Source of the DNA: Arcobacteraceae bacterium
GTDB lineage: Bacteria; Campylobacterota; Campylobacteria; Campylobacterales; Arcobacteraceae
Direction: 5' to 3'
DNA: 64,000 nucleotides
Assembly: GCA_963662945.1 (NCBI GenBank)
Contig: OY759974.1
Location: 192,001 to 256,000, forward strand
Shown here piece by piece: positions 1 through 64,000 of the stretch. The notes beneath the pieces were generated by a model. It was not told the DNA's origin. It did no database searches and was given only the letters and a program-made list of their open reading frames with translations. The translations under genes and the position numbers were made by a program. Numbering within the stretch: the first letter of the stretch is position 1; every line of letters begins with the position of its first letter.

Positions 1-378
1 TCTATTTTTTCTCCAAAATGAAAAATGCGACTTACTATACTCAAAACCATCAGGATTAACACATGGTACTATATAAAGAGTATTTCTTCGAAGCGTTCTT
101 AAAATTTTAGGATTTGAATTGTAATTTTTAAGTAGATAATCAATAAAAGATACGGCTAATTCATTCCCTATCCACTCTCTAGCATGAATTGTTCCTGTAT
201 AAAGCATAGCAGGTTTTAAATCAGCATTTTCCACATTCAGTGAAATAGTTGCCAACATAATATCCCTATCTTCCCAGGTCTTACCTAAGGATTGAATAGA
301 AATGATATCAGGATAGTTTTTTACACACTCTTGTAAAAAATCACATGTTTGTTTATAAGATTTGTATTGTTGTTTCAT
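1..378 (-). CDS. M14 family zinc carboxypeptidase, 5' part (runs off the window edge)
   Basis: Manual translation from ATG at 378: MKQQYKSY...YTGTIHAREWIG...VPCVNPDGFEYS...FWRKNR. HxxE zinc motif, NPDG and WRKNR are typical of M14. Not in the ORF track because it is open at the edge. Confidence 0.85.
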   Translation of the reverse strand, partial: MKQQYKSYKQTCDFLQECVKNYPDIISIQSLGKTWEDRDIMLATISLNVENADLKPAMLYTGTIHAREWIGNELAVSFIDYLLKNYNSNPKILRTLRRNTLYIVPCVNPDGFEYSKSHFSFWRKNR

Positions 379-457
379 ATTTGATTTATAATCCTGTAAA
401 ATTTATAGTATTTCTTTTGTATTGTAACGAAATATTTATTATTTCCTAGATGAAGAG

Positions 458-1417
458 TTAATCTATATAGTTATTGTTCCGTAATAAACTTAAAACATCT
501 TCAGCTTTGATAAGTTTCATACAATCATGATGTTTTAATGGACAAACTCGTTTCATACAAGGACTACACTCCAAATCTTTTCTAATAAGCATCTCTTTTG
601 CATTTGCCCACTGATGTGTTTCAATATATCTTGTAGGACCAAAAATAGCAACTGTTGGTATTTCAAAAGCTGCAGCGATGTGCATAGGTCCAGAATCATT
701 TGTGATAAAAAGATCAAGATTTGAAATACCTTCAATAAGTTCATCAATAGAAGTTTTTCCAGATAAATTTTCAAAATTAGTCACACCCGCACTTTGTAAC
801 TCTTTTTCTATATCTAAAGCGATATCAACTTCTCCTCTTCCTCCAAAAATTTTTATATCATAATTATTAGCCAGTTTTATAGCTGTTTTTGCAAACTCTT
901 TAGGATACCATCTTTTTGCACTTCCATAAGTTGCACCTGGATTAATACCTAATACTAATTTTGAACTTTGCATTTGAGATTTTGAATCATCTTTTTTATA
1001 TATTTTTAGTTTATTAGGTTCTCTAGTTATTTCTAAACTAAGATTAATAAAATCATTATATCTTACTACCTGATGTGTTTGAAGTTTATTATCTAATCTT
1101 TTATAGATAAATTTTTTCTTAGCATGAATAAAATACAATAAAAATTTTGTAGTAAAATTTTTTCTAAAACTTATTGCTATGTCTACTTCAATATCTTTTG
1201 AAATTTTATATAAATTGAAATATCTAAATCTTTGTTTTCTACTTTCATCAACAATAATTTTTACTACATTTGGATGATACTTGAAAAGGGAAGTTGAGAC
1301 AAAAGAACCAAATATAGTTAACTTACAATTAGGATATTCTTTAATGATATTTTCTATAGAGGGGGTTGTCATAACAGCATCCCCCAACCAAGTAGGAATT
1401 TCAATAAATATGTTCAA
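458..1417 (-). CDS. waaF: LPS heptosyltransferase II (GT9)
   Basis: PTWLGDAVM, NPGATYGSAKRW and DSGPMHIAAA motifs; adjacent to hldE/hldD. Confidence 0.92.
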   Translation of the reverse strand: MNIFIEIPTWLGDAVMTTPSIENIIKEYPNCKLTIFGSFVSTSLFKYHPNVVKIIVDESRKQRFRYFNLYKISKDIEVDIAISFRKNFTTKFLLYFIHAKKKFIYKRLDNKLQTHQVVRYNDFINLSLEITREPNKLKIYKKDDSKSQMQSSKLVLGINPGATYGSAKRWYPKEFAKTAIKLANNYDIKIFGGRGEVDIALDIEKELQSAGVTNFENLSGKTSIDELIEGISNLDLFITNDSGPMHIAAAFEIPTVAIFGPTRYIETHQWANAKEMLIRKDLECSPCMKRVCPLKHHDCMKLIKAEDVLSLLRNNNYID

Positions 1418-1432
1418 TGTTTATAGACCTTT

Positions 1433-2857
1433 TTAACTATTACAACACTGTATTTTTTCAATGGTTTTTGTTGTGCTCTTACCATCTACAAACTGTACAA
1501 GTTTTAACTCTTTTGCAATATCACTACCAACTACTTCTTTACCTTCGTAGTCACCACCTTTTACTAATATATCAGGTTGTACAATTTGTATAAGACTTAA
1601 AGGGGTATTATCATCAAATATCACTACATAATCAACACTTTCAAGTGCTGCAAGTATATATGCTCTATCATCTTGAGTATTTATAGGTCTATTATCCCCC
1701 TTTAAGACTTTAACACTACTATCAGAATTAAGACCTAAAATCAATACATCACCGAATGATTTTGCCTTATCTAGATACTGTACATGACCCTTATGTAAAA
1801 TATCAAAACAACCATTTGTAAAGACTATTTTTTTATTTTGTTTTCGCAATCTATCTACAGTATTTTCAATCTCTTTAAAAGTTTTAATATGTGATTCTAT
1901 ACTGCTTTTATGAAGACTGCTTTTATACTCTTCTATCTCTTCTAAAGTTGCTGTTGCACTTCCAATTTTCCCTACAACTACACCTGCTGCAAGATTTGCG
2001 AATTCCATCGCATCTACAATATTTTCATCTTTTGCTAAACAATATCCTAAACTTGCTAATACAGTATCTCCAGCACCTGTTACATCATATACTTCTCTAG
2101 CGACTGTAGGTTTTTTAATAATGTTATTCTCTTCATCAAGTATAGCTATACCATCTTCACTAAGAGTTATCATAGGAACTTGTAAGCATGCTGTATTATG
2201 AAGCTTTTTTAATGCCACTTTTAAAGTTGCATCATCAGATATTTCTACTTTTGTAGCAATAGTTGCTTCTTTTTTATTTGGAGTTAAAAGATAACTTCCT
2301 ATATACTTTGTATAATCGTCACCTTTAGGATCTACTAAAACTTTAACATTATTCCCTGATGCACAAAAATTAATTTTTGCCATCAATGAATCCGTAATTA
2401 CACCTTTTCCATAATCAGATACTAGTATAACATCAAATTGATCTATAATATTTAAAAGACCAACTGTTATAAGGGCTTCACTCTCTTGTGATATATCTTC
2501 CTTAGATTCATGATCATAACGAACAACTTGTTGATGTGATGCTATAATTCTACTCTTTTTTGTTGTTTTTCGTTTTTCATCACATATTAAATAATGTCTA
2601 ACATTTATTTCTTCAAGCATTTGAGTAAGTTCATCTGCATTTTTATCATCACCAACAACTGAGATTACCATCACATCTGCACCAAGAGCTACAAGATTAT
2701 TTACAACGTTTCCAGCACCACCTAATACTGTTGTCTCTTTTTGTATTTCTACTACTTGAACAGGTGCTTCAGGAGATATTCTATCTGTCTTTCCCCACAG
2801 ATAATGGTCTATCATCAAATCACCAATTACTAAAATATTTGGTTTATTATTTTTCAT
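1433..2857 (-). CDS. hldE: Bifunctional D-glycero-beta-D-manno-heptose-7-phosphate kinase / heptose-1-phosphate adenylyltransferase
   Basis: RISPEAPV and DVTGAGDTV (PfkB kinase) plus FTNGCFDILHKGH (cytidylyltransferase-like) domains. Confidence 0.96.
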   Translation of the reverse strand: MKNNKPNILVIGDLMIDHYLWGKTDRISPEAPVQVVEIQKETTVLGGAGNVVNNLVALGADVMVISVVGDDKNADELTQMLEEINVRHYLICDEKRKTTKKSRIIASHQQVVRYDHESKEDISQESEALITVGLLNIIDQFDVILVSDYGKGVITDSLMAKINFCASGNNVKVLVDPKGDDYTKYIGSYLLTPNKKEATIATKVEISDDATLKVALKKLHNTACLQVPMITLSEDGIAILDEENNIIKKPTVAREVYDVTGAGDTVLASLGYCLAKDENIVDAMEFANLAAGVVVGKIGSATATLEEIEEYKSSLHKSSIESHIKTFKEIENTVDRLRKQNKKIVFTNGCFDILHKGHVQYLDKAKSFGDVLILGLNSDSSVKVLKGDNRPINTQDDRAYILAALESVDYVVIFDDNTPLSLIQIVQPDILVKGGDYEGKEVVGSDIAKELKLVQFVDGKSTTKTIEKIQCCNS

Positions 2858-2858
2858 C

Positions 2859-3866
2859 TTATATCTCTTCTCTAAATAATCTCTTAATCTCAGGTATATA
2901 TGCTTTTATACCCTCTTCCATAGAATATCTTGGTTCATAACCTAAATTTTCTTTTGAAGTATCTATGTTTGCTTGTGTGAAAAATTGATATTGTCCAATA
3001 AATGGATTTGGAATATATTCCTTCCCATTATCAATCTCTAACTCTTTTTGCAATATATTTACAATATCTTCAAAGCTTCTAGCTTTACCAGTCCCTACAT
3101 TATAAACACCACTTTTTTTAGGTGTACATGCTAATATATTTGCTTGAATAATATCTTCAATATAAATAAAATCTCTTAAAATTTTATCACTTCCTTCAAA
3201 TAATTTTGGAGTAAGCCCTTTTAAGATTTGATGACCAAACTGTACTACCATAGATGATGTTTTATTTTTGAAAAATTCTCTTGGACCATATACGTTAAAA
3301 TATTTTAGTCCCACAATAGAGATATCTAAATCCTTCTTTAAATACTCATAAGTGATATTATCCATCATTACTTTACTAAAACCATATGCATTATTTGGTT
3401 GTTCATATCCAACCTCAAATCTATCACTATCTCCATAAGTAGCCGCACTACTTGCATAAATCATATTTGCACCATGATTTATAGCAATTTTTAATAAATC
3501 TTCATAAGCATTTACATTTGTTTTCATCATCAAATCTTGCTCTTGTACAGTTGTATCTGAAATAGCAGCTTGATGAAATATAAAATCAAATTTATAATTA
3601 TATTCTAACTCTTTTAATGCATGTTTATCAGTGATATCTCCGCTAATAACAATACCTTTAAATCCTAAGAGATTTTTAAAATGTCCAAAGCTTTTTAAAT
3701 TTCCATTTGAAAAAGTTTCTCCACTTCTAAACATATCAAAAGCTACAATCGTAGCTTTTGGATAGTGTTCTTGAAAGTAAAAAGCAAGATTGGAACCAAT
3801 AAAACCAGCTGCTCCTGTAATTAATATTGTCTTATCATTAAAATCATATTCACTATATTTCATCAT
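2859..3866 (-). CDS. hldD: ADP-L-glycero-D-manno-heptose-6-epimerase
   Basis: TGAAGFIGSN, YASSAATYG, YGFSK and YFNVYGP motifs; heptose pathway context. Confidence 0.93.
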   Translation of the reverse strand: MMKYSEYDFNDKTILITGAAGFIGSNLAFYFQEHYPKATIVAFDMFRSGETFSNGNLKSFGHFKNLLGFKGIVISGDITDKHALKELEYNYKFDFIFHQAAISDTTVQEQDLMMKTNVNAYEDLLKIAINHGANMIYASSAATYGDSDRFEVGYEQPNNAYGFSKVMMDNITYEYLKKDLDISIVGLKYFNVYGPREFFKNKTSSMVVQFGHQILKGLTPKLFEGSDKILRDFIYIEDIIQANILACTPKKSGVYNVGTGKARSFEDIVNILQKELEIDNGKEYIPNPFIGQYQFFTQANIDTSKENLGYEPRYSMEEGIKAYIPEIKRLFREEI

Positions 3867-3909
3867 ATTCTCTCCACTAATTTATTTATATATTTTATCA
3901 TAAAAGTTT

Positions 3910-5619
3910 TTACATACTTGCAAGGCTATGCAGTCTTTGATACTCACTGCAATTTTCAAGTAAACTTGATTCATTACCTTTACAAATAATTTCTCCATCT
4001 TTAAATACAACAATTTTATCTGCATTTTTAATCGTACTTAATCTATGTGCAATAACAAATGTAATTTTATCAGCACTTACTTCATCTAATACTTTTGTAA
4101 TAATTGATTCAGATTCATTATCTAATGCACTTGTAGCTTCATCAAAAATTAAAATTTGAGGTTTTTTGTATAATGCTCTTGCAATAGCAATCCGTTGTCT
4201 TTGTCCACCACTTAAGTTTGTACCAAATTCATCAAGAGTTGTATATATACCATTTTCCATTTTTTCAACAAAATCTAAAGCATGTGCTTGTTTGAGTACA
4301 TCTCGAACTTTTTGTTCATCAACAATACTTCCAAAAGCTATATTATTTGCTATTGTATCATTAAATATATATACTCTCTGAGTTACAATAGAAATATTGT
4401 CTCTCAAGCTCTTAAAGGTAAAATCTTGAATATTTGTATCATTTAATTTTAAAACACCTTCATATGGATCATAAAATCTTAAAATTAAATTTACTAAAGA
4501 GCTTTTTCCACCACCACTATCACCAACAAGTGCAATCTTTTCACCTTTTTTTGCCATTAAATCAATATTTTTTAAAGCTATCTTATCATCGTATTTTAAT
4601 GAAATATTTTGAAATGATATTTTTTGAATATCTTCTTGTAAAACTGCAATACCTTCAACAATATCATTTGTTTGTGAAAAGATATCATTAATTCTTTCGT
4701 TTGCAGCAATTGCACCTTGAAACTTATTATAAACAGTTGAAAGCCTTTTTATAGGGGTATATAGCATAAATAAAGCTGTCATAAATGAAAAGAATGATCC
4801 AACTGTCATATTTCCTTTAATAACTTCCATTCCTCCAATTGCAATAACTGTAGCTGCAGCTATTGCCCCTATTATCTCCATTAAAGGTGAAACTAAAGCA
4901 TTAGTTTTAACACCTTTTATTCCAACATTAAAATATTCTTGATTGATTTTCTTAAAATCTTCTGATTGTTTTTTTTGTGAATTATTTGCAATAATTATCT
5001 CTACATTATTAAATATTTCACTTAAAATAGAGGTTAATGATGAAACTTTTTCTTGAGCTTGATGTGATAATTTTTTCATTTTTTTAGCTAATAATGAAAG
5101 AGGATAGACGATAATTGGTAAAACAATTAAACCATAAAATGCCAACATAGGACTTTGATATATTACAACAAATATTAAAGCTATAATTGTAAATGTTTCC
5201 ATAATTATTACAGCAATATGACTAGATACAGCAGCCTGAATCGCACTTATATCATTTGTCACACGACTTAAAAGTTCTCCACCATGTTTTTGATGAAAGA
5301 ATTTAATATCCTGAGTTAAAATATGTGAAAGAAATTTATCCCTTACAAGTCTAATAATATCAGAACCTATAAATGATATATAATATGTTTGAATATATCC
5401 ACCAAAACCTTTTAAAGCATATAAGATAACAACAATAAAAGGCAAAACTTGAAGCATTGTTTCATCTTTATTGATAAAGATTTCATCAAGAACTGGCTTA
5501 ATTACGTATGCTGTACCACTTGTTCCCAATGCTACCATTATCATTCCAATAATTGCAAAGAAAAATTGTCTTTTATAATTTTTATAATATGGTATATATT
5601 GTTTAAAAAATTGTTTCAA
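3910..5619 (-). CDS. msbA: Lipid A-core flippase-type ABC transporter (TM + NBD)
   Basis: N-terminal TM domain, Walker A GDSGGGKS, LSGGQRQR signature, DEATSALD; inside the LPS cluster. Confidence 0.8.
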   Translation of the reverse strand: MKQFFKQYIPYYKNYKRQFFFAIIGMIMVALGTSGTAYVIKPVLDEIFINKDETMLQVLPFIVVILYALKGFGGYIQTYYISFIGSDIIRLVRDKFLSHILTQDIKFFHQKHGGELLSRVTNDISAIQAAVSSHIAVIIMETFTIIALIFVVIYQSPMLAFYGLIVLPIIVYPLSLLAKKMKKLSHQAQEKVSSLTSILSEIFNNVEIIIANNSQKKQSEDFKKINQEYFNVGIKGVKTNALVSPLMEIIGAIAAATVIAIGGMEVIKGNMTVGSFFSFMTALFMLYTPIKRLSTVYNKFQGAIAANERINDIFSQTNDIVEGIAVLQEDIQKISFQNISLKYDDKIALKNIDLMAKKGEKIALVGDSGGGKSSLVNLILRFYDPYEGVLKLNDTNIQDFTFKSLRDNISIVTQRVYIFNDTIANNIAFGSIVDEQKVRDVLKQAHALDFVEKMENGIYTTLDEFGTNLSGGQRQRIAIARALYKKPQILIFDEATSALDNESESIITKVLDEVSADKITFVIAHRLSTIKNADKIVVFKDGEIICKGNESSLLENCSEYQRLHSLASM

Positions 5620-6663
5620 TTAAATTCCCTTTATTTCTTTAATCACTTCAAGTGTCTTTTCAACATTTTTTTCGATTGTAAAGTTTTTTACAATCTGTAA
5701 ATTCATTAATTTAATTTTATCGATTTTGTCTTGATTAACAAGTAAATCATCAATCTTTTCAACTATAGAATAATCAACTGAACTAGCCATAGTATAGTTA
5801 GAGTCTAAAATTTCACTTGCACCATTTTGTTTTGTTGTTATGACTACATTTGAATAATTCATTGCTTCTAAAACAACATTTGAAAAAGGTTCATATCTAG
5901 TGGGAAATAAAAATATATCTGAAATAGTATAAAAATCTTTTACGTCACTTCTTGGACCTGTGAAAATCACTTTACTTTCCAAATTTAGTTCTTTTGTTAA
6001 CTTTTGATAATATCCTATTTTTTTCTCTTTCCCAACAATAAATGCTTTAAAATTTCGAAATCTTAATTTTGAAAGTATTGTTAAAAACTCTTCAACACCT
6101 TTTCTTTTAAAACCACTTCCTACATACAAAAATATTTTTTCACCATTCTCTTTTTGAATTAAATATTCTTTCTTAACATGTGTATAAGATATTTGAAAAT
6201 TTGGTTTTTCTAAAGATATTCCATTATAAATAACTTCTATTTTTTCCTCTTTTATTCCATATGTATCTATAATTTGTTGCTTTATCATATTTGAATTAGC
6301 AACAATCTTTTTTGCATTTTTAAAACACTTTTCTTCTAAATATATATAGACACTATGTAATAAATTCCATCGTGATTTTTTTTCTACATTAATAAACACT
6401 TTATGTACACCATCACCAGCTCTATAAATATCGGGGCAACTGATTCGTTCTAAGGAGAAATATAAATCATCTTTTTTATTATTGCAAACTTGAATATTAA
6501 AAATTAAAACCCTTAACCATGATGGTAAAAATTTTGGGACATTAGAATAAATTACCTCATGTGATATACTTAAAATATCTAATTGTTGAGATAGCCGAGA
6601 AAGATATACTTCAGCACCACCAAATTTTGTTTTATTTGCTCTAATAAATTTAATTTGTTTCAA
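5620..6663 (-). CDS. GT4 glycosyltransferase, WabG/WaaG-like core sugar transferase
   Basis: FGGAEVY, ERISCPDIYRAGDGVH, GSGFKRKG and YEPFSNVVLEA motifs. Confidence 0.85.
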   Translation of the reverse strand: MKQIKFIRANKTKFGGAEVYLSRLSQQLDILSISHEVIYSNVPKFLPSWLRVLIFNIQVCNNKKDDLYFSLERISCPDIYRAGDGVHKVFINVEKKSRWNLLHSVYIYLEEKCFKNAKKIVANSNMIKQQIIDTYGIKEEKIEVIYNGISLEKPNFQISYTHVKKEYLIQKENGEKIFLYVGSGFKRKGVEEFLTILSKLRFRNFKAFIVGKEKKIGYYQKLTKELNLESKVIFTGPRSDVKDFYTISDIFLFPTRYEPFSNVVLEAMNYSNVVITTKQNGASEILDSNYTMASSVDYSIVEKIDDLLVNQDKIDKIKLMNLQIVKNFTIEKNVEKTLEVIKEIKGI

Positions 6664-7939
6664 TATTCTGCTCTTTTGTTTTTAAATAAAGGGCTAAAGT
6701 TATCCCATACAATATATAAAAATATATTTTTTCACTATCACCAAAAAAACTACCAAACATCATTGAAGACATATAACCTATAGTACCTAAAAAGATAAAT
6801 ATAACGTAAGGTCTATATTGATGATTATTTAAATATATATAATGTAATATCTTTAATAAATATCCTAGAAGTACTATAAATAGTAATAGTCCTATCAAAC
6901 CTAAGCTAAAAAAGATTGTCATATAGTCGTTATGTGCCTGTGCAAAAAGGCTATAAGGAATATTTTCTTTTTTATCCTCAAAAATTTTTTTAATACTTTT
7001 TCCATACAAAAATCTACCATATCCTTGAGGTGTAAATAAATCATCACCTCTATATAATAAAATAGATTTCCACATTGCCAATCTGGCAACTGTAGAATGT
7101 CCTAAATTATTTTCAATAACCAATTTATCATATTCACTTGGAGTATAGCTATCCATATGTTTTACTGCTGATATAATATTAAATGCATTATATCGTGTAT
7201 CAAAGTTTTTTGAATAAATTATAAAAGAAAGTATGGATAAAATTATAATTGTCAGAATACTATATTTCATAATTTTATTTTTATAAAATAACAAAAAGAA
7301 AAAAAATAAAATCATAACTGCTGCCACAAACGTTGCTCTGGTATTATTTGCAACAATTGAAACTAAAGTAATAACTAAAAAAAAGATTGCTATTTTTTTA
7401 TATTTTGTAAAAAATAATGCTATTGCTACAGCTAAGGAATATGTTACCCATATACCAAATCTTTCTCCTCCTCCACTATCTAGTAATCCACCTGCTCTAT
7501 AAGGCCATAGTCCATGTTCAAACCAAATATAAATATTTAATAATGTATGAAACCCTAAAGAAACTACTATGATAAAAAATATTTTTTGAATTTTTATATC
7601 ATCAAATTTATAAAAAAATAAAAAAATAATTAGTGATATTATAAAAGGTTTAACTAACTCACCTCTTATTTCACTTATTGTTTCTTTTGGCTCAATAGAA
7701 AAACCAATAGAAATAATGGATATCGTAATTAACCCAACAAGTAAAAAAAGATATAATTGGAAAGATAAAATTTTTCTATAATGAATATTTTTTAGTATTA
7801 AAAAAGAGAGAAGAACAAATAATACAAAAGAAATATTTTGAATAGCTGTTACTCTCGAAATCGGTAAGCTAAATAAAAATATACTCAAAAAAAATAAATC
7901 CAAAGAATACTTATTATTTATCTCTTCTAATTTCAACAA
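6650..7939 (-). CDS. waaL: O-antigen ligase family protein
   Basis: Many TM helices, NTRA motif, RLAMW, AHNDY (conserved His); inside the core cluster. Confidence 0.8.
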   Translation of the reverse strand: MLKLEEINNKYSLDLFFLSIFLFSLPISRVTAIQNISFVLFVLLSFLILKNIHYRKILSFQLYLFLLVGLITISIISIGFSIEPKETISEIRGELVKPFIISLIIFLFFYKFDDIKIQKIFFIIVVSLGFHTLLNIYIWFEHGLWPYRAGGLLDSGGGERFGIWVTYSLAVAIALFFTKYKKIAIFFLVITLVSIVANNTRATFVAAVMILFFFFLLFYKNKIMKYSILTIIILSILSFIIYSKNFDTRYNAFNIISAVKHMDSYTPSEYDKLVIENNLGHSTVARLAMWKSILLYRGDDLFTPQGYGRFLYGKSIKKIFEDKKENIPYSLFAQAHNDYMTIFFSLGLIGLLLFIVLLGYLLKILHYIYLNNHQYRPYVIFIFLGTIGYMSSMMFGSFFGDSEKIYFYILYGITLALYLKTKEQNIETN

Positions 7940-7985
7940 AATCTAAAACCTCATTATTAAGTAACATTGTAATAGAATACAAATT

Positions 7986-9071
7986 ATGATTTATTATATT
8001 ATATTTTTACTTTTATATCCATTACTTTTTATCTTATCATTTTTTAGAAAAGAATCTACAAATAATCTCGTAATCCAAACTGCAAAAATAGGAGACTATG
8101 TTAATAGTTCTGTAATCTTTGATTCTCTAGTAAGCCTAGATATAGTCATTGACAAAATAAATACTTCTTTTTCTCAACATGATTCTAGAATTATAAAAAC
8201 TTTTATTATTAATGATTACAAATCTAATTTATTTACTAAATTACAACTTGCTTTTACACTATTTAATAATAATTACAAAAATGTATATATTATGATGCCA
8301 AATAGTTATAACTTATTTTTAGGGCAGATGAGTTTTTCTCCTAATAAGGTTACTCTATCTACATACTCAGATAAATGGTATAATAAGCTTTTTTCTTTTG
8401 GAATAAAAAAAATTAAACATACAAAAGAAAATCTTACAATCAAAAGTTACCTGACAATGATTTCCAATAATTTAGAACCAGATATTTGTTGGAAAAAAAT
8501 ACAAAAGCCATTGTTCATTCCAAAGCAAGATATCATTGGTCAAAATACTAATTTTAAAATTGGTATTAGCTTAACAGCTGGAAATAAATTAAAAACTATT
8601 GACTTAGATACTTGGAATAAACTATTTAAATTACTTGATAATTTTGATTGTAATGTTTACATATTTGGTCTAACCCATGAAGTAGATATTCTAGAAAATA
8701 TACAATCTCATTTGAATTTACATAAAGCTAAAATTATTTCACTACTTGGAAAAATCAGTCTTGATGAATTACCATACTATACTTCAAAAATGAATTTATA
8801 TATATCTTCAGATACTGGTAATAGCTACATTGCAGACAGTTTTAAAATACCATTGATTAATTTTGCTGGACCATGCTATATGAAAGAACAAAGGCCAATT
8901 GGAAAAGATGTTTTAATTATTAATTCAAATGCAAATTGTGTCCCATTTTCTTTTATATTTAAAGCCCCTTACAATACAAACTGTAAAGATTTATATACAA
9001 TCACTGCAGAACAAGAAAAAAGCATCTTAAATTTTATAACACTTGTTTATAATAGTTATATACAGAATTAA
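7986..9071 (+). CDS. GT9 (heptosyltransferase-like) protein, opposite orientation to the cluster
   Basis: QTAKIGDYV and ISSDTGNSYIA GT9-type motifs. Confidence 0.75.
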   Translation: MIYYIIFLLLYPLLFILSFFRKESTNNLVIQTAKIGDYVNSSVIFDSLVSLDIVIDKINTSFSQHDSRIIKTFIINDYKSNLFTKLQLAFTLFNNNYKNVYIMMPNSYNLFLGQMSFSPNKVTLSTYSDKWYNKLFSFGIKKIKHTKENLTIKSYLTMISNNLEPDICWKKIQKPLFIPKQDIIGQNTNFKIGISLTAGNKLKTIDLDTWNKLFKLLDNFDCNVYIFGLTHEVDILENIQSHLNLHKAKIISLLGKISLDELPYYTSKMNLYISSDTGNSYIADSFKIPLINFAGPCYMKEQRPIGKDVLIINSNANCVPFSFIFKAPYNTNCKDLYTITAEQEKSILNFITLVYNSYIQN

Positions 9072-10158
9072 TATAATTTTCCAATGAAAAAATTTCTTTA
9101 ATATTTAAATCAATTTCTCTACTTGTAACTGATTTTAAATTCATAAAACAAATCTCTAAACTTTGACTTTCTCTTGGTAAAATAGTATAAACATTTTGAT
9201 TTAATAATAATTCTTTAATTTCAAAACTCACTTGATAATTTGAGGTAATAATATGACACCCACGCATAAGTCCTTCTATAACTGTTCTTGGTAAACCTTC
9301 ATTTTGTGAAAAAGATAATACATAATCTGAATTCTTGTAATATTTATCCATATCTTGAATAAAGCCTAACTCTACAAGTTTATTTTGTTTAATAAGTTTT
9401 TCTTTTAAATTCTCAGTGAAACTATCAAATTTACCACTACCTGCTAAATAAACTTTTATATCTTCTCTAGATACATTATCCAAAGCTTGAAAAACTAACT
9501 TATGACCTTTATTTTCTAAATAATTTGCAGGCATAAATATTTGAACTATGTCACTATTAATTTTATTTTCTATTGTTATCTTTGTATTTTCAATAGGAAA
9601 AGGATTATAAATAACATTAGCATCAATATGTAACTGTTGATTATAAAATTTATATGTTGATTGTGATACACTTATCGTTCTAAAATGAAGTTTTTTCAAT
9701 AATTCTAGCTGATATTCAGTTAATAAGGAGTTTTTTCTCAAATGTTGAATTACTGGTATATTCAATTTATTTGCACCGATTATATATTCTAAATTTGTTC
9801 CAAAATGGTTATTTAAATGTATTAAATCATAATGATTAGATTGTAAAACTTCTTCAGCAAAATCAATTTTATATTGAATTTCTTTTTTATAAAGAAATTT
9901 TTTAGAAACTAATCTATAAAGTTCTTTTTTTATTTTTGATATTTTTTTATAATAAAAATTATTTTCTATAACAGTAACATTTAAAGTTTTTAAATACTGA
10001 TTAATGGTCTTATCATTGTTTATTAAATAGTCATGCTCAAAAAATACATAAAAATTATACTCATTAGGATATTTCATTAATCCTTCTAGTAAATAAAGAA
10101 AACTTTTTGTACCTCCTCCATATTCATATCCGGTATCAATGAAGAGTATATTTTTCAA
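9034..10158 (-). CDS. GT4 glycosyltransferase
   Basis: YGGGTKS, NKGH and EGLPRTVIEG motifs. Confidence 0.8.
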   Translation of the reverse strand: MKNILFIDTGYEYGGGTKSFLYLLEGLMKYPNEYNFYVFFEHDYLINNDKTINQYLKTLNVTVIENNFYYKKISKIKKELYRLVSKKFLYKKEIQYKIDFAEEVLQSNHYDLIHLNNHFGTNLEYIIGANKLNIPVIQHLRKNSLLTEYQLELLKKLHFRTISVSQSTYKFYNQQLHIDANVIYNPFPIENTKITIENKINSDIVQIFMPANYLENKGHKLVFQALDNVSREDIKVYLAGSGKFDSFTENLKEKLIKQNKLVELGFIQDMDKYYKNSDYVLSFSQNEGLPRTVIEGLMRGCHIITSNYQVSFEIKELLLNQNVYTILPRESQSLEICFMNLKSVTSREIDLNIKEIFSLENYINSVYNYYKQVL

Positions 10159-10161
10159 AAA

Positions 10162-10899
10162 TCATTTCCTTAATCCAAATAATTTTTCCCCTATAATATC
10201 ATTATCTATAAATTTTTTGGTAATTAAATTGTCATATTTTTCAGGATTTTTAGTAGCAATAGTGAAAGTATATATATTATAGAACTTATTGTCGTTTGCA
10301 CTTTGATATATTGTAGTAAATCCATTTTTTTTAAATAATTCTTTGATTGCCATTGGACTAAATCTCCAATAATCTCCAAACGAACCTTCTATATAATGTA
10401 CAGATTGTAAAAATGGTAATATTATTATGACAACATCATCACTCATATCACATAAATTTTTAAATGCTGTATCTATTTCAAATATATGTTCTAAGACCGT
10501 ATGATTAAATACTACATCAAATTTATTTTTGAGTTCTTGATCTACAGGAGTAGATAAATCTAAAAATATTTCATTGTCTATATTTGATAAGCCTGACTCA
10601 CCTTTGTAGTTTGAAACATAATATTCACTAGCATTAGTAAAATAGTTTTTGTAATAATTACCTTCTTTATCTTCATCTTTCCAACCACTTACATTCACTA
10701 CTTTGCCAGTAAACAAATGTGAAAACTCTCTTAATTCAATATTACTCCAACTTCTAGGTCTCACAAATGTTTTTTGTGTTCTTTTGGCAAATTCTATAGA
10801 AAACATATGTATTTGCTCTAACATGTAAGTAGTGATTTGCTTTAAAATTGGAATTTTTAAAATTGAAATTAAATATTTTTGTATCATCTTTTTATTCAC
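10162..10899 (-). CDS. Putative class I SAM-dependent methyltransferase-like protein
   Basis: FDVVFNHTVLEHI and GDYWRF motifs typical of glycan-locus methyltransferases. Confidence 0.55.
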   Translation of the reverse strand: MNKKMIQKYLISILKIPILKQITTYMLEQIHMFSIEFAKRTQKTFVRPRSWSNIELREFSHLFTGKVVNVSGWKDEDKEGNYYKNYFTNASEYYVSNYKGESGLSNIDNEIFLDLSTPVDQELKNKFDVVFNHTVLEHIFEIDTAFKNLCDMSDDVVIIILPFLQSVHYIEGSFGDYWRFSPMAIKELFKKNGFTTIYQSANDNKFYNIYTFTIATKNPEKYDNLITKKFIDNDIIGEKLFGLRK

Positions 10900-11631
10900 C
10901 TATAGTTTTTTATTTATAAGACTCTGTAACTTACTACTCCAAAGTAAGGCTGTATTTTCTTGTGATTGATGATGATCAACTTTATCTTTTATAATAAATT
11001 TATCATCAACTACATTCGTATCTTTATTCATTGTTTCTTCTGTAATATCAATATAATCAAGACCATATTTTATTGCAAGTAGTTTTAATTGTTCATTAAA
11101 TTTTAAGGTAAGACTTGTTCTTTCTAATTGCGTAGTTGATATTGTATCTCTCAATGCAACCTCACTACTATTTTTTTGTCCATCCCTTACTGTTGGCAAA
11201 ATTGCACCTGAGAGAATAATTCTTTTCTTATATGGCAACAATTCTTTTATTAGTAACTCATATCCTCTTATTGATATCGAAATATTATCATATGCACTAT
11301 TCTTATAATCTTGTGCTTTCTTCCATAAGATATAAGCACAATCAACTTCCCCTAATTGTATTATAATTGTATTATAAGTTTTAAACCTATTAAGCTCACT
11401 TAAAAAATGTTTTAATGTTTGACTTGATGAATTACTATTATTTAAACCATAAGCAGTTGCACCACCTACAACTTTAACATTTATCAAATGAGGTAATATT
11501 AAATTATGATCATTGATATACTCAAATACACCACCATGTGAATCACTAAGAACTAAAATTTTTTTACCATTTTGAAAATAGTTTATTAACTCTCGATATC
11601 TTTTTTGTAATGATTTTTTAATCTTACTCAA
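10900..11631 (-). CDS. SGNH/GDSL hydrolase-like protein
   Basis: VLSDSH (block I-like), GGATAYG, LGEVDC and C-terminal DHH. Confidence 0.55.
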   Translation of the reverse strand: MSKIKKSLQKRYRELINYFQNGKKILVLSDSHGGVFEYINDHNLILPHLINVKVVGGATAYGLNNSNSSSQTLKHFLSELNRFKTYNTIIIQLGEVDCAYILWKKAQDYKNSAYDNISISIRGYELLIKELLPYKKRIILSGAILPTVRDGQKNSSEVALRDTISTTQLERTSLTLKFNEQLKLLAIKYGLDYIDITEETMNKDTNVVDDKFIIKDKVDHHQSQENTALLWSSKLQSLINKKL

Positions 11632-12727
11632 AGCTTAAAATCCTTTCACTTAATTTTAGAACATCATCTGCTGTAATTTGCAACATACACTCTTGATATT
11701 TACAATTTTTGGCAATACAAGGATTACAAGTTTTCTCTTTTTGAATATATAGATGAATATTTTGATCATAACAAGCATTAGTTCCTATATGATTAGCAAC
11801 TACAAAAAAACCTATTGTTGGAACTTTCAATGCTATTGCAATATGTAGAGGACCTGTATCAGGAGTAATCAATAAATCCAATGTTCCAATTAAAGCAGCT
11901 GCACTACCTAATTGAAATTTTCCAGCTAAATTAAACACTCTTGAATTATTAATTCCTTCTTCTACTTGATTTGTTAACTTCACTTCATTTGGTGCACCAG
12001 TAAGGATTATAATAGAATTTGGATATTTTAATAGTAACTTTTTACCTAAATCTACCCATTTATCACTAAACCACATTCTACTTACTGTTGATGCACCTAT
12101 TTGAAAACCAATTACGATAGCAGAATTATCTATACTTTTACTCTCTAAGTAATTGAAAACTTCATCTTTCCAACTATCTTTTAATACTATATCCATTCGA
12201 GGGTCATCCTCAAATATATTTAGATATTCAAGTTGCCTTAATCTATCGAAAATCCCATGTCTATCACCATAAGCACTTATTGGTAAATTTGTATGAAATT
12301 TATTGTACTCATTTTTATTATTTGGTATTTTAATAATATATTTTGAACCAGATAATAATGCAAGTGGTGTTGCTTGTGGTTCATTAGAATGTAAAATTAA
12401 TGTAGCATCAATTTTTTTTGTTTTTAATATTTTTAAAACTTGAAAAAACTTCTTCCATCTACCATCATACAAAATAATTTCATCAATGTATTTATTTGTT
12501 TCAAATAACTTATAATTTGTTGGATTTAATAATACAATCAATTTTTTATCTGGATAATGTAACTTTAAACTTCTAAATACTGGCGTACTAAAAAGAGTAT
12601 CACCAATTGCTGTGTTTGACATTAATAAAATATTATGAACACTATCCATAGGAATATGTTCTAATTTATCAACTTTTTTATTTTTAATTAAAAAACTAAT
12701 TCCTAATTCAAATAAATCAAATTTCAT
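11624..12727 (-). CDS. GT9 glycosyltransferase
   Basis: TAIGDTLF, DTGPLHIA and C-terminal CNPC...C motifs. Confidence 0.85.
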   Translation of the reverse strand: MKFDLFELGISFLIKNKKVDKLEHIPMDSVHNILLMSNTAIGDTLFSTPVFRSLKLHYPDKKLIVLLNPTNYKLFETNKYIDEIILYDGRWKKFFQVLKILKTKKIDATLILHSNEPQATPLALLSGSKYIIKIPNNKNEYNKFHTNLPISAYGDRHGIFDRLRQLEYLNIFEDDPRMDIVLKDSWKDEVFNYLESKSIDNSAIVIGFQIGASTVSRMWFSDKWVDLGKKLLLKYPNSIIILTGAPNEVKLTNQVEEGINNSRVFNLAGKFQLGSAAALIGTLDLLITPDTGPLHIAIALKVPTIGFFVVANHIGTNACYDQNIHLYIQKEKTCNPCIAKNCKYQECMLQITADDVLKLSERILSFE

Positions 12728-13677
12728 ATTTTTTTAATACCATTAACAATCAATTCAGGTTTAATATTGTTTGCCATTTTTGTTTTATCTTGTATCACCA
12801 AATCTTCATATCCCCAAGGAGCCCATTTGGTCATATCTGTTTTACCACCAATCGATATTGTCTTGGTACCAACAGCAGGAGCTAAATGCATTGCACCACC
12901 ATCAAGAGTAATAAATAATTTTACATTTGTAATCAAACCACCTAAATCTTGTAATGAAGATGTTTGAATAAATGTAGCTTTTGTATTTTCCTCTAACCAA
13001 ATTGCCGATTCAAAATCATCTGGTTCTGCACTTATCAAAATTTTATAATCATCTAATTGTTCAAAAACTTGTTTAAATTTTTCCTTATCATATTTATTTT
13101 CTTTTATTCTTGAAGATATATGAAAAAGTATATTTTCATTGTATTGTGTATATTTATCACTTAATTCTTGATCAATATGATATAAAGTATTCTCATTATT
13201 ATACTCAACACCAAATTCTTTCAAACAATCAAAACAAAATAAAACTTCATGTTGGTTATAGTTTAATTTAACATGATTTGTAAAATTATCTTTTCCTTTT
13301 TGATTTTGAACTCCTACTTTATATTGAGCATTTGTAATATTTGCAAAAAGTTCAGCAGACTTTGAATAACCACTCCTAAATATAACAACTACATCATAAT
13401 TTTGTTTTTTTATATCTAGTAAAATTTTTAACTTACCTAAACCTGCTTTTATTTTTTCTAATAAACTTTTTTTATGTTTAGGTTTTGTATAGCAATATAT
13501 TTTATCTACAAATGGATTTTTATAAATTGCATCATAATTATATGAATTTACGACAATATCTATTTGATTATTAGGATATTTCTTTCTTAAAGCCTCAATT
13601 GAAGGTGTGGTACATATTAAATCACCTACATTGTCATTTCTAACAAGAAGAATCTTTTTATTCTCAATATCTATCAC
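12724..13677 (-). CDS. GT9 glycosyltransferase
   Basis: RNDNVGDLI, LDGGAMHLA and KWAPW motifs. Confidence 0.85.
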   Translation of the reverse strand: MIDIENKKILLVRNDNVGDLICTTPSIEALRKKYPNNQIDIVVNSYNYDAIYKNPFVDKIYCYTKPKHKKSLLEKIKAGLGKLKILLDIKKQNYDVVVIFRSGYSKSAELFANITNAQYKVGVQNQKGKDNFTNHVKLNYNQHEVLFCFDCLKEFGVEYNNENTLYHIDQELSDKYTQYNENILFHISSRIKENKYDKEKFKQVFEQLDDYKILISAEPDDFESAIWLEENTKATFIQTSSLQDLGGLITNVKLFITLDGGAMHLAPAVGTKTISIGGKTDMTKWAPWGYEDLVIQDKTKMANNIKPELIVNGIKKI

Positions 13678-14438
13678 TGTGGTTTAACCTTTGCATATAT
13701 ATATCCTAAAAAATTATTTGAAAAGATACTTAGGTTCTTTTTTAACCACTTTGCATCTTTTTTGACAGCAATTCTTTTTATCTCTCTTAGTTCATTATTA
13801 GGGAGATTTATCCCTCTTTTAGTGGTAAAAAGTATATCAAATTTTTCATTATTAGCTTCTTGTATTAATTCACTTGAATAAATACCTCTTGGCCAACAAA
13901 GGTAATGATCTTCAAATCCTAAATTTTCTTGAATAAGTTTTTTTGATTTTATAAATTCATCTTTCCAACTAATACTTGAAAAATAATCATCCCTATGTGT
14001 ATGTGTATGTGAATGAATATCAAAAACATCATCCATTTGTTTTAATTCATCCCAACAACATAATACACTTCTTGGATTTAGTGGTACTAAATTCTTACAT
14101 TCAGTATGATTTTTTTCACTATATTCACAATTTCCTGATTTAGAAGCTTCATCTATCCATTGTGTAACAATAAAAAGTGTTGCTTTTAAATTATATTTTT
14201 TTAAAATAGGATAAGCATAAATAAAATTATCTCTCCAACCATCATCAAAAGTTATTAGTACAGATTTTTTAGGAACTTTTAATTTCCCTTGCTTAAATTG
14301 ATAAAACTCATTACTTGTAAGAGTTTTCCAATTATTCTCATATAAAAACTTCATTTGCTCTTCAAAATTCTTTACGCTACTAGCTATAAAACTATCTTGT
14401 GAAAGTATATGATGATACATAAGTACTGGTACACTCAC
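13674..14438 (-). CDS. Polysaccharide deacetylase (CE4), probable LPS core deacetylase
   Basis: VLMYHH, ITFDDG, HSHTHTH and WPRG motifs. Confidence 0.88.
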   Translation of the reverse strand: MSVPVLMYHHILSQDSFIASSVKNFEEQMKFLYENNWKTLTSNEFYQFKQGKLKVPKKSVLITFDDGWRDNFIYAYPILKKYNLKATLFIVTQWIDEASKSGNCEYSEKNHTECKNLVPLNPRSVLCCWDELKQMDDVFDIHSHTHTHRDDYFSSISWKDEFIKSKKLIQENLGFEDHYLCWPRGIYSSELIQEANNEKFDILFTTKRGINLPNNELREIKRIAVKKDAKWLKKNLSIFSNNFLGYIYAKVKPQ

Positions 14439-14443
14439 CTTAA

Positions 14444-15496
14444 TTATCCTACTAATTCTTTATAAAGTTTTTTTGTATCATCCATCATTTTTTCTACTGA
14501 AAAAGTTTTTAAAATAAATGCTCTTGTATTGGATTTTAATTCATTTAATCTTGTTTCATCGTCCAAGAGATTATTAATTTGCTTTTCTAATATATCAAAA
14601 TCATCAAATAAATAACCTGTTTCTCCTTCACTTAAAGCTTCTGGGATACCTCCAACATTTGAAGCAATTACAGGAACTCCACAACTTTGAGCTTCTAGTA
14701 AACTTGTTCCTAAAGCTTCATGTCTAGATGCTAAAATAAATAAATCAAAATTTGGCAATAACTTATCAATATCATCTCTATGCCCTAACATAATAACTTT
14801 ATTGTTCATATTAAAATCTATGATAGTTTGTTGTATTTCCTCTTTCATTGGTCCATCACCAACTATAATTAATTTAGCATCTCCCTTAACCTTTGAAAAT
14901 ACCTTGATAAGTTCTTGGTGTCTCTTAGCTGCTCTTAAAACTGCTACACAACCTACAAGTTTAGTATCTTTTGGAATATGTAATTCTTTTCTTAAATCAT
15001 ATACAAGTTTGTTACTAAATTTATCTGTATCAACACCTGTATAAATATTAACTATTTTTTCTTTCTTAACACCTGCACTTATTAGATAATCTTTAACTTG
15101 GTTACTCACGGTTACAACTTTTGTAGCTAAGTTATAACTAAAAGGTTTTACTGGAACTATTAAATGTCGAACTCTAACCACTTTTGTATTCGTTAGTAAC
15201 CCTACAATATTTCCTATCCAAGCATCTTTCCCTGAATGAGTTGAGATAATATCTATCTTATTCTTTTTTACAAACTTACATAGAGTAAAAATTGTTTTTA
15301 AATTGTAAATTTTATTAAGCTTGACTGTAAAAAAGTCAGCATTTATTTCATTTTTTTTCTTATAAAGTATACTATCCTCTTCCACCGCCCAAAAAATTTT
15401 ATATTCATTATTCGGTAAGTGATTTACTAACCTTACTGTTCTTTTTTCTTGTCCACCCCATCCTCTTGAACTTTCCATCTCTAATATATTAATCAT
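14444..15496 (-). CDS. GT4 glycosyltransferase
   Basis: GWGGQEKR, EALGTSLLEA and VGGIPE motifs. Confidence 0.88.
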   Translation of the reverse strand: MINILEMESSRGWGGQEKRTVRLVNHLPNNEYKIFWAVEEDSILYKKKNEINADFFTVKLNKIYNLKTIFTLCKFVKKNKIDIISTHSGKDAWIGNIVGLLTNTKVVRVRHLIVPVKPFSYNLATKVVTVSNQVKDYLISAGVKKEKIVNIYTGVDTDKFSNKLVYDLRKELHIPKDTKLVGCVAVLRAAKRHQELIKVFSKVKGDAKLIIVGDGPMKEEIQQTIIDFNMNNKVIMLGHRDDIDKLLPNFDLFILASRHEALGTSLLEAQSCGVPVIASNVGGIPEALSEGETGYLFDDFDILEKQINNLLDDETRLNELKSNTRAFILKTFSVEKMMDDTKKLYKELVG

Positions 15497-16598
15497 TATT
15501 CATCTGCTTTATATTTTCTTTTATAAAATTTACATCTAACTTCATTAGACAATCACTTATCTTACTACCTTCACAACCATCTTTTCCACAAGGTACACAG
15601 TCCCAATTTTCTTGAATGACTCTATGTTTTCCCATGGTTCTAAATCCTTGTCTAGTTATATATCCTGACTCCATTAAATCATTATCCCAAGGACCCCAGT
15701 GATCTGCACCACTTGGTCCAAAAAAAGCTAATACTGGAACATTATTTGCTGCACTTATATGCATAATAGCAGTATCAACTCCGATAAAAAGCTTTGCTTT
15801 ACTATTTAGATACGCAGTTTGTTTTAAAGTAAATCTTCCTGCAAGATTTATTGGACGCGTACTACACAACCTTAAAATATTCTCTAATCTTTCTAACTCT
15901 TGTTTAACTGGTGCAGCTGTAAGTACAACTTGTCTATTTAATTCAATTTGACAATAATCAATAATTTGTGCCATTGTTACATCATTGATACACTTAAACA
16001 TCCATCTTGAAACTGGATGTATATGTATAAAGTTTTTTCCCAATAGCCCTTCATCTTTTAAAACAGTATCTACTGTAGTAACATCTTCATCACTCCAATA
16101 TATCGATACTTTTTTTTCTTTTATTGGTAAATCTAACACCCTTAAACTATCCAAATCCATCTCAATAGTATGTCGAAATCCTTGACTTGGTAAAATCAAA
16201 TCAAAAACATTTTTAGTAAGAAAGTTTTTCCCACTTTTATACCCAAGCTTCATATCTGCACCACTTAAAAGTGCTATTTGTGCACCTCTATCACCTTTAG
16301 TAGTATTGACAATCATATCATATTTATTTTTTCTAATTTGTAACGCAAATTTTATCTCTGCAATAACTCTTTTAAATAGTGATAAACTTTTAATATATTC
16401 TCTATCATAAATTAAAACTTCATTGATATTTGGATTTAAAGTGACCATATCTTGTGTCCCTTTATTAACGGCTATATCAATTAAAGCATCGGGGTAATTT
16501 AATTTCAAATTTTTAATTAAAGGTGTAGTAAGTAACACATCACCAATATTGCGAAATTTCATAATTAATATTTTTTTAGGATTTAATTTTTTATTCAT
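15489..16598 (-). CDS. waaQ: LPS heptosyltransferase III (GT9)
   Basis: KFRNIGDVLLTTP, GDRGA, HPVSRWMFKC, VDTAIMH and CVPCGKDGCEGSK, matching the RfaQ pattern. Confidence 0.8.
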   Translation of the reverse strand: MNKKLNPKKILIMKFRNIGDVLLTTPLIKNLKLNYPDALIDIAVNKGTQDMVTLNPNINEVLIYDREYIKSLSLFKRVIAEIKFALQIRKNKYDMIVNTTKGDRGAQIALLSGADMKLGYKSGKNFLTKNVFDLILPSQGFRHTIEMDLDSLRVLDLPIKEKKVSIYWSDEDVTTVDTVLKDEGLLGKNFIHIHPVSRWMFKCINDVTMAQIIDYCQIELNRQVVLTAAPVKQELERLENILRLCSTRPINLAGRFTLKQTAYLNSKAKLFIGVDTAIMHISAANNVPVLAFFGPSGADHWGPWDNDLMESGYITRQGFRTMGKHRVIQENWDCVPCGKDGCEGSKISDCLMKLDVNFIKENIKQMNND

Positions 16599-17305
16599 TT
16601 AATATATTTCCAAAAAGTATATTGAGCATATAGTTTTGCTATCACGAAACCATGCCAACCATCCATAAATCCTCTTTTTAGTACGTATAGTTTTAAAAAA
16701 GTCCAGTATGGATTTATGATTGCTTTTGCTATATTTTTTTTCTTATGATTTAAACTTGAGTATCTATTTTGTTTTGTGATAAACTCTTCAATTGAATCAT
16801 AGGCTAAATGGATAATATCATTTTTTAAGTGTGTTGTATTTGTTATTTGTACACTTTCATGTACCTCTAATTCACTAAATTTCCCTTTTTTTCTATTAAA
16901 AAGTCTAATTGTATAGTCTGGGTATAATCCACACGTTTTTATATCTTTTCCAAAAAAGTTATTGAGTCTTGGTACAAAATATCCATCATACTTTGGATTT
17001 TGTAACTCTTGAAGTATCTCAAACTGTAACTCTTTAGAAATTCTCTCATCACTATCAAGGACAAATACCCAATCATGACTAGCTAGTTCTACAGACTTTT
17101 GTTTTTGTTTCCCAAAACCTAACCACTCTTGATGCATAACAGTTGCACCAAGTTGTTTGGCTATATTTAGTGTATCATCTGTTGAACCACTATCTAATAT
17201 CAATACTTCATCTGCAAACAAACTTGATTTTATAGCATCAGCTATAACGCTTTGTTCATTTTTTGTAATGATTACAACTGAAAGTTTATTTGTAGAGATG
17301 TTCAT
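16595..17305 (-). CDS. GT2 glycosyltransferase, WaaE/KdtX-like (start revised to ATG at 17305)
   Basis: SVVIITKNE, DSGSTDDT, GFGKQKQ, LDSDE, YPDY and GFMDG motifs. Confidence 0.85.
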   Translation of the reverse strand: MNISTNKLSVVIITKNEQSVIADAIKSSLFADEVLILDSGSTDDTLNIAKQLGATVMHQEWLGFGKQKQKSVELASHDWVFVLDSDERISKELQFEILQELQNPKYDGYFVPRLNNFFGKDIKTCGLYPDYTIRLFNRKKGKFSELEVHESVQITNTTHLKNDIIHLAYDSIEEFITKQNRYSSLNHKKKNIAKAIINPYWTFLKLYVLKRGFMDGWHGFVIAKLYAQYTFWKYIK

Positions 17306-18176
17306 ATTGATTCTTCCATCTTTGGTGAAGCCAAAACCACTCTTGTGGCTTTTTTTCAATTACTCTTTGTGTAACATCTGCTTGTGTTTGTACACATTTT
17401 AAAATATCTTTCTCTTTATCTCCCGTATCTTCATATTTAAAAGGTTCATAAAATTCAACTGTATATTTCTCATAATCATTAGTAGTTATATAAGCTGGTA
17501 TAATCAAGGCATCAAATCTTTTTGCAATCAGTGCAACACTTGGAGTATGTCTAGCAACTTTACCAAAAAAGTTGATTAATATCCCCTCTTCATTTTTTGT
17601 ATTCTGGTCTACAAGAATACCAACTGCTTCATCTTTTTTCAGAGCCTGAATCATCCCTTTCATAGCTCCATGTTTACTTATTACATTCATATTATGTTGT
17701 GTTCTATTTGCTTCTAAAATCTCATTCATGACATCACTATCAAGTTCTCTTCCAACTGTAGTCATTGGTATTAACTTTGCAGATATCGCTAAACCTAAAA
17801 GTTCCCAATTCCCATAATGAGCAGTTAGAAATATAATTTTTTCTTGATTTTTAATTGCATTTGTTACATAATTTTCATTTTTAAACGTTACTTTTGAAAG
17901 AAGTTCTTCTCTTGAAATTCCTTGATTTCTTACAAAATCAGCAAGTGTATATATAAGATTTTTATAACAAGCTTTAATAGTATTTTCTTTTTCCAATTCA
18001 CTCATCAAATTTTCATAAGCTAAATCTAAATTAACTTTCGCAATTTTTCTATGTTTTGTATCAAGTTTATAAATTATCCAAGCTAAACTATTTAATAAAA
18101 AATTTAAAATTACTTTTGGAGTATATTTAATAAAAAACTTAAAAATATAAAATGTATATAAATAAACTTTATCCAA
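17286..18176 (-). CDS. lpxL: Lipid A late acyltransferase (LpxL/HtrB family)
   Basis: TAHYGNWE, LVDQN, FFG and WFWLHQRWK motifs. Confidence 0.88.
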   Translation of the reverse strand: MDKVYLYTFYIFKFFIKYTPKVILNFLLNSLAWIIYKLDTKHRKIAKVNLDLAYENLMSELEKENTIKACYKNLIYTLADFVRNQGISREELLSKVTFKNENYVTNAIKNQEKIIFLTAHYGNWELLGLAISAKLIPMTTVGRELDSDVMNEILEANRTQHNMNVISKHGAMKGMIQALKKDEAVGILVDQNTKNEEGILINFFGKVARHTPSVALIAKRFDALIIPAYITTNDYEKYTVEFYEPFKYEDTGDKEKDILKCVQTQADVTQRVIEKKPQEWFWLHQRWKNQYEHLYK

Positions 18177-19161
18177 TTAATAATTCCTTCGCTATCTCAC
18201 ATATTTTTTGTGCTTTTATTTCTTTAATACTAAAATCATTCTTATTTAATTTCAGAGGATTAACATAACTATCCGACTTAACTACTTTATTAATCCTCGT
18301 TATATAGGTATTTCTATACTCAGGCGTATTTCCAAATATTGTAATTGAAGGAATATTTAATGCCCATGCTATATGTGTAGGACCTGTATCGGCACCTATA
18401 ACTAACTTTGAATTGCATATTATACCGATTAAGTCATTTAGACTCCCTTTAGGTGCTACTTCTATCAAACTACTCTGTTTTTTCAACCATTGAGCAATTG
18501 AATGTTCTTCTTGGTTTCCCCATACAACTGTAATATTTCTATTTAATCTTTGAGCTAATTCTAAAAATTTTTCTTTTGGATATATTTTATTGACTTTCGA
18601 AGCACCTACTACAAATACAATATCGTATTGTAAATTTTTATTTTTTGTGGAGAATAAAAAAGGTTCTTTTTGTAAGATATCATTGTGTTTAATAGTTATG
18701 CTTAAAGCATTTGATATTAATTTACAATTTCGATCTATTACATTTTTTTCATAAGCAATACTCACAGTTTCATCATAAAACCAGCTTGCCATTTTTTCAC
18801 GTATAGAATCTTTATCAAATCCTATAATTTTACTTCCAACTATTCTACCACCAACTATTTTTGATACAATAGCAGACTTTAAAAGTCCCTGGGCATCAAT
18901 TACTAAATCATAATTATTTTTACCATAACTATTTAATAATTGTAATTGTTTAAATATTTCTAACTTGTTGTTTTTAATTGATTTAAGATTTACTGTTAAG
19001 ATATTATCAATATGAGGATTATTTTCTAAAATTCCCTTAAAAGACTCTTCGACAATCCAATCTATCTGTACTTCAGATATTTGCTTTTTGATAAACTGTA
19101 ACACAACCATAGTATGAATAATGTCACCCATAGCAGATAACTTAACAATACAAATTTTCAT
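18169..19161 (-). CDS. waaC: LPS heptosyltransferase I
   Basis: KLSAMGDIIH, DAQGLLKSA and DTGPTHIA motifs. Confidence 0.93.
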   Translation of the reverse strand: MKICIVKLSAMGDIIHTMVVLQFIKKQISEVQIDWIVEESFKGILENNPHIDNILTVNLKSIKNNKLEIFKQLQLLNSYGKNNYDLVIDAQGLLKSAIVSKIVGGRIVGSKIIGFDKDSIREKMASWFYDETVSIAYEKNVIDRNCKLISNALSITIKHNDILQKEPFLFSTKNKNLQYDIVFVVGASKVNKIYPKEKFLELAQRLNRNITVVWGNQEEHSIAQWLKKQSSLIEVAPKGSLNDLIGIICNSKLVIGADTGPTHIAWALNIPSITIFGNTPEYRNTYITRINKVVKSDSYVNPLKLNKNDFSIKEIKAQKICEIAKELLIG

Positions 19162-19162
19162 T

Positions 19163-20641
19163 TTAGTCTAGTTCTACAACTATGTCTTTTGGTAATTCTA
19201 TCTTAATAAGATCACTTTTTATAAGATGATTTTCATCTTCTGAACTTACTTTTAGAAGATTATCTTCAAGTACAAAATCATATTTTATTTTTCCATATTC
19301 TGTATTTAACGTTAAATTTAAAGTCATCATAAAATTTAACCAGTGAATTGTATCTATTGAAGGTAACAAATTACCAAATTGATTTATATCGTCAGTTTTA
19401 GGAAGTGCTTTACCACTATATTTTGCAACAATTGAGATTAATACTTTTTCTTCATGAGAAAATCCATAATTTAATCCATTTAAAATAAACCAAAAAGAGT
19501 TTTCTTGCGTTTTATAAAAATTCAAAGATTGTCCAATAAGCTGTAACTTTGAAGCAATAACTAAAATTGAACTATATTCTGAACTTAATTGATGTAATGG
19601 TTGTAATACTTCAAATATTTTTTTTGCATTATTTCCTAAATATGCACTTTGTGTATGATCATCTACAAATCTATCTAGTAAACTTCTCACACTAGGATTA
19701 AAGTTTGATGGAAACTTATGATTTGCTGTTCTTAGGATATCGCATAAATATACCCCTTCTCTTACACCAACTCCACTCGTAATAACATTTTGAACTTGAA
19801 AATATTCTAAAATTGTCTTAAAAATAAAAGTTCCAGTGGCAATAGTATCATATCTATCTTTTCTAATACCTACTTGTCTTAATTCTTTTTTTGTTTGTGC
19901 ATTAATTATAGTATCAAATAATCCTATATTTTGTTCTACACTATATTTAAATCCATGTAAAGTATCTATAGGATACTGTATGTTTTGTATAACACAACGA
20001 CTAAGAGCTCTTGAAGTTCCACCTAGTCCAATAATATGTTCAAAAAGATAATAATATGTTGTAAAAACTTCTTTATTATTTTCAATCTGACTCACTATGT
20101 AGTTTTTTGCACCTTTTAAATCATTTTTATTAAAAAACAATTCTTGAATTCTTACTGTTCCTATATTCAAAGATATAGTTTCAACTATTTTTTGTTCTTT
20201 AACAAATGCAAACTCAGTACTTCCACCACCTATATCCATTGTCACAAAATCATTACAATTTAAAAGATTTAATGCAGCAACTCCACCATAATACGCTTCT
20301 TTCTGCCCATCAATTACTTTTATATTGAGTTTTAATTCTCTAGAAACTCGATTTAAAAATAATTTTGCATTTGGAGCATCACGTAAAGCAGAAGTGGCTA
20401 CACATAATATTTTTCGCGATTTTAAATTTTTCGCAATATTAAGAAAAGATTTAAGAGCATCGTAGGCTCTTTGCATAGGAATTTCTTGTAGGTTACCATC
20501 ATTTTCATAACAACCTTCACTAATTTTTACTTTTGATTTTGATTCATTTATTAAATGAAAAGCATATCGACTGGTCTTTTTAAAAACAACCATCCGCATT
20601 GAGTTCGAACCAATATCAATGATGGTTGTTATTTTTGCCAT
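19163..20641 (-). CDS. ppx: Ppx/GppA exopolyphosphatase
   Basis: IDIGSNSMR, ATSALRDAPN, DIGGGSTE and GVREG motifs. Confidence 0.92.
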   Translation of the reverse strand: MAKITTIIDIGSNSMRMVVFKKTSRYAFHLINESKSKVKISEGCYENDGNLQEIPMQRAYDALKSFLNIAKNLKSRKILCVATSALRDAPNAKLFLNRVSRELKLNIKVIDGQKEAYYGGVAALNLLNCNDFVTMDIGGGSTEFAFVKEQKIVETISLNIGTVRIQELFFNKNDLKGAKNYIVSQIENNKEVFTTYYYLFEHIIGLGGTSRALSRCVIQNIQYPIDTLHGFKYSVEQNIGLFDTIINAQTKKELRQVGIRKDRYDTIATGTFIFKTILEYFQVQNVITSGVGVREGVYLCDILRTANHKFPSNFNPSVRSLLDRFVDDHTQSAYLGNNAKKIFEVLQPLHQLSSEYSSILVIASKLQLIGQSLNFYKTQENSFWFILNGLNYGFSHEEKVLISIVAKYSGKALPKTDDINQFGNLLPSIDTIHWLNFMMTLNLTLNTEYGKIKYDFVLEDNLLKVSSEDENHLIKSDLIKIELPKDIVVELD

Positions 20642-20893
20642 TTAGTCTTCTTTTTCCAATTGATCAAATTTAAACTGTAACTCTTCCATTGTTTCTTGAT
20701 TGTCAGGATCTAAAACGATACAATCAACAGGACAAACTTCAATACATTGAGGCTCATCAAAACTTCCGACACACTCTGTACATAAATCCGAATCTATAAT
20801 ATATATCGGATCTCCCTCTTCTATAGCGATATTTGGACACTCTTCTCTACAAGCATCACAAGCAATACACTCATCTGTTATCATTAATGACAT
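20642..20893 (-). CDS. YfhL-type 2x[4Fe-4S] ferredoxin
   Basis: CIACDAC...CP and CTECVG...C...CP motifs. Confidence 0.92.
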   Translation of the reverse strand: MSLMITDECIACDACREECPNIAIEEGDPIYIIDSDLCTECVGSFDEPQCIEVCPVDCIVLDPDNQETMEELQFKFDQLEKED

Positions 20894-20992
20894 ATAAACT
20901 TTCCTATAATTAAATTTAATGGATTTATAACCTAATTTTCTTTAATAAATTCTTTAATTATATTAAGTACATATAATTTTTACTTTTTTAAC

Positions 20993-21634
20993 TTAACTTG
21001 CTAATACATCATCACCGAATACATCTTCTCTTATGTTTCTTTTTTTCACGTAATTATTAAGACCAATATGATTATTGTAACCAAGTACTTTTGCTATTTT
21101 TCTTACACTTAAACCAACACCTAATAACTCTTCTATTTTATCTCTTTGTTGATCAAATTTTGATTTTTGAATAGTTCCTTTTGGTTTACCCAAAGATACA
21201 CCATCAAGTTTTTTTGCTGTTAATGCTTCTTTAGTTCTTAGACTCATTAAGTCTTTTTCAAGATTGATAGTCATACCTATAACACCTAATATCATTTTTG
21301 TAAGCATATCATCTTTACTGACAAAATCTAAATTTTGAGTTACACTGATTATTCTTACTCCATGGTTTAGTAAAAATTTTATATTCTTCAAAATAGATGC
21401 TGTTGTACGTCCAAATACATTGATATCATAAACAACTACTACACATCCATTTTTACAAGTTTCTAAAATTTTATGAATGTTAGTTTCTTCATCTGGAACA
21501 TTTACTTCTACTTCAATATTTTTATCTAATTGAAGTTTATTTTCTTTAATATATTTTGCAATTCCTAACGCTTGTGCATCTGTATATTCATCATTGTTTT
21601 TATTCACTCTTATAAAACTTACTACTTTTTGCAT
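20993..21634 (-). CDS. Serine recombinase/resolvase-family protein with degenerate active site and C-terminal HTH
   Basis: Resolvase layout (FIRVN, VVVVYDINVFGR, LEKDLMSLRTKEAL, LGKPKG, HTH), but the catalytic RVS(T) serine is replaced by Asn. Confidence 0.7.
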   Translation of the reverse strand: MQKVVSFIRVNKNNDEYTDAQALGIAKYIKENKLQLDKNIEVEVNVPDEETNIHKILETCKNGCVVVVYDINVFGRTTASILKNIKFLLNHGVRIISVTQNLDFVSKDDMLTKMILGVIGMTINLEKDLMSLRTKEALTAKKLDGVSLGKPKGTIQKSKFDQQRDKIEELLGVGLSVRKIAKVLGYNNHIGLNNYVKKRNIREDVFGDDVLAS

Positions 21635-21826
21635 GACAATTTCCTTATATATTTTGTATTAATTATATATTTATAATAATACAATATTTATTAGTTTTAA
21701 ATTAAAACTTATACAAAATGTTATCATTTATATCCTTAAACTAAAATTAAGAATTGTAAATTAACTAATTAAAATTTGTTCAAAAGTGCTTTTTTGATAA
21801 AATACAAAAAAATAAAGGGATAATTC

Positions 21827-22405
21827 TTGGAATATACACAAAACATAAAGAGATTAGTTGTTGGAATATCAGGTGCTTCTGGTGTTGAGCTAGGATTAAA
21901 GTTTATAAAATATATTCCAGAAAACATAGAAATTTATCTAATATTATCAAATAGTGCTAAACATACTTTATCCCTAGAATCCAATAAAGTAAATATTCAA
22001 AATATACCTAATAGATCAAATCTAACTTTATTAGATGATAAAGACTTGGGTGCTTGTGTTTCATCTGGTTCTTTTCAAACAGATGGTTACATTATTGTTC
22101 CTTGTAGTATGAATACTTTAGCAAAATGTACTGTAGGTATTTCAGATACATTGATAACAAGAGTATTCAGTGTAATGTTAAAAGAAAGACGCAATATAGT
22201 TCTTGCTCCAAGAGAAATGCCTTATAACACAATACAATTAGAAAATATGGCAAAGCTATCATCACTTGGTATTAGTATTGCACCTCCAGTATTAGGCTAC
22301 TATAGTGAACAACAAACTTTAGAAGAGATGGAAAAGTTTATTATTGGGAAATGGTTTGATTTACTTCATATAGAACATAATTTATTTAAAAGATGGGGAA
22401 AATAA
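21827..22405 (+). CDS. ubiX: UbiX-family flavin prenyltransferase
   Basis: GISGASG, SSGS, PCSMNTLA, LKERR and PREMP motifs. Confidence 0.9.
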   Translation: MEYTQNIKRLVVGISGASGVELGLKFIKYIPENIEIYLILSNSAKHTLSLESNKVNIQNIPNRSNLTLLDDKDLGACVSSGSFQTDGYIIVPCSMNTLAKCTVGISDTLITRVFSVMLKERRNIVLAPREMPYNTIQLENMAKLSSLGISIAPPVLGYYSEQQTLEEMEKFIIGKWFDLLHIEHNLFKRWGK

Positions 22406-22406
22406 A

Positions 22407-22910
22407 GTGACACAAAATACAAAAAGACGAGCTATCTATAGTGGTACTTTTGATCCAATAACAAATGGTCATGTGGATATCATTAAAAGAGGATTAAAAA
22501 TATACGATGAGATAATTATTGCTGTGGCAAACTCTAGCGCAAAATCTCCAATGTTTAATATTAATACTAGGGTATTACTTATACAAAAGACCTTTGAAGG
22601 GCTAAAAAATGTCAAAGTAGAATCTTTTGATACATTGCTTGTAGATTTTGCAAAAGAAAAAAATGTGTATAATGTAATAAGAGGTTTAAGAACTACCACA
22701 GACTTTGAATATGAACTACAAATGTCTTATGCAAATAGTTCTTTAGATAAAAATTTAGATACAGTATTTTTAATGCCTACTTTAGAGAATGCATTTGTAA
22801 GTTCTTCTGTTGTAAGAGAACTTATAAGATTCAACGGAAAATATGATCATCTAGTACCAATAGAAACACTAAATATGTTAAATAAAGAGGTAAAAAAACA
22901 ATGTATGTAA
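22407..22910 (+). CDS. coaD: Pantetheine-phosphate adenylyltransferase
   Basis: GTFDPITNGH, RGLR, DFEYE and SSSVVRE motifs. Confidence 0.96.
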   Translation: MTQNTKRRAIYSGTFDPITNGHVDIIKRGLKIYDEIIIAVANSSAKSPMFNINTRVLLIQKTFEGLKNVKVESFDTLLVDFAKEKNVYNVIRGLRTTTDFEYELQMSYANSSLDKNLDTVFLMPTLENAFVSSSVVRELIRFNGKYDHLVPIETLNMLNKEVKKQCM

Positions 22911-23488
22911 TAATAGAAGGTATCGATACAGCAGGGAAATCAACACAGCTTGATATACTCAAACAAAAATATCCAGAAGCAATATTCACAAAGGAACCAG
23001 GTGGAACACAAATAGGTTTAAAACTTAGAGAAATGGTACTTAATGGTGAAGCAAAATCAAAAGTTGCAGAAATGTTTTTATTTTTAGCTGATCGTGCTGA
23101 GCATAGTTTTGAAATCGTAAAAAAACATCGAGATGAAATTGTCATAAGTGATAGAGGGTTTTTAAGTGGAATTGCTTATGCTAAAACTGCCCCTTTAGAG
23201 ATAGCAATTAGTTTAAATATAATGGCCTTAAATGGTGCAATGCCAGACAAAATCATTATTCTAGAATTATCAAAAGAAGAATTAGAATATAGACTTTCAC
23301 AAAAAGAACAAGATAGCATAGAAAAAAGAGGTAGTGGATATCTTCTTGAAATACAACAAAGAATGATTGATGCCATAAATATGATTAACAGTATGGGACA
23401 AGTAAAAATTGACTTATTAAGAGTTGATGCAAAACAACCTATAGAAACAATAGCAACACAAATAGAACAGTTTTTAGAGAAAAATTAA
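22901..23488 (+). CDS. tmk: Thymidylate kinase
   Basis: EGIDTAGKST, EPGGT, LADRAEH and SDR motifs. Confidence 0.95.
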   Translation: MYVIIEGIDTAGKSTQLDILKQKYPEAIFTKEPGGTQIGLKLREMVLNGEAKSKVAEMFLFLADRAEHSFEIVKKHRDEIVISDRGFLSGIAYAKTAPLEIAISLNIMALNGAMPDKIIILELSKEELEYRLSQKEQDSIEKRGSGYLLEIQQRMIDAINMINSMGQVKIDLLRVDAKQPIETIATQIEQFLEKN

Positions 23489-23492
23489 ATCT

Positions 23493-25112
23493 CTAAAATG
23501 ACTCTATTATAGGTTTTGGAATTGGTGCTGAGAAGTGATATCCTTGAGAATAATTAGTACCTAATTCTTTTGTAATATTAAAAATTTCTTCATTTTCAAC
23601 ATACTCTGCTATTGTTTTAAGATTTAAACTTTTTGCAAATTCAATAATTGTTTTTACAACTTTATAACTATTATCATCATTCGCAATATTTCTTATGAGT
23701 GAAGCATCAATTTTTAAATAATCTACATTCATTTTTAATAGATGTTCAAAATTAGAATACCCACTTCCAAAATCATCAATAGCAACCTTACATCCAAGAC
23801 TCTTCATCTCTTGAATAAATTCAAATAATAAATCATAGTTTTTAATTCCTTCATCTTCTAGAATTTCCCAAACTACTCTATTTGCCACATTATATTTTTT
23901 CAATTTTTCTTTTATAAAATTTATAAAATCACTATCTTGAATATCTTCATAAGATACATTAATAGAAAATTCAAATGGTAAATTTTCAAACTCTCTAAAA
24001 GATTTTTCTATAACTATTTTTGTAATATTTGCATATTGGTTTGCTTTTTTTGATACATCTAGAAAGAAAAATGGGGCAATAACCTTATCATCATCTAACA
24101 TTCGTACTAGACATTCATATTTGTCTACTTTCATAGTTTCATTATTTACAAGTGGTTGAAAATAAACAATTATATTATCACTATCCATTGCCTTTTTTAA
24201 CTTTTTTGTCCACAACATATTTTTTTCGTATTCTCTGATATTATCAAGTTCTTCATAGAATACTAAATAATTCTTATGTTGTTGTTTTGCAGCATGTAAT
24301 GCTAAATCTGCCGTAATAAGCTTATTGTTTTTAGGTGAAAAAGTTATTCCAGAAGTTGCTCTAATGTCTATTTCATGTTCACCTTCATAAATAACATTAC
24401 TTTCAATTGAACCTAAAATATATACAATTAAATCTTCAAATTCACTTTTGGATAATCCTATATTAGCTAAACAATATACATCTGCTGAAAATTTATACAG
24501 AATAACTTTCTCTCTTACAAACTTTGTCATTTCATTAATAATTTCTACTATTTTTTTTAAAATAACATCACCTATTCTATGTCCAAAGAAATCATTTATT
24601 TCTTTAAAAGAATTAATATCTATGACAGCTAATGCATTGATACCTAAATCTTTTTTTTGCACATCATGTATAAGTTTTGCTCTATTTGGTAACTGTGTGA
24701 GATTATCAATATAAAGGAGTTTTTTTATATCATTTTCATGTTGTAACTCTTTTTTGTACATCATTTGACAGAATTTAATTTTATTGAATACGAGACTATC
24801 ATACCTTTTGATTTCAATAAAATCATAAATTAAAAGATGTTGGTACTTTTCAATATTATCGTAATCTCCAACAAGTAATATTGGTATCTCTTTAAATTTG
24901 TCATTATATTTTGATATAAGATTATCCAAAGCTTCTATTTCAAAATAATTTGTATTTAAAATAATAATATGAATATTATATGATTCTAAATATTTAGTAA
25001 TAGTATCTTGATTGTATCCATGATAAATTGTTTTATCAGTCAACGGTTCTAAGATTTGTGTTGTTAAATGATATGAGCGACTTTCATCAATCAATAAAAT
25101 ATTATAAATCAT
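23493..25112 (-). CDS. GGDEF(degenerate)-EAL protein with N-terminal receiver-like region
   Basis: DNLTQLPNR, NDFFGH, GGDEF replaced by SADVY; EAL domain with ECLVR, DDFGSGYSN, KID and QGY. Confidence 0.88.
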   Translation of the reverse strand: MIYNILLIDESRSYHLTTQILEPLTDKTIYHGYNQDTITKYLESYNIHIIILNTNYFEIEALDNLISKYNDKFKEIPILLVGDYDNIEKYQHLLIYDFIEIKRYDSLVFNKIKFCQMMYKKELQHENDIKKLLYIDNLTQLPNRAKLIHDVQKKDLGINALAVIDINSFKEINDFFGHRIGDVILKKIVEIINEMTKFVREKVILYKFSADVYCLANIGLSKSEFEDLIVYILGSIESNVIYEGEHEIDIRATSGITFSPKNNKLITADLALHAAKQQHKNYLVFYEELDNIREYEKNMLWTKKLKKAMDSDNIIVYFQPLVNNETMKVDKYECLVRMLDDDKVIAPFFFLDVSKKANQYANITKIVIEKSFREFENLPFEFSINVSYEDIQDSDFINFIKEKLKKYNVANRVVWEILEDEGIKNYDLLFEFIQEMKSLGCKVAIDDFGSGYSNFEHLLKMNVDYLKIDASLIRNIANDDNSYKVVKTIIEFAKSLNLKTIAEYVENEEIFNITKELGTNYSQGYHFSAPIPKPIIESF

Positions 25113-25156
25113 AGGGAATTATACATAATTCGTTATTAATACTATATAATAAATTA

Positions 25157-25951
25157 TTATTTAAAAACAACACTTAAATAACCTACTACACTATTTGTAT
25201 CATAACTTGTATCTGCACTTGTGCGATAATCAAATATTTTTGATTCTAAACCTAATTCATTTGCAGCTTCTATCATCGCTTTAACACCTATTATACCACA
25301 AGCTTCACAACCTTTATCAAAAAGTTTTATATCTTGTTTTTGAATTGCTTCTAAACATATACTATCGCGTGCTTTCGCTTCATTCAAACTATAAAAATGA
25401 CTTAAATCTGTACTAATAATAACTAGATTTTGTTCATCCTCAAGTAAATATCTGACTACCTTAGCAATATTAGGGAACTCACAATTACTGTAAATAATTT
25501 CAACAACATCAACATCACCCCCATAATATTTAATAAAAGGAAATTGCGTTTCCGTTGAATGTTCACAATGAACCTGTTCATTAAATCCTATAAAATCAAA
25601 TTTATTTATAAGTTCATTAGTTAAACTTTTATTGATTGTGAGAGTTCCAAATGGTGTAGGATAAGTATCATATAAAGCTACACTAGCACCAGGAAATGCA
25701 AACTTATGTGATGGACCTATTACAATAATATTTTTTATAGTTTTTGGAATATATCTATAAACCATATTTGCAGTAAACCCACTATAAATATATCCTGCGT
25801 GTGGTACAATCATAGCTCTTGGAATTATACTTTTATCCAAAGAGATATTATTTTCTTTTAAAATTGAATTGAAATGCTCAATATATCGTGTAATTTCATC
25901 TTTACTCTTAGGATAAAAAGTACCAGCAACCGCTAATTTCCGTTCACTCAT
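25157..25951 (-). CDS. amrB: AmmeMemoRadiSam system protein B (MEMO1 family)
   Basis: VAGTFYP, PHAGYIYSG, GPSH, EHSTE, STDLSH, CG and VVGY motifs. Confidence 0.92.
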   Translation of the reverse strand: MSERKLAVAGTFYPKSKDEITRYIEHFNSILKENNISLDKSIIPRAMIVPHAGYIYSGFTANMVYRYIPKTIKNIIVIGPSHKFAFPGASVALYDTYPTPFGTLTINKSLTNELINKFDFIGFNEQVHCEHSTETQFPFIKYYGGDVDVVEIIYSNCEFPNIAKVVRYLLEDEQNLVIISTDLSHFYSLNEAKARDSICLEAIQKQDIKLFDKGCEACGIIGVKAMIEAANELGLESKIFDYRTSADTSYDTNSVVGYLSVVFK

Positions 25952-26814
25952 ATTAAACCTCCTACATTTCCCAAATAAATATTTTTTAATCCAACTTGAT
26001 AGCCTATTTCACGTGCATTTTTTAAACTTTCTATAGAAGTTCTAGGAAGTTCTAATTCTTTATAATCAGGATGAAAAGCTGAAATGTGCCAAACTATATT
26101 TTCACCCAGTTCATCTACAATAAAGGATGCTATTTTTTCTATCTCTTCTTTACTGTCATTTTGTGTCGGTACAAGAAGAGTTGTTATCTCTGTATGAATA
26201 CCATTACTCACAAAAAATTTTAAATTTTCTAAAATAACTTCAAGCTTACCACCCAAATTCTTTTTATAATATCTTTCATCAAATGATTTTAAATCAATAT
26301 TAACTGCATCTATAAGCCCAACCATTGCATGACAAACTTCTGATGATTCAAAACCATTACTTACCATAATGTTTTTTAGTCCATTTTTATGTGCTAAGGT
26401 TGCTATATCTTTAATATAGGGGAAAAATATTGTGGGTTCATTGTATGTATATGAAATAGAATCGCAGCCATAATGTAGCGTTAAATTAACAATATCTTTC
26501 GGTGTATAATAGTGTGTTTTATCAATTTTATCTGTTTGAGAAAGTTGCCAATTTTGACAAAACGAACAATGAAAATTACATCCAACAGTTCCTATTGAAA
26601 ATGTTTTTGTTTTGGGTAAGAAATGATATAAGGGTTTTTTTTCAATTGGATCTATATGCATAGCATTTGGATATCCATACACCAAACACTCTATCTGATC
26701 CCCTACATTTTTATTAACTTTACAAATTCCAACTTGCCCTACTTTTATATTACAATAATGCCCACATAACAAACAAGTCATCTTATCTTCTGAACTTTGT
26801 TTATAAAACTGCAT
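25948..26814 (-). CDS. amrS: AmmeMemoRadiSam system radical SAM enzyme
   Basis: DPIEKKPLYHF, CNFHCSFCQNW, YTYNEP and FHPDY motifs. Confidence 0.92.
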   Translation of the reverse strand: MQFYKQSSEDKMTCLLCGHYCNIKVGQVGICKVNKNVGDQIECLVYGYPNAMHIDPIEKKPLYHFLPKTKTFSIGTVGCNFHCSFCQNWQLSQTDKIDKTHYYTPKDIVNLTLHYGCDSISYTYNEPTIFFPYIKDIATLAHKNGLKNIMVSNGFESSEVCHAMVGLIDAVNIDLKSFDERYYKKNLGGKLEVILENLKFFVSNGIHTEITTLLVPTQNDSKEEIEKIASFIVDELGENIVWHISAFHPDYKELELPRTSIESLKNAREIGYQVGLKNIYLGNVGGLI

Positions 26815-26815
26815 T

Positions 26816-27379
26816 TTATTGCTCTTGAATTTTCTCTACTGTGTAAGTAAATATTTGAGGAGCCTGATTTTGTTCAATCATCTCTAAACCAGCTTTTTTA
26901 TAAAGATGATACATAAACATATCAAAATCAGGTATCTCTTCCCAAACTTGAGGTAAAAATGTAGACTGAAAAGATCCAAGTTTTAAAATCACTCCATGTA
27001 TATTTGGTTTGATTTTAGATTTTAAATCTTTGAAATCTTTATATTTTACTTCTGTAATGGGACTTATAAGTGATATTTCTACTTTTATATTATCAAATTC
27101 TTCTTGACTCAAAGGATTAAATCGTGGGTCTTCAAAAGCAGCTTTTCTAGCATTTGTTGTCAAATCATTATATAAAGTTGTATGGGGAACTAATGAACCT
27201 ATACATCCTCTTAAGTGTCCGTTTATAGTTAAAGTTACAAAAGTTGCTGCATTTTTATTGAAATTTGGAAATTTTTCTAAAAATTCTTCTTTATTTAAAG
27301 TATGTTTGCTATAGAGCTCATCAAAAATTGCAACCCTAACTAAATTTACTAGTAACTCACCTATTTTTTCTACATCCAT
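26816..27379 (-). CDS. amrA: AmmeMemoRadiSam system protein A (AMMECR1 family)
   Basis: ATFVT, LRGCIGS, DPRF, TFLPQVWE and KAG motifs. Confidence 0.93.
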   Translation of the reverse strand: MDVEKIGELLVNLVRVAIFDELYSKHTLNKEEFLEKFPNFNKNAATFVTLTINGHLRGCIGSLVPHTTLYNDLTTNARKAAFEDPRFNPLSQEEFDNIKVEISLISPITEVKYKDFKDLKSKIKPNIHGVILKLGSFQSTFLPQVWEEIPDFDMFMYHLYKKAGLEMIEQNQAPQIFTYTVEKIQEQ

Positions 27380-27510
27380 AACAAATCCTTCTACATCTTG
27401 ACAAATTTATTAATTATACCAAATATTCTTGATTTCATCAATCTATAAAAAAATTTTAGATACAATCGCGGATAATAATATTAAAGAATAAAGAAATTCA
27501 AGGAACACAA

Positions 27511-29472
27511 ATGTCAGATTCATGTAAAAAAGTATATATAACCACACCTATCTATTATGTAAACGATGTAGCACATATAGGTCATGCCTACACAACTATC
27601 ATAGCAGATATGTTAGCAAGATACTCAAGACTAGTAGGGTATGATACTTTTTTCTTAACAGGTACTGATGAACATGGTCAAAAAATTGCAGATAGTGCTG
27701 CTGCTAGAAATAAAACGCCAAAAGAATATGCAGATGAAGTAAGTGGAAAGTTTAAAAAACTTTGGGATGATTTTGATATCTCTTATGATAAATTCATCAG
27801 AACTACAGATGAAGAACATAAAATTGGTGTTCAAAAAGCTTTTGAAAAAATGTATGCAAAAGGTGATATCTATAAAGGTCACTATGAGGGTAACTATTGT
27901 GTAAGTTGTGAAACTTTTTTTACAGATGCTCAACTTATCGACGGAGAAGGTTGTCCTGATTGTGGGAGACCTACAAGTGTCGTAAAAGAGGAAAGTTACT
28001 TTTTTAAACTTTCTAACTATGAAGATAAACTTCTAAAACTTTATGAAGAAAATCCAGAATTTATATTGCCAAAAGCAAAAGCAAAAGAGATAGTAAACTT
28101 TGTAAGTGGTGGATTAAATGACCTTTCAATCTCACGTACAAGTTTTGATTGGGGTGTAAAATTACCAGCTTCTATGAATGATGATAAACACGTAATGTAT
28201 GTATGGCTTGATGCTCTTTTAAACTATATTACTGCACTTGGATATGGAAGTGATGAAGCAAATATGAAATACTGGCCTGCAAAAGTACAACTAGTAGGAA
28301 AAGATATTCTAAGATTTCACTCTATTTTTTGGCCAGCATTTTTAATGAGTCTTGATCTACCACTTCCTGATCATATTGCAGCACATGGTTGGTGGACAAG
28401 AGATGGTGAAAAGATGTCAAAATCAAAAGGAAATGTTGTAGATCCAAAAGAAGTAGCAGATGCGTATGGACTAGATAGTTTTAGATATTTTATGCTTAGA
28501 GAAGTACCATTTGGTCAAGATGGAGACTTTTCTCAACGAGCTTTAATGGATAGAATCAACTCAGATTTAGGAAATGATTTAGGAAACCTTTTAAATAGAA
28601 TCCAAGGGATGAGTGGAAAATATTTTGATTTTAAAGTAACAAGTAAAGATGTTGCAAAATATCATCAAAAAGAATTAGATGATGTTCATACAATTTTAGA
28701 AAATGCCGAGCCACTTATCTATAATATGCAAATCAATAGATACCTTGAAGAGATTTGGAAAGTATTAACAATTGCAAATAAAGCAATAGGTGATTATGAA
28801 CCGTGGACTATGATGAAAGATGGTCGTGAAGAGGAAGCTATGGCTCTTGTTGCTCTTATTACAAATATTATGGCAAAAGTTTCATTATTACTTGATAGTG
28901 TAATGCCAGAAAAAATAGCTAAAATAGCTTCTTCGTTAGGAATTGAAATTTCAACAGAAAACTATAAAAAACTTCTAAAAAACAAAGAATTAATAGCTGA
29001 TACAACTATCACTAAAATTGATGCCCTATTCCCAAGAATAGAAGAAGAACTAATAGCAACTGCTGAAGTACAAAAAACAGAATCTATAGTGGAAAAGCCA
29101 AGAAAAGAAGCTGGAAAACAAGATATAAAAGAGGAAGAACCAGACAATTTAATAACAATAGATCAATTCTTTGAAACAACACTACGAATTGGTACAATTG
29201 TTGAAGCCCAAGAGGTTCCAAAGTCTAAAAAACTTTTAAAACTTCAAGTTGATGTTGGAGAGAGTCAACCACGACAAATACTTGCAGGTATCAAAGAATT
29301 TTATAGTGCAGAATCTTTAGTTGGTACTCAAGCTTGTGTTGTAGCTAACTTAAAACCTGCAAAACTCATGGGTATGGTAAGTGAAGGTATGTTGCTCGCA
29401 GCTAAAGATGAAAATGGACTACACCTTTTAAGACCAGAAGCTAGTAAAGTAGCTGGAACAAAAGTAAGCTAG
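27511..29472 (+). CDS. metG: Methionine--tRNA ligase with C-terminal tRNA-binding domain
   Basis: HIGH, GTDEHG and KMSKS motifs; C-terminal OB-fold (NLKPAKLMG...SEGMLL). Confidence 0.97.
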   Translation: MSDSCKKVYITTPIYYVNDVAHIGHAYTTIIADMLARYSRLVGYDTFFLTGTDEHGQKIADSAAARNKTPKEYADEVSGKFKKLWDDFDISYDKFIRTTDEEHKIGVQKAFEKMYAKGDIYKGHYEGNYCVSCETFFTDAQLIDGEGCPDCGRPTSVVKEESYFFKLSNYEDKLLKLYEENPEFILPKAKAKEIVNFVSGGLNDLSISRTSFDWGVKLPASMNDDKHVMYVWLDALLNYITALGYGSDEANMKYWPAKVQLVGKDILRFHSIFWPAFLMSLDLPLPDHIAAHGWWTRDGEKMSKSKGNVVDPKEVADAYGLDSFRYFMLREVPFGQDGDFSQRALMDRINSDLGNDLGNLLNRIQGMSGKYFDFKVTSKDVAKYHQKELDDVHTILENAEPLIYNMQINRYLEEIWKVLTIANKAIGDYEPWTMMKDGREEEAMALVALITNIMAKVSLLLDSVMPEKIAKIASSLGIEISTENYKKLLKNKELIADTTITKIDALFPRIEEELIATAEVQKTESIVEKPRKEAGKQDIKEEEPDNLITIDQFFETTLRIGTIVEAQEVPKSKKLLKLQVDVGESQPRQILAGIKEFYSAESLVGTQACVVANLKPAKLMGMVSEGMLLAAKDENGLHLLRPEASKVAGTKVS

Positions 29473-29485
29473 TATTTTATAAAAT

Positions 29486-30442
29486 ATGCAAATAACTGCA
29501 CTAACAGATATAGTTGAAGGGAAACTTCTCAATACCCCTTCCATATCTTTTGTAACTCAAGTACATACTAATCTTGCAAAAGTAAATGAGGGTGATGCTT
29601 TTTTTGCTACAAATGCAGAAGATATTCCTGAGGCTATAAAAAAAGGTGCATTTGCTATTATTTATCAATTTCAAACAACTATTCTAGACAATGAAATTGC
29701 GTGGATTCAAACAGATGATTTAGAAAAAGCCATCTGTAATATTTTAAGATTTAACCTTTTAAAACACAATATAAAATATATCCATACAAATAAAGTATTT
29801 TTTAAACTTCTCAATGCGTTTAAATCAAAAGAACTTTCATATATCGTGACATTAAAAGATAATTTGCTTTTAGATTTTGAACTTCTCAATAATATTGTAG
29901 AAGATAAAATTATCTTCGGAACAAATTTTGACTTTTTAGAATCAATTGGAGCCGATGTATTATCTTTAGAAAACAAAATCTATGATGTGAAAAATCTTAC
30001 AAGTCACTCTTTATTTGAAACCTCATTTTCTTATAAAGATAAATTTTTTGACAAGATTAAAATACCAACTGTGTATATCAATGATTTACTCCAACAGCTA
30101 GAACTTTTTGAATATAAAGTGGACTTAAAAAAACTTAATAGCTTTAATCTCTTTAAACCTATTTTTATCAATAAAAGCAACCAAATAGTTCAATTTGGTC
30201 AAACAAATCGATTTATTCTTGCAAATGAAGATAAAGAGATTTGCAACATTGAAATCTCATATCTTAAAGAGCACTATAGTTATGCAAATATTAAAGTTAT
30301 TGATACAACAAATAGTGATGATAATGAAATCTTTAGTCATATCAAAAACAATAATTTTAATGCCTTATATCTTTGTGGTACAACATATAAAACAATTATA
30401 AAAATTCTTGAAAATAATTATGATGATAATAGGCTTTTATAA
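29486..30442 (+). CDS. Hypothetical protein with MurE/MurF N-terminal-like region
   Basis: N-terminus (KVNEGDAFFA...AIKKGAFAII) resembles the Mur ligase N-domain; no P-loop follows. Confidence 0.5.
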   Translation: MQITALTDIVEGKLLNTPSISFVTQVHTNLAKVNEGDAFFATNAEDIPEAIKKGAFAIIYQFQTTILDNEIAWIQTDDLEKAICNILRFNLLKHNIKYIHTNKVFFKLLNAFKSKELSYIVTLKDNLLLDFELLNNIVEDKIIFGTNFDFLESIGADVLSLENKIYDVKNLTSHSLFETSFSYKDKFFDKIKIPTVYINDLLQQLELFEYKVDLKKLNSFNLFKPIFINKSNQIVQFGQTNRFILANEDKEICNIEISYLKEHYSYANIKVIDTTNSDDNEIFSHIKNNNFNALYLCGTTYKTIIKILENNYDDNRLL

Positions 30443-31100
30443 AAAAATATTCATTTTAGTTCTCTTTTTAGCTATAACACTCGTAGCTGAAAATCCAAAA
30501 TATTTCAGTGATAAATTTATAAACACTCCATATCAAGCAAATACTTTAATTGGTTCTTTCACTACTAAAGAAAAACTAGTAACAAGAACTGATATGTTTG
30601 ACTGTTTTACATTTGTAGATTATATTGAAGCTTCTAAATCACAAGAGTCTATTGAAAAAGCACTTAAAAATATACGTTATAAACATGGCATAGTAACCTA
30701 TACAAAAAGAAATCATTTTTTTAGTGATTGGATTATTTATAATCCACATATGAAAGATATTACTTGTAAAGTTGGAATTTGTCAAAAAACTCTTAAGAAC
30801 CTTAATCAAAAATCTAAAAATGAAGTTTATCTTCAAGGTATAGAGATAATTCAAAGAGAAATTTACTATACTAAACCAGAAAACTTAGATTATACGAACT
30901 TAGAGAGTGGAGACTATATCGGTATCTATACTGCTAAAAATGGACTTGATGTGACACATGTTGGTATTGCTATTCAAAAAGAGAATATATGGTATTTAAG
31001 ACATGCTAGTTCAAAAATGAAAAAAGTAATTGATAGTAATCTAAAAGAATATATAAAAAATAAAGATGGCATTATCATCTATAGAAGTGATATGAAATGA
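30420..31100 (+). CDS. DUF1460 / NlpC-P60-like N-acetylmuramoyl-L-alanine amidase-like secreted protein (start approximate)
   Basis: Signal peptide; TPY, DCFTFVDY, RNHFFSDW, LDVTHVG and RHASS motifs. Confidence 0.82.
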   Translation: MMIIGFYKKIFILVLFLAITLVAENPKYFSDKFINTPYQANTLIGSFTTKEKLVTRTDMFDCFTFVDYIEASKSQESIEKALKNIRYKHGIVTYTKRNHFFSDWIIYNPHMKDITCKVGICQKTLKNLNQKSKNEVYLQGIEIIQREIYYTKPENLDYTNLESGDYIGIYTAKNGLDVTHVGIAIQKENIWYLRHASSKMKKVIDSNLKEYIKNKDGIIIYRSDMK

Positions 31101-32497
31101 ATTTACATAATAAAAAAATATTTTTCTCTGGTCGTGGAGAGAAAATAGAAAAAGAGGAACTTTTAAAATACTTTATTCAAAATGAAGCTATTATGGTTGA
31201 TGATGTAGATGAATCTGATATTATCATACAAGGATATATGACTTCAACTTATGATGAAGATAGATTTTATCTACTATCACGTGAGGGAAAAGAGCTTTAT
31301 ACTATTGAAGAAATTGAAAAAGAGTTTAGTGCAAATTTAGATATTGATTCTATTTTGATGGCTATTAAAATATCGAAAGAGAAACAAAGAGTTATCAATC
31401 TTTTAAAAAATAGATACTTTAGTGATGAAGTCTTTACAAAAATACTCAAATATTATGATTGGGAAAATACAGGTATTTATGATAGTGATGAAAACAGAGA
31501 TGTAGCTACTGCGATCACACAGAGATTTTGTAGTTTAGTGGAAACAAACCACAATATCCAGCACTCACCAATAGGAATATACTACACAGCTTTAGAAACA
31601 ACAAATGAAAAGCTTTTAGAAATTATATATAATATGCCCGCATATTCAATTAGTGATAAAAATGCTCAACAAAATCAACCCTTAACTCTTAAAGAAGTGG
31701 TGGCACTTAATCCAAATACACCAAAACCTGTATTGATACAAATATTTAAAGATAACAACCAAAGAGAGATAGAATTTTTAGCACAAAATCAATCTCTCAA
31801 TAAACTTCTCAAAACAAAGCTATTTGAACTTAAAAATACTACAGTTAGTAAAAATCTTATTATTTCAAATAATATTGAGTTTGAAAATATTGATAGCATT
31901 TTAAAAAATAGTGAACTAAAAACTGAACTTTTAAAACATATCATACTAGATGATACTATTTTTAATAAACTTCTTGCAGTTAATTTAAGTGATGTAGAGT
32001 ATATCTATTTCTCATCTAACCCTACTCTAAACTCAAATCAAATTAACAAACTATTTGATAAAAATATAGAAAATGCAAATATAAATTTACTAAAAAATCC
32101 AAACTGTAGTGAAGAAAAGATACAAGAATTTTTAGCTCTAAATGACAAAATATATAATATAACAATAGCACATAATGAAAACTTATCAACTACTATTTTT
32201 CAACATTTAATAAGTCAAAATGATATAGATATCAATCTAAGCCTAGCATACAATCAAGCTACACCAAAAGAAATTTTGACACAACTCTATAATCAAAATA
32301 TTCATGAGATAAATGAAGCTATAAGTCAAAACATCAATACACCTATCCATATTCTTATGCAACTTCAAGTAGATACAAGGTATAACACCCTTGTATCAAA
32401 TAACCAAACATACAAAGAATTTTCAAAGAATAATTTAGGTATATTAGAGAATAATAATTTTTTTAAACGAAATACTTATATGGATACTGTTATCTAA
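31097..32497 (+). CDS. Protein with BRCT-like N-terminus and leucine-rich-repeat-variant (LRV/HEAT-like) repeats
   Basis: Repeated A-x-N-P/Q/I-N-T-P units (ALNPNTP, AYNQATP, SQNINTP); N-terminal KKIFFSG...KEEL...DIIIQG. Confidence 0.6.
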   Translation: MNLHNKKIFFSGRGEKIEKEELLKYFIQNEAIMVDDVDESDIIIQGYMTSTYDEDRFYLLSREGKELYTIEEIEKEFSANLDIDSILMAIKISKEKQRVINLLKNRYFSDEVFTKILKYYDWENTGIYDSDENRDVATAITQRFCSLVETNHNIQHSPIGIYYTALETTNEKLLEIIYNMPAYSISDKNAQQNQPLTLKEVVALNPNTPKPVLIQIFKDNNQREIEFLAQNQSLNKLLKTKLFELKNTTVSKNLIISNNIEFENIDSILKNSELKTELLKHIILDDTIFNKLLAVNLSDVEYIYFSSNPTLNSNQINKLFDKNIENANINLLKNPNCSEEKIQEFLALNDKIYNITIAHNENLSTTIFQHLISQNDIDINLSLAYNQATPKEILTQLYNQNIHEINEAISQNINTPIHILMQLQVDTRYNTLVSNNQTYKEFSKNNLGILENNNFFKRNTYMDTVI

Positions 32498-32512
32498 AAA
32501 AATTTTATTTCT

Positions 32513-33226
32513 CTATTGTGCTAAAGAAAGTGCAAATTCTTTTTCTATCCCTTTTTGATTTTTATCTAAACTATTTTTTATCATTTTTGCAAAATCATCT
32601 GGATATATCTCCTCTTGGTTTGTTTCTAGTCCTTTTATAATCTCAACTGCTATATCTTTTGGAGATGCTTTTGGCATATTTTCATCTGGAGTCATTTTTG
32701 TATCAATTGGACCTGGTAATACTTCTAAAACATGAATATCTTTAGACATCATTTCTGCTCTGATTGCTTGAGTTAATGAATGTAAAGCACTTTTTGAAGC
32801 ACAGTAAAGCCCCATAATAGGTAAGTTACAAAGTGCTAGTATAGAAGTGATATTTACTATTGCACCCTCTTTATTTATCTTATTTGATAAAAGTTGTGTT
32901 ACTTTTAGTGTTCCTTGAACATTTATAATAAAATCACTATTCTCTTCATCAAATACTCTTTTACCACTATTTACACCTGCGTTATTGATGAGTAAATCTA
33001 TATTTTCAAGATTTGATAAATTATTTTCTAACATTATAGTATTTGATAAGTCTAAATCAATTATAGATATTTTATCTGATAACTCTTCTAAATATTTTCC
33101 TTTTTCTAAAGATTTTACTCCACAATATATTTTTCCAATACCTTTTTCTAATAGCTCTTTTACTATAGCAACACCAAGTCCACCATTTGCTCCTGTTACT
33201 AGTACTATTTTATTTGTTAAATCCAC
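32513..33226 (-). CDS. Short-chain dehydrogenase/reductase (start revised to GTG at 33226 after AAGGA)
   Basis: TGANGGLG, NNAG, YCASK and PGPIDT motifs. Confidence 0.9.
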   Translation of the reverse strand: MDLTNKIVLVTGANGGLGVAIVKELLEKGIGKIYCGVKSLEKGKYLEELSDKISIIDLDLSNTIMLENNLSNLENIDLLINNAGVNSGKRVFDEENSDFIINVQGTLKVTQLLSNKINKEGAIVNITSILALCNLPIMGLYCASKSALHSLTQAIRAEMMSKDIHVLEVLPGPIDTKMTPDENMPKASPKDIAVEIIKGLETNQEEIYPDDFAKMIKNSLDKNQKGIEKEFALSLAQ

Positions 33227-33296
33227 AGTTTTTCCTTTTATTAAGTTATTTATCATTTCGTGATATACTTTGAAATTATAGAATAAAATAAAATTT

Positions 33297-33734
33297 ATGT
33301 CAATTAGGTTTACAATGTCATTATGTTTTTTATCATTAGAATCAGGAAAAGTGTTTAATAAAGTTATCTTAAATAGACTACAGCAAAAAGGATTTACAGG
33401 GCTTACTGAAGCGCTTATTATTCTTTTCCCATATATTGACCAAGCACAAAATATCTCTATCTCTGAACTTTCAAGACAAGTAGGATACTCAAGACAAGCT
33501 ATGCATAAAAATATAAAAAAATTAGAAGAGTTAGGATATATTACCCTATCTTTAGAAAATCAAAAAGAAAAAACTATTCACTTTACACTCAAAAGTGAAA
33601 AGCTTATGAAAGAAGCAAATAAAATTATAAATGAAATTGAAAGTGAACTTAGTTTACTCCTTGGTCAAGAGCATTTAAACAACTATAAAAAACATCAAGG
33701 GGAAATTTATAGTTACTTAAATTCTTTACAATAA
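33297..33734 (+). CDS. MarR-family transcriptional regulator (start may be ATG at 33315)
   Basis: ISELSRQVGYSRQAMHKNIKKLEELGYI winged HTH; divergent from the SDR gene. Confidence 0.85.
   Translation: MSIRFTMSLCFLSLESGKVFNKVILNRLQQKGFTGLTEALIILFPYIDQAQNISISELSRQVGYSRQAMHKNIKKLEELGYITLSLENQKEKTIHFTLKSEKLMKEANKIINEIESELSLLLGQEHLNNYKKHQGEIYSYLNSLQ
33298..33314. promoter_or_regulatory. Imperfect palindrome TGTCAA-N5-TTTACA, candidate MarR operator
   Basis: 5/6 inverted match between the divergent SDR and MarR genes. Confidence 0.35.
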
Positions 33735-33753
33735 ATCGAATTTGATTATTTTA

Positions 33754-34191
33754 TTATTGTTTTGATTGAAAATATTCTTGATTTACAGCTTGAAATCTAG
33801 TTTTTCCTGTGACTGTTGTCCCCATGAATACTGGTGTTAAAGCATATCTTAAATAATACTCTTTACCTTCTTCTATTTTTAATTGAATTTTACCATGTTC
33901 AAAACCAGGCATAAACATCAAAGAACCTTTAACTGTAAAAGCATGATCTCCAGGTAAAACATTTATTACTAATTCTCTACCTACTCCTAATTTTCCAATA
34001 TATTTATCATCAATATAGAAAAATGGTTTTTCTGGATTCAAACTATGAAATGAAGTATAAGGTCTATAAATGTATACTTTTACAAGTTTTGTTTCATCTA
34101 TATTATCTATTCTATATACATCACTTTTCGTACATCCTACAAATAAAAGCGTATAAAAAAATACAATAAAAGTTAATATGAATTTTTTCAT
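33754..34191 (-). CDS. DUF2846-like lipoprotein
   Basis: Lipobox-like FVGC; VYIYRP...GKL...PGDH...GKEYYLR. Confidence 0.75.
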   Translation of the reverse strand: MKKFILTFIVFFYTLLFVGCTKSDVYRIDNIDETKLVKVYIYRPYTSFHSLNPEKPFFYIDDKYIGKLGVGRELVINVLPGDHAFTVKGSLMFMPGFEHGKIQLKIEEGKEYYLRYALTPVFMGTTVTGKTRFQAVNQEYFQSKQ

Positions 34192-34200
34192 AATATTTCT

Positions 34201-35181
34201 TTAATCTAAATACAAATTAAGTATTTTTAGATTCCAAAGAGCTTCATTTGTTGTTTTACCTTCCCAAAAACTTTTTCTCTCTTTTAAATAACTATATGCT
34301 TCTTCTGTACCTAAATCACCTATACTTTTTAAAGCCATTGCTCTATCTTGCCACATCTTAGAATTTTTATTTAATGAAACTAAAAAATTAAATTGTGTTG
34401 TATCTCCAAGTGTACCAATACTTGAAATTGCAGCAAGTCTTATGTATTGTGCATTACTACTTGTTAATTCTTTAAGAAAACTTACTACTTTTAAATTGTT
34501 TGAAAAACCTAATTCATAAACATCAATATATGTCAGTCTTTCATTTTCTGGATTCAGTATCTTACTTTCTAATTGTTGAATATATTCATCTGTAAATTTA
34601 TATCCAAAATAATCTTTATTAATTTTAGCCACTATTTCTTTAATCAATAAGCTTATAGGCTCATTGTAGCAAATTTCAATAAACTCTTCCAAACTATTAC
34701 TAAACATCTTCGCTCTTTTAATCATCGATATAAATGTTTTTGTTGTATTCCCAATATTAACTCTTACTTTTACTGTTGATATTGTTACTAATGGAGAATA
34801 AGGTTTTTGCTCACTTATAATTTCAAAATCTTCTAATTTTAATTTATTATTACTAGAATTGACAAAATTAAATCCAATACCTCTAGCTTTAATCTCTTTT
34901 TCCAATGCTAATTTTATATATTCATTTGCTTTTATTTTTTCTTTATTATATTCTAAAATATAAACATTAGCTTTATTACCTTTTGAAATAATGTGCTCTT
35001 TTGTTAATAGACTATCAAACTGAATTTCTATTTTGTTATCTTTTTCTATATTTGAATAACTTACAGTAGATGTTTTTGGAGAGGAGACAGGCATTTCAAA
35101 TTTTAAACTACATCCCTGAAATAAACCAACAACTATACCTAATATTGTTAGCTTTAAAATCTTCTTTGATATACTTTTCAT
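34201..35181 (-). CDS. Lipoprotein with C-terminal HEAT repeats
   Basis: Lipobox-like FQGC; IRLAAISSIGTLG and DRAMALKSIGDLG repeats. Confidence 0.7.
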   Translation of the reverse strand: MKSISKKILKLTILGIVVGLFQGCSLKFEMPVSSPKTSTVSYSNIEKDNKIEIQFDSLLTKEHIISKGNKANVYILEYNKEKIKANEYIKLALEKEIKARGIGFNFVNSSNNKLKLEDFEIISEQKPYSPLVTISTVKVRVNIGNTTKTFISMIKRAKMFSNSLEEFIEICYNEPISLLIKEIVAKINKDYFGYKFTDEYIQQLESKILNPENERLTYIDVYELGFSNNLKVVSFLKELTSSNAQYIRLAAISSIGTLGDTTQFNFLVSLNKNSKMWQDRAMALKSIGDLGTEEAYSYLKERKSFWEGKTTNEALWNLKILNLYLD

Positions 35182-35209
35182 ATACTTCCTTACTATTTAA
35201 TTTCTAATA

Positions 35210-35270
35210 ATTCTATCAAAACAATGTCACATCTAATGTCACATTTTTAATAAATTTTAAAATTTCAATT
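35210..35270 (-). promoter_or_regulatory. Conserved promoter/operator element, copy 1: tandem AATGTCACAT boxes plus extended -10 (TGaTAGAAT)
   Basis: 53/61 identical, without gaps, to 63730-63790; upstream of the minus-strand ORF 34201..35181. Confidence 0.75.
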
Positions 35271-35297
35271 ATTCTAGTTATTAATAGTGCATAGTAA

Positions 35298-37676
35298 TTA
35301 AACTTGAGACTCTATAATCTTCTTCAACTCTTCACCATCGATAACCTCTTTTTTTATAAGTTCCTGTGCAACTGCTTCTATGGCACTCCAAAGTCGTTTT
35401 ACTTCATCTTCTGTATGTTTTTTAGCTTTATCTAACCACACCAGCATTCTCTCTTCTATTTTACTTTGGAAAATTGGATTATTTCCACCGAGGTCTAATC
35501 CTGAAATATTGATATACCCAAGTTCTTCATCCATACCAAATAAAGCAATTGCAGCATACACTTGCATAGTTGCAGCTTCTAAGTCACTCACTGCACCAGT
35601 TTCAAAACCATCTTCACCGAACTTTTCCATTTTTGCAACTCTTCCAGCTAAAAGTACACAAACATCATTAAAAAGTTCCTCTTTAGATGTTGCATCTACA
35701 TACTCTTCACTGTGATAAGAAACAAATCCTAAGCTTTCACTTCGAGGGGCTACTGTAACTTGCTCTATTTTTACATTTGGTAAAAGGGCATAAGATAACA
35801 CTGCATGACCTGCTTCATGATATGCTGTTTTTGCCATAGATTTTTCTATATCTCGTATCTGTTTATTTTCTAATTTTGAACCATATTTTATGATATTTAC
35901 CTGCTCTAAAAGTATCTCTTCTGTTAACTCTTTTAAGCCTTTTCTTGCAGCATACAAAGAAGCCTCTTGCCCTATTCTTTTTAATTCATTTCCACTCATA
36001 CCAGAGATGTATCTTACAACTCTTTCTATATCTATATTTTTATTATGTGGTTTTTTTAAAACATCTTTGATAAAAAATCGTCTTGCTTCCATATCTAATT
36101 TTGCTACTTCTATATGTATGTTTATTCTATTGGCTTGGATAAGTTCATGAGGTAAACTAGAACAATTATTTAAAGTAAGAATAGTAAAAATTGGAGAATC
36201 ATAACTTTGGTGTAAATTATCCAACTCTTCAAGAACAGGTTCTAAGCTCATAGTAGAAATCATCCCGTTTATGATTCCCTGAACGTCTATATCTTCAAAG
36301 ATAATAATCAAAGGAGCACTACTATATGCTTTTGCATACGCATTATGAATATTTTTTTGAGTAAAAAGGTCTGAACCATTTATCACAATATATGGCATAT
36401 CAGCTTCTTTTGCAAATGCTCTTGCTAAAAGCTTTTTCCCCATACCTGAAGGTCCACAAAGAATCATCCCTTTTGGAATATCAAGTTCAAATTGCTTTAA
36501 CCTTGTTGGGTCTTTTAATAAAGTTACTATTTCAGCTAATTCTTTTTTTACTTTTTTATGTCCTGCGATATAATCAAAGGAAATATCAGAAATATGAATA
36601 TCTTCATGGGATGCGATACTGATTTTTTCTTCCACATAAAAAGCATTTTTTATTTGACATTGTACACTACCATTTAAGGCTTCGATTTCCCATTCTAAAT
36701 TAACTCTTTTATGTTGTTTTGTAGTTTGTGTGATAAAAAACTGTTCATTTGCAAAAACATCTTGAAGAAAATTTTTTGCTTCATTTGAAACACTATAAAT
36801 AATACTTTTAACATTCTCTTTTATTTTTAATGCTTCATAGATATGATTAAATATCATTTGTGGTATTTTTTGTTTTATATGTCTTGCATTGATATATGGT
36901 GCAAGAGAAAGTGTTATAAGAGAAATAAAGTCATCATACTCTTCATACTCGATCTTTACTTTTGTTTCTTTTATAAACTCTTTTGTCATAGTTTGTAATG
37001 ACTGGTCTCCTATTTTTATCAAAGCTTTTAGTGAAAGTTTATTAAATGGGATTATTGTATGTTCATTGAGTAGAGAAAGAAGTTTTTTATCGAAAGCTTC
37101 TTCTTGTCCTCCTGATATATCTATCTTTTCATTGGCTAATTTTTCCATAAGAAAAGTATGTGCTTGTAAAGGATCTTCTTGCAACATACTTTTGAAATCT
37201 TTTCTTTGTAATAAAGAAGATAAAAGAGTCGTTGTTAAAACTAAGATAATATTTGAAAAATCAATTTCACTTTTGTCATAATCACTAAATAAAGTATAGA
37301 TTGCAAGTTGTATTTGTAAATCTGCCTTTTCAATATCCTCAAAGACAAGTATAGCTTTTGGATGATTTTGACAAAAATCAATAATCTCATCTGTAAAACT
37401 TTTCAGATTAAATTTTAATGTATCTATATTATATTGATCCATATAAAAAGTTTTTATCTCTTTGACATCAGAAGAATATTTTTCTATCAATTCACAAAAA
37501 TAATGTTTTCCACAATTTGGTGCCCCAATAAAAGTATATATATGGGGAATATTATTTTTGGTTTTTAAAATATCTGTTTGAAGTAAGGTTTTTATTAAAG
37601 TTTCAACAGCATAATCTTGATCAAATAAATTATTTTTTAAATCAGCTTCAAGCTGTTTGTAATTTTTATCTTTCAT
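35298..37676 (-). CDS. Soluble AAA+ (Clp D2-like)-AAA+ (FtsH-like)-M41 peptidase fusion
   Basis: GAPNCGKH/FEDIEKA; GPSGMGKK/FEDID; TAYHEAGH, LAGRVA and GAVSDL; no TM segment. Confidence 0.8.
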   Translation of the reverse strand: MKDKNYKQLEADLKNNLFDQDYAVETLIKTLLQTDILKTKNNIPHIYTFIGAPNCGKHYFCELIEKYSSDVKEIKTFYMDQYNIDTLKFNLKSFTDEIIDFCQNHPKAILVFEDIEKADLQIQLAIYTLFSDYDKSEIDFSNIILVLTTTLLSSLLQRKDFKSMLQEDPLQAHTFLMEKLANEKIDISGGQEEAFDKKLLSLLNEHTIIPFNKLSLKALIKIGDQSLQTMTKEFIKETKVKIEYEEYDDFISLITLSLAPYINARHIKQKIPQMIFNHIYEALKIKENVKSIIYSVSNEAKNFLQDVFANEQFFITQTTKQHKRVNLEWEIEALNGSVQCQIKNAFYVEEKISIASHEDIHISDISFDYIAGHKKVKKELAEIVTLLKDPTRLKQFELDIPKGMILCGPSGMGKKLLARAFAKEADMPYIVINGSDLFTQKNIHNAYAKAYSSAPLIIIFEDIDVQGIINGMISTMSLEPVLEELDNLHQSYDSPIFTILTLNNCSSLPHELIQANRINIHIEVAKLDMEARRFFIKDVLKKPHNKNIDIERVVRYISGMSGNELKRIGQEASLYAARKGLKELTEEILLEQVNIIKYGSKLENKQIRDIEKSMAKTAYHEAGHAVLSYALLPNVKIEQVTVAPRSESLGFVSYHSEEYVDATSKEELFNDVCVLLAGRVAKMEKFGEDGFETGAVSDLEAATMQVYAAIALFGMDEELGYINISGLDLGGNNPIFQSKIEERMLVWLDKAKKHTEDEVKRLWSAIEAVAQELIKKEVIDGEELKKIIESQV

Positions 37677-37711
37677 AGTAACTCTTTATAAAATATTATT
37701 TATTGTATTTA

Positions 37712-38335
37712 TTATTCAATTGTATTATACCCTCTATCACCTGCATCACCAAGTCCTGGAATAATAAATTTATCATCATTTAATTTTTCATCAATTTGTG
37801 CAACAAAAATATCAACATCATTATGAGTACTTTCTATATTTTTAAGTCCTTCAGGGGAACAAATAATATTTAATGAAATAATTTTAGAAGGAGATTTTGT
37901 CTTTATAACATCAATAGCATCATTTAAAGAACCTCCTGTTGCTAACATAGGATCAACTAGCAGTACAGTTTTACCTTTACAGTCGGGAACCCTATCATAG
38001 TAAAGTACACTTTCATGAGTTACTTCATCTCTTTTCATAGCTAAAAATCCTGCTGTAATATTTGGTAAAAGTTCCATTGCACTTTCAAGCATAGGAAGAC
38101 CTGCTCTAAGAATAGTTACTACCATTATATTCTCTTCATCAAGAGTATTAAAACTACTTTTCCCTTGCCATGTATCTATCTCTTTGTCTATCATTCGAAA
38201 TTCTTTCAATGCTTCGTAAATAAGTTGTTTTGTAATCTCTTTTATGGTGTAACGAAAAGTTAAAGCTTTTGTTTGAGTATCTCTTAAATTTGTAATTAAA
38301 GTTTTTGTTATTGGATTTGATAATTCATAAATCAT
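37712..38335 (-). CDS. upp: Uracil phosphoribosyltransferase (start revised to ATG at 38335)
   Basis: ILRAG, DPMLATGGS and PGLGDAGDR motifs. Confidence 0.96.
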   Translation of the reverse strand: MIYELSNPITKTLITNLRDTQTKALTFRYTIKEITKQLIYEALKEFRMIDKEIDTWQGKSSFNTLDEENIMVVTILRAGLPMLESAMELLPNITAGFLAMKRDEVTHESVLYYDRVPDCKGKTVLLVDPMLATGGSLNDAIDVIKTKSPSKIISLNIICSPEGLKNIESTHNDVDIFVAQIDEKLNDDKFIIPGLGDAGDRGYNTIE

Positions 38336-38463
38336 ACTTTTTCCTTTTTTCATATTCTTAATTCTACACTTTTATTGCAAAAATCTATATAATCTATCTA
38401 CTTAATAGCTTTTTAAATCATCTTTGCTAAAATCCATTCATATATTACAATTATGGATAAAAT

Positions 38464-39468
38464 ATGATAGCAATAGATTTAAAAGAGGCACTTATACCAC
38501 TTATTGATTCACAAATACCAACTTTCGTTTGGGGAAGTCCTGGGGTTGGAAAGTCTTCACTTGTGGCTCAAATAGCCCTTGAAAAAGATATGAAATTTAT
38601 AGATTTGAGACTTTCACTTCTTGATCCCACTGATTTACGAGGGATTCCATTTTTTGCAAAAGAGGAGAAGAAAGCTGTTTGGGCGAAGCCTGAGTTTTTG
38701 CCAGATACTGACAGTAGCGATTTTGGAATACTTTTTTTAGATGAGATAAACTCTGCACCTCCTACTATACAAGCTGCTGCTTATCAACTTATCTTAGATA
38801 GAAAAATTGGTGAATATACTCTTCCTCAAAACTATTCTATCATCGCTGCTGGAAACTATGAAACAGATAGAGGTGTGACTTATCGTATGCCAACTCCACT
38901 TGCAAATAGATTTGTACACTTAAACTTTGATTTGGATTTTGAGAGTTGGAAACTTTGGGGATATAAAAACAATATAGATAAAAGAATCATCTCTTATCTT
39001 AGCTATAAACCAAGTGACCTTTTTATGTTTGACCCAAAATCACCAAGTAAATCGTTTGCAACGCCACGAAGTTGGAAATTTGTAGATGATATACTCAAAT
39101 CAAAGGTAAGTGAGAAACTTCTTGAAAATGTTATAGGTGGAGCTATTGGACTTGAAACTGCCCAAGAGTTTTTAAACTACACAAAAGTGATGGATGAGTT
39201 GCCAAATATAGATAAGATACTCAAAGGAATTGAAGTAGAGATACCTACAAAAAACTCCTCACTTTATGCTCTTTGTATTGGGATAGTATATGCACTAAAA
39301 GATAATTTTTCTACAAAAAATCTTACAAATGTGTTAAATTTCTCTCTTAAACTTGATGGAGAATTTACAATTTTGTTAGTTCGTGATATGCAAAAAGATG
39401 GTATTGATGTAGAGAGTAGCCCAGCGTGGAAGGGATGGGTAGATGAGCATAGATTTTTACTAACATAA
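38464..39468 (+). CDS. MoxR-type AAA+ ATPase
   Basis: WGSPGVGKS, DPTDLRGIP, FLDEIN, LANRF and TPRSW motifs. Confidence 0.88.
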   Translation: MIAIDLKEALIPLIDSQIPTFVWGSPGVGKSSLVAQIALEKDMKFIDLRLSLLDPTDLRGIPFFAKEEKKAVWAKPEFLPDTDSSDFGILFLDEINSAPPTIQAAAYQLILDRKIGEYTLPQNYSIIAAGNYETDRGVTYRMPTPLANRFVHLNFDLDFESWKLWGYKNNIDKRIISYLSYKPSDLFMFDPKSPSKSFATPRSWKFVDDILKSKVSEKLLENVIGGAIGLETAQEFLNYTKVMDELPNIDKILKGIEVEIPTKNSSLYALCIGIVYALKDNFSTKNLTNVLNFSLKLDGEFTILLVRDMQKDGIDVESSPAWKGWVDEHRFLLT

Positions 39469-39544
39469 AAAATAGAAAATGCTATAAATAAGCTATTTAG
39501 TTATATTATAATTCGCTTTTATTTTAAAAAAGGATTATATTCAT

Positions 39545-41467
39545 ATGAATACACTCAAATCAAAGCTATTAGCTACCTCAGTATTACCCCTTATCATATC
39601 AATGATACTAATAAGTATGGTAAGTATGTTTACATTTATTTCAACAAATGAAGAGATATTAAAATTTTATGAAACTGATATGATTCAGGAGAAACAACAA
39701 CTCATTAAAAATCAAATATCAACAGCAAAAAATGTAGTTGATTCTGTTTTATCAAAATACGATAATAAAGAAGAAGCAAGAGATGAGATTATCAATATTT
39801 TGTCAAATATTAGATATTTATCAAATAAAAGTGGTTACTTTTTTGCCTATGAAAAAAAAGGTGAAGATTATTACTTTGCTTTTCATGGTACAAAAGCTAA
39901 ACTCAATGGTACAAAAACAGATATAAATGCCCCAGACATAAAAGGTTTTGCATTTAGAAAAGCACTTATAGATAGTGCTACTGACGACAAATTTATCACA
40001 TATTATTACAAAAAACCAAATACAGATATAATACTGAAAAAAATTGCTTATGCTCAGTATATTCCAGAAATAAAATGGACATTAGTTACTGGAATATATG
40101 TAGATGATGTGTATGCCCAAGTACATAAACTTGAGAATAACAATGCAACTGTTTTAAGTACAACTATAACAAAATTTATAATTTTATCTTTGGTTTTATG
40201 TTTAGTCTCAGCATTCTTAATTATTTTTGTTATTCAAAACATCTTTAATAAACCATTATTAGCATTTGAAAAAGGTATTAATGGCTTTTTTAAATACTTA
40301 AATCAAGAAACAAATACAGTTACGCCGCTAGATGATACGAGAAACGATGAGTTAGGAAAAATGTCTAAAGTTGTAAATGAAAATATTAACAAAACAAAAA
40401 TAAAAATAGATGAAGATAGACAAGTTATAGATAAAACTATCGCAATTCTAGCAGAGTTTGAAAAAGGAGATTTATCTCAAAGAGTTACTATAAACACATC
40501 AAATCCAGCACTTAAAGAATTAACAAACTTACTTAATAAAATGGCTAATAACCTTGAAAAAAACATTGGAAATGTTTTAAAAGTTCTAGATGAATATTCA
40601 AATTATAATTATCTTAACAAAGTAGATATTAATGATATTAAAGAACATTTACTAAAACTTGCAAATGGTGTAAATTCTCTAGGTGATTCGATAACTCATA
40701 TGCTTCTAGATAACAAAAAAAATGGATTAACATTACAAAATAGTTCAACAACACTTTTAAACAATGTTGAAACATTAAATGTATCATCAAATGAAGCTGC
40801 TGCATCTTTAGAAGAAACAGCTGCTGCACTTGAAGAAATAACTTCAAATATAGCTAGTAATACTCAAAATGTAATACAAATGGCTCAGTATGCAAATGAG
40901 GTAACACAATCTGTAAATACTGGGCAAACTCTTGCAAACCAAACAACAATATCAATGGATGATATTAATAATGAGGTGATTTCTATTCATGAAGCAATAA
41001 CTGTTATTGATCAAATTGCATTCCAAACAAATATTCTAAGTTTAAATGCTGCTGTTGAAGCTGCAACTGCTGGTGAAGCTGGAAAAGGTTTTGCTGTTGT
41101 TGCTCAAGAAGTTAGAAATCTCGCTTCTAGAAGTGCAGATGCAGCAAATGAGATCAAAAATCTTGTAGAAAAAGCTACCCAAAAAGCGAATGATGGAAAA
41201 AATATCGCTACAAAAATGATAGATGGATATACGCATCTTAATGAAAGTATTTCAAAAACTATCGAACTGATCTCAAATGTTGAAAGTGCAAGCAAAGAGC
41301 AACAAACAGGAATAATTCAAATAAATAATGCAATTAATCTACTTGACCAACAAACACAAAAAAATGCTTCTGTAGCAAGTAATACAAAAACAATTGCTAT
41401 CCAAACACAAAATATTGCAAATACTGTTGTAAATAATGCCAACAATAAACAATTCAAGGGAAAATAA
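39545..41467 (+). CDS. Methyl-accepting chemotaxis protein with single Cache sensor domain
   Basis: Two TM helices, GYFFAY...[11 protein letters not shown] Cache domain, [27 protein letters not shown] signalling hairpin. Confidence 0.95.
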
Positions 41468-41508
41468 ACTATTATTTTCTCTTAAGTTAAATAGATATAA
41501 TATCTATT

Positions 41509-42612
41509 ATGACAAATCAACAACTTATAGAACAACGAATCAAGCAAGTTAAAGCTAATCTTTTATTAGAACAGCCCTACTTTGGAAGCGTAGCTATGCT
41601 ACAAAAACCAAAACTCAATGAAGATATACAAACCTTCTCTTCAACACCTGAACACTTTGAATACAACGATGACTATGTAGAGTGTTTAGATGATGAAGAG
41701 TTAAGTTTTCTTCTTACAAATTCTGCTATGCACCAAACTTTAGGATATGCAAATCGTAAAGAGGGAAGAATGGATTGGCTTTGGACTATGGCACAAGATT
41801 ATGCTATAAACTCTCTTTTAGTGAACAACGGATTAAAATTACCAGATGCCCTACTTTATGATGAGAGATTTGATACTTTGAGTGCGGAAGCTATCTATAA
41901 AATACTTGAAGATGAGATAGATGAAGATAAACACACTCCAAAAGAGGTTGAAAATATCCGTTATGAAAAGATGCCAGAAGTCAACGAATATGACCAAGAC
42001 CCAGTAGATTTTGAAGATATGAATCAACAGCTTTTAAATAAAGCAAAACTTCAAGGGGATTTACCTCTTGGGATTGAGATACTTGTACCTAATTTAGACA
42101 ATGCAACTATAACTTGGGAAGATGAATTGTATACTATCATAGAAAATAGTGTCAAATTTGACTACTCCTTATTTCCACCAAATAAACGCTATATTTCACA
42201 AGATATGGCACTACCAAGTTTAAGTGGTACGCGAACAAAACTAGTTATTGCCATAGATAGTTCAGGTTCTATTGATGGGGCACTTTTAGGAAGATTTTTA
42301 AGTGAAGTTGAGTCTATTATGAATACTTTTGTAGATTTTGAGATAGATCTACTTATAGCTGATGCCAAGGTACATGAACATCATGTATTATATGCAGGAG
42401 ATGAGCTCGAATACACTATCAAAGGTGGTGGTGGTACAAGTTTTGAGGAGACATTTAAATATTGTGACGAAAATATTGATAATGTCACACTCTTTTTATA
42501 CTTCACAGATGGTTTTGGAAAAATGCCACAAGAGGAACCATTATATGATGTAGTTTGGGTCTGTGATAACAATGAAGCAACTTTTCCTTTTGGTAGAGTT
42601 TTATCTTTATAA
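41509..42612 (+). CDS. DUF2201-type metallopeptidase-like + vWA protein
   Basis: PYFG, A-x-DYAIN, MIDAS DSSGS, GGGGTSF and YFTDG; HExxH position reads NSAMH. Confidence 0.8.
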   Translation: MTNQQLIEQRIKQVKANLLLEQPYFGSVAMLQKPKLNEDIQTFSSTPEHFEYNDDYVECLDDEELSFLLTNSAMHQTLGYANRKEGRMDWLWTMAQDYAINSLLVNNGLKLPDALLYDERFDTLSAEAIYKILEDEIDEDKHTPKEVENIRYEKMPEVNEYDQDPVDFEDMNQQLLNKAKLQGDLPLGIEILVPNLDNATITWEDELYTIIENSVKFDYSLFPPNKRYISQDMALPSLSGTRTKLVIAIDSSGSIDGALLGRFLSEVESIMNTFVDFEIDLLIADAKVHEHHVLYAGDELEYTIKGGGGTSFEETFKYCDENIDNVTLFLYFTDGFGKMPQEEPLYDVVWVCDNNEATFPFGRVLSL

Positions 42613-42633
42613 GAGTTTAGATACAATTCCACT

Positions 42634-43101
42634 ATGGTATTATCAACTATAGACAACTCTATTTTTTCAAAGATATTTTGGACTACATTATTATTCAAAC
42701 AAAATAAATACCACAAGTATGGAATACTTTTACATACAGTCAAAGTTGTAATTGGTGTACTCAAAGCGAAAGATTTTAAGTTTTTAGCAGCTGCAGTTTT
42801 TCATGATATAGGAAAACCTTTTGTAGCATACCAAGATAGTGAAGATATTCTAGTTGGAGAATACTCTTTTACAGATCATGAAGAGAGAAGTTACCAGATA
42901 GTAAAAAACTGGTTTTTTTTGAGTGATTGGACAAAAAATATAATACGATACCACTACATTATAAGAGATATAGAAAATTCTAAAAGAAAAGGTTTGTTAG
43001 ATAGACTAGCAAGACTTGAAAAGGCTTATGCCACTTTAGATGATGATTTTATAAAAGAGTTAGAGATATTTTTAATATATGATGATTATGGGAAACAATA
43101 A
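42634..43101 (+). CDS. HD-domain protein
   Basis: H...LHTVKV, FHDIGK, DHEE and RYH motifs. Confidence 0.75.
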   Translation: MVLSTIDNSIFSKIFWTTLLFKQNKYHKYGILLHTVKVVIGVLKAKDFKFLAAAVFHDIGKPFVAYQDSEDILVGEYSFTDHEERSYQIVKNWFFLSDWTKNIIRYHYIIRDIENSKRKGLLDRLARLEKAYATLDDDFIKELEIFLIYDDYGKQ

Positions 43102-43113
43102 AAGGAAACAAAA

Positions 43114-44172
43114 TTGATAAAAAATATTACAGGAAATATTGACTTTATTGAGAGATTAAGAGGGAAAAGTGCTACTTTTATGTTAGCACTTTCAAACACA
43201 GAGACAGCAAAAATAGAGGGTATCACACAAGCTGGAATACCAGGACTTATACACTTAACCCCCACACTTGATAGTGAGTTTTTATGTAGTGGAGAGGTAA
43301 GAAGCCTAGAAGGGATTGCGACAACTCCGACTGGGGTACCAACTCCAGCACTGATTACTCGTGCTATTCACCTTTTACATCCATACAGTAATATTGAACT
43401 TCTTAACTTAGGATTAGAAGTAACACCACAACTACAATACTTCACAACATATAATTTTGATATACTCCCAAGTGGAAGTATAGATACAGGAGCTTCTATA
43501 GATGCACAAACTATTTTCCAAAAAGCTTTAGAATTTGGACAAAATTATGAATGTACAAATGAATATATCATTTTAGCAGAATCCGTCCCAAGTGGTACTA
43601 CAACTGCCTTAGCAACTGCTTTAGCACTTGGATATGATTGTAAAAATATGTTTAGTAGTAGTTTTAAAAATGTTCCAAACAATATAAGAGAAACAACTAT
43701 ACAAAAAGCTTTAGAAAACATTACAGAAGAAGATGATATTTTTACAGTTTTAAGTAAAGTATCTGATAATATGCTTATATTTACAGCAGGATTTATACTA
43801 GGACTTAACAACAAAATACCACTCGTTTTAGCAGGTGGTACACAAATGGCTTGTTCACTTCTTATTGTAAATAAAATATTAGAAGAGATGGGAAGTGAAT
43901 TTAATACCTCAAATCTATCCCTTTGTACTACAAAGTGGGTGGCAAAAGATACAAATAGTGATATTAAGGCAATTTTAGAAATGCTTAATTTTTCTATTAA
44001 TAGTTATTATGTAGATTTTGATTTTGCACTTTCAAATCATCCAGCTTTAAAACTTTACGATGAGGGAGAAGCAAAAGAGGGAGTTGGTGCTGGTGGGGCA
44101 TTGATGTATGGTGTTTTAAATGGTTTAAATAAGCAACAAATTACTAGTAAAGTGGAAGAGTTTTTAGCTTAA
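43114..44172 (+). CDS. cobT: Nicotinate-mononucleotide-dependent phosphoribosyltransferase CobT (archaeal/cyanobacterial-type)
   Basis: GITQAG, PTPALIT, ESVPSGTTTA, AGGTQM and KEGVGAGG motifs. Confidence 0.85.
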   Translation: MIKNITGNIDFIERLRGKSATFMLALSNTETAKIEGITQAGIPGLIHLTPTLDSEFLCSGEVRSLEGIATTPTGVPTPALITRAIHLLHPYSNIELLNLGLEVTPQLQYFTTYNFDILPSGSIDTGASIDAQTIFQKALEFGQNYECTNEYIILAESVPSGTTTALATALALGYDCKNMFSSSFKNVPNNIRETTIQKALENITEEDDIFTVLSKVSDNMLIFTAGFILGLNNKIPLVLAGGTQMACSLLIVNKILEEMGSEFNTSNLSLCTTKWVAKDTNSDIKAILEMLNFSINSYYVDFDFALSNHPALKLYDEGEAKEGVGAGGALMYGVLNGLNKQQITSKVEEFLA

Positions 44173-44667
44173 ATGAAGATACTCTATTTCGGTGGACAAA
44201 AATCTGGAAAGTCAAACTTAGCTGAACAAAAAGCTATTAGATTATCAAATGAAAGAAAACCATACTATATAGCTACTTATGATAATAGTTATGGAGATAG
44301 TGAGATGATCCAAAGAATTCAAAAACATCAGCTTCAAAGAGTTGATAATTTTCTTACTATTGAAGAAACTCACGAGTTGTTTTCAGTTATAAATGAGGGA
44401 GAGACTTATCTTATAGACTGTATCTCTATGTGGATTTTAAACAATATTGAAGAAGATGAAACCAATTTACTAGAACAACTTGACCTTTTAAGCAAAAAAA
44501 ATGCCAATATAGTTTTTGTACTCAATGATGTAAGTTCTGGTGTAATTCCACTTGATAGTTTGAGTCGTAAATATGTTGATTTATCAGGTATTATAGGACA
44601 AAAGCTGGCATCATTTTGTGATGAGGTATATGAAGTAAAACTTGGATTGGAAGTAAAACTCAAATGA
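44173..44667 (+). CDS. cobU: Adenosylcobinamide kinase / phosphate guanylyltransferase
   Basis: GGQKSGKS, YIAT, EMIQRIQKHQLQR and DCISMW motifs. Confidence 0.88.
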   Translation: MKILYFGGQKSGKSNLAEQKAIRLSNERKPYYIATYDNSYGDSEMIQRIQKHQLQRVDNFLTIEETHELFSVINEGETYLIDCISMWILNNIEEDETNLLEQLDLLSKKNANIVFVLNDVSSGVIPLDSLSRKYVDLSGIIGQKLASFCDEVYEVKLGLEVKLK

Positions 44668-45353
44668 GAGATATGATAAATGGTTTAAAATATGGCATCT
44701 CTTATTTTTCATTTCTTCCTCTAAAAGTACCCTACTTTGAGGCAAACAAAGAGTTTTATAAAGGGGTAGTTTTTAGTTTACCTCTTGTTGGTTTTTTATT
44801 GTCAATCATTACTATAGGATTATTTGTACTTCTTCCTTTTCCACCTCTTTATAAAGCAATCCTTTGTTCTGTTCTTTATCTCTTTTTATATGGATTTATC
44901 CACCTTGAAGCAGTTGCTGATACAATAGACGGTTACTTTGCATGTTTGTCAAATAAAGATGTACATGATATAATGAAAGAGCCACAAATTGGGGCTATTG
45001 GAGCTATTGGAACTTTTTGTTTTGTACTTTTAAAAGTTTTAGCAATTTCATTTTTACTTTACTTTGAGCACTATATTTTAATTGTTATTGCTCTTGTTTT
45101 AAGCCGAAGTTCACTTCTTTTTGCTTTAGATTTAGAATATCATGAAAGTAGCAACTTTATCAACTCACTAAAAAGTTCCTTTCAAACTCCAATTTTTATT
45201 AAAATTCTATTTTTACCTTTAAATTTATTAACAAAATTTATTCTTAACCGATTAAAGAAACATCTTGGCTTTTTAAATGGAGATACTTTAGGATTTACTA
45301 TAGAACTACAAGAGATTCTTTTATTGAATCTAGGCATATTATTATGCAACTGA
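44664..45353 (+). CDS. cobS: Adenosylcobinamide-GDP ribazoletransferase
   Basis: GFIHLEAVADTIDG, IMKEPQIGA and GFLNGDTLG motifs; membrane protein. Confidence 0.88.
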   Translation: MRDMINGLKYGISYFSFLPLKVPYFEANKEFYKGVVFSLPLVGFLLSIITIGLFVLLPFPPLYKAILCSVLYLFLYGFIHLEAVADTIDGYFACLSNKDVHDIMKEPQIGAIGAIGTFCFVLLKVLAISFLLYFEHYILIVIALVLSRSSLLFALDLEYHESSNFINSLKSSFQTPIFIKILFLPLNLLTKFILNRLKKHLGFLNGDTLGFTIELQEILLLNLGILLCN

Positions 45354-46666
45354 TAAATAAAACACAAAAGTATGGAATACATAGACCTAGAGATAAATCT
45401 CTTACGCTACTCGAACTTATTGCTATAGCACTAGGAGGTATGATAGGTGGAGGAATATTTACTGTTTTAGGAATTTCTGTATCAATGATAGGAGTATTTA
45501 CTCCTGTAGCATTTCTAATTGGTGGATTACTCGCTATTTTAGCTGCATATTCATATATCAAATTAGGCGTTTATTATAAAGATGAAGGGGCTACATATTC
45601 TTTTTATAAAAAAACATTTCCCAATATCCCTTTTGCATCATCACTCATAGGTTGGTGGGTAATTTTTGGGTACATTAGTACCCTAGCTTTGTATGCTTAT
45701 ACTTTCGCATCTTATGCAATTAGTGGATTTGAATTTGCTCACAATGAATGGATAAGAAAAGGCGTTGCAGGTTCAATCATACTAATTTTTACACTTATAA
45801 ACATTTGGAGTGTAAAAGGGATGGGAAAAGTTGAAGACCTTATGGTATATACAAAATTAGTGATTCTAACCATAATCTCTTTTGTTCTTATTAACAATGC
45901 AAATACCACAATACCAACACTTATCCAAAATAATCAAGATATATCAACTCTTTCTATTTTAATTGTTGCTTCACTAACCTTTGTTGCCTTTGAGGGCTTT
46001 CAACTTGTTATTAATGCAGTAAATGAAATGGATAATCCTGATAAAAATATTCCAAAAGCTATCTATAGCGCAATGATTTTGGCTATATTGATTTATATAA
46101 TTTTATCTTTAGGAGCAATCTTGACAATACCTTTTGAAGATATTATAAAAGACCAAGAATATGCTTTAGCCTCAGGTGCAGATAAAATCTTGGGACATTG
46201 GGGAACAGAGTTAGTTATTCTTGGAGCACTCCTTGCTACTAGTAGTGCTATTAGTGGTACATTATTTGGAGCTTCACGACAAATGGCAGTGATAGCTCAA
46301 GATGGTTACTTTCCAAATTATCTTGCAAAAAGAAAAAATAACATTCCAATCTATTCAATAGTAACTATGGCAATATTAGCTTTGATACTTATACTTGTAG
46401 GAAATTTAAAAGTAATTTTAGAATTTGGCAGTGTTACTTTTTTACTAGTTTCATTTCTTATGGCATACGCTAATTTTAAAATATATAAAAAAACAAATTC
46501 CTCATTACTCATCACAATTACAGCTATGATTGGACTTGCTATTGGAACTATTCTTATTGTTTATGATGAATATATCACGCAAGTAGAGCAATTGTATTTT
46601 ATAGGTGGACTCTATTTTATACTGACAATTTCAGCTTTTATATATTCAAAACTAAAGAAGAATTAA
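45344..46666 (+). CDS. APC-family amino acid permease
   Basis: GGMIGGGIF and AFEGFQ motifs; about 12 TM helices. Confidence 0.88.
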   Translation: MQLINKTQKYGIHRPRDKSLTLLELIAIALGGMIGGGIFTVLGISVSMIGVFTPVAFLIGGLLAILAAYSYIKLGVYYKDEGATYSFYKKTFPNIPFASSLIGWWVIFGYISTLALYAYTFASYAISGFEFAHNEWIRKGVAGSIILIFTLINIWSVKGMGKVEDLMVYTKLVILTIISFVLINNANTTIPTLIQNNQDISTLSILIVASLTFVAFEGFQLVINAVNEMDNPDKNIPKAIYSAMILAILIYIILSLGAILTIPFEDIIKDQEYALASGADKILGHWGTELVILGALLATSSAISGTLFGASRQMAVIAQDGYFPNYLAKRKNNIPIYSIVTMAILALILILVGNLKVILEFGSVTFLLVSFLMAYANFKIYKKTNSSLLITITAMIGLAIGTILIVYDEYITQVEQLYFIGGLYFILTISAFIYSKLKKN

Positions 46667-47874
46667 AATTTTATCCTAAAAATATTTTGATTATCCCTAT
46701 ATTCATATTCTAAAGTAAAATGATGATGTTCTAATACTCTTTTTACTATATTTAATCCCAAACCATATCCTTTTATATTTCTACTAGTATCCTCTTGTGT
46801 AAAAGTTTGCATATAAAATTCAAGCTCATTATCAAGCTTTTTTCCATAATTTCTTACTTCTAATGTACCCTTGTCAACTACTATTTCCACATTTCCTTTT
46901 TCTCTATATTTTAAAGCATTATCAATAAGATTTTTGATAGCTATAGAGATATAGTTTATATCTGCAATACAATCAAATCTATTCAAGATTTTCACCTCAA
47001 TATCTTCTTCATTTTCTACAATCATTTTTGATAAAGCATTTGCCAATATAGTTTCTATAGAATGTTTTTCAACATTCAATATAAGATTTTTTGAATTTAA
47101 TCTTTCTAATTCCAACAGTTCATTGGTGAGTTCATCAATATTATTTATAGATTTTTTTAAAATTGTTTTATATTTACTCTCTTCTATCATCTCTAATGAA
47201 AATTTTGCTTTTGAAATAGGAGTTCGTAACTCATGGCTAATATCATTTAAAAATTGTGTTCTTGCAACGATTAAACTTTCAAGATTTTCAGCCATTGTAT
47301 TAAATCTTCTTACAAGTTCTCCTATTTCATCTTTTGAATTTGAAATTAAAAGTCTTGAAGAGTAATCACCACTACCAAAATTTTTTATACCTTTAGATAT
47401 GGTTTTAAGTGGTCGTAAAATACCAATTATTACAAAAAACATAATAATCAAGATTGAGATATCAGCTAAGATAAGATAATTCAAATGCTCTTTTTGTTCA
47501 ATCTCTTTTTTTTGAGATATATCATAAAAATAAAACTCATCATCAAGATATTTCATAAAAAGTAAATACCCATCATCTTGTTTGAATATTTTTATCTCTC
47601 CAAATGAAATTATTTGTTTATAAATACTATTAGAATCTTCTATAGTTGTATTAACTATTCTTGTTTCATAATTTAACTCTTGAACTCTTTTATTTAATGT
47701 TGTTAAATCACCATTTACAAAATAATTAAAAAGTTCTTTAGAAGCTTGTATATATTTTTCCTTATGGATTAATTCAATTTTTTCATCAGTTATTTCATTT
47801 GTTTTACTAGATAAATACAACATCAAAACGATACTAATACAAAACAATATAAAAACTTTAGTAAAAATCGACAT
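46663..47874 (-). CDS. Sensor histidine kinase (HAMP-HisKA-HATPase)
   Basis: SHELRTP, NLIDNALKY and GYGLGL motifs. Confidence 0.93.
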   Translation of the reverse strand: MSIFTKVFILFCISIVLMLYLSSKTNEITDEKIELIHKEKYIQASKELFNYFVNGDLTTLNKRVQELNYETRIVNTTIEDSNSIYKQIISFGEIKIFKQDDGYLLFMKYLDDEFYFYDISQKKEIEQKEHLNYLILADISILIIMFFVIIGILRPLKTISKGIKNFGSGDYSSRLLISNSKDEIGELVRRFNTMAENLESLIVARTQFLNDISHELRTPISKAKFSLEMIEESKYKTILKKSINNIDELTNELLELERLNSKNLILNVEKHSIETILANALSKMIVENEEDIEVKILNRFDCIADINYISIAIKNLIDNALKYREKGNVEIVVDKGTLEVRNYGKKLDNELEFYMQTFTQEDTSRNIKGYGLGLNIVKRVLEHHHFTLEYEYRDNQNIFRIKF

Positions 47875-47877
47875 CTT

Positions 47878-48546
47878 TTATCCTATAAATTTATATCCAA
47901 TACCCCAAATAGATTTAATATATTTTGCATTTTTTGAGTCATCAAAAATCTTATTTCGTATATTACTTATATGCATATCTATTGCTCTATCTTTGATATT
48001 CACATATTCGCTTCCTAAAAATTGTGCGATAGACTCTCTTGAGAGAACTTTGTTTTGATTATTTAAAAGTAATAAAAATATCTCATATTCTATTTTTGTA
48101 AGTTCTAAGATATGTCCCTCTTGCATAATTTGCATTTTATCTTCATCTATTGTAAATTCTCCAACAACTTTATTATGACATTTAGGTGTAATTCTTCGTA
48201 AAATAGCATTTATCCGTATCACTAACTCTTTTGGTTCATAAGGTTTCGCCAAATAATCATCTGCACCATAATCAAAAGCAACTATCTTATCTCCTAAATT
48301 ACCTCTGGCACTTGAAATTATTATAGGTATCGAGCTTTTTTCTCTTATCTTTTTGCAAACATCAAAACCATCAAGATGAGGAAGCATTAAATCTAAAACA
48401 ACTATATCATAACTATTTTTTTGTTCTAAACTTTTCAATGCCTCAAGAGGATTTGCAAAAGAATCTATTTCAAAATCAAAATTTTTTAAATAATCTTGAA
48501 GTAATTCTTGCATATCAAGATCATCTTCTATAAGTAAGATTTTCAT
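47878..48546 (-). CDS. OmpR-family response regulator
   Basis: LIEDD, LDLMLP, GADDYLAKPY and WGIGYK motifs. Confidence 0.95.
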   Translation of the reverse strand: MKILLIEDDLDMQELLQDYLKNFDFEIDSFANPLEALKSLEQKNSYDIVVLDLMLPHLDGFDVCKKIREKSSIPIIISSARGNLGDKIVAFDYGADDYLAKPYEPKELVIRINAILRRITPKCHNKVVGEFTIDEDKMQIMQEGHILELTKIEYEIFLLLLNNQNKVLSRESIAQFLGSEYVNIKDRAIDMHISNIRNKIFDDSKNAKYIKSIWGIGYKFIG

Positions 48547-48926
48547 TCAACCTCCCATTCATCGATATATTCTATAAACTTAGTTCTTTGTTCTTTTGAC
48601 AAAAGAGTATGAATTTGTTGTAAAAATTTTATTTCTAACTCAGTAGCAATTTTAGAGACTTGAAAATTCAATTCTTCTATCTTTGTTGTATCAAAATTTT
48701 CTTGAGAAAATACTTTTTGTTTTTCCTCTAAAATATCTTTTCTTTCTTCTCTATATTTTTTAATATTTTTTCTATACTCTTTTAAAATATGTTTTAAACT
48801 TTTCTTTTGCTCATGGTCTAAATTTAAATAAGTTAAATCTTTATGGTAATAATGATGATGTTTCTCTTCATCACTATCTGCAAAAAGTGTATAAACTAAA
48901 AGAGATAGTATTAATAATAATCTCAT
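48543..48926 (-). CDS. Periplasmic Spy/CpxP-like protein
   Basis: Signal peptide, His-rich N-terminus, LNLDHEQK and LSKEQR (LTxxQ-like) motifs. Confidence 0.7.
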   Translation of the reverse strand: MRLLLILSLLVYTLFADSDEEKHHHYYHKDLTYLNLDHEQKKSLKHILKEYRKNIKKYREERKDILEEKQKVFSQENFDTTKIEELNFQVSKIATELEIKFLQQIHTLLSKEQRTKFIEYIDEWEVE

Positions 48927-48927
48927 T

Positions 48928-50046
48928 TTATCCCCTAATATCTGGAACTTTTATCAAACTTTTTTCTATAAGTCCATTTTCTATATCTGTATGACAAGCT
49001 TTACAGTTTGCTTTAGATTTCACCTTTGCACTTGCAAAAATATCTTTATCTATTTTTTTATGTTTTTTTTCCCAATAAGGTGTTTTTGTTATAGCTATTG
49101 TACTATTATTTTCTTTGAGGCTTTTTAATATTTTAAAAGCTGCTTTATGTGTAGAATTTTCAGCACTATTTTTTTCTAAGAAACTAAGTATGGATAAATT
49201 TGTTTCCTTATCTATACTTGCATCATCTCCAAAATGATTTTCTAAATCACCCATCATAAGAGTCCAAGAGCTTTTAGGGAGTAAAAAAGGTGGATATGTT
49301 ATATGACAACTGCCACACTCCTTTGAAAAATCTTGATGTAACAAAGCATAGTCTTGTTTTATATTTGCACTAGCCACAAAAATATTGTCTTTTGCAAAAA
49401 TCAAATAATAAAGTGCATATAGTGAAGCTAGTATAAAAATCACACCCAATAACTTTTGAAAGAAATTAATTTTGATACTCACATCTTGTGATGTTTTTTT
49501 ATATCCATCAATCATTGATTCTATAGCATCACCTTTTTTTATAAACCTATCTATCAAACTTCCAGCAACATGTACAACAATCACAGCTAAAAATAGATTT
49601 GAGAGAAATTCATGTATCTCTTTAAAAAGTTCCATCTTTTTAAAATAATCACTATGTAAAAACGACAATATCCCATGATTTTCTTCAACTCCATAGACTA
49701 AAAGCCCAGATAATATGGTCAAAATTGCCAATACAATCATAGCTACAATGGCATAACTTGATGCAGGATTGTGTCCTAGATACTCTTTTGTTTTTGAAAA
49801 AGGGGAAAGTAGATACTCTTTCAAATCTACTAAATTAAAATTGAAATCTTTAAATTTAGAGTGTTTAGGCCCTATATAACCCCAAAAAACTCGAAATAAA
49901 AATACAACTCCCAGAGCAAGACCAAAAGCTACATGATAAGATAATAACTCATCAAAATCAGCTAAAACATAACTAACTGTAAAAAAGAGTATCATTAATA
50001 TATGCGATACTCTGTTAAACAAAGGCCAAATATAACTTTTAGTCAT
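48928..50046 (-). CDS. Cytochrome b/b6 domain fused to diheme cytochrome c (start revised to ATG at 50046)
   Basis: IWPLFNRVSH, GHNP and IHE TM histidines; C-terminal ECGSCH and NCKACH. Confidence 0.88.
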   Translation of the reverse strand: MTKSYIWPLFNRVSHILMILFFTVSYVLADFDELLSYHVAFGLALGVVFLFRVFWGYIGPKHSKFKDFNFNLVDLKEYLLSPFSKTKEYLGHNPASSYAIVAMIVLAILTILSGLLVYGVEENHGILSFLHSDYFKKMELFKEIHEFLSNLFLAVIVVHVAGSLIDRFIKKGDAIESMIDGYKKTSQDVSIKINFFQKLLGVIFILASLYALYYLIFAKDNIFVASANIKQDYALLHQDFSKECGSCHITYPPFLLPKSSWTLMMGDLENHFGDDASIDKETNLSILSFLEKNSAENSTHKAAFKILKSLKENNSTIAITKTPYWEKKHKKIDKDIFASAKVKSKANCKACHTDIENGLIEKSLIKVPDIRG

Positions 50047-50530
50047 CCCATCTTCCATAGTTTGGTATTTTAATTGCTCTTTCACTGTATATTCCTTTAT
50101 CTGCTGTTGTATGACAAGCCATACAATTACTAAGTGTTCCAACCTCTTTTTGTGTTATCATTCTTTTTGGTATCTCATTATGTTTTTTTATAAAATATGC
50201 AACTTCAGTTATCTTTAGTGGTATTTCATTTGCCCTTATAGAGTTAGTTATTTTTCTACTTCTTTTATACTCCATAGCTTTTTCACTACTATTTGCTTTT
50301 AAATAGTTAAGTATCGTATTATAATCCTCTTTTGCTAAGGTAGCATCTGTATTAAAATGATTTTCTAAATTATTCATCATCTTTACCCAAGAACGCTCTG
50401 GTAAAAGACCAGCTTGAAAAGCAAAATGACAACTTCCACACTCTTTTATGTACAATTGATTATTCACAGGTTTTACTCCACTAGCAAAAACAATTGTTGT
50501 CAATAATATACTTAAAATTAATTTTTTCAT
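50039..50530 (-). CDS. Diheme cytochrome c (DHC)
   Basis: Signal peptide; ECGSCH, LPERSW, LENHF and NCMACH motifs. Confidence 0.9.
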   Translation of the reverse strand: MKKLILSILLTTIVFASGVKPVNNQLYIKECGSCHFAFQAGLLPERSWVKMMNNLENHFNTDATLAKEDYNTILNYLKANSSEKAMEYKRSRKITNSIRANEIPLKITEVAYFIKKHNEIPKRMITQKEVGTLSNCMACHTTADKGIYSERAIKIPNYGRWDD

Positions 50531-50541
50531 AGTCTATCCTT

Positions 50542-50959
50542 CTATTTTGAGTTGATGTAATACAATACATCACCTTTTTCTTGAGCAGTTCCCTCTCTAT
50601 TATATACATCTTTAAAATTTCTTCTTAACCATTTTTCAACATCTTTTACATTAGTTAGTCTAGTTGAATTTTTATTTGGAGAAAGAGGTTCAATAAGTTT
50701 ATTTGTAAAAACATTTTTCCCATTGTTGTTAAATCAATATTATGACAACTTGTACAAGATATCTTTTCACCTTTTTTCCCTATATGTGAAGTTGTAAATA
50801 TTTTCTCACCCTCTTTCACACTAAAATCCACAAAACCACCATTCTCTTTTTTCGCTTCTATTTTTAAACCATTTATATATTCTTGCATACTTGAATTAAA
50901 CTGTGCTGCAAATATATTTGTATTGTAAATCAACAGAAATCCTATCATTATTTTTTCAT
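50542..50959 (-). pseudogene. DUF1924/SHP-like monoheme cytochrome c with two apparent 1-nt deletions
   Basis: AAGGA then ATG AAA AAA TAA at 50959 (A6; A7 would restore MKKIMIG). After SCTSCH the conserved tail GKNVFTNKLIEPLSP...VEKWLRRNFKDVYNREGTAQEKGDVLYYI continues in another frame to TAG at 50542. Confidence 0.8.
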
Positions 50960-51023
50960 TTTTTTCCTTTATATTTTTATTATCATAACTTTATTCCTAA
51001 TTTGTAAAATGAAATAATACATA

Positions 51024-51045
51024 TCTTTACAATTTCTTTACAATT
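51024..51045. promoter_or_regulatory. Perfect 11-bp tandem repeat (TCTTTACAATT)x2, candidate OmpR/CpxR-type binding site
   Basis: Minus strand reads GTAAA-N6-GTAAA upstream of the cytochrome/two-component operon. Confidence 0.6.
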
Positions 51046-51109
51046 AAAGCTAACTTAAAAATATAATATAGTAGACTAAAAATTCAATTTAAAAAAAGGT
51101 CTCTAGTAT

Positions 51110-53152
51110 ATGGTTAAAAAAGATGTAATAAATTTAAAATCAATGGATACTCTACAATTTATTGTAGATGGCATAGATGCAATTATTTACATTATTGATA
51201 TTGAAACTTATGAAATCTTATATGCAAATTATCACTGTCAAAAAGAATTTGGCAATGTTCTTGGTAAAACTTGCTACAGTGTCCTACAAAAAGATAAACG
51301 ACATGCATGTGAAGAATGTGCTCTTTTTAATAATACCTATTCTAAAGAAATAGGAGCTACTTATAAATGGGAGCATTATAATAGTATAAATAACAAACAT
51401 TATATATTTAGTGATAGAATTACTCTTATTAATAATAGAAAAGTAAAAATTCAAGTTGGAATTAACATCTCTAAACAAAAAGAATTAGAAAATCAAATTC
51501 TTGAGCAACAAAGTAAAAATTTAGAAACCTTTGAAGCCTTATCAAATTCAACAATTGAAGGCTTAATTATCTATGATGAAAATAAAAAATGTATTAAAAC
51601 AAATACTGTAGCACCACAATTACTTGGCTATACAGATGAAGAGATGTTAGGTAAAAATGCTTTTGAGTTTATTGCTTATGAATCTATAAATCATGTAAAA
51701 AAAGTTATTAAGAATACAAATCAAGAACCTTATGAAGCAGTTATGCTACGAAAAGATGGTACAAAGTTTCCTGCTATTTTAAGAGGAAAAGATATACAAC
51801 TTGAAGGAAAAGAGATTAGAGTTTCTGCTGTTATGGATATAACGAAGATTAAAGAAAAAGAGGAAGAAATTTTAAAGCTTGCATATTATGATTCTTTAAC
51901 TTCTCTTCCAAATAGATCTTTATTAGAAGACAGAGCTAGTCGTCTTATAAATAAAAATGGAAGAAATAAAAACTATGGTGCTTTGATGTTTGTAGATTTG
52001 GATAACTTTAAAAATATCAATGATACAAAAGGACATATTGTTGGTGATCTCATTTTAGTGGAATGCGCCAAGAAACTTTCCAAAACTATAAGAAAATATG
52101 ACACTGTTGCAAGATTTGGTGGAGATGAGTTTGTCATACTTATTGATACTCAACATAATGATAAAAATTCTGCTGTTAAAAGTATCCGTACTGTTGCAAA
52201 TAATGTTTTAACAAAATTATCACAACCTCTTACTGTTGAAACTAATGAATATCAACTCACTGCAAGTATTGGTATTGCTATTTTTAATGACCATATTACT
52301 TTTGATGAACTTATGAAGCGTGCAGATAGTGCAATGTATCATTCTAAAGATAAAGGAAAAAATAACTTTAGTTTTTTTGATCCAAAACTTCAAAAAGAGA
52401 TAGAAAGAAAAACAATTATTACCGAAAAACTTAGACTGGCAATCAAAAATAAAAAAATTATGGTACATTATCAAAAACAATTTAATCAAGAACAACAAGT
52501 AGTGGGTGCTGAAGCACTCTTACGATGGAATGATAAGGTTTTAGGATATGTAAGTCCTGCTGAATTTATAAATATAGCAGAAGAAAGTGATTTAATTTTA
52601 CAACTAGGTGATTATGTTATTGAAGAATCTATAAAACTTCTTAGTAGTTGGGAAAAAGATAAAATTAAAAAAGATTGGAGAATTTCTGTAAATATAAGTA
52701 TAAAACAATTTGAAAAGTCTAATTTTGTCAAAAATGTAGAAAATAATATTTTCAAATATAATATAGTCCCAAATAAATTAAGATTGGAGTTTACAGAAAG
52801 TTTACTCTTCAAAAATACTGACAAAGCTCTTGAAAAGATACATTATCTTAAGAACTTAGGATTAACTCTTTCTATTGATGATTTTGGTACTGGTTATTCT
52901 TCTTTATCATACCTAAAGAAACTACCAATTGATGAGCTAAAAATAGATAAATCATTTATAGATGATATTCTTACTGATGAAAATGATGAAACAATTGTCT
53001 TAGCTATACTGTCTATTGGAAAAAAATTTGGTTTTGAAGTTATAGCAGAAGGTGTTGAAACAAAAGAGATGTATGAAAAACTACTTACTTTGGGATGTGA
53101 GTATTTTCAAGGTTATTATTTTGCTAAACCAATGCCGCAAGAAGAACTCTAA
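51110..53152 (+). CDS. PAS-PAS-GGDEF-EAL diguanylate cyclase/phosphodiesterase
   Basis: PAS motifs (LLGYTDEEMLGK, RKDGT), intact FGGDEF, EALLRW and DDFGTGYSSL. Confidence 0.93.
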   Translation: MVKKDVINLKSMDTLQFIVDGIDAIIYIIDIETYEILYANYHCQKEFGNVLGKTCYSVLQKDKRHACEECALFNNTYSKEIGATYKWEHYNSINNKHYIFSDRITLINNRKVKIQVGINISKQKELENQILEQQSKNLETFEALSNSTIEGLIIYDENKKCIKTNTVAPQLLGYTDEEMLGKNAFEFIAYESINHVKKVIKNTNQEPYEAVMLRKDGTKFPAILRGKDIQLEGKEIRVSAVMDITKIKEKEEEILKLAYYDSLTSLPNRSLLEDRASRLINKNGRNKNYGALMFVDLDNFKNINDTKGHIVGDLILVECAKKLSKTIRKYDTVARFGGDEFVILIDTQHNDKNSAVKSIRTVANNVLTKLSQPLTVETNEYQLTASIGIAIFNDHITFDELMKRADSAMYHSKDKGKNNFSFFDPKLQKEIERKTIITEKLRLAIKNKKIMVHYQKQFNQEQQVVGAEALLRWNDKVLGYVSPAEFINIAEESDLILQLGDYVIEESIKLLSSWEKDKIKKDWRISVNISIKQFEKSNFVKNVENNIFKYNIVPNKLRLEFTESLLFKNTDKALEKIHYLKNLGLTLSIDDFGTGYSSLSYLKKLPIDELKIDKSFIDDILTDENDETIVLAILSIGKKFGFEVIAEGVETKEMYEKLLTLGCEYFQGYYFAKPMPQEEL

Positions 53153-53237
53153 ATTTTCCTATTGATTTAATTTTATAAGTAGAGTTAAACACATAATATT
53201 GTAAACTCCACAAAATTTTATCACACGTAAGGATAAT

Positions 53238-54578
53238 ATGAAGAATATTAGTATATTTGGAACATCCTCCGATGCAGGGAAATCAACACTCACTTTTGTA
53301 ATAGCAAAAATTATTCAAGATTTAGGCTATAGTGTAGTTCCATTCAAAGCACAAAATGTATCTAATAATTCAAAAGTTTGTGATGATAACAGTGAGATAG
53401 CAATAGCTCAACACTTTCAAGCTGAAGTACTTGGAGTAAAAACCTCCTATCATCTTAATCCCATTCTATTAAAATCTGGTCGTGCAAATTCTGCTTCTTT
53501 GATAGTTGAGGGGAAAGTTGTATCTGATAAAGATGTAAGAGAATATTATAGAGATTTAGATTTACTTAAACCAGCTGTTGATAGATGTTTTAAGTATCTC
53601 AATGAACAATATGACTGTGTAGTGTGTGAAGGTGCAGGAAGTCCAGTTGAACTTAATCTTATGGACAAAGACTTGTCAAATATCTACATAGCAGATACTT
53701 ATGATACAAAAATTATACTTGTAGCAGATATACAAAAAGGTGGTGTTTTTGCTTCTATTTGGGGGGTTTATAATCTTTTACCGCAAAAACTTCGTGAAAA
53801 TGTTATAGGTGTTATTGTCAATAAATTTCAAGGAGATATGACACTTTTTGATGAAGGTGTTAGAATTATTGAAGAAGATTTTAAAATACCCGTTTTAGGA
53901 GTATTACCATATTTACCATTTAATTTAGGATTTGAAGATAGTGCAAGTCTTAAAAACTTTACTCAAAATTGTAAAAATGCTACGAAAAAAGTTGCTGTTA
54001 TTAACTATCCTTATATGAGTAACTATAATGATTTTGAGCCATTAATCGCAGATGAAGATATTTGTTTAGAGTTTATAACTTCCAATGTAGATTTAAATAA
54101 ATTTGACTTAGTAATACTTCCTGGTTCAAAACTAGTTATACAAGATTTACAATGGCTTAAAAACAATGGACTTTTTGAACAACTCAAAAATACTACAGTA
54201 GAACTTTTTGGTATTTGTGGTGGTTATGAGATGATGTTTGAAAAGATTATTGATGAACAATGTATTGAAAACACTACACCAACAATTGAATCTGGTTTAG
54301 GTTTTATAGATGATAATATCATCTTTCAAAGTGACAAAGTGCTGAAAAGAGAATTATACAGTATGTTTAAGAATAATTACGAAGGATTTGAGATACATCA
54401 AGGCATTAGTAAAAAACATCCACTCTATTTTGAAAAAAACAACATCAAAGGAACTTTTGTCCATGGCATCTTTGATGATGAAAAATTTAAAATTTATAAA
54501 GAAAAAACTCTTAATGAGTTTATAAATACTATGAAAGGAAAATTAGATATAGATAAGATTATATCTAGTATAATGTAA
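53238..54578 (+). CDS. cobQ: Cobyric acid synthase
   Basis: GTSSDAGKS, PFKAQN, EGAGSPVELNL, ICGGY and FEIH motifs. Confidence 0.93.
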   Translation: MKNISIFGTSSDAGKSTLTFVIAKIIQDLGYSVVPFKAQNVSNNSKVCDDNSEIAIAQHFQAEVLGVKTSYHLNPILLKSGRANSASLIVEGKVVSDKDVREYYRDLDLLKPAVDRCFKYLNEQYDCVVCEGAGSPVELNLMDKDLSNIYIADTYDTKIILVADIQKGGVFASIWGVYNLLPQKLRENVIGVIVNKFQGDMTLFDEGVRIIEEDFKIPVLGVLPYLPFNLGFEDSASLKNFTQNCKNATKKVAVINYPYMSNYNDFEPLIADEDICLEFITSNVDLNKFDLVILPGSKLVIQDLQWLKNNGLFEQLKNTTVELFGICGGYEMMFEKIIDEQCIENTTPTIESGLGFIDDNIIFQSDKVLKRELYSMFKNNYEGFEIHQGISKKHPLYFEKNNIKGTFVHGIFDDEKFKIYKEKTLNEFINTMKGKLDIDKIISSIM

Positions 54579-54579
54579 C

Positions 54580-57500
54580 ATGATAAAATCACTTATAAAA
54601 TTTGGTTTAGAAAAACCTATCTTAAATTATATGCTTCTTTTTTTTATATTTATACTTTCTGTATTTTCATACTTCAAAATACCAAAAGAGATATTTCCAC
54701 CATCAAATCTTGATGCTATTTCTATTACAGGAAGTTATCCAGGTGCAAGTAGTGATATACTCGATCTCATGGCTGTATCTAAAATTGAAGATGAGTTAGC
54801 AAATTTAAGTGAAGCAGATACTATTACAACTGTTGTTAAAACTGGTTATTTTAATATCCGAATTGATTTAAAAGAGGGAAATGATCTTTCAAAGCTTTTA
54901 GATGATGTAAAAGATATAGTCACAAAAACTCGTTCTGACTTACCAAGTGATATGGATGAACCAATAGTAAAAGAGATAACTTTTTCTTTTCCTCTTATTA
55001 CAATAGCTGTATTTGGAGATAAAACAAATGAAGAGTTACTTCAAATTTCAGATGATATAAAATCAAAAATAAATACTCTTGGGGATTTAAGTGATATAAC
55101 AATCTATGGAGATAGTGACAAAGAGTTACTAATCACTTTTGATGAAACAAAAATTGATGCATTTGGTTTAAATAAAAATGCCGTAATCAGTGCTATTGCA
55201 GCTACGAGTTCCATTTTCCCTGCAGGTATTATCAAAGATAAAGGAACTCACTATTATTTAAGCAGTCAAAATGGAGAAAAAGATATTCAAAAACTCCAAA
55301 ATATGATTATCAAAATAGGAGATACCTCTATTTACCTTAAAGATATTGCAAAAGTTGAATATAAACTTGCAGATGTAAATACCATCTCTCATTTTAATGG
55401 ACAAAAAAATATCTCTATAGGTGTAAACAAAAGTAAAACGGGAGATAGTATAGCTTTAGTTAAACAAATAAAACAAATACTTAAAGAGGAACAACAAAAC
55501 TATACAGGTGTAACATTTGACACTTATACAGACACTTCTGTTTGGATAAAAAACAGACTTAACACAGTTGTATCAAATATACTTTTTGGACTTATACTGC
55601 TTACTATTGCTTTGTTTTTCTTTATTAATGCACGTATAGCTTTTGTAGTCGCTGTTGGAATACCAACTAGTTTTATGATTGGAATTATTGGTGCCGAACA
55701 ATTAGGCTATAGTCTTAATATGCTTTCACTTTTAGGAGCTCTTCTTGCACTTGGTATGCTTGTAGATGAAGCAATTGTTGTAGGGGAAAATATCTATAGA
55801 CACCTTGAGATGGGAAAAGATAAGATGACAGCTGCATTAGATGGTGCTGTTGAGATGTATCCTGCTGTTTTAACTGCAACAGCAACTACTATCTTTGCAT
55901 TTTTACCAATCTTACTTATGAGTGGAGAGACTGGTGTATTTATGAGAATACTTCCTATTATGATCTCTATCCTACTTTTAAGCTCACTACTTGAGGCATT
56001 TTTCTTTTTGCCACTTCATGCAAAACATACTTTACAAGTCAATCATAGTGAAAAAAAATCAGAATCTATCTGGGAATGGAATAAAAATCTTTATAAAAAT
56101 ATATTAGATTTTGTACTTAAATGGAAATATCTTTCTCCAATTATTCTTACAGTTTTTATTATTATTGCAACAATAAGTTTTGCGAAAATTTTAAAATTTG
56201 AATTTATGCCAGAATTTGATACTACACAAGTATATATAAATGGTAGCGTTGGTGTAGGATACGATATAAAAGAAACTGAAAAAAAGATTTATGCCTTAGA
56301 AAAAAAGATACTTGAAAACTTTGAATTAGGAAATGAAATAGATAGTATAAGTTCAGTTATAGGAATGAAACTAGATGGAAAACAGCTTCCACAGAATGAA
56401 GAGTTTTATTTTCAAATTTTTGTAAACTTACAAGAAAGAGCACCTGAAAATGTGTTTGATAAATATATCAATCCCTATTTAAGTCCAAAATATGATGATA
56501 CAGATATGACAAGAGTTGAATCTGCAAAAACTATCTCAAATAATATTTCAAAACTTATCAACCAAAGTGATATTCAAAAAGAGTTTGAAGAGTTAAAAGT
56601 GTATGTTCCAGGAGCTGGAATAGTCAAATATGACATAGAAATCAGTCTTAGTGGTAAAGATGATAAAGAGTTAAGTAATGCAATTCAAACAATCAAAACA
56701 GAACTTGGCAAAATAAAAGGTGTTAAAAATATAGCAGATGATGTACTTCTTGGAAATCTTGATTTAAAATTTTCTATCAATCCTTATGGGCAATCTCTTG
56801 GATTTACTGAAACTGATGTTGTAAATCTTTTGAAACCATACTATTTTAAAGGTAATTTTTCTAAAATGTATGATGATAGTGGTATTGTAGATATAGTATT
56901 TCAAAGTGTAAACAAAGATATAAAACAAAGTCTTGACAGCTTTGAAGTAACTATACCTAACACAGATACAAAAGTGCTTTTAAATGATATAGTTGAGTTT
57001 AAAGCAAAATCAAGCCTAAGTCAAATTTTCAAAGAAGATGGTGTAGCAATACAAACTATCACAGCTTCACTTGATGGTCTTACAAGTACAGAATTATATG
57101 CTCAACTGAATCCTACTTTAGAAAAACTCAAAGATAAAGTAAAAATAGATATCAAAGGGGAAGAGAAAGAAAACAAAAAAATACAAATAGAAATGGGGCA
57201 AGCTTTTATTATAGCTTTATTACTTATTTTTATCTCTTTAGTGTGGATGTTTGATAGTCTTGTAAAATCACTTGTAATCTTAAGTACAATTCCACTTTCA
57301 GTTCTTGGAGTTTTAGTTGGGCATTTTATCATGGGATTAAATATCACTATGCCAGGACTTATAGGTATGGTTGGACTTGCTGGGGTTATTGTAAATGATG
57401 GGATTATTATGATGGATTTTATCCAAAAATCAAAAGATGTAGAAGAGATGAAACAATATGCACTTTTAAGACTCCGCCCTATTCTTCTTACATCACTTAC

Positions 57501-57663
57501 AACAATTTTAGGTCTGAGTACTTTAATGTTCTTTGCTTCAGGGCAATCACTTATATTACAACCGATGGCTGTATCTTTAGGATTTGGGATACTTTGGGCT
57601 ACGATTTTGAATTTGTATTATGTTCCTATGTTGTATAGGATTATTTATTTGAGGAAAGAGTAA
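54580..57663 (+). CDS. RND efflux permease (AcrB/CusA superfamily)
   Basis: 1027 aa; YPGAS, GMLVDEAIVVGEN, GVIVNDGII and RLRPILLT motifs. Confidence 0.93.
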   Translation: MIKSLIKFGLEKPILNYMLLFFIFILSVFSYFKIPKEIFPPSNLDAISITGSYPGASSDILDLMAVSKIEDELANLSEADTITTVVKTGYFNIRIDLKEGNDLSKLLDDVKDIVTKTRSDLPSDMDEPIVKEITFSFPLITIAVFGDKTNEELLQISDDIKSKINTLGDLSDITIYGDSDKELLITFDETKIDAFGLNKNAVISAIAATSSIFPAGIIKDKGTHYYLSSQNGEKDIQKLQNMIIKIGDTSIYLKDIAKVEYKLADVNTISHFNGQKNISIGVNKSKTGDSIALVKQIKQILKEEQQNYTGVTFDTYTDTSVWIKNRLNTVVSNILFGLILLTIALFFFINARIAFVVAVGIPTSFMIGIIGAEQLGYSLNMLSLLGALLALGMLVDEAIVVGENIYRHLEMGKDKMTAALDGAVEMYPAVLTATATTIFAFLPILLMSGETGVFMRILPIMISILLLSSLLEAFFFLPLHAKHTLQVNHSEKKSESIWEWNKNLYKNILDFVLKWKYLSPIILTVFIIIATISFAKILKFEFMPEFDTTQVYINGSVGVGYDIKETEKKIYALEKKILENFELGNEIDSISSVIGMKLDGKQLPQNEEFYFQIFVNLQERAPENVFDKYINPYLSPKYDDTDMTRVESAKTISNNISKLINQSDIQKEFEELKVYVPGAGIVKYDIEISLSGKDDKELSNAIQTIKTELGKIKGVKNIADDVLLGNLDLKFSINPYGQSLGFTETDVVNLLKPYYFKGNFSKMYDDSGIVDIVFQSVNKDIKQSLDSFEVTIPNTDTKVLLNDIVEFKAKSSLSQIFKEDGVAIQTITASLDGLTSTELYAQLNPTLEKLKDKVKIDIKGEEKENKKIQIEMGQAFIIALLLIFISLVWMFDSLVKSLVILSTIPLSVLGVLVGHFIMGLNITMPGLIGMVGLAGVIVNDGIIMMDFIQKSKDVEEMKQYALLRLRPILLTSLTTILGLSTLMFFASGQSLILQPMAVSLGFGILWATILNLYYVPMLYRIIYLRKE

Positions 57664-57665
57664 GG
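57557..57665 (+). repeat. Direct repeat copy 1: last ~35 codons and stop of the RND gene
   Basis: 108/109 identical to 58294-58402. Confidence 0.95.
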
Positions 57666-57703
57666 GGGAAGGTTTTTATTTTTTTAGAAGTTAATTTGTA
57701 AGG

Positions 57704-57970
57704 TTATGGAAAATACTTATATATTTCTCTTCTATGTTTTACAGTTTCTATTATGATTGTATCATTCTCTTTTTTGATACCAACTCTATAGTCCCCAAAC
57801 CTTATTTTAAAATAGTTTTTATATCCTGTCATTTTTTCAACTTTACCTATTTCACTTAAACTCGTATATGTTGGGAAAGTATCAAATACAAATTCTTCAA
57901 TAGTTTGTCCATATTCAGTTGGTAATTTTGAAAGTTCTTTTAAAAACTTCTTTTTGTATTCAATATTCAT
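57704..57970 (-). CDS. Type II toxin, RelE/StbE family
   Basis: 88 aa; KKFLKELSKL, FKIRFGDYRVG and HRREIYK motifs. Confidence 0.88.
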   Translation of the reverse strand: MNIEYKKKFLKELSKLPTEYGQTIEEFVFDTFPTYTSLSEIGKVEKMTGYKNYFKIRFGDYRVGIKKENDTIIIETVKHRREIYKYFP

Positions 57971-57975
57971 TGATA

Positions 57976-58182
57976 TTATGAAGCTTTATTTTCTTTTAGT
58001 GATTTGTAGTATTCTTTTGCATCTTTTATAGATAATGTTTCATTTTCTTCATTTTCTTCCATTAGTTTATATAATGCAAAGTTTTCTAAAGTTTCTGTAA
58101 TTTGTTCATAAGTTTTCATATCTAACTGAACAGCAATTTTATGATTTTCGTCATCTACGATATAGTTTGGATTTATACACAT
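57976..58182 (-). CDS. Cognate antitoxin
   Basis: 68 aa, acidic, directly upstream of the toxin; NYIVDDENHKIAVQL N-terminus. Confidence 0.75.
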   Translation of the reverse strand: MCINPNYIVDDENHKIAVQLDMKTYEQITETLENFALYKLMEENEENETLSIKDAKEYYKSLKENKAS

Positions 58183-58293
58183 ACTATTCTCCTATAATTT
58201 ATTAATAATCCATTATATCAAATCTTAAATAAGTTTCACTTAAGATTAAATTTTTAATCTATACAATTTTTATTCTAATTTATATTTACATAC

Positions 58294-58402
58294 TACAACC
58301 GATGGCTGTAGCTTTAGGATTTGGGATACTTTGGGCTACGATTTTGAATTTGTATTATGTTCCTATGTTGTATAGGATTATTTATTTGAGGAAAGAGTAA
58401 GG
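58294..58402 (+). repeat. Direct repeat copy 2: orphan 3' end of the RND gene
   Basis: One mismatch to copy 1 (57574 T vs 58311 G); similarity continues through GGGGAAGGTT after a 3-nt indel. Confidence 0.95.
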
Positions 58403-58414
58403 AAGGGGAAGGTT

Positions 58415-58477
58415 ATAATACACTACCTGTTAACTTTACCGACACTTTAGTCTTTTCTACTAGGTTTTGTTAACTAT
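58415..58477 (-). mobile_element. Truncated attC-like site (left arm only) at the hamB stop codon
   Basis: Minus strand ATAGTTAAC-AAAACCTAGTAGAAAAGAC; the AAC core overlaps the TAA stop; exact reverse complement of GTTAACTAT at the cassette start; no right arm before the RND repeat. Confidence 0.5.
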
Positions 58478-61400
58478 TTTCCTCAATAAGATTCGGGTTT
58501 CTTAGTTCCATAGACCAATTTTCATTAAAATTATCGTACATAAAGCATACTCCCATATTGTTTCCTACACTATTAAACGGTAAAGAATCTGTGGATTCAA
58601 CAGCAATTTTTGTTTTAAAGTCTGGACTACATAAAAAAACACTTTGTTCATTTTTTCTAATATTTAAAATATTGCTTTCTATTGTTTCCGATATTTTTTT
58701 CAAAGTGAAATTACTAACTTTAGGAATGTCTATACTATTGATATAATTCTGTTCTATTTCAAATATAGTTATCCATTCAGATGTAACAGGTAAACAGTAT
58801 TCAATTATTTTTTCTTGGTTAGAAATAATCAAGTTGAATAGTTTTCTTTTACTAACATCAACCAAATCACTATTGATTATCCCACTTAAATCTAATGAGG
58901 CAACTCTTGATCTTATTCCTGAAAGATATATTTTAACTGCAAAAATATTAGGTAGTCCAATTTCTGAAAAAAGAGCAATGTTCTCAAGTATCTCTGCCTC
59001 ATTATCTAAACTCATATCATACAATTTTCTAATAATTGCATTTAGAGCCCACGGTATAGTCATACCAAAATACTCGACACAAATTTTTTGACCATTATTG
59101 ATTTGTTTTATCTCTGCTAATGAAACCCCACTAAACCATTTTTCTCTAACTAAATCAACGTCAGTCTCTTCAAAATTATGTTTAAATGAAGTAGATGGCA
59201 TTTGTTGTATTAAGCTTTCAATTCTTTTTATTGTTTCAATAGTATCTGTAATGTTTTTTTCTGACTGATTATAAGTTTGAACTATTTCTTTTATTTCCTC
59301 AATATGTTCTTCAATCAAAACTGATGAACTTAATGGGATACCTGATTTTACAATTGATTCCCAATTACTTGAATCTCCTGCAATCCTTACTACGGCTTTA
59401 TTTCTTGCTTTTAAAAATTGTATTACTTCTTCTTGAGTTATGTTTGACTCATTTTGTGCCTGAATATAGGCTAATGAGTTTCTAAAATAATCATCTATCC
59501 ATGAAGAAGGATCAGCATCAAAAAATGCTACCTTTTTATAATCTAATGCTAGTAATGTATCATCAATCCAGTTAAAAGCTTCAAGAATATTTTCTGAATA
59601 ATTAGTCGTTGTTGTAGTTAAACGAGAAAAGTTATTTTCTGAAATCAATTGAAGCAATAGGTCAAAATCAATATTACATTGTGTTGCAATATTTTTTATT
59701 CTTTTTATTAAAAATAGTAAACCACTTGTGGCTTTATCCATATTTGAGATGTCAAAATATTGATTTATCATTTCAAAATCTTTCTTTAATTGCCATTGAC
59801 CTTTATTCTCATCTATTCCAAAAAGTATCTTACCTTCAATATCAACAAAAGCTCGTCCAGCTCGTCCTGCAATATTCCAAAAATCTTTTGAATCAATTTT
59901 CTCTCTTTTATTTGATTGCTGATTAAATCTAAAAACATCTGCAAATATTACTGTGGAGATACCAATATTTACACCTTGACCCAAAGTTGTTGTAGCAACA
60001 ATAACTTTGGGCTTTTCTTCACGCATCATTTTTTCCAATAAAATTCTCACTTCAGCTGATAATTGACCATGATGACAGAAGATACCATGTTCTGCAAGTT
60101 CAAAAATATCATTTTCACCTGATTCAATACAAGCTAATTTTAAAGACTTTTGATTAATTGTATTTTTCCATTGCATGTATTCTTTATTATTCATATGATT
60201 TAAAATTCTTCTAGCATTAGATAAAACTTGTGTTGCTTGAGCTACAAAAAACAAAACAGTACCCAAGGTCGATAATTTTAAAGCTGTTGATGCGAAACCA
60301 TCATATTTACTACTACTTTGCTCTACAAAACCTTTATTAAAAGATTTTGGTTCTTCTATCCATTCTATATCAATATTCTTACTTCTAGTCCACTTTAGTA
60401 TTCCAAATCTTTGATTGGCTAACCTTTTTTTAGATTCTAAAATATTATTTTCGTCATTTGAAATCCACTTTGAAATGTCTTTTGTATTTGGTAAAACAGC
60501 AGATAGCAAAATAATCTTTCCATTGTTTTTATTCATATGAAACTTCAATTCTTCAGTAAACATCTCATTTTGAATTAATCTTTGATTCGCACCTAAAAGA
60601 TGCCCTTCATCAATGACTAAAAGTTTGATTTGATCTCCAATTGATTCGTCGGCTCTAATTATCGCTTTTGCTTTTTCAGGTGTTGCAATAATAATATTTG
60701 AATGTTCTATGAGTGTTTTATCTATTTTACTGTATTGAGCACCACCATATAAGAAAGTCGTTGAAAATCCTAGTGGACTGAAAATTTTATCCATTGACTC
60801 TTCTACTTCAAATGATAGTGAACGAAAAGGAGCTAAATATAATACTTTTGACTCAGGATTATTTACTAAGGTTTCTAAAATTGCAATTTCTGCTATTCTT
60901 GTTTTTCCACTACTTGTAGGTAAACTTATCACGATGTTGTTATTATTTCTCATTGCATTAACAGCTTCATATTGAGTATAAAAAAGTTCGATTATTGAAG
61001 GATTGTTAAACGCTAATTGTTGAATATATAAAGTTGTTTTATCACTTGGTATTAAAGTTGGTAAAATATTCCAAAAAGAGTATTGTTTGTATGTGTTTAA
61101 CAGAATTGATATTAGCCTACTTATCCACCAAGTCAAAGGCTCATCATCAATAGAAGATAACGCTTTTAAGTCAAGCGTATATTCTTGGGCTAAGTCTAGC
61201 CATTGTTCGTCGCCAGAATAAATATACTCAATTACAAGATTTAATACTTTTGCTAAAATAACAGTGTAAAATTTAAAATTTGCATCCATAGAATCGTCTA
61301 ATGAGACAATTTGTTCTTCTTGAAACTCATCATTCAAAACAATATCATTAATTTTCAAAACTAAATCATCTATGTCTTTTTTTAAAAAAGTGCTTACTAT

Positions 61401-61808
61401 ATCAATAAATTTAGAGTTTGATTCAGCCTTTTTTATTGCAATAAACGATTTAGAATATTGTGAAGCAATATAAAAAGACAAACTGCTTATTAGCAAATAG
61501 AAATTACTGTTTTCCTTTTTATTATTTCTTGGCGAGTGAACTTGATAAATAATATCTCCGCTTTTTTCAAAAGCAATATTTGATATTTCGTGATGGACTT
61601 GCTGTTCTTTTAATGTACATGCTATAGATAGGTAAGAAAATGCTATATAATTAATCTTTTCATCAAGATTCTCTGTGTAGTTTGGGAAATTTTCAAATGG
61701 TTCATTTGCTTCAAGCAATATGTTCTTTGAGCTTGCTTGTGCAATTAGGTTCTGTGTAAATGTATCTTCTAATTCATTAAATAATAATAGTGCTTTTTCA
61801 ACTGTCAT
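58470..61808 (-). CDS. hamB: Ski2-like DEAD/DEAH helicase, Hachiman HamB
   Basis: LPTSSGKT, DEGH, LLSAV, HHGQL, ATTTLGQGVN and AGRAGR motifs; long helical N-terminus; 1 nt downstream of the HamA-like gene. Confidence 0.8.
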   Translation of the reverse strand: MTVEKALLLFNELEDTFTQNLIAQASSKNILLEANEPFENFPNYTENLDEKINYIAFSYLSIACTLKEQQVHHEISNIAFEKSGDIIYQVHSPRNNKKENSNFYLLISSLSFYIASQYSKSFIAIKKAESNSKFIDIVSTFLKKDIDDLVLKINDIVLNDEFQEEQIVSLDDSMDANFKFYTVILAKVLNLVIEYIYSGDEQWLDLAQEYTLDLKALSSIDDEPLTWWISRLISILLNTYKQYSFWNILPTLIPSDKTTLYIQQLAFNNPSIIELFYTQYEAVNAMRNNNNIVISLPTSSGKTRIAEIAILETLVNNPESKVLYLAPFRSLSFEVEESMDKIFSPLGFSTTFLYGGAQYSKIDKTLIEHSNIIIATPEKAKAIIRADESIGDQIKLLVIDEGHLLGANQRLIQNEMFTEELKFHMNKNNGKIILLSAVLPNTKDISKWISNDENNILESKKRLANQRFGILKWTRSKNIDIEWIEEPKSFNKGFVEQSSSKYDGFASTALKLSTLGTVLFFVAQATQVLSNARRILNHMNNKEYMQWKNTINQKSLKLACIESGENDIFELAEHGIFCHHGQLSAEVRILLEKMMREEKPKVIVATTTLGQGVNIGISTVIFADVFRFNQQSNKREKIDSKDFWNIAGRAGRAFVDIEGKILFGIDENKGQWQLKKDFEMINQYFDISNMDKATSGLLFLIKRIKNIATQCNIDFDLLLQLISENNFSRLTTTTTNYSENILEAFNWIDDTLLALDYKKVAFFDADPSSWIDDYFRNSLAYIQAQNESNITQEEVIQFLKARNKAVVRIAGDSSNWESIVKSGIPLSSSVLIEEHIEEIKEIVQTYNQSEKNITDTIETIKRIESLIQQMPSTSFKHNFEETDVDLVREKWFSGVSLAEIKQINNGQKICVEYFGMTIPWALNAIIRKLYDMSLDNEAEILENIALFSEIGLPNIFAVKIYLSGIRSRVASLDLSGIINSDLVDVSKRKLFNLIISNQEKIIEYCLPVTSEWITIFEIEQNYINSIDIPKVSNFTLKKISETIESNILNIRKNEQSVFLCSPDFKTKIAVESTDSLPFNSVGNNMGVCFMYDNFNENWSMELRNPNLIEENS

Positions 61809-61809
61809 A

Positions 61810-62793
61810 TTAGCTCATTATCTTTTCAATAGCTTTATCAAAACTTTCTTTGATTAAAACTTCAGGATTTTTCTCACCATATGATATTACAACTAGATTT
61901 TCATTATCTGTATTCAAATGTGTTTCTATTGTATTTGCAACATTGTGGTTACTATGTAAAAATCCAGCATATACTATAGGTATATTTTTTTTGTGTACTG
62001 CACTGATTAAATCATCAATTTCATCAGCAATATCATTTTGTCCTAATTCATCAAGTCGGTCTCTTACAAAAGGTAATGAGATTGGTAAGCTATCTTTGGA
62101 CAATGCTTTCGTTATATCTTCAACAACTATATTATTTGGTGTAGTTCTATATTTAGACTCTCCCATAATAATTTTATTTTTAATGTTATTTTTATCAAAA
62201 AGTAATACATCATCACCTTTCATTGACTGAACAATATTTGGGTTGAATCTTAACTTATAAACCAATAATTCAAGTCCTGATGATGCTTTTAAATATTCAC
62301 ATAATATTATTTCACCTAAATTACCTTTTTGAGTGGAGAAGTTATTTATTGGTATTGTCATATTCTCTTCAACATACTTTGTAAGTTCATTATGTTTTTT
62401 CAAAATCGATTTCTTTTTATTAAATCTCTCAATTTGCTTAGCTGTAATGTGATGTTCAATTATCCAATCAGATAACTTTTCAATTAGAGTATCTCTATTA
62501 ATTCCCTTATCACTGAGTTTTCTATGTTTTTTAGTCATAGATGAGGCGAGATCTTCACATTTACACCAGTCAAAAAACAATGCTGATTTTGGATGATTTC
62601 CAATGAGAGCTGTTATTTCATCAAGTTCTTTCGAGGTATTGTTAAAATTAGTTGCGGCAAGAGAACGACATTTTGATTCTAATTCAGAAATGGAGTTAGG
62701 TGAGATATGATACTTTATAGCTAAAGCATTTATATCTAATTTTTTACCATTTGTAAGAGCTTCTAAAATTTCATGTTCTAAATCAATTTCCAA
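61810..62793 (-). CDS. hamA: Hachiman HamA (DUF1837-like nuclease) with N-terminal extension
   Basis: GNLGEIILCEYL, KLRFN...SMKGDDVL and MGESKYR (D...ExK nuclease pattern); TTG start after AAGGA. Confidence 0.78.
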   Translation of the reverse strand: MEIDLEHEILEALTNGKKLDINALAIKYHISPNSISELESKCRSLAATNFNNTSKELDEITALIGNHPKSALFFDWCKCEDLASSMTKKHRKLSDKGINRDTLIEKLSDWIIEHHITAKQIERFNKKKSILKKHNELTKYVEENMTIPINNFSTQKGNLGEIILCEYLKASSGLELLVYKLRFNPNIVQSMKGDDVLLFDKNNIKNKIIMGESKYRTTPNNIVVEDITKALSKDSLPISLPFVRDRLDELGQNDIADEIDDLISAVHKKNIPIVYAGFLHSNHNVANTIETHLNTDNENLVVISYGEKNPEVLIKESFDKAIEKIMS

Positions 62794-62809
62794 GACTATC
62801 CTTTTGTAT

Positions 62810-62941
62810 AGTTAACGACTGAAGTGTGGAATGATGGGAATAGTCGTATATAAATATCTATTTTTCTAGTTTCTAAATGCAAAATTAAAAGCTAGTATAA
62901 TCGCCGTTATAGCCTCATTTATCTTCTCTTTTTTGTTATAC
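62810..62941 (-). mobile_element. attC-like recombination site (~132 bp imperfect palindrome)
   Basis: Minus strand: GTATAAC (R'')...AAATGA...CTAGCTTTTAAT/TTTAGAAACTAG inner stem...TCATT...CAGTC-GTTAACT (R'); lies between co-oriented ORFs. Confidence 0.6.
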
Positions 62942-63689
62942 ATTTGTTTGCTAATTTAAAATAACTACTACATTTAGGTGTTGTATTAGTGTCATATTTC
63001 AAAATAACTTTATATTCATTAATTGCAAATTTAATGGTATTAAATAAAAAATCCATTCCCTTTTTATATGTTGCTATTACAATTATAGCAACTAATATGT
63101 AAATTAACATTTGAATAGTTATTTCTATATTTACTATTGAAAAATCATTAATATTTATATTTGATTGTTTATTAAATTTAATAATAAATTGTTTAATAAA
63201 AATTGTATATCCCAACCAAGAAGTACTTACTATCCATCTTAAAGCTTTGATTCTTTCATTAGTTCTTGAATATATTATATTTATATTATTTTCAATACTT
63301 TCTAGAAGATAAGTAGTTTTTATATTATTTTGATATAAAATATTTACAATTTTTTCAATATGCTTATTTTCTATTCCATAAAAAGCATATGTACTAGGAA
63401 TAGCAAAAAATACTAAAGATGTAAAAGTAACTATAACTAATATAGTGTTCTCCAATTTCATATTTATAAATAAATTACAAATATAAATAGCTATGATTGT
63501 TAGTAATAATATTTTTATAAATTTACCTAGTGGACTAAATAACTCTTTAAATCCTAATAGCATATATCCTGCTGGCAATCTGTAATCTTGATCTATAGAC
63601 TTAAAAGTAGGTTTGAATGATTGTAATAAGTTTTTTTCACTTTCTTGTATAATATGTTTAGTAAGTAAAAATAATTTATTCTCTGTCAA
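62919..63689 (-). CDS. Hypothetical membrane protein (about 4 TM), putative cassette gene
   Basis: 256-aa ORF with GGAGG RBS and TTG start; four hydrophobic segments; stop falls inside the attC-like element. Confidence 0.7.
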   Translation of the reverse strand: MTENKLFLLTKHIIQESEKNLLQSFKPTFKSIDQDYRLPAGYMLLGFKELFSPLGKFIKILLLTIIAIYICNLFINMKLENTILVIVTFTSLVFFAIPSTYAFYGIENKHIEKIVNILYQNNIKTTYLLESIENNINIIYSRTNERIKALRWIVSTSWLGYTIFIKQFIIKFNKQSNININDFSIVNIEITIQMLIYILVAIIVIATYKKGMDFLFNTIKFAINEYKVILKYDTNTTPKCSSYFKLANKCITKKRR

Positions 63690-63729
63690 GTCTATATTCC
63701 TCCTATGCGTATGTATTTAAACACAAACA

Positions 63730-63790
63730 ATTATAACAAACAAATGTCACATCTAGTGTTACATTTTTGATAAATTTTAAAATTTCTATT
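63730..63790 (-). promoter_or_regulatory. Conserved promoter/operator element, copy 2 (extended -10 TGtTATAAT)
   Basis: 53/61 identical to 35210-35270 with the same spacing between boxes and -10. Confidence 0.75.
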
Positions 63791-63795
63791 GATTT

Positions 63796-64000
63796 TTATA
63801 AGGGCTTGTTTTGATTAAAAATATTTAAGATAACTATCATATTGCTATCTAAATCAATCTCATAATTTATAGTATATTTTTTAAATATCATATCTCTGAT
63901 ATTTTCATCATAAAATAGATAGATTTTCTATATTTATATGGAAAGTTTGGAATATTTTTTATTTGTTAAAATAACTCTTTTTTGAACTTTTTTGAAGCAG
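63796..64000 (-). pseudogene. RelE/ParE-family toxin pseudogene (3' part)
   Basis: ASKKFKKELF*QIKNIPNFPYKYRKSIYF/DENIRDMIFKKYTINYEID...IFNQNKPL*; in-frame TAA at 63966-63968 and a 1-nt deletion near 63911. Confidence 0.7.

What the first reader, a model, noticed from the sequence alone, without database searches (positions are those of the whole stretch)
58469..62941. Hachiman anti-phage system packaged as an integron-like gene cassette without a local integrase
Seen: on the coding strand the hamAB unit starts with G/TTAACTAT (62816-62808), 14 nt before the TTG start with only an RBS and no room for a promoter. It ends with ATAGTTAAC (58477-58469), which overlaps the hamB stop; the two are exact 9-bp reverse complements. 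Upstream is a ~132-bp imperfect palindrome from TAAC to GTT. Known: R''/R' complementarity in the circular form, a stop codon in R'' and promoterless ORFs are hallmarks of integron cassettes, and integrons carry anti-phage genes. Inference: an unusually large (~4.3 kb) two-gene defence cassette in a CALIN-like array, immobilised by loss of its attC right arm. The core sites deviate by one base from RYYYAAC/GTTRRRY.
Basis: partly seen in the sequence, partly recalled or inferred. Interest (0 to 1): 0.82.

Follow-up and report, generated by a model that had tools for sequence, protein, structure and literature searches.

The report
Fossil Hachiman integron cassette beside acrB
A complete two-gene Hachiman anti-phage system sits in this chromosome as a former integron gene cassette whose recombination sites have decayed, showing that integrons of this bacterial group move full-size defence systems.

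Summary
GTTAACTAT (62816-62808) and ATAGTTAAC (58477-58469, holding the hamB stop) bracket intact hamA/hamB. The 9-bp repeat alone is weak: 30 of 1077 long ORFs show one.

The cassette reading holds. The genome has an integron integrase about 290 kb away, and the genus has its own attC family. Half-site matrices trained on other genomes' attCs rank the three border half-sites 10th, 23rd and 30th genome-wide. The 132-nt spacer is homologous to a long attC through its centre (z 6.2).

In metagenome contigs hamAB relatives (61-70% HamA identity) lie between attCs (22-87 bits) with the same AGTTAAC/GTTAACT borders.

Corrections: both sites here are fossils. They do not fold, their arm pairing is no better than random DNA, and they score 20.2 and 11.6 bits against 35-80 bits for nine of the genome's ten attC hits. 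The array (orf256 | hamAB) lies in a variable hotspot between acrB and core genes; one related species has a live attC array there.

Verdict: new member of a known kind. Interest is moderate.

The parts
54580..57663 (+). AcrB-family RND pump gene: the conserved left flank of the variable hotspot
   Evidence: PF00873 at 4e-139. It is 86% identical in G006, G009 and G013, and homology stops at its end.
57555..57665 (.). Direct repeat copy 1: the last ~108 nt of acrB plus the stop codon
   Evidence: Exact 91-nt repeat 57575-57665 = 58312-58402, extending to about 57555/58292 with one mismatch.
57704..58182 (-). parE-like toxin (57704-57970) and relB-like antitoxin (57976-58182), lying between the two acrB 3' copies
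   Evidence: PF05016 at 1.8e-10 and PF18506 at 5.9e-25. No attC half-site above 6.5 bits nearby.
58292..58427 (.). Direct repeat copy 2 of the acrB 3' end, plus ~24 nt shared with G009. Homology with G009 ends beside GTTAAC at 58429-58434.
58428..58475 (-). Fossil attC of the hamAB cassette, 48 nt. R'' is AGTTAAC (58475-58469, containing the hamB stop). R' is GTTAACA (58434-58428).
   Evidence: Left half scores 13.5 bits, genome rank 23. It is homologous to the attCs of L148 and L150. R2 gives 11.6 bits. It folds at -3.0 to -3.5 kcal/mol, no better than shuffles. Arm duplex energy is -6.8.
58470..61808 (-). hamB, 1112 aa, helicase of a type I Hachiman system
   Evidence: PDLC00192 at E=0, 1278 bits, full length. 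DEAD, ResIII and Helicase_C domains.
61810..62793 (-). hamA, 327 aa, DUF1837 protein with a TTG start. One nucleotide separates its stop from the hamB ATG.
   Evidence: PF08878 and PDLC00155 at 8e-100. Full-length homologues at 74-89% identity support the start.
62794..62815 (-). Start of the cassette: TTAACT of the R' box, then the 14-nt leader with its ribosome-binding site. The cassette runs from T62815 to G58434, 4382 bp.
   Evidence: Identity with L147 covers this whole stretch and ends one base beyond the R' GTTAACT (62816-62810).
62810..62941 (-). Fossil attC of the orf256 cassette, 132 nt (long class). R'' is GTATAAC (62941-62935). R' is GTTAACT (62816-62810).
   Evidence: Left half 17.0 bits (rank 10) and right half 10.0 bits (rank 30). 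The core aligns to long attC L057 at z 6.2. R2 gives 20.2 bits, the top hit in 14 kb. It does not fold. Arm duplex energy is -5.9, like random DNA.
62919..63689 (-). orf256, the first cassette of the array. No family match. Its stop lies inside the fossil attC.
   Evidence: No Pfam, PADLOC or NCBIfam hit. Not related to the 258-aa ORF of L148.
63729..63797 (-). Proximal junction, where homology with G006, G009 and G013 resumes. On the minus strand it reads TGTAACACTAGATGTGACA, then TGTTATAAT (63738-63730), an extended -10 pointing into the array. GTTATAA (63737-63731) is an R'-like core.
   Evidence: The promoter role is inferred from sequence only.

Best explanation
hamA-hamB is a type I Hachiman system carried on an integron gene cassette of 4382 bp (T62815 to G58434, minus strand). 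The cassette belongs to a family that circulates in attC arrays of Arcobacter-like Campylobacterota. In this genome it is the second unit of a two-cassette array with no integrase (orf256, then hamAB). The array lies in a variable hotspot between an acrB-family pump gene and a block of core genes. Both attC sites descend from the genus attC family but have lost the arm complementarity needed to form the recombinogenic hairpin. The cassette is therefore most likely frozen in place, even though an IntI is encoded about 290 kb away. Shown: the system's identity and intactness, the borders, the homology of the border sites to genuine attCs, their failure to fold, and intact-attC versions of the same cassette elsewhere. 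Inferred: (a) that IntI once inserted it; (b) that hamAB is transcribed by read-through from the TGTTATAAT promoter at 63738-63730 via orf256, because only 14 nt with a ribosome-binding site separate R' from the start codon; (c) that it protects through the HamB helicase and HamA nuclease acting on DNA, as published for Hachiman (recalled, not tested here).
For: Identity: HamA PDLC00155 at 8e-100 and HamB PDLC00192 at E=0. Integron machinery: TIGR02249 scores 403 bits (cut-off 265) at G000:C1:545688-546632, and 12 of 28 genus genomes are over the cut-off. attC family: 45 unique sites. R1 hits 19 of 28 genus genomes at E<=1, including genomes without intI. Border tests, using matrices trained on 42 left and 40 right halves of attCs from other genomes only: left half 62916-62941 scores 17.0 bits, rank 10 of about 5 million positions, and ranks 1-8 lie in CM-supported attCs or the integron array. 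Left half 58450-58475 scores 13.5 bits, rank 23. Right half 62810-62835 scores 10.0 bits, rank 30. All three are on the coding strand. Both left halves overlap a stop codon. The upstream pair spans 132 nt, matching the 131-137-nt long attC class. The spacer core (26 nt trimmed from each end) aligns to long attC L057:654-786 at z 6.2, compared with z 6.9 for two genuine long attCs. R2 places 62810-62941 as the best hit in window 50000-64000 (20.2 bits, E 0.014). Homologous loci: L148 has an attC at 1626-1694 (86.9 bits, ending CAGTCGTTAACT), then hamAB, then an attC at 5892-5950 (29.6 bits). L153 has an attC at 6784-6851 (37.9 bits), then hamAB, then an attC at 11161-11227 (41.8 bits). L151 has an attC at 4809-4868 (22.2 bits). 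AAAATAGTTAACAAAACCT is invariant at the hamB stop in 5 of 5 loci. Identity between our sequence and L147 covers the R' GTTAACT and everything downstream and ends one base upstream of it. Hotspot: G006 has an attC (42.5 bits with R2) plus further half-sites at the same chromosomal position. Decay.
Against: Neither border site passes a genome-wide covariance-model threshold. R1 finds nothing at the borders (nothing at 10.8 bits or more). R2 gives 20.2 and 11.6 bits, while nine of the genome's ten attC hits score 35-80 bits and the weakest hit at E<=1 scores 21.8. The sites do not fold. The 9-bp inverted repeat is within chance. More distant hamAB relatives (34-56% identity; 11 of the 80 genome-contig loci were tested) show no R1 hits, and 4 of them show no repeat arrays. 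Close relative L150 has only a weak left half (8.4 bits), and L147, L149 and L152 show no attC. G009 and G013 have no attC-like sites in this hotspot. The acrB 3' duplication beside the array is not explained by integron recombination. IntegronFinder itself could not be run. No expression data are available.
Confidence: 0.8

Rival explanations
1. The two border sites are still working attCs, and hamAB can be excised and moved by the genome's IntI acting in trans. On this view it is a live CALIN rather than a fossil.
For: An intact intI exists in the genome. The R''/R' boxes are perfectly complementary. Some L''/L' pairing with bulges can be drawn by eye from the alignment. One genuine long attC (L043:706-840) also fails to beat shuffles in a whole-molecule fold (z -0.4).
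Against: Arm duplex energies are -5.9 and -6.8 kcal/mol, against a median of -12.8 for 45 genuine sites. 31% of random genomic 133-mers equal the upstream site. Model scores of 20.2 and 11.6 bits compare with 35-80 bits for nine of the genome's ten attC hits. The downstream site is 48 nt, shorter than any of the 45 genus sites (67-135 nt).
Confidence: 0.1
2. The resemblance is due to chance. hamAB reached this defence hotspot only by homologous recombination of its flanks, and the border words are accidents of AT-rich sequence.
For: The 9-bp repeat is within chance. The sites are sub-threshold for both covariance models. The 13-mer ATGTATAACAAAA occurs twice in the genome, near the roughly 1 expected from composition (my own estimate; count).
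Against: Three independent half-site hits rank 10, 23 and 30 genome-wide. They lie on the right strand and in the right order, and both left halves overlap stop codons. The spacer core is homologous to a genuine long attC at z 6.2. The same borders sit beside intact attCs in L148, L153 and L151.
Confidence: 0.03
3. This complements the best explanation and concerns how the array arrived here. The block 'acrB 3' end + hamAB + orf256' was imported whole from another strain by recombination anchored in the conserved flanks, or by an att-type insertion at the acrB 3' end. IntI did not insert it at this spot.
For: A 111-nt copy of the acrB 3' end lies directly beside the hamAB attC relic. G006 and G009 carry the same kind of acrB 3' duplication around a different 3.95-kb cargo that has no recombinase. 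Our second copy is 94.8-97.4% identical to the acrB ends of G009, G006 and G013, whereas the acrB genes as a whole are about 86% identical. A 2025 paper title and abstract (PMC12614218, seen only in the listing) links natural transformation to cassette shuffling in chromosomal integrons.
Against: No donor genome with acrB directly followed by hamAB was found among the 41 genomes searched by DNA. The mechanism that makes the duplication was not identified. G006 has attCs at the same position, so local IntI activity is also possible.
Confidence: 0.4

Closest known systems
Anti-phage systems carried on integron cassettes (Darracq et al., sedentary chromosomal integrons, preprint 10.1101/2024.07.02.601686: I read section 5 and ran term searches on the main text. 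Kieffer et al., mobile integrons: seen only through search listings and passages of the review PMC13434031)
   Same: Promoterless defence genes bounded by an R' core at the 5' end and an attC at the 3' end, stored in arrays. No more than two components, as that preprint reports for all systems found in integrons.
   Different: The preprint describes cassette-borne systems as small and 'streamlined', with 73% found in Vibrio, and 'Hachiman' occurs 0 times in its main text. Its supplementary tables could not be opened and may list Hachiman. Here the cassette is 4.4 kb with a full-length 1112-aa helicase, the host is an Arcobacter-like member of Campylobacterota, and the attC sites of this copy have decayed.
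[quoted passage not shown]
   Same: Two attC-derived sites 4.4 kb apart, same orientation as the genes, no integrase nearby. This genome and its genus hold clear CALINs elsewhere.
   Different: Both sites are below covariance-model significance and do not fold, so a standard run would probably not call this locus. It is the remnant of a CALIN.
Type I Hachiman (HamA with DUF1837 plus HamB helicase)
   Same: Both proteins match the PADLOC HamA1/HamB1 profiles over nearly their full length. The genes are adjacent on one strand with a 1-nt gap.
   Different: HamA of this clade carries about 55 extra N-terminal residues compared with most homologues, which cover 81-84% of it. No functional difference was tested.
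Chromosomal defence hotspots flanked by core genes (general concept, recalled)
   Same: The cargo between acrB and the DUF234/Fur/Lon block differs in each of the four genomes compared.
   Different: Here part of the cargo turnover bears the marks of integron recombination, and the hotspot also shows an unexplained duplication of the 3' end of the flanking gene.

Membership tests
Integron gene cassette | 5' boundary at the R' core site G|TTRRRY of the preceding recombination site | tested here: met
   The site reads G|TTAACT, one base off the consensus. Identity with L147 covers the R' GTTAACT and ends one base upstream of it, and L148 and L153 have GTTAACTAT directly after intact attCs.
Integron gene cassette | 3' attC site starting with R'' (RYYYAAC), complementary to the R' at the cassette's start | tested here: met
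   AGTTAAC at 58475-58469 is 7 of 7 complementary to GTTAACT (9 of 9 with flanking bases). The left half scores 13.5 bits, genome rank 23.
Integron gene cassette | attC folds into an R/L hairpin (paired arms with extrahelical bases) | tested here: not met
   In this window the sites fold at -3.0 to -4.8 kcal/mol, no better than shuffles, and arm duplex energies are -5.9 and -6.8 against a median of -12.8. The feature is met by the homologous cassettes in L148 and L153, with arm duplex energies of -9.7 to -13.4.
Integron gene cassette | attC recognised by a covariance model of attC sites | tested here: inconclusive
   Using genus-specific models: R1 finds nothing at the borders. R2 gives 20.2 bits (E 0.014 within 14 kb, not significant genome-wide) and 11.6 bits. 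IntegronFinder's own model was not available.
Integron gene cassette | ORF points toward its attC and has no promoter of its own | tested here: met
   Only 14 nt, holding a ribosome-binding site, lie between R' and the TTG start. The consensus scan lists no minus-strand promoter between 62794 and 62950. That scan is weak evidence for an organism of this type.
Integron (complete) | intI next to attI and the array | tested here: not met
   There is no IntI within the window or the next 10 kb. The nearest recombinase scores 25 bits against a 27.1-bit cut-off and is not matched by TIGR02249. An intI exists about 290 kb away.
CALIN | At least two attC sites close together with no integrase nearby | tested here: inconclusive
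   There are two attC-derived sites 4.4 kb apart, but both are sub-threshold and non-folding.
Type I Hachiman | HamA (DUF1837) and HamB (helicase) encoded side by side | tested here: met
   Both frames are open and full length.
Type I Hachiman | Confers phage resistance | not testable with these tools
   This needs a phage challenge experiment.

The most novel reading that the evidence does not exclude
Integrons of Arcobacter-like Campylobacterota act as a shuttle for full-size, multi-gene defence systems. The evidence is Hachiman at 4.4 kb, and on contig L153 a viperin-like gene plus an ATPase on a 3.7-kb cassette next to it. This breaks the 'small, streamlined cassette' rule drawn mainly from Vibrio. 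Conserved chromosomal spots such as the acrB-downstream junction, with its GTTATAA core and outward-facing promoter, would serve as secondary landing pads. There, cassettes delivered by an IntI acting in trans are expressed and later fossilise into ordinary-looking defence islands.
Probability: 0.35. Interest if true: 0.7.

Novelty: new member of a known kind. Interest (0 to 1): 0.55.

Why it matters
Cassette-borne phage defence was published in 2025. The systems were described as small and mostly found in Vibrio. This locus, together with its intact metagenomic relatives, shows a complete Hachiman operon with a 1112-aa helicase travelling as a single 4.3-4.4 kb cassette in a different phylum. 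It also shows how such a cassette ends up as a fixed part of a chromosomal defence island once its attC decays. That suggests some 'defence islands' with no visible mobility genes may be old integron arrays. It also suggests that genus-specific attC models can recover such histories where generic tools would see nothing. Finally, it points to a little-studied integron population: intI in 12 of 28 genomes of this genus, and attC hits in 19 of 28.

Tried and rejected
- The proposed 132-bp palindrome was folded on both strands and is no better than shuffles. It is rejected as a working hairpin.
- tRNA search around the right junction: none found.
- The narrow model R1 on the whole window, filters off: no hit at either border.
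- First genome-contig scan with HamA alone: no relatives.
- Distant hamAB loci: no R1 hits in 11 of the 80 loci, and no repeat arrays in 4 of them. R1 is genus-specific, so this is a weak test.
- TA module of G018 (L014): no attC halves above 8 bits, so relB/parE is not shown to be a cassette.
- orf256 compared with the 258-aa cassette ORF of L148: unrelated. orf256 has no family in Pfam, PADLOC or NCBIfam.
- The weak tyrosine recombinase at window 70241-71509 was considered as a degenerate intI. It was rejected: 25 bits, no TIGR02249 match, and core genes lie in between.
- Expression: no RNA holder listed.
- Earlier findings look-up: nothing to show.
- Literature: three word searches ('integron + Hachiman + cassette', 'integron + attC + Arcobacter', 'IntegronFinder + Campylobacterota'). 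By their titles and abstract openings, none of the listed papers is about a Hachiman cassette or about integrons of this group. Supplements are closed, so the tables of the Darracq preprint may list one.
- Technical slips: script error, fixed; coordinates off by one, redone; search term too short, redone.

Full report
**What is there.** The window is G000:C1:192001-256000 of a 2.50-Mb, single-contig genome with 28.9% G+C. On the minus strand, hamA (61810-62793, TTG start) and hamB (58470-61808) form an intact type I Hachiman pair. HamA matches PF08878 and PDLC00155 (8e-100). HamB matches PDLC00192 (E=0, profile positions 1-1101 of 1104) and has DEAD, ResIII and Helicase_C domains. GTTAACTAT lies at 62816-62808, 14 nt before the TTG. 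ATAGTTAAC lies at 58477-58469 and holds the stop TAA (58472-58470).

**Is the repeat more than chance?** On its own, no. The 9-mer occurs 3 times in the window against 1.29 expected, and 12 of 100 shuffles reach 3. In the genome, 30 of 1077 ORFs of at least 300 aa (2.8%) have a perfect inverted repeat of at least 9 bp between their upstream 40 nt and their stop region. GTTAAC is strongly avoided: 7 against 16 expected in the window, and 225 against 833 in the genome. Three of the window's seven sites lie at the hamAB borders. The '132-bp palindrome' does not fold. It gives -4.8 kcal/mol on either strand of 62805-62945, and 173 and 180 of 200 shuffles fold at least as well.

**The surroundings.** I compared the region with 40 other genomes, 24 from the same genus and 16 from the same order, and then base by base with G006, G009 and G013, whose acrB is about 86% identical. 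Homology stops at the end of an AcrB-family gene (54580-57663) and resumes at 63729-63730.

The cargo in between differs in every genome:
- G013: a single 343-aa ORF.
- G009: a 3.95-kb block encoding a cytochrome c peroxidase, a cytochrome c, and DsrE-family, Crp-family and transglutaminase-like proteins.
- G006: that same block plus three further ORFs.
- Our genome: relB/parE, hamAB and orf256.

The right flank is core: DUF234, Fur, a BamD-like protein, Lon and a rhomboid protease. So hamAB lies in a variable hotspot, and the block inserted relative to G009 is 58428-63729. An unexpected feature is a direct repeat of the last ~111 nt of acrB (57555-57665 and 58292-58402, 91 nt exact) that brackets relB/parE. 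G006 and G009 have the same kind of duplication around their 3.95-kb cargo. I could not explain it.

**Integron machinery.** The genome encodes a genuine integron integrase: TIGR02249 at 403 bits against a 265-bit cut-off, at 545688-546632(-). In the genus, 12 of 28 genomes are over the cut-off. Next to it, and in the arrays of G013 and G043, I found a characteristic attC of 68-70 nt. Its layout is xxxTAAC, AAAAC, a palindrome around CCCTGCGGC, TCAAAC, then GTTAxxx.

A covariance model built from four of these sites (R1) hits 19 of 28 genus genomes at E<=1. That includes genomes without intI (G006 9 hits, G011 8, G015 8, G020 8), so integrase-less attC clusters are common. Collecting hits gave 53 sites, 45 of them unique, including a long class of 131-135 nt. 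One hit lies inside G006's version of this very hotspot: 30.9 bits with R1 and 42.5 bits with R2.

**Testing the borders.** R1 found nothing at the hamAB borders. I then built 26-nt left-half and right-half weight matrices from attCs of other genomes only: 42 left halves and 40 right halves. Two mis-anchored right halves were dropped, and the three sites from this genome were excluded. I scored every position of the genome on both strands.

| Site (minus strand) | Half | Score | Genome rank |
|---|---|---|---|
| 62916-62941 (3' end of orf256) | left | 17.0 bits | 10 |
| 58450-58475 (hamB stop) | left | 13.5 bits | 23 |
| 62810-62835 (just upstream of hamA) | right | 10.0 bits | 30 |

Left-half ranks 1-8 fall on model-supported attCs or inside the integron array. 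All three hits are on the coding strand, and both left halves overlap a stop codon. The upstream left and right halves span 132 nt, the length of the long class. With 26 nt trimmed from each end, the spacer aligns to the long attC L057:654-786 at z 6.2. Two genuine long attCs align to each other at z 6.9, and the other three comparisons with our spacer gave z 1.0-2.4. A broader model (R2, from the 53 hits; it includes three sites from elsewhere in this genome) makes 62810-62941 the best hit in window 50000-64000 (20.2 bits, E 0.014). It gives 58428-58475 a score of 11.6 bits.

**The decisive comparison.** The closest HamA homologues (74-89% identity, full length) are metagenomic. One at 75% is named as coming from *Aliarcobacter butzleri*. 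Loci at 56% identity or less from named genomes (*Photobacterium*, *Aliivibrio*, *Colwellia*, *Tolumonas* and others) show no attC arrays.

| Contig | HamA identity | attC before hamA | attC at the hamB stop |
|---|---|---|---|
| L148 | 70% | 1626-1694, 86.9 bits, ends CAGTCGTTAACT | 5892-5950, 29.6 bits |
| L153 | 61% | 6784-6851, 37.9 bits, ends CCGTTAACT | 11161-11227, 41.8 bits |
| L151 | 68% | none found | 4809-4868, 22.2 bits |

L148 also has two further attCs upstream (82.4 and 73.4 bits), and L153's sites sit within an array of at least five.

In alignments, AAAATAGTTAACAAAACCT is invariant at the hamB stop in all five loci. Our sequence and L147 (75% identity) are identical from AGTTAACTATACAAAAGGATAGTCTTG onward (the R' GTTAACT plus one preceding base) and unrelated upstream of that. 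Against this, L150 (71%) has only a weak left half (8.4 bits), and L147, L149 and L152 show no attC.

**State of the sites here.** Six genuine attC bottom strands fold at -8.6 to -16.4 kcal/mol, and four of the six were beaten by 0 of 200 shuffles. Our two sites fold at -4.5 and -3.0 kcal/mol (z +1.25 and -0.74). Arm-to-arm duplex energy has a median of -12.8 for the 45 genuine sites (range -18.8 to -6.9), and 89% of them lie beyond the 1st percentile of 2000 random genomic 133-mers. Our upstream site gives -5.9, which 31% of random segments equal. Our downstream site gives -6.8. My scripts used 62810-62942 (133 nt) for the upstream site.

Genome-wide, R2 finds 10 sites at E<=1, scoring 21.8-80.2 bits:
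- two in the integron;
- four at 2435836-2438010;
- three at 559-2301;
- one at 1980950.

Both border sites score below all of these. The 48-nt downstream site is a shrunken homologue of the L148/L150 attC, with its left arm changed and about 6 nt missing beside R'. I conclude that both sites are fossils.

**How it most likely works.** Shown: a complete Hachiman operon with cassette borders, in a two-unit array without an integrase, with decayed attCs. Inferred: the array is read from the extended -10 TGTTATAAT (63738-63730) at the conserved junction, through orf256 into hamAB. The consensus scan lists no minus-strand promoter in 62794-62950, but that scan is weak for this kind of organism. 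No RNA run is listed. The defence mechanism (helicase plus nuclease acting on DNA) is recalled from the Hachiman literature and was not tested.

**Comparison with what is known.** The Darracq et al. preprint (I read section 5 and ran term searches on the main text) reports 783 defence systems in integron cassettes. Of these, 73% are in *Vibrio*. They are small, never exceed two components, and are interpreted as streamlined. Passages of the review PMC13434031 summarise the same work and Kieffer et al.. My three word searches listed no paper that, by its title or abstract opening, is about a Hachiman cassette or integrons of this group. This is therefore a new member of a known kind. It is notable for its size (4382 bp), its host group, and the clear fossilisation series from L148/L153 through L150 to this window.

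Noticed in passing
window 57555-57665 and 58292-58402; L012 (G009) 3292-3405 and 7352-7480; L011 (G006): The last ~111 nt of acrB are duplicated as a direct repeat (91 nt exact) around relB/parE. G006 and G009 show the same kind of duplication around a 3.95-kb cargo that has no recombinase. The mechanism is unknown. Candidates are an att-type insertion or homology-anchored import.
   Followed up: partly
window 63729-63797; also window 35223-35266 and genome 590139-590177, 2373181-2373211, 1343686-1343724: A multi-copy motif (minus strand...AATTTTAAAATTTATCAAAAATGTAACACTAGATGTGACA, then TGTTATAAT) marks the proximal end of the array. The homology breakpoints of four genomes fall just after its GTTATA(A/T) core. 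It may be a promoter plus operator, or a secondary recombination site. R2 gives it 12.9 bits on the + strand.
   Followed up: partly
window about 64010-64275 (-): A small antitoxin-like ORF followed by a toxin ORF cut down to about 14 codons. G009 has the intact pair (L012 7617-7898 and 7888-8145), and G006 lacks both. This region matches many places in genus genomes.
   Followed up: partly
whole genome: GTTAAC is about 3.7-fold under-represented (225 sites against 833 expected from composition), as if it were the target of a restriction system. No such system was looked for.
   Followed up: no
G000:C1:545682-549600; 559-2301; 2435836-2438010; 1980950-1981018: The genome holds one small integron (intI plus about three cassettes of unknown function), two integrase-less attC clusters and one lone attC. 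Left-half hits at genome 93303 and 94047 (17.4 and 14.1 bits) may mark another decayed array.
   Followed up: partly
L153 11-3874: In the metagenomic array that carries hamAB, the cassette between attCs 11-78 and 3820-3874 holds a viperin-like gene (pVip, 89 bits) and a 744-aa ATPase (mad3/mad8-like). This is a second large two-gene candidate defence cassette.
   Followed up: partly
L011 (G006) 4453-6432: G006's version of the hotspot is a live-looking attC array carrying a DUF805 protein, an HNH_2 nuclease and a 120-aa ORF, although G006 has no intI hit at E<=1e-60.
   Followed up: partly
window 70241-71509 (+), i.e. L227 6241-7509: A divergent tyrosine recombinase below the Pfam cut-off (25 bits against 27.1). 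An attC right-half hit (13.7 bits, genome rank 8) lies at window 70337-70362, inside its 5' end.
   Followed up: partly
L148 2530-5897: hamB on contig L148 is split into two overlapping ORFs (2530-3447 and 3387-5897). This suggests a frameshift or an assembly error in that copy.
   Followed up: no
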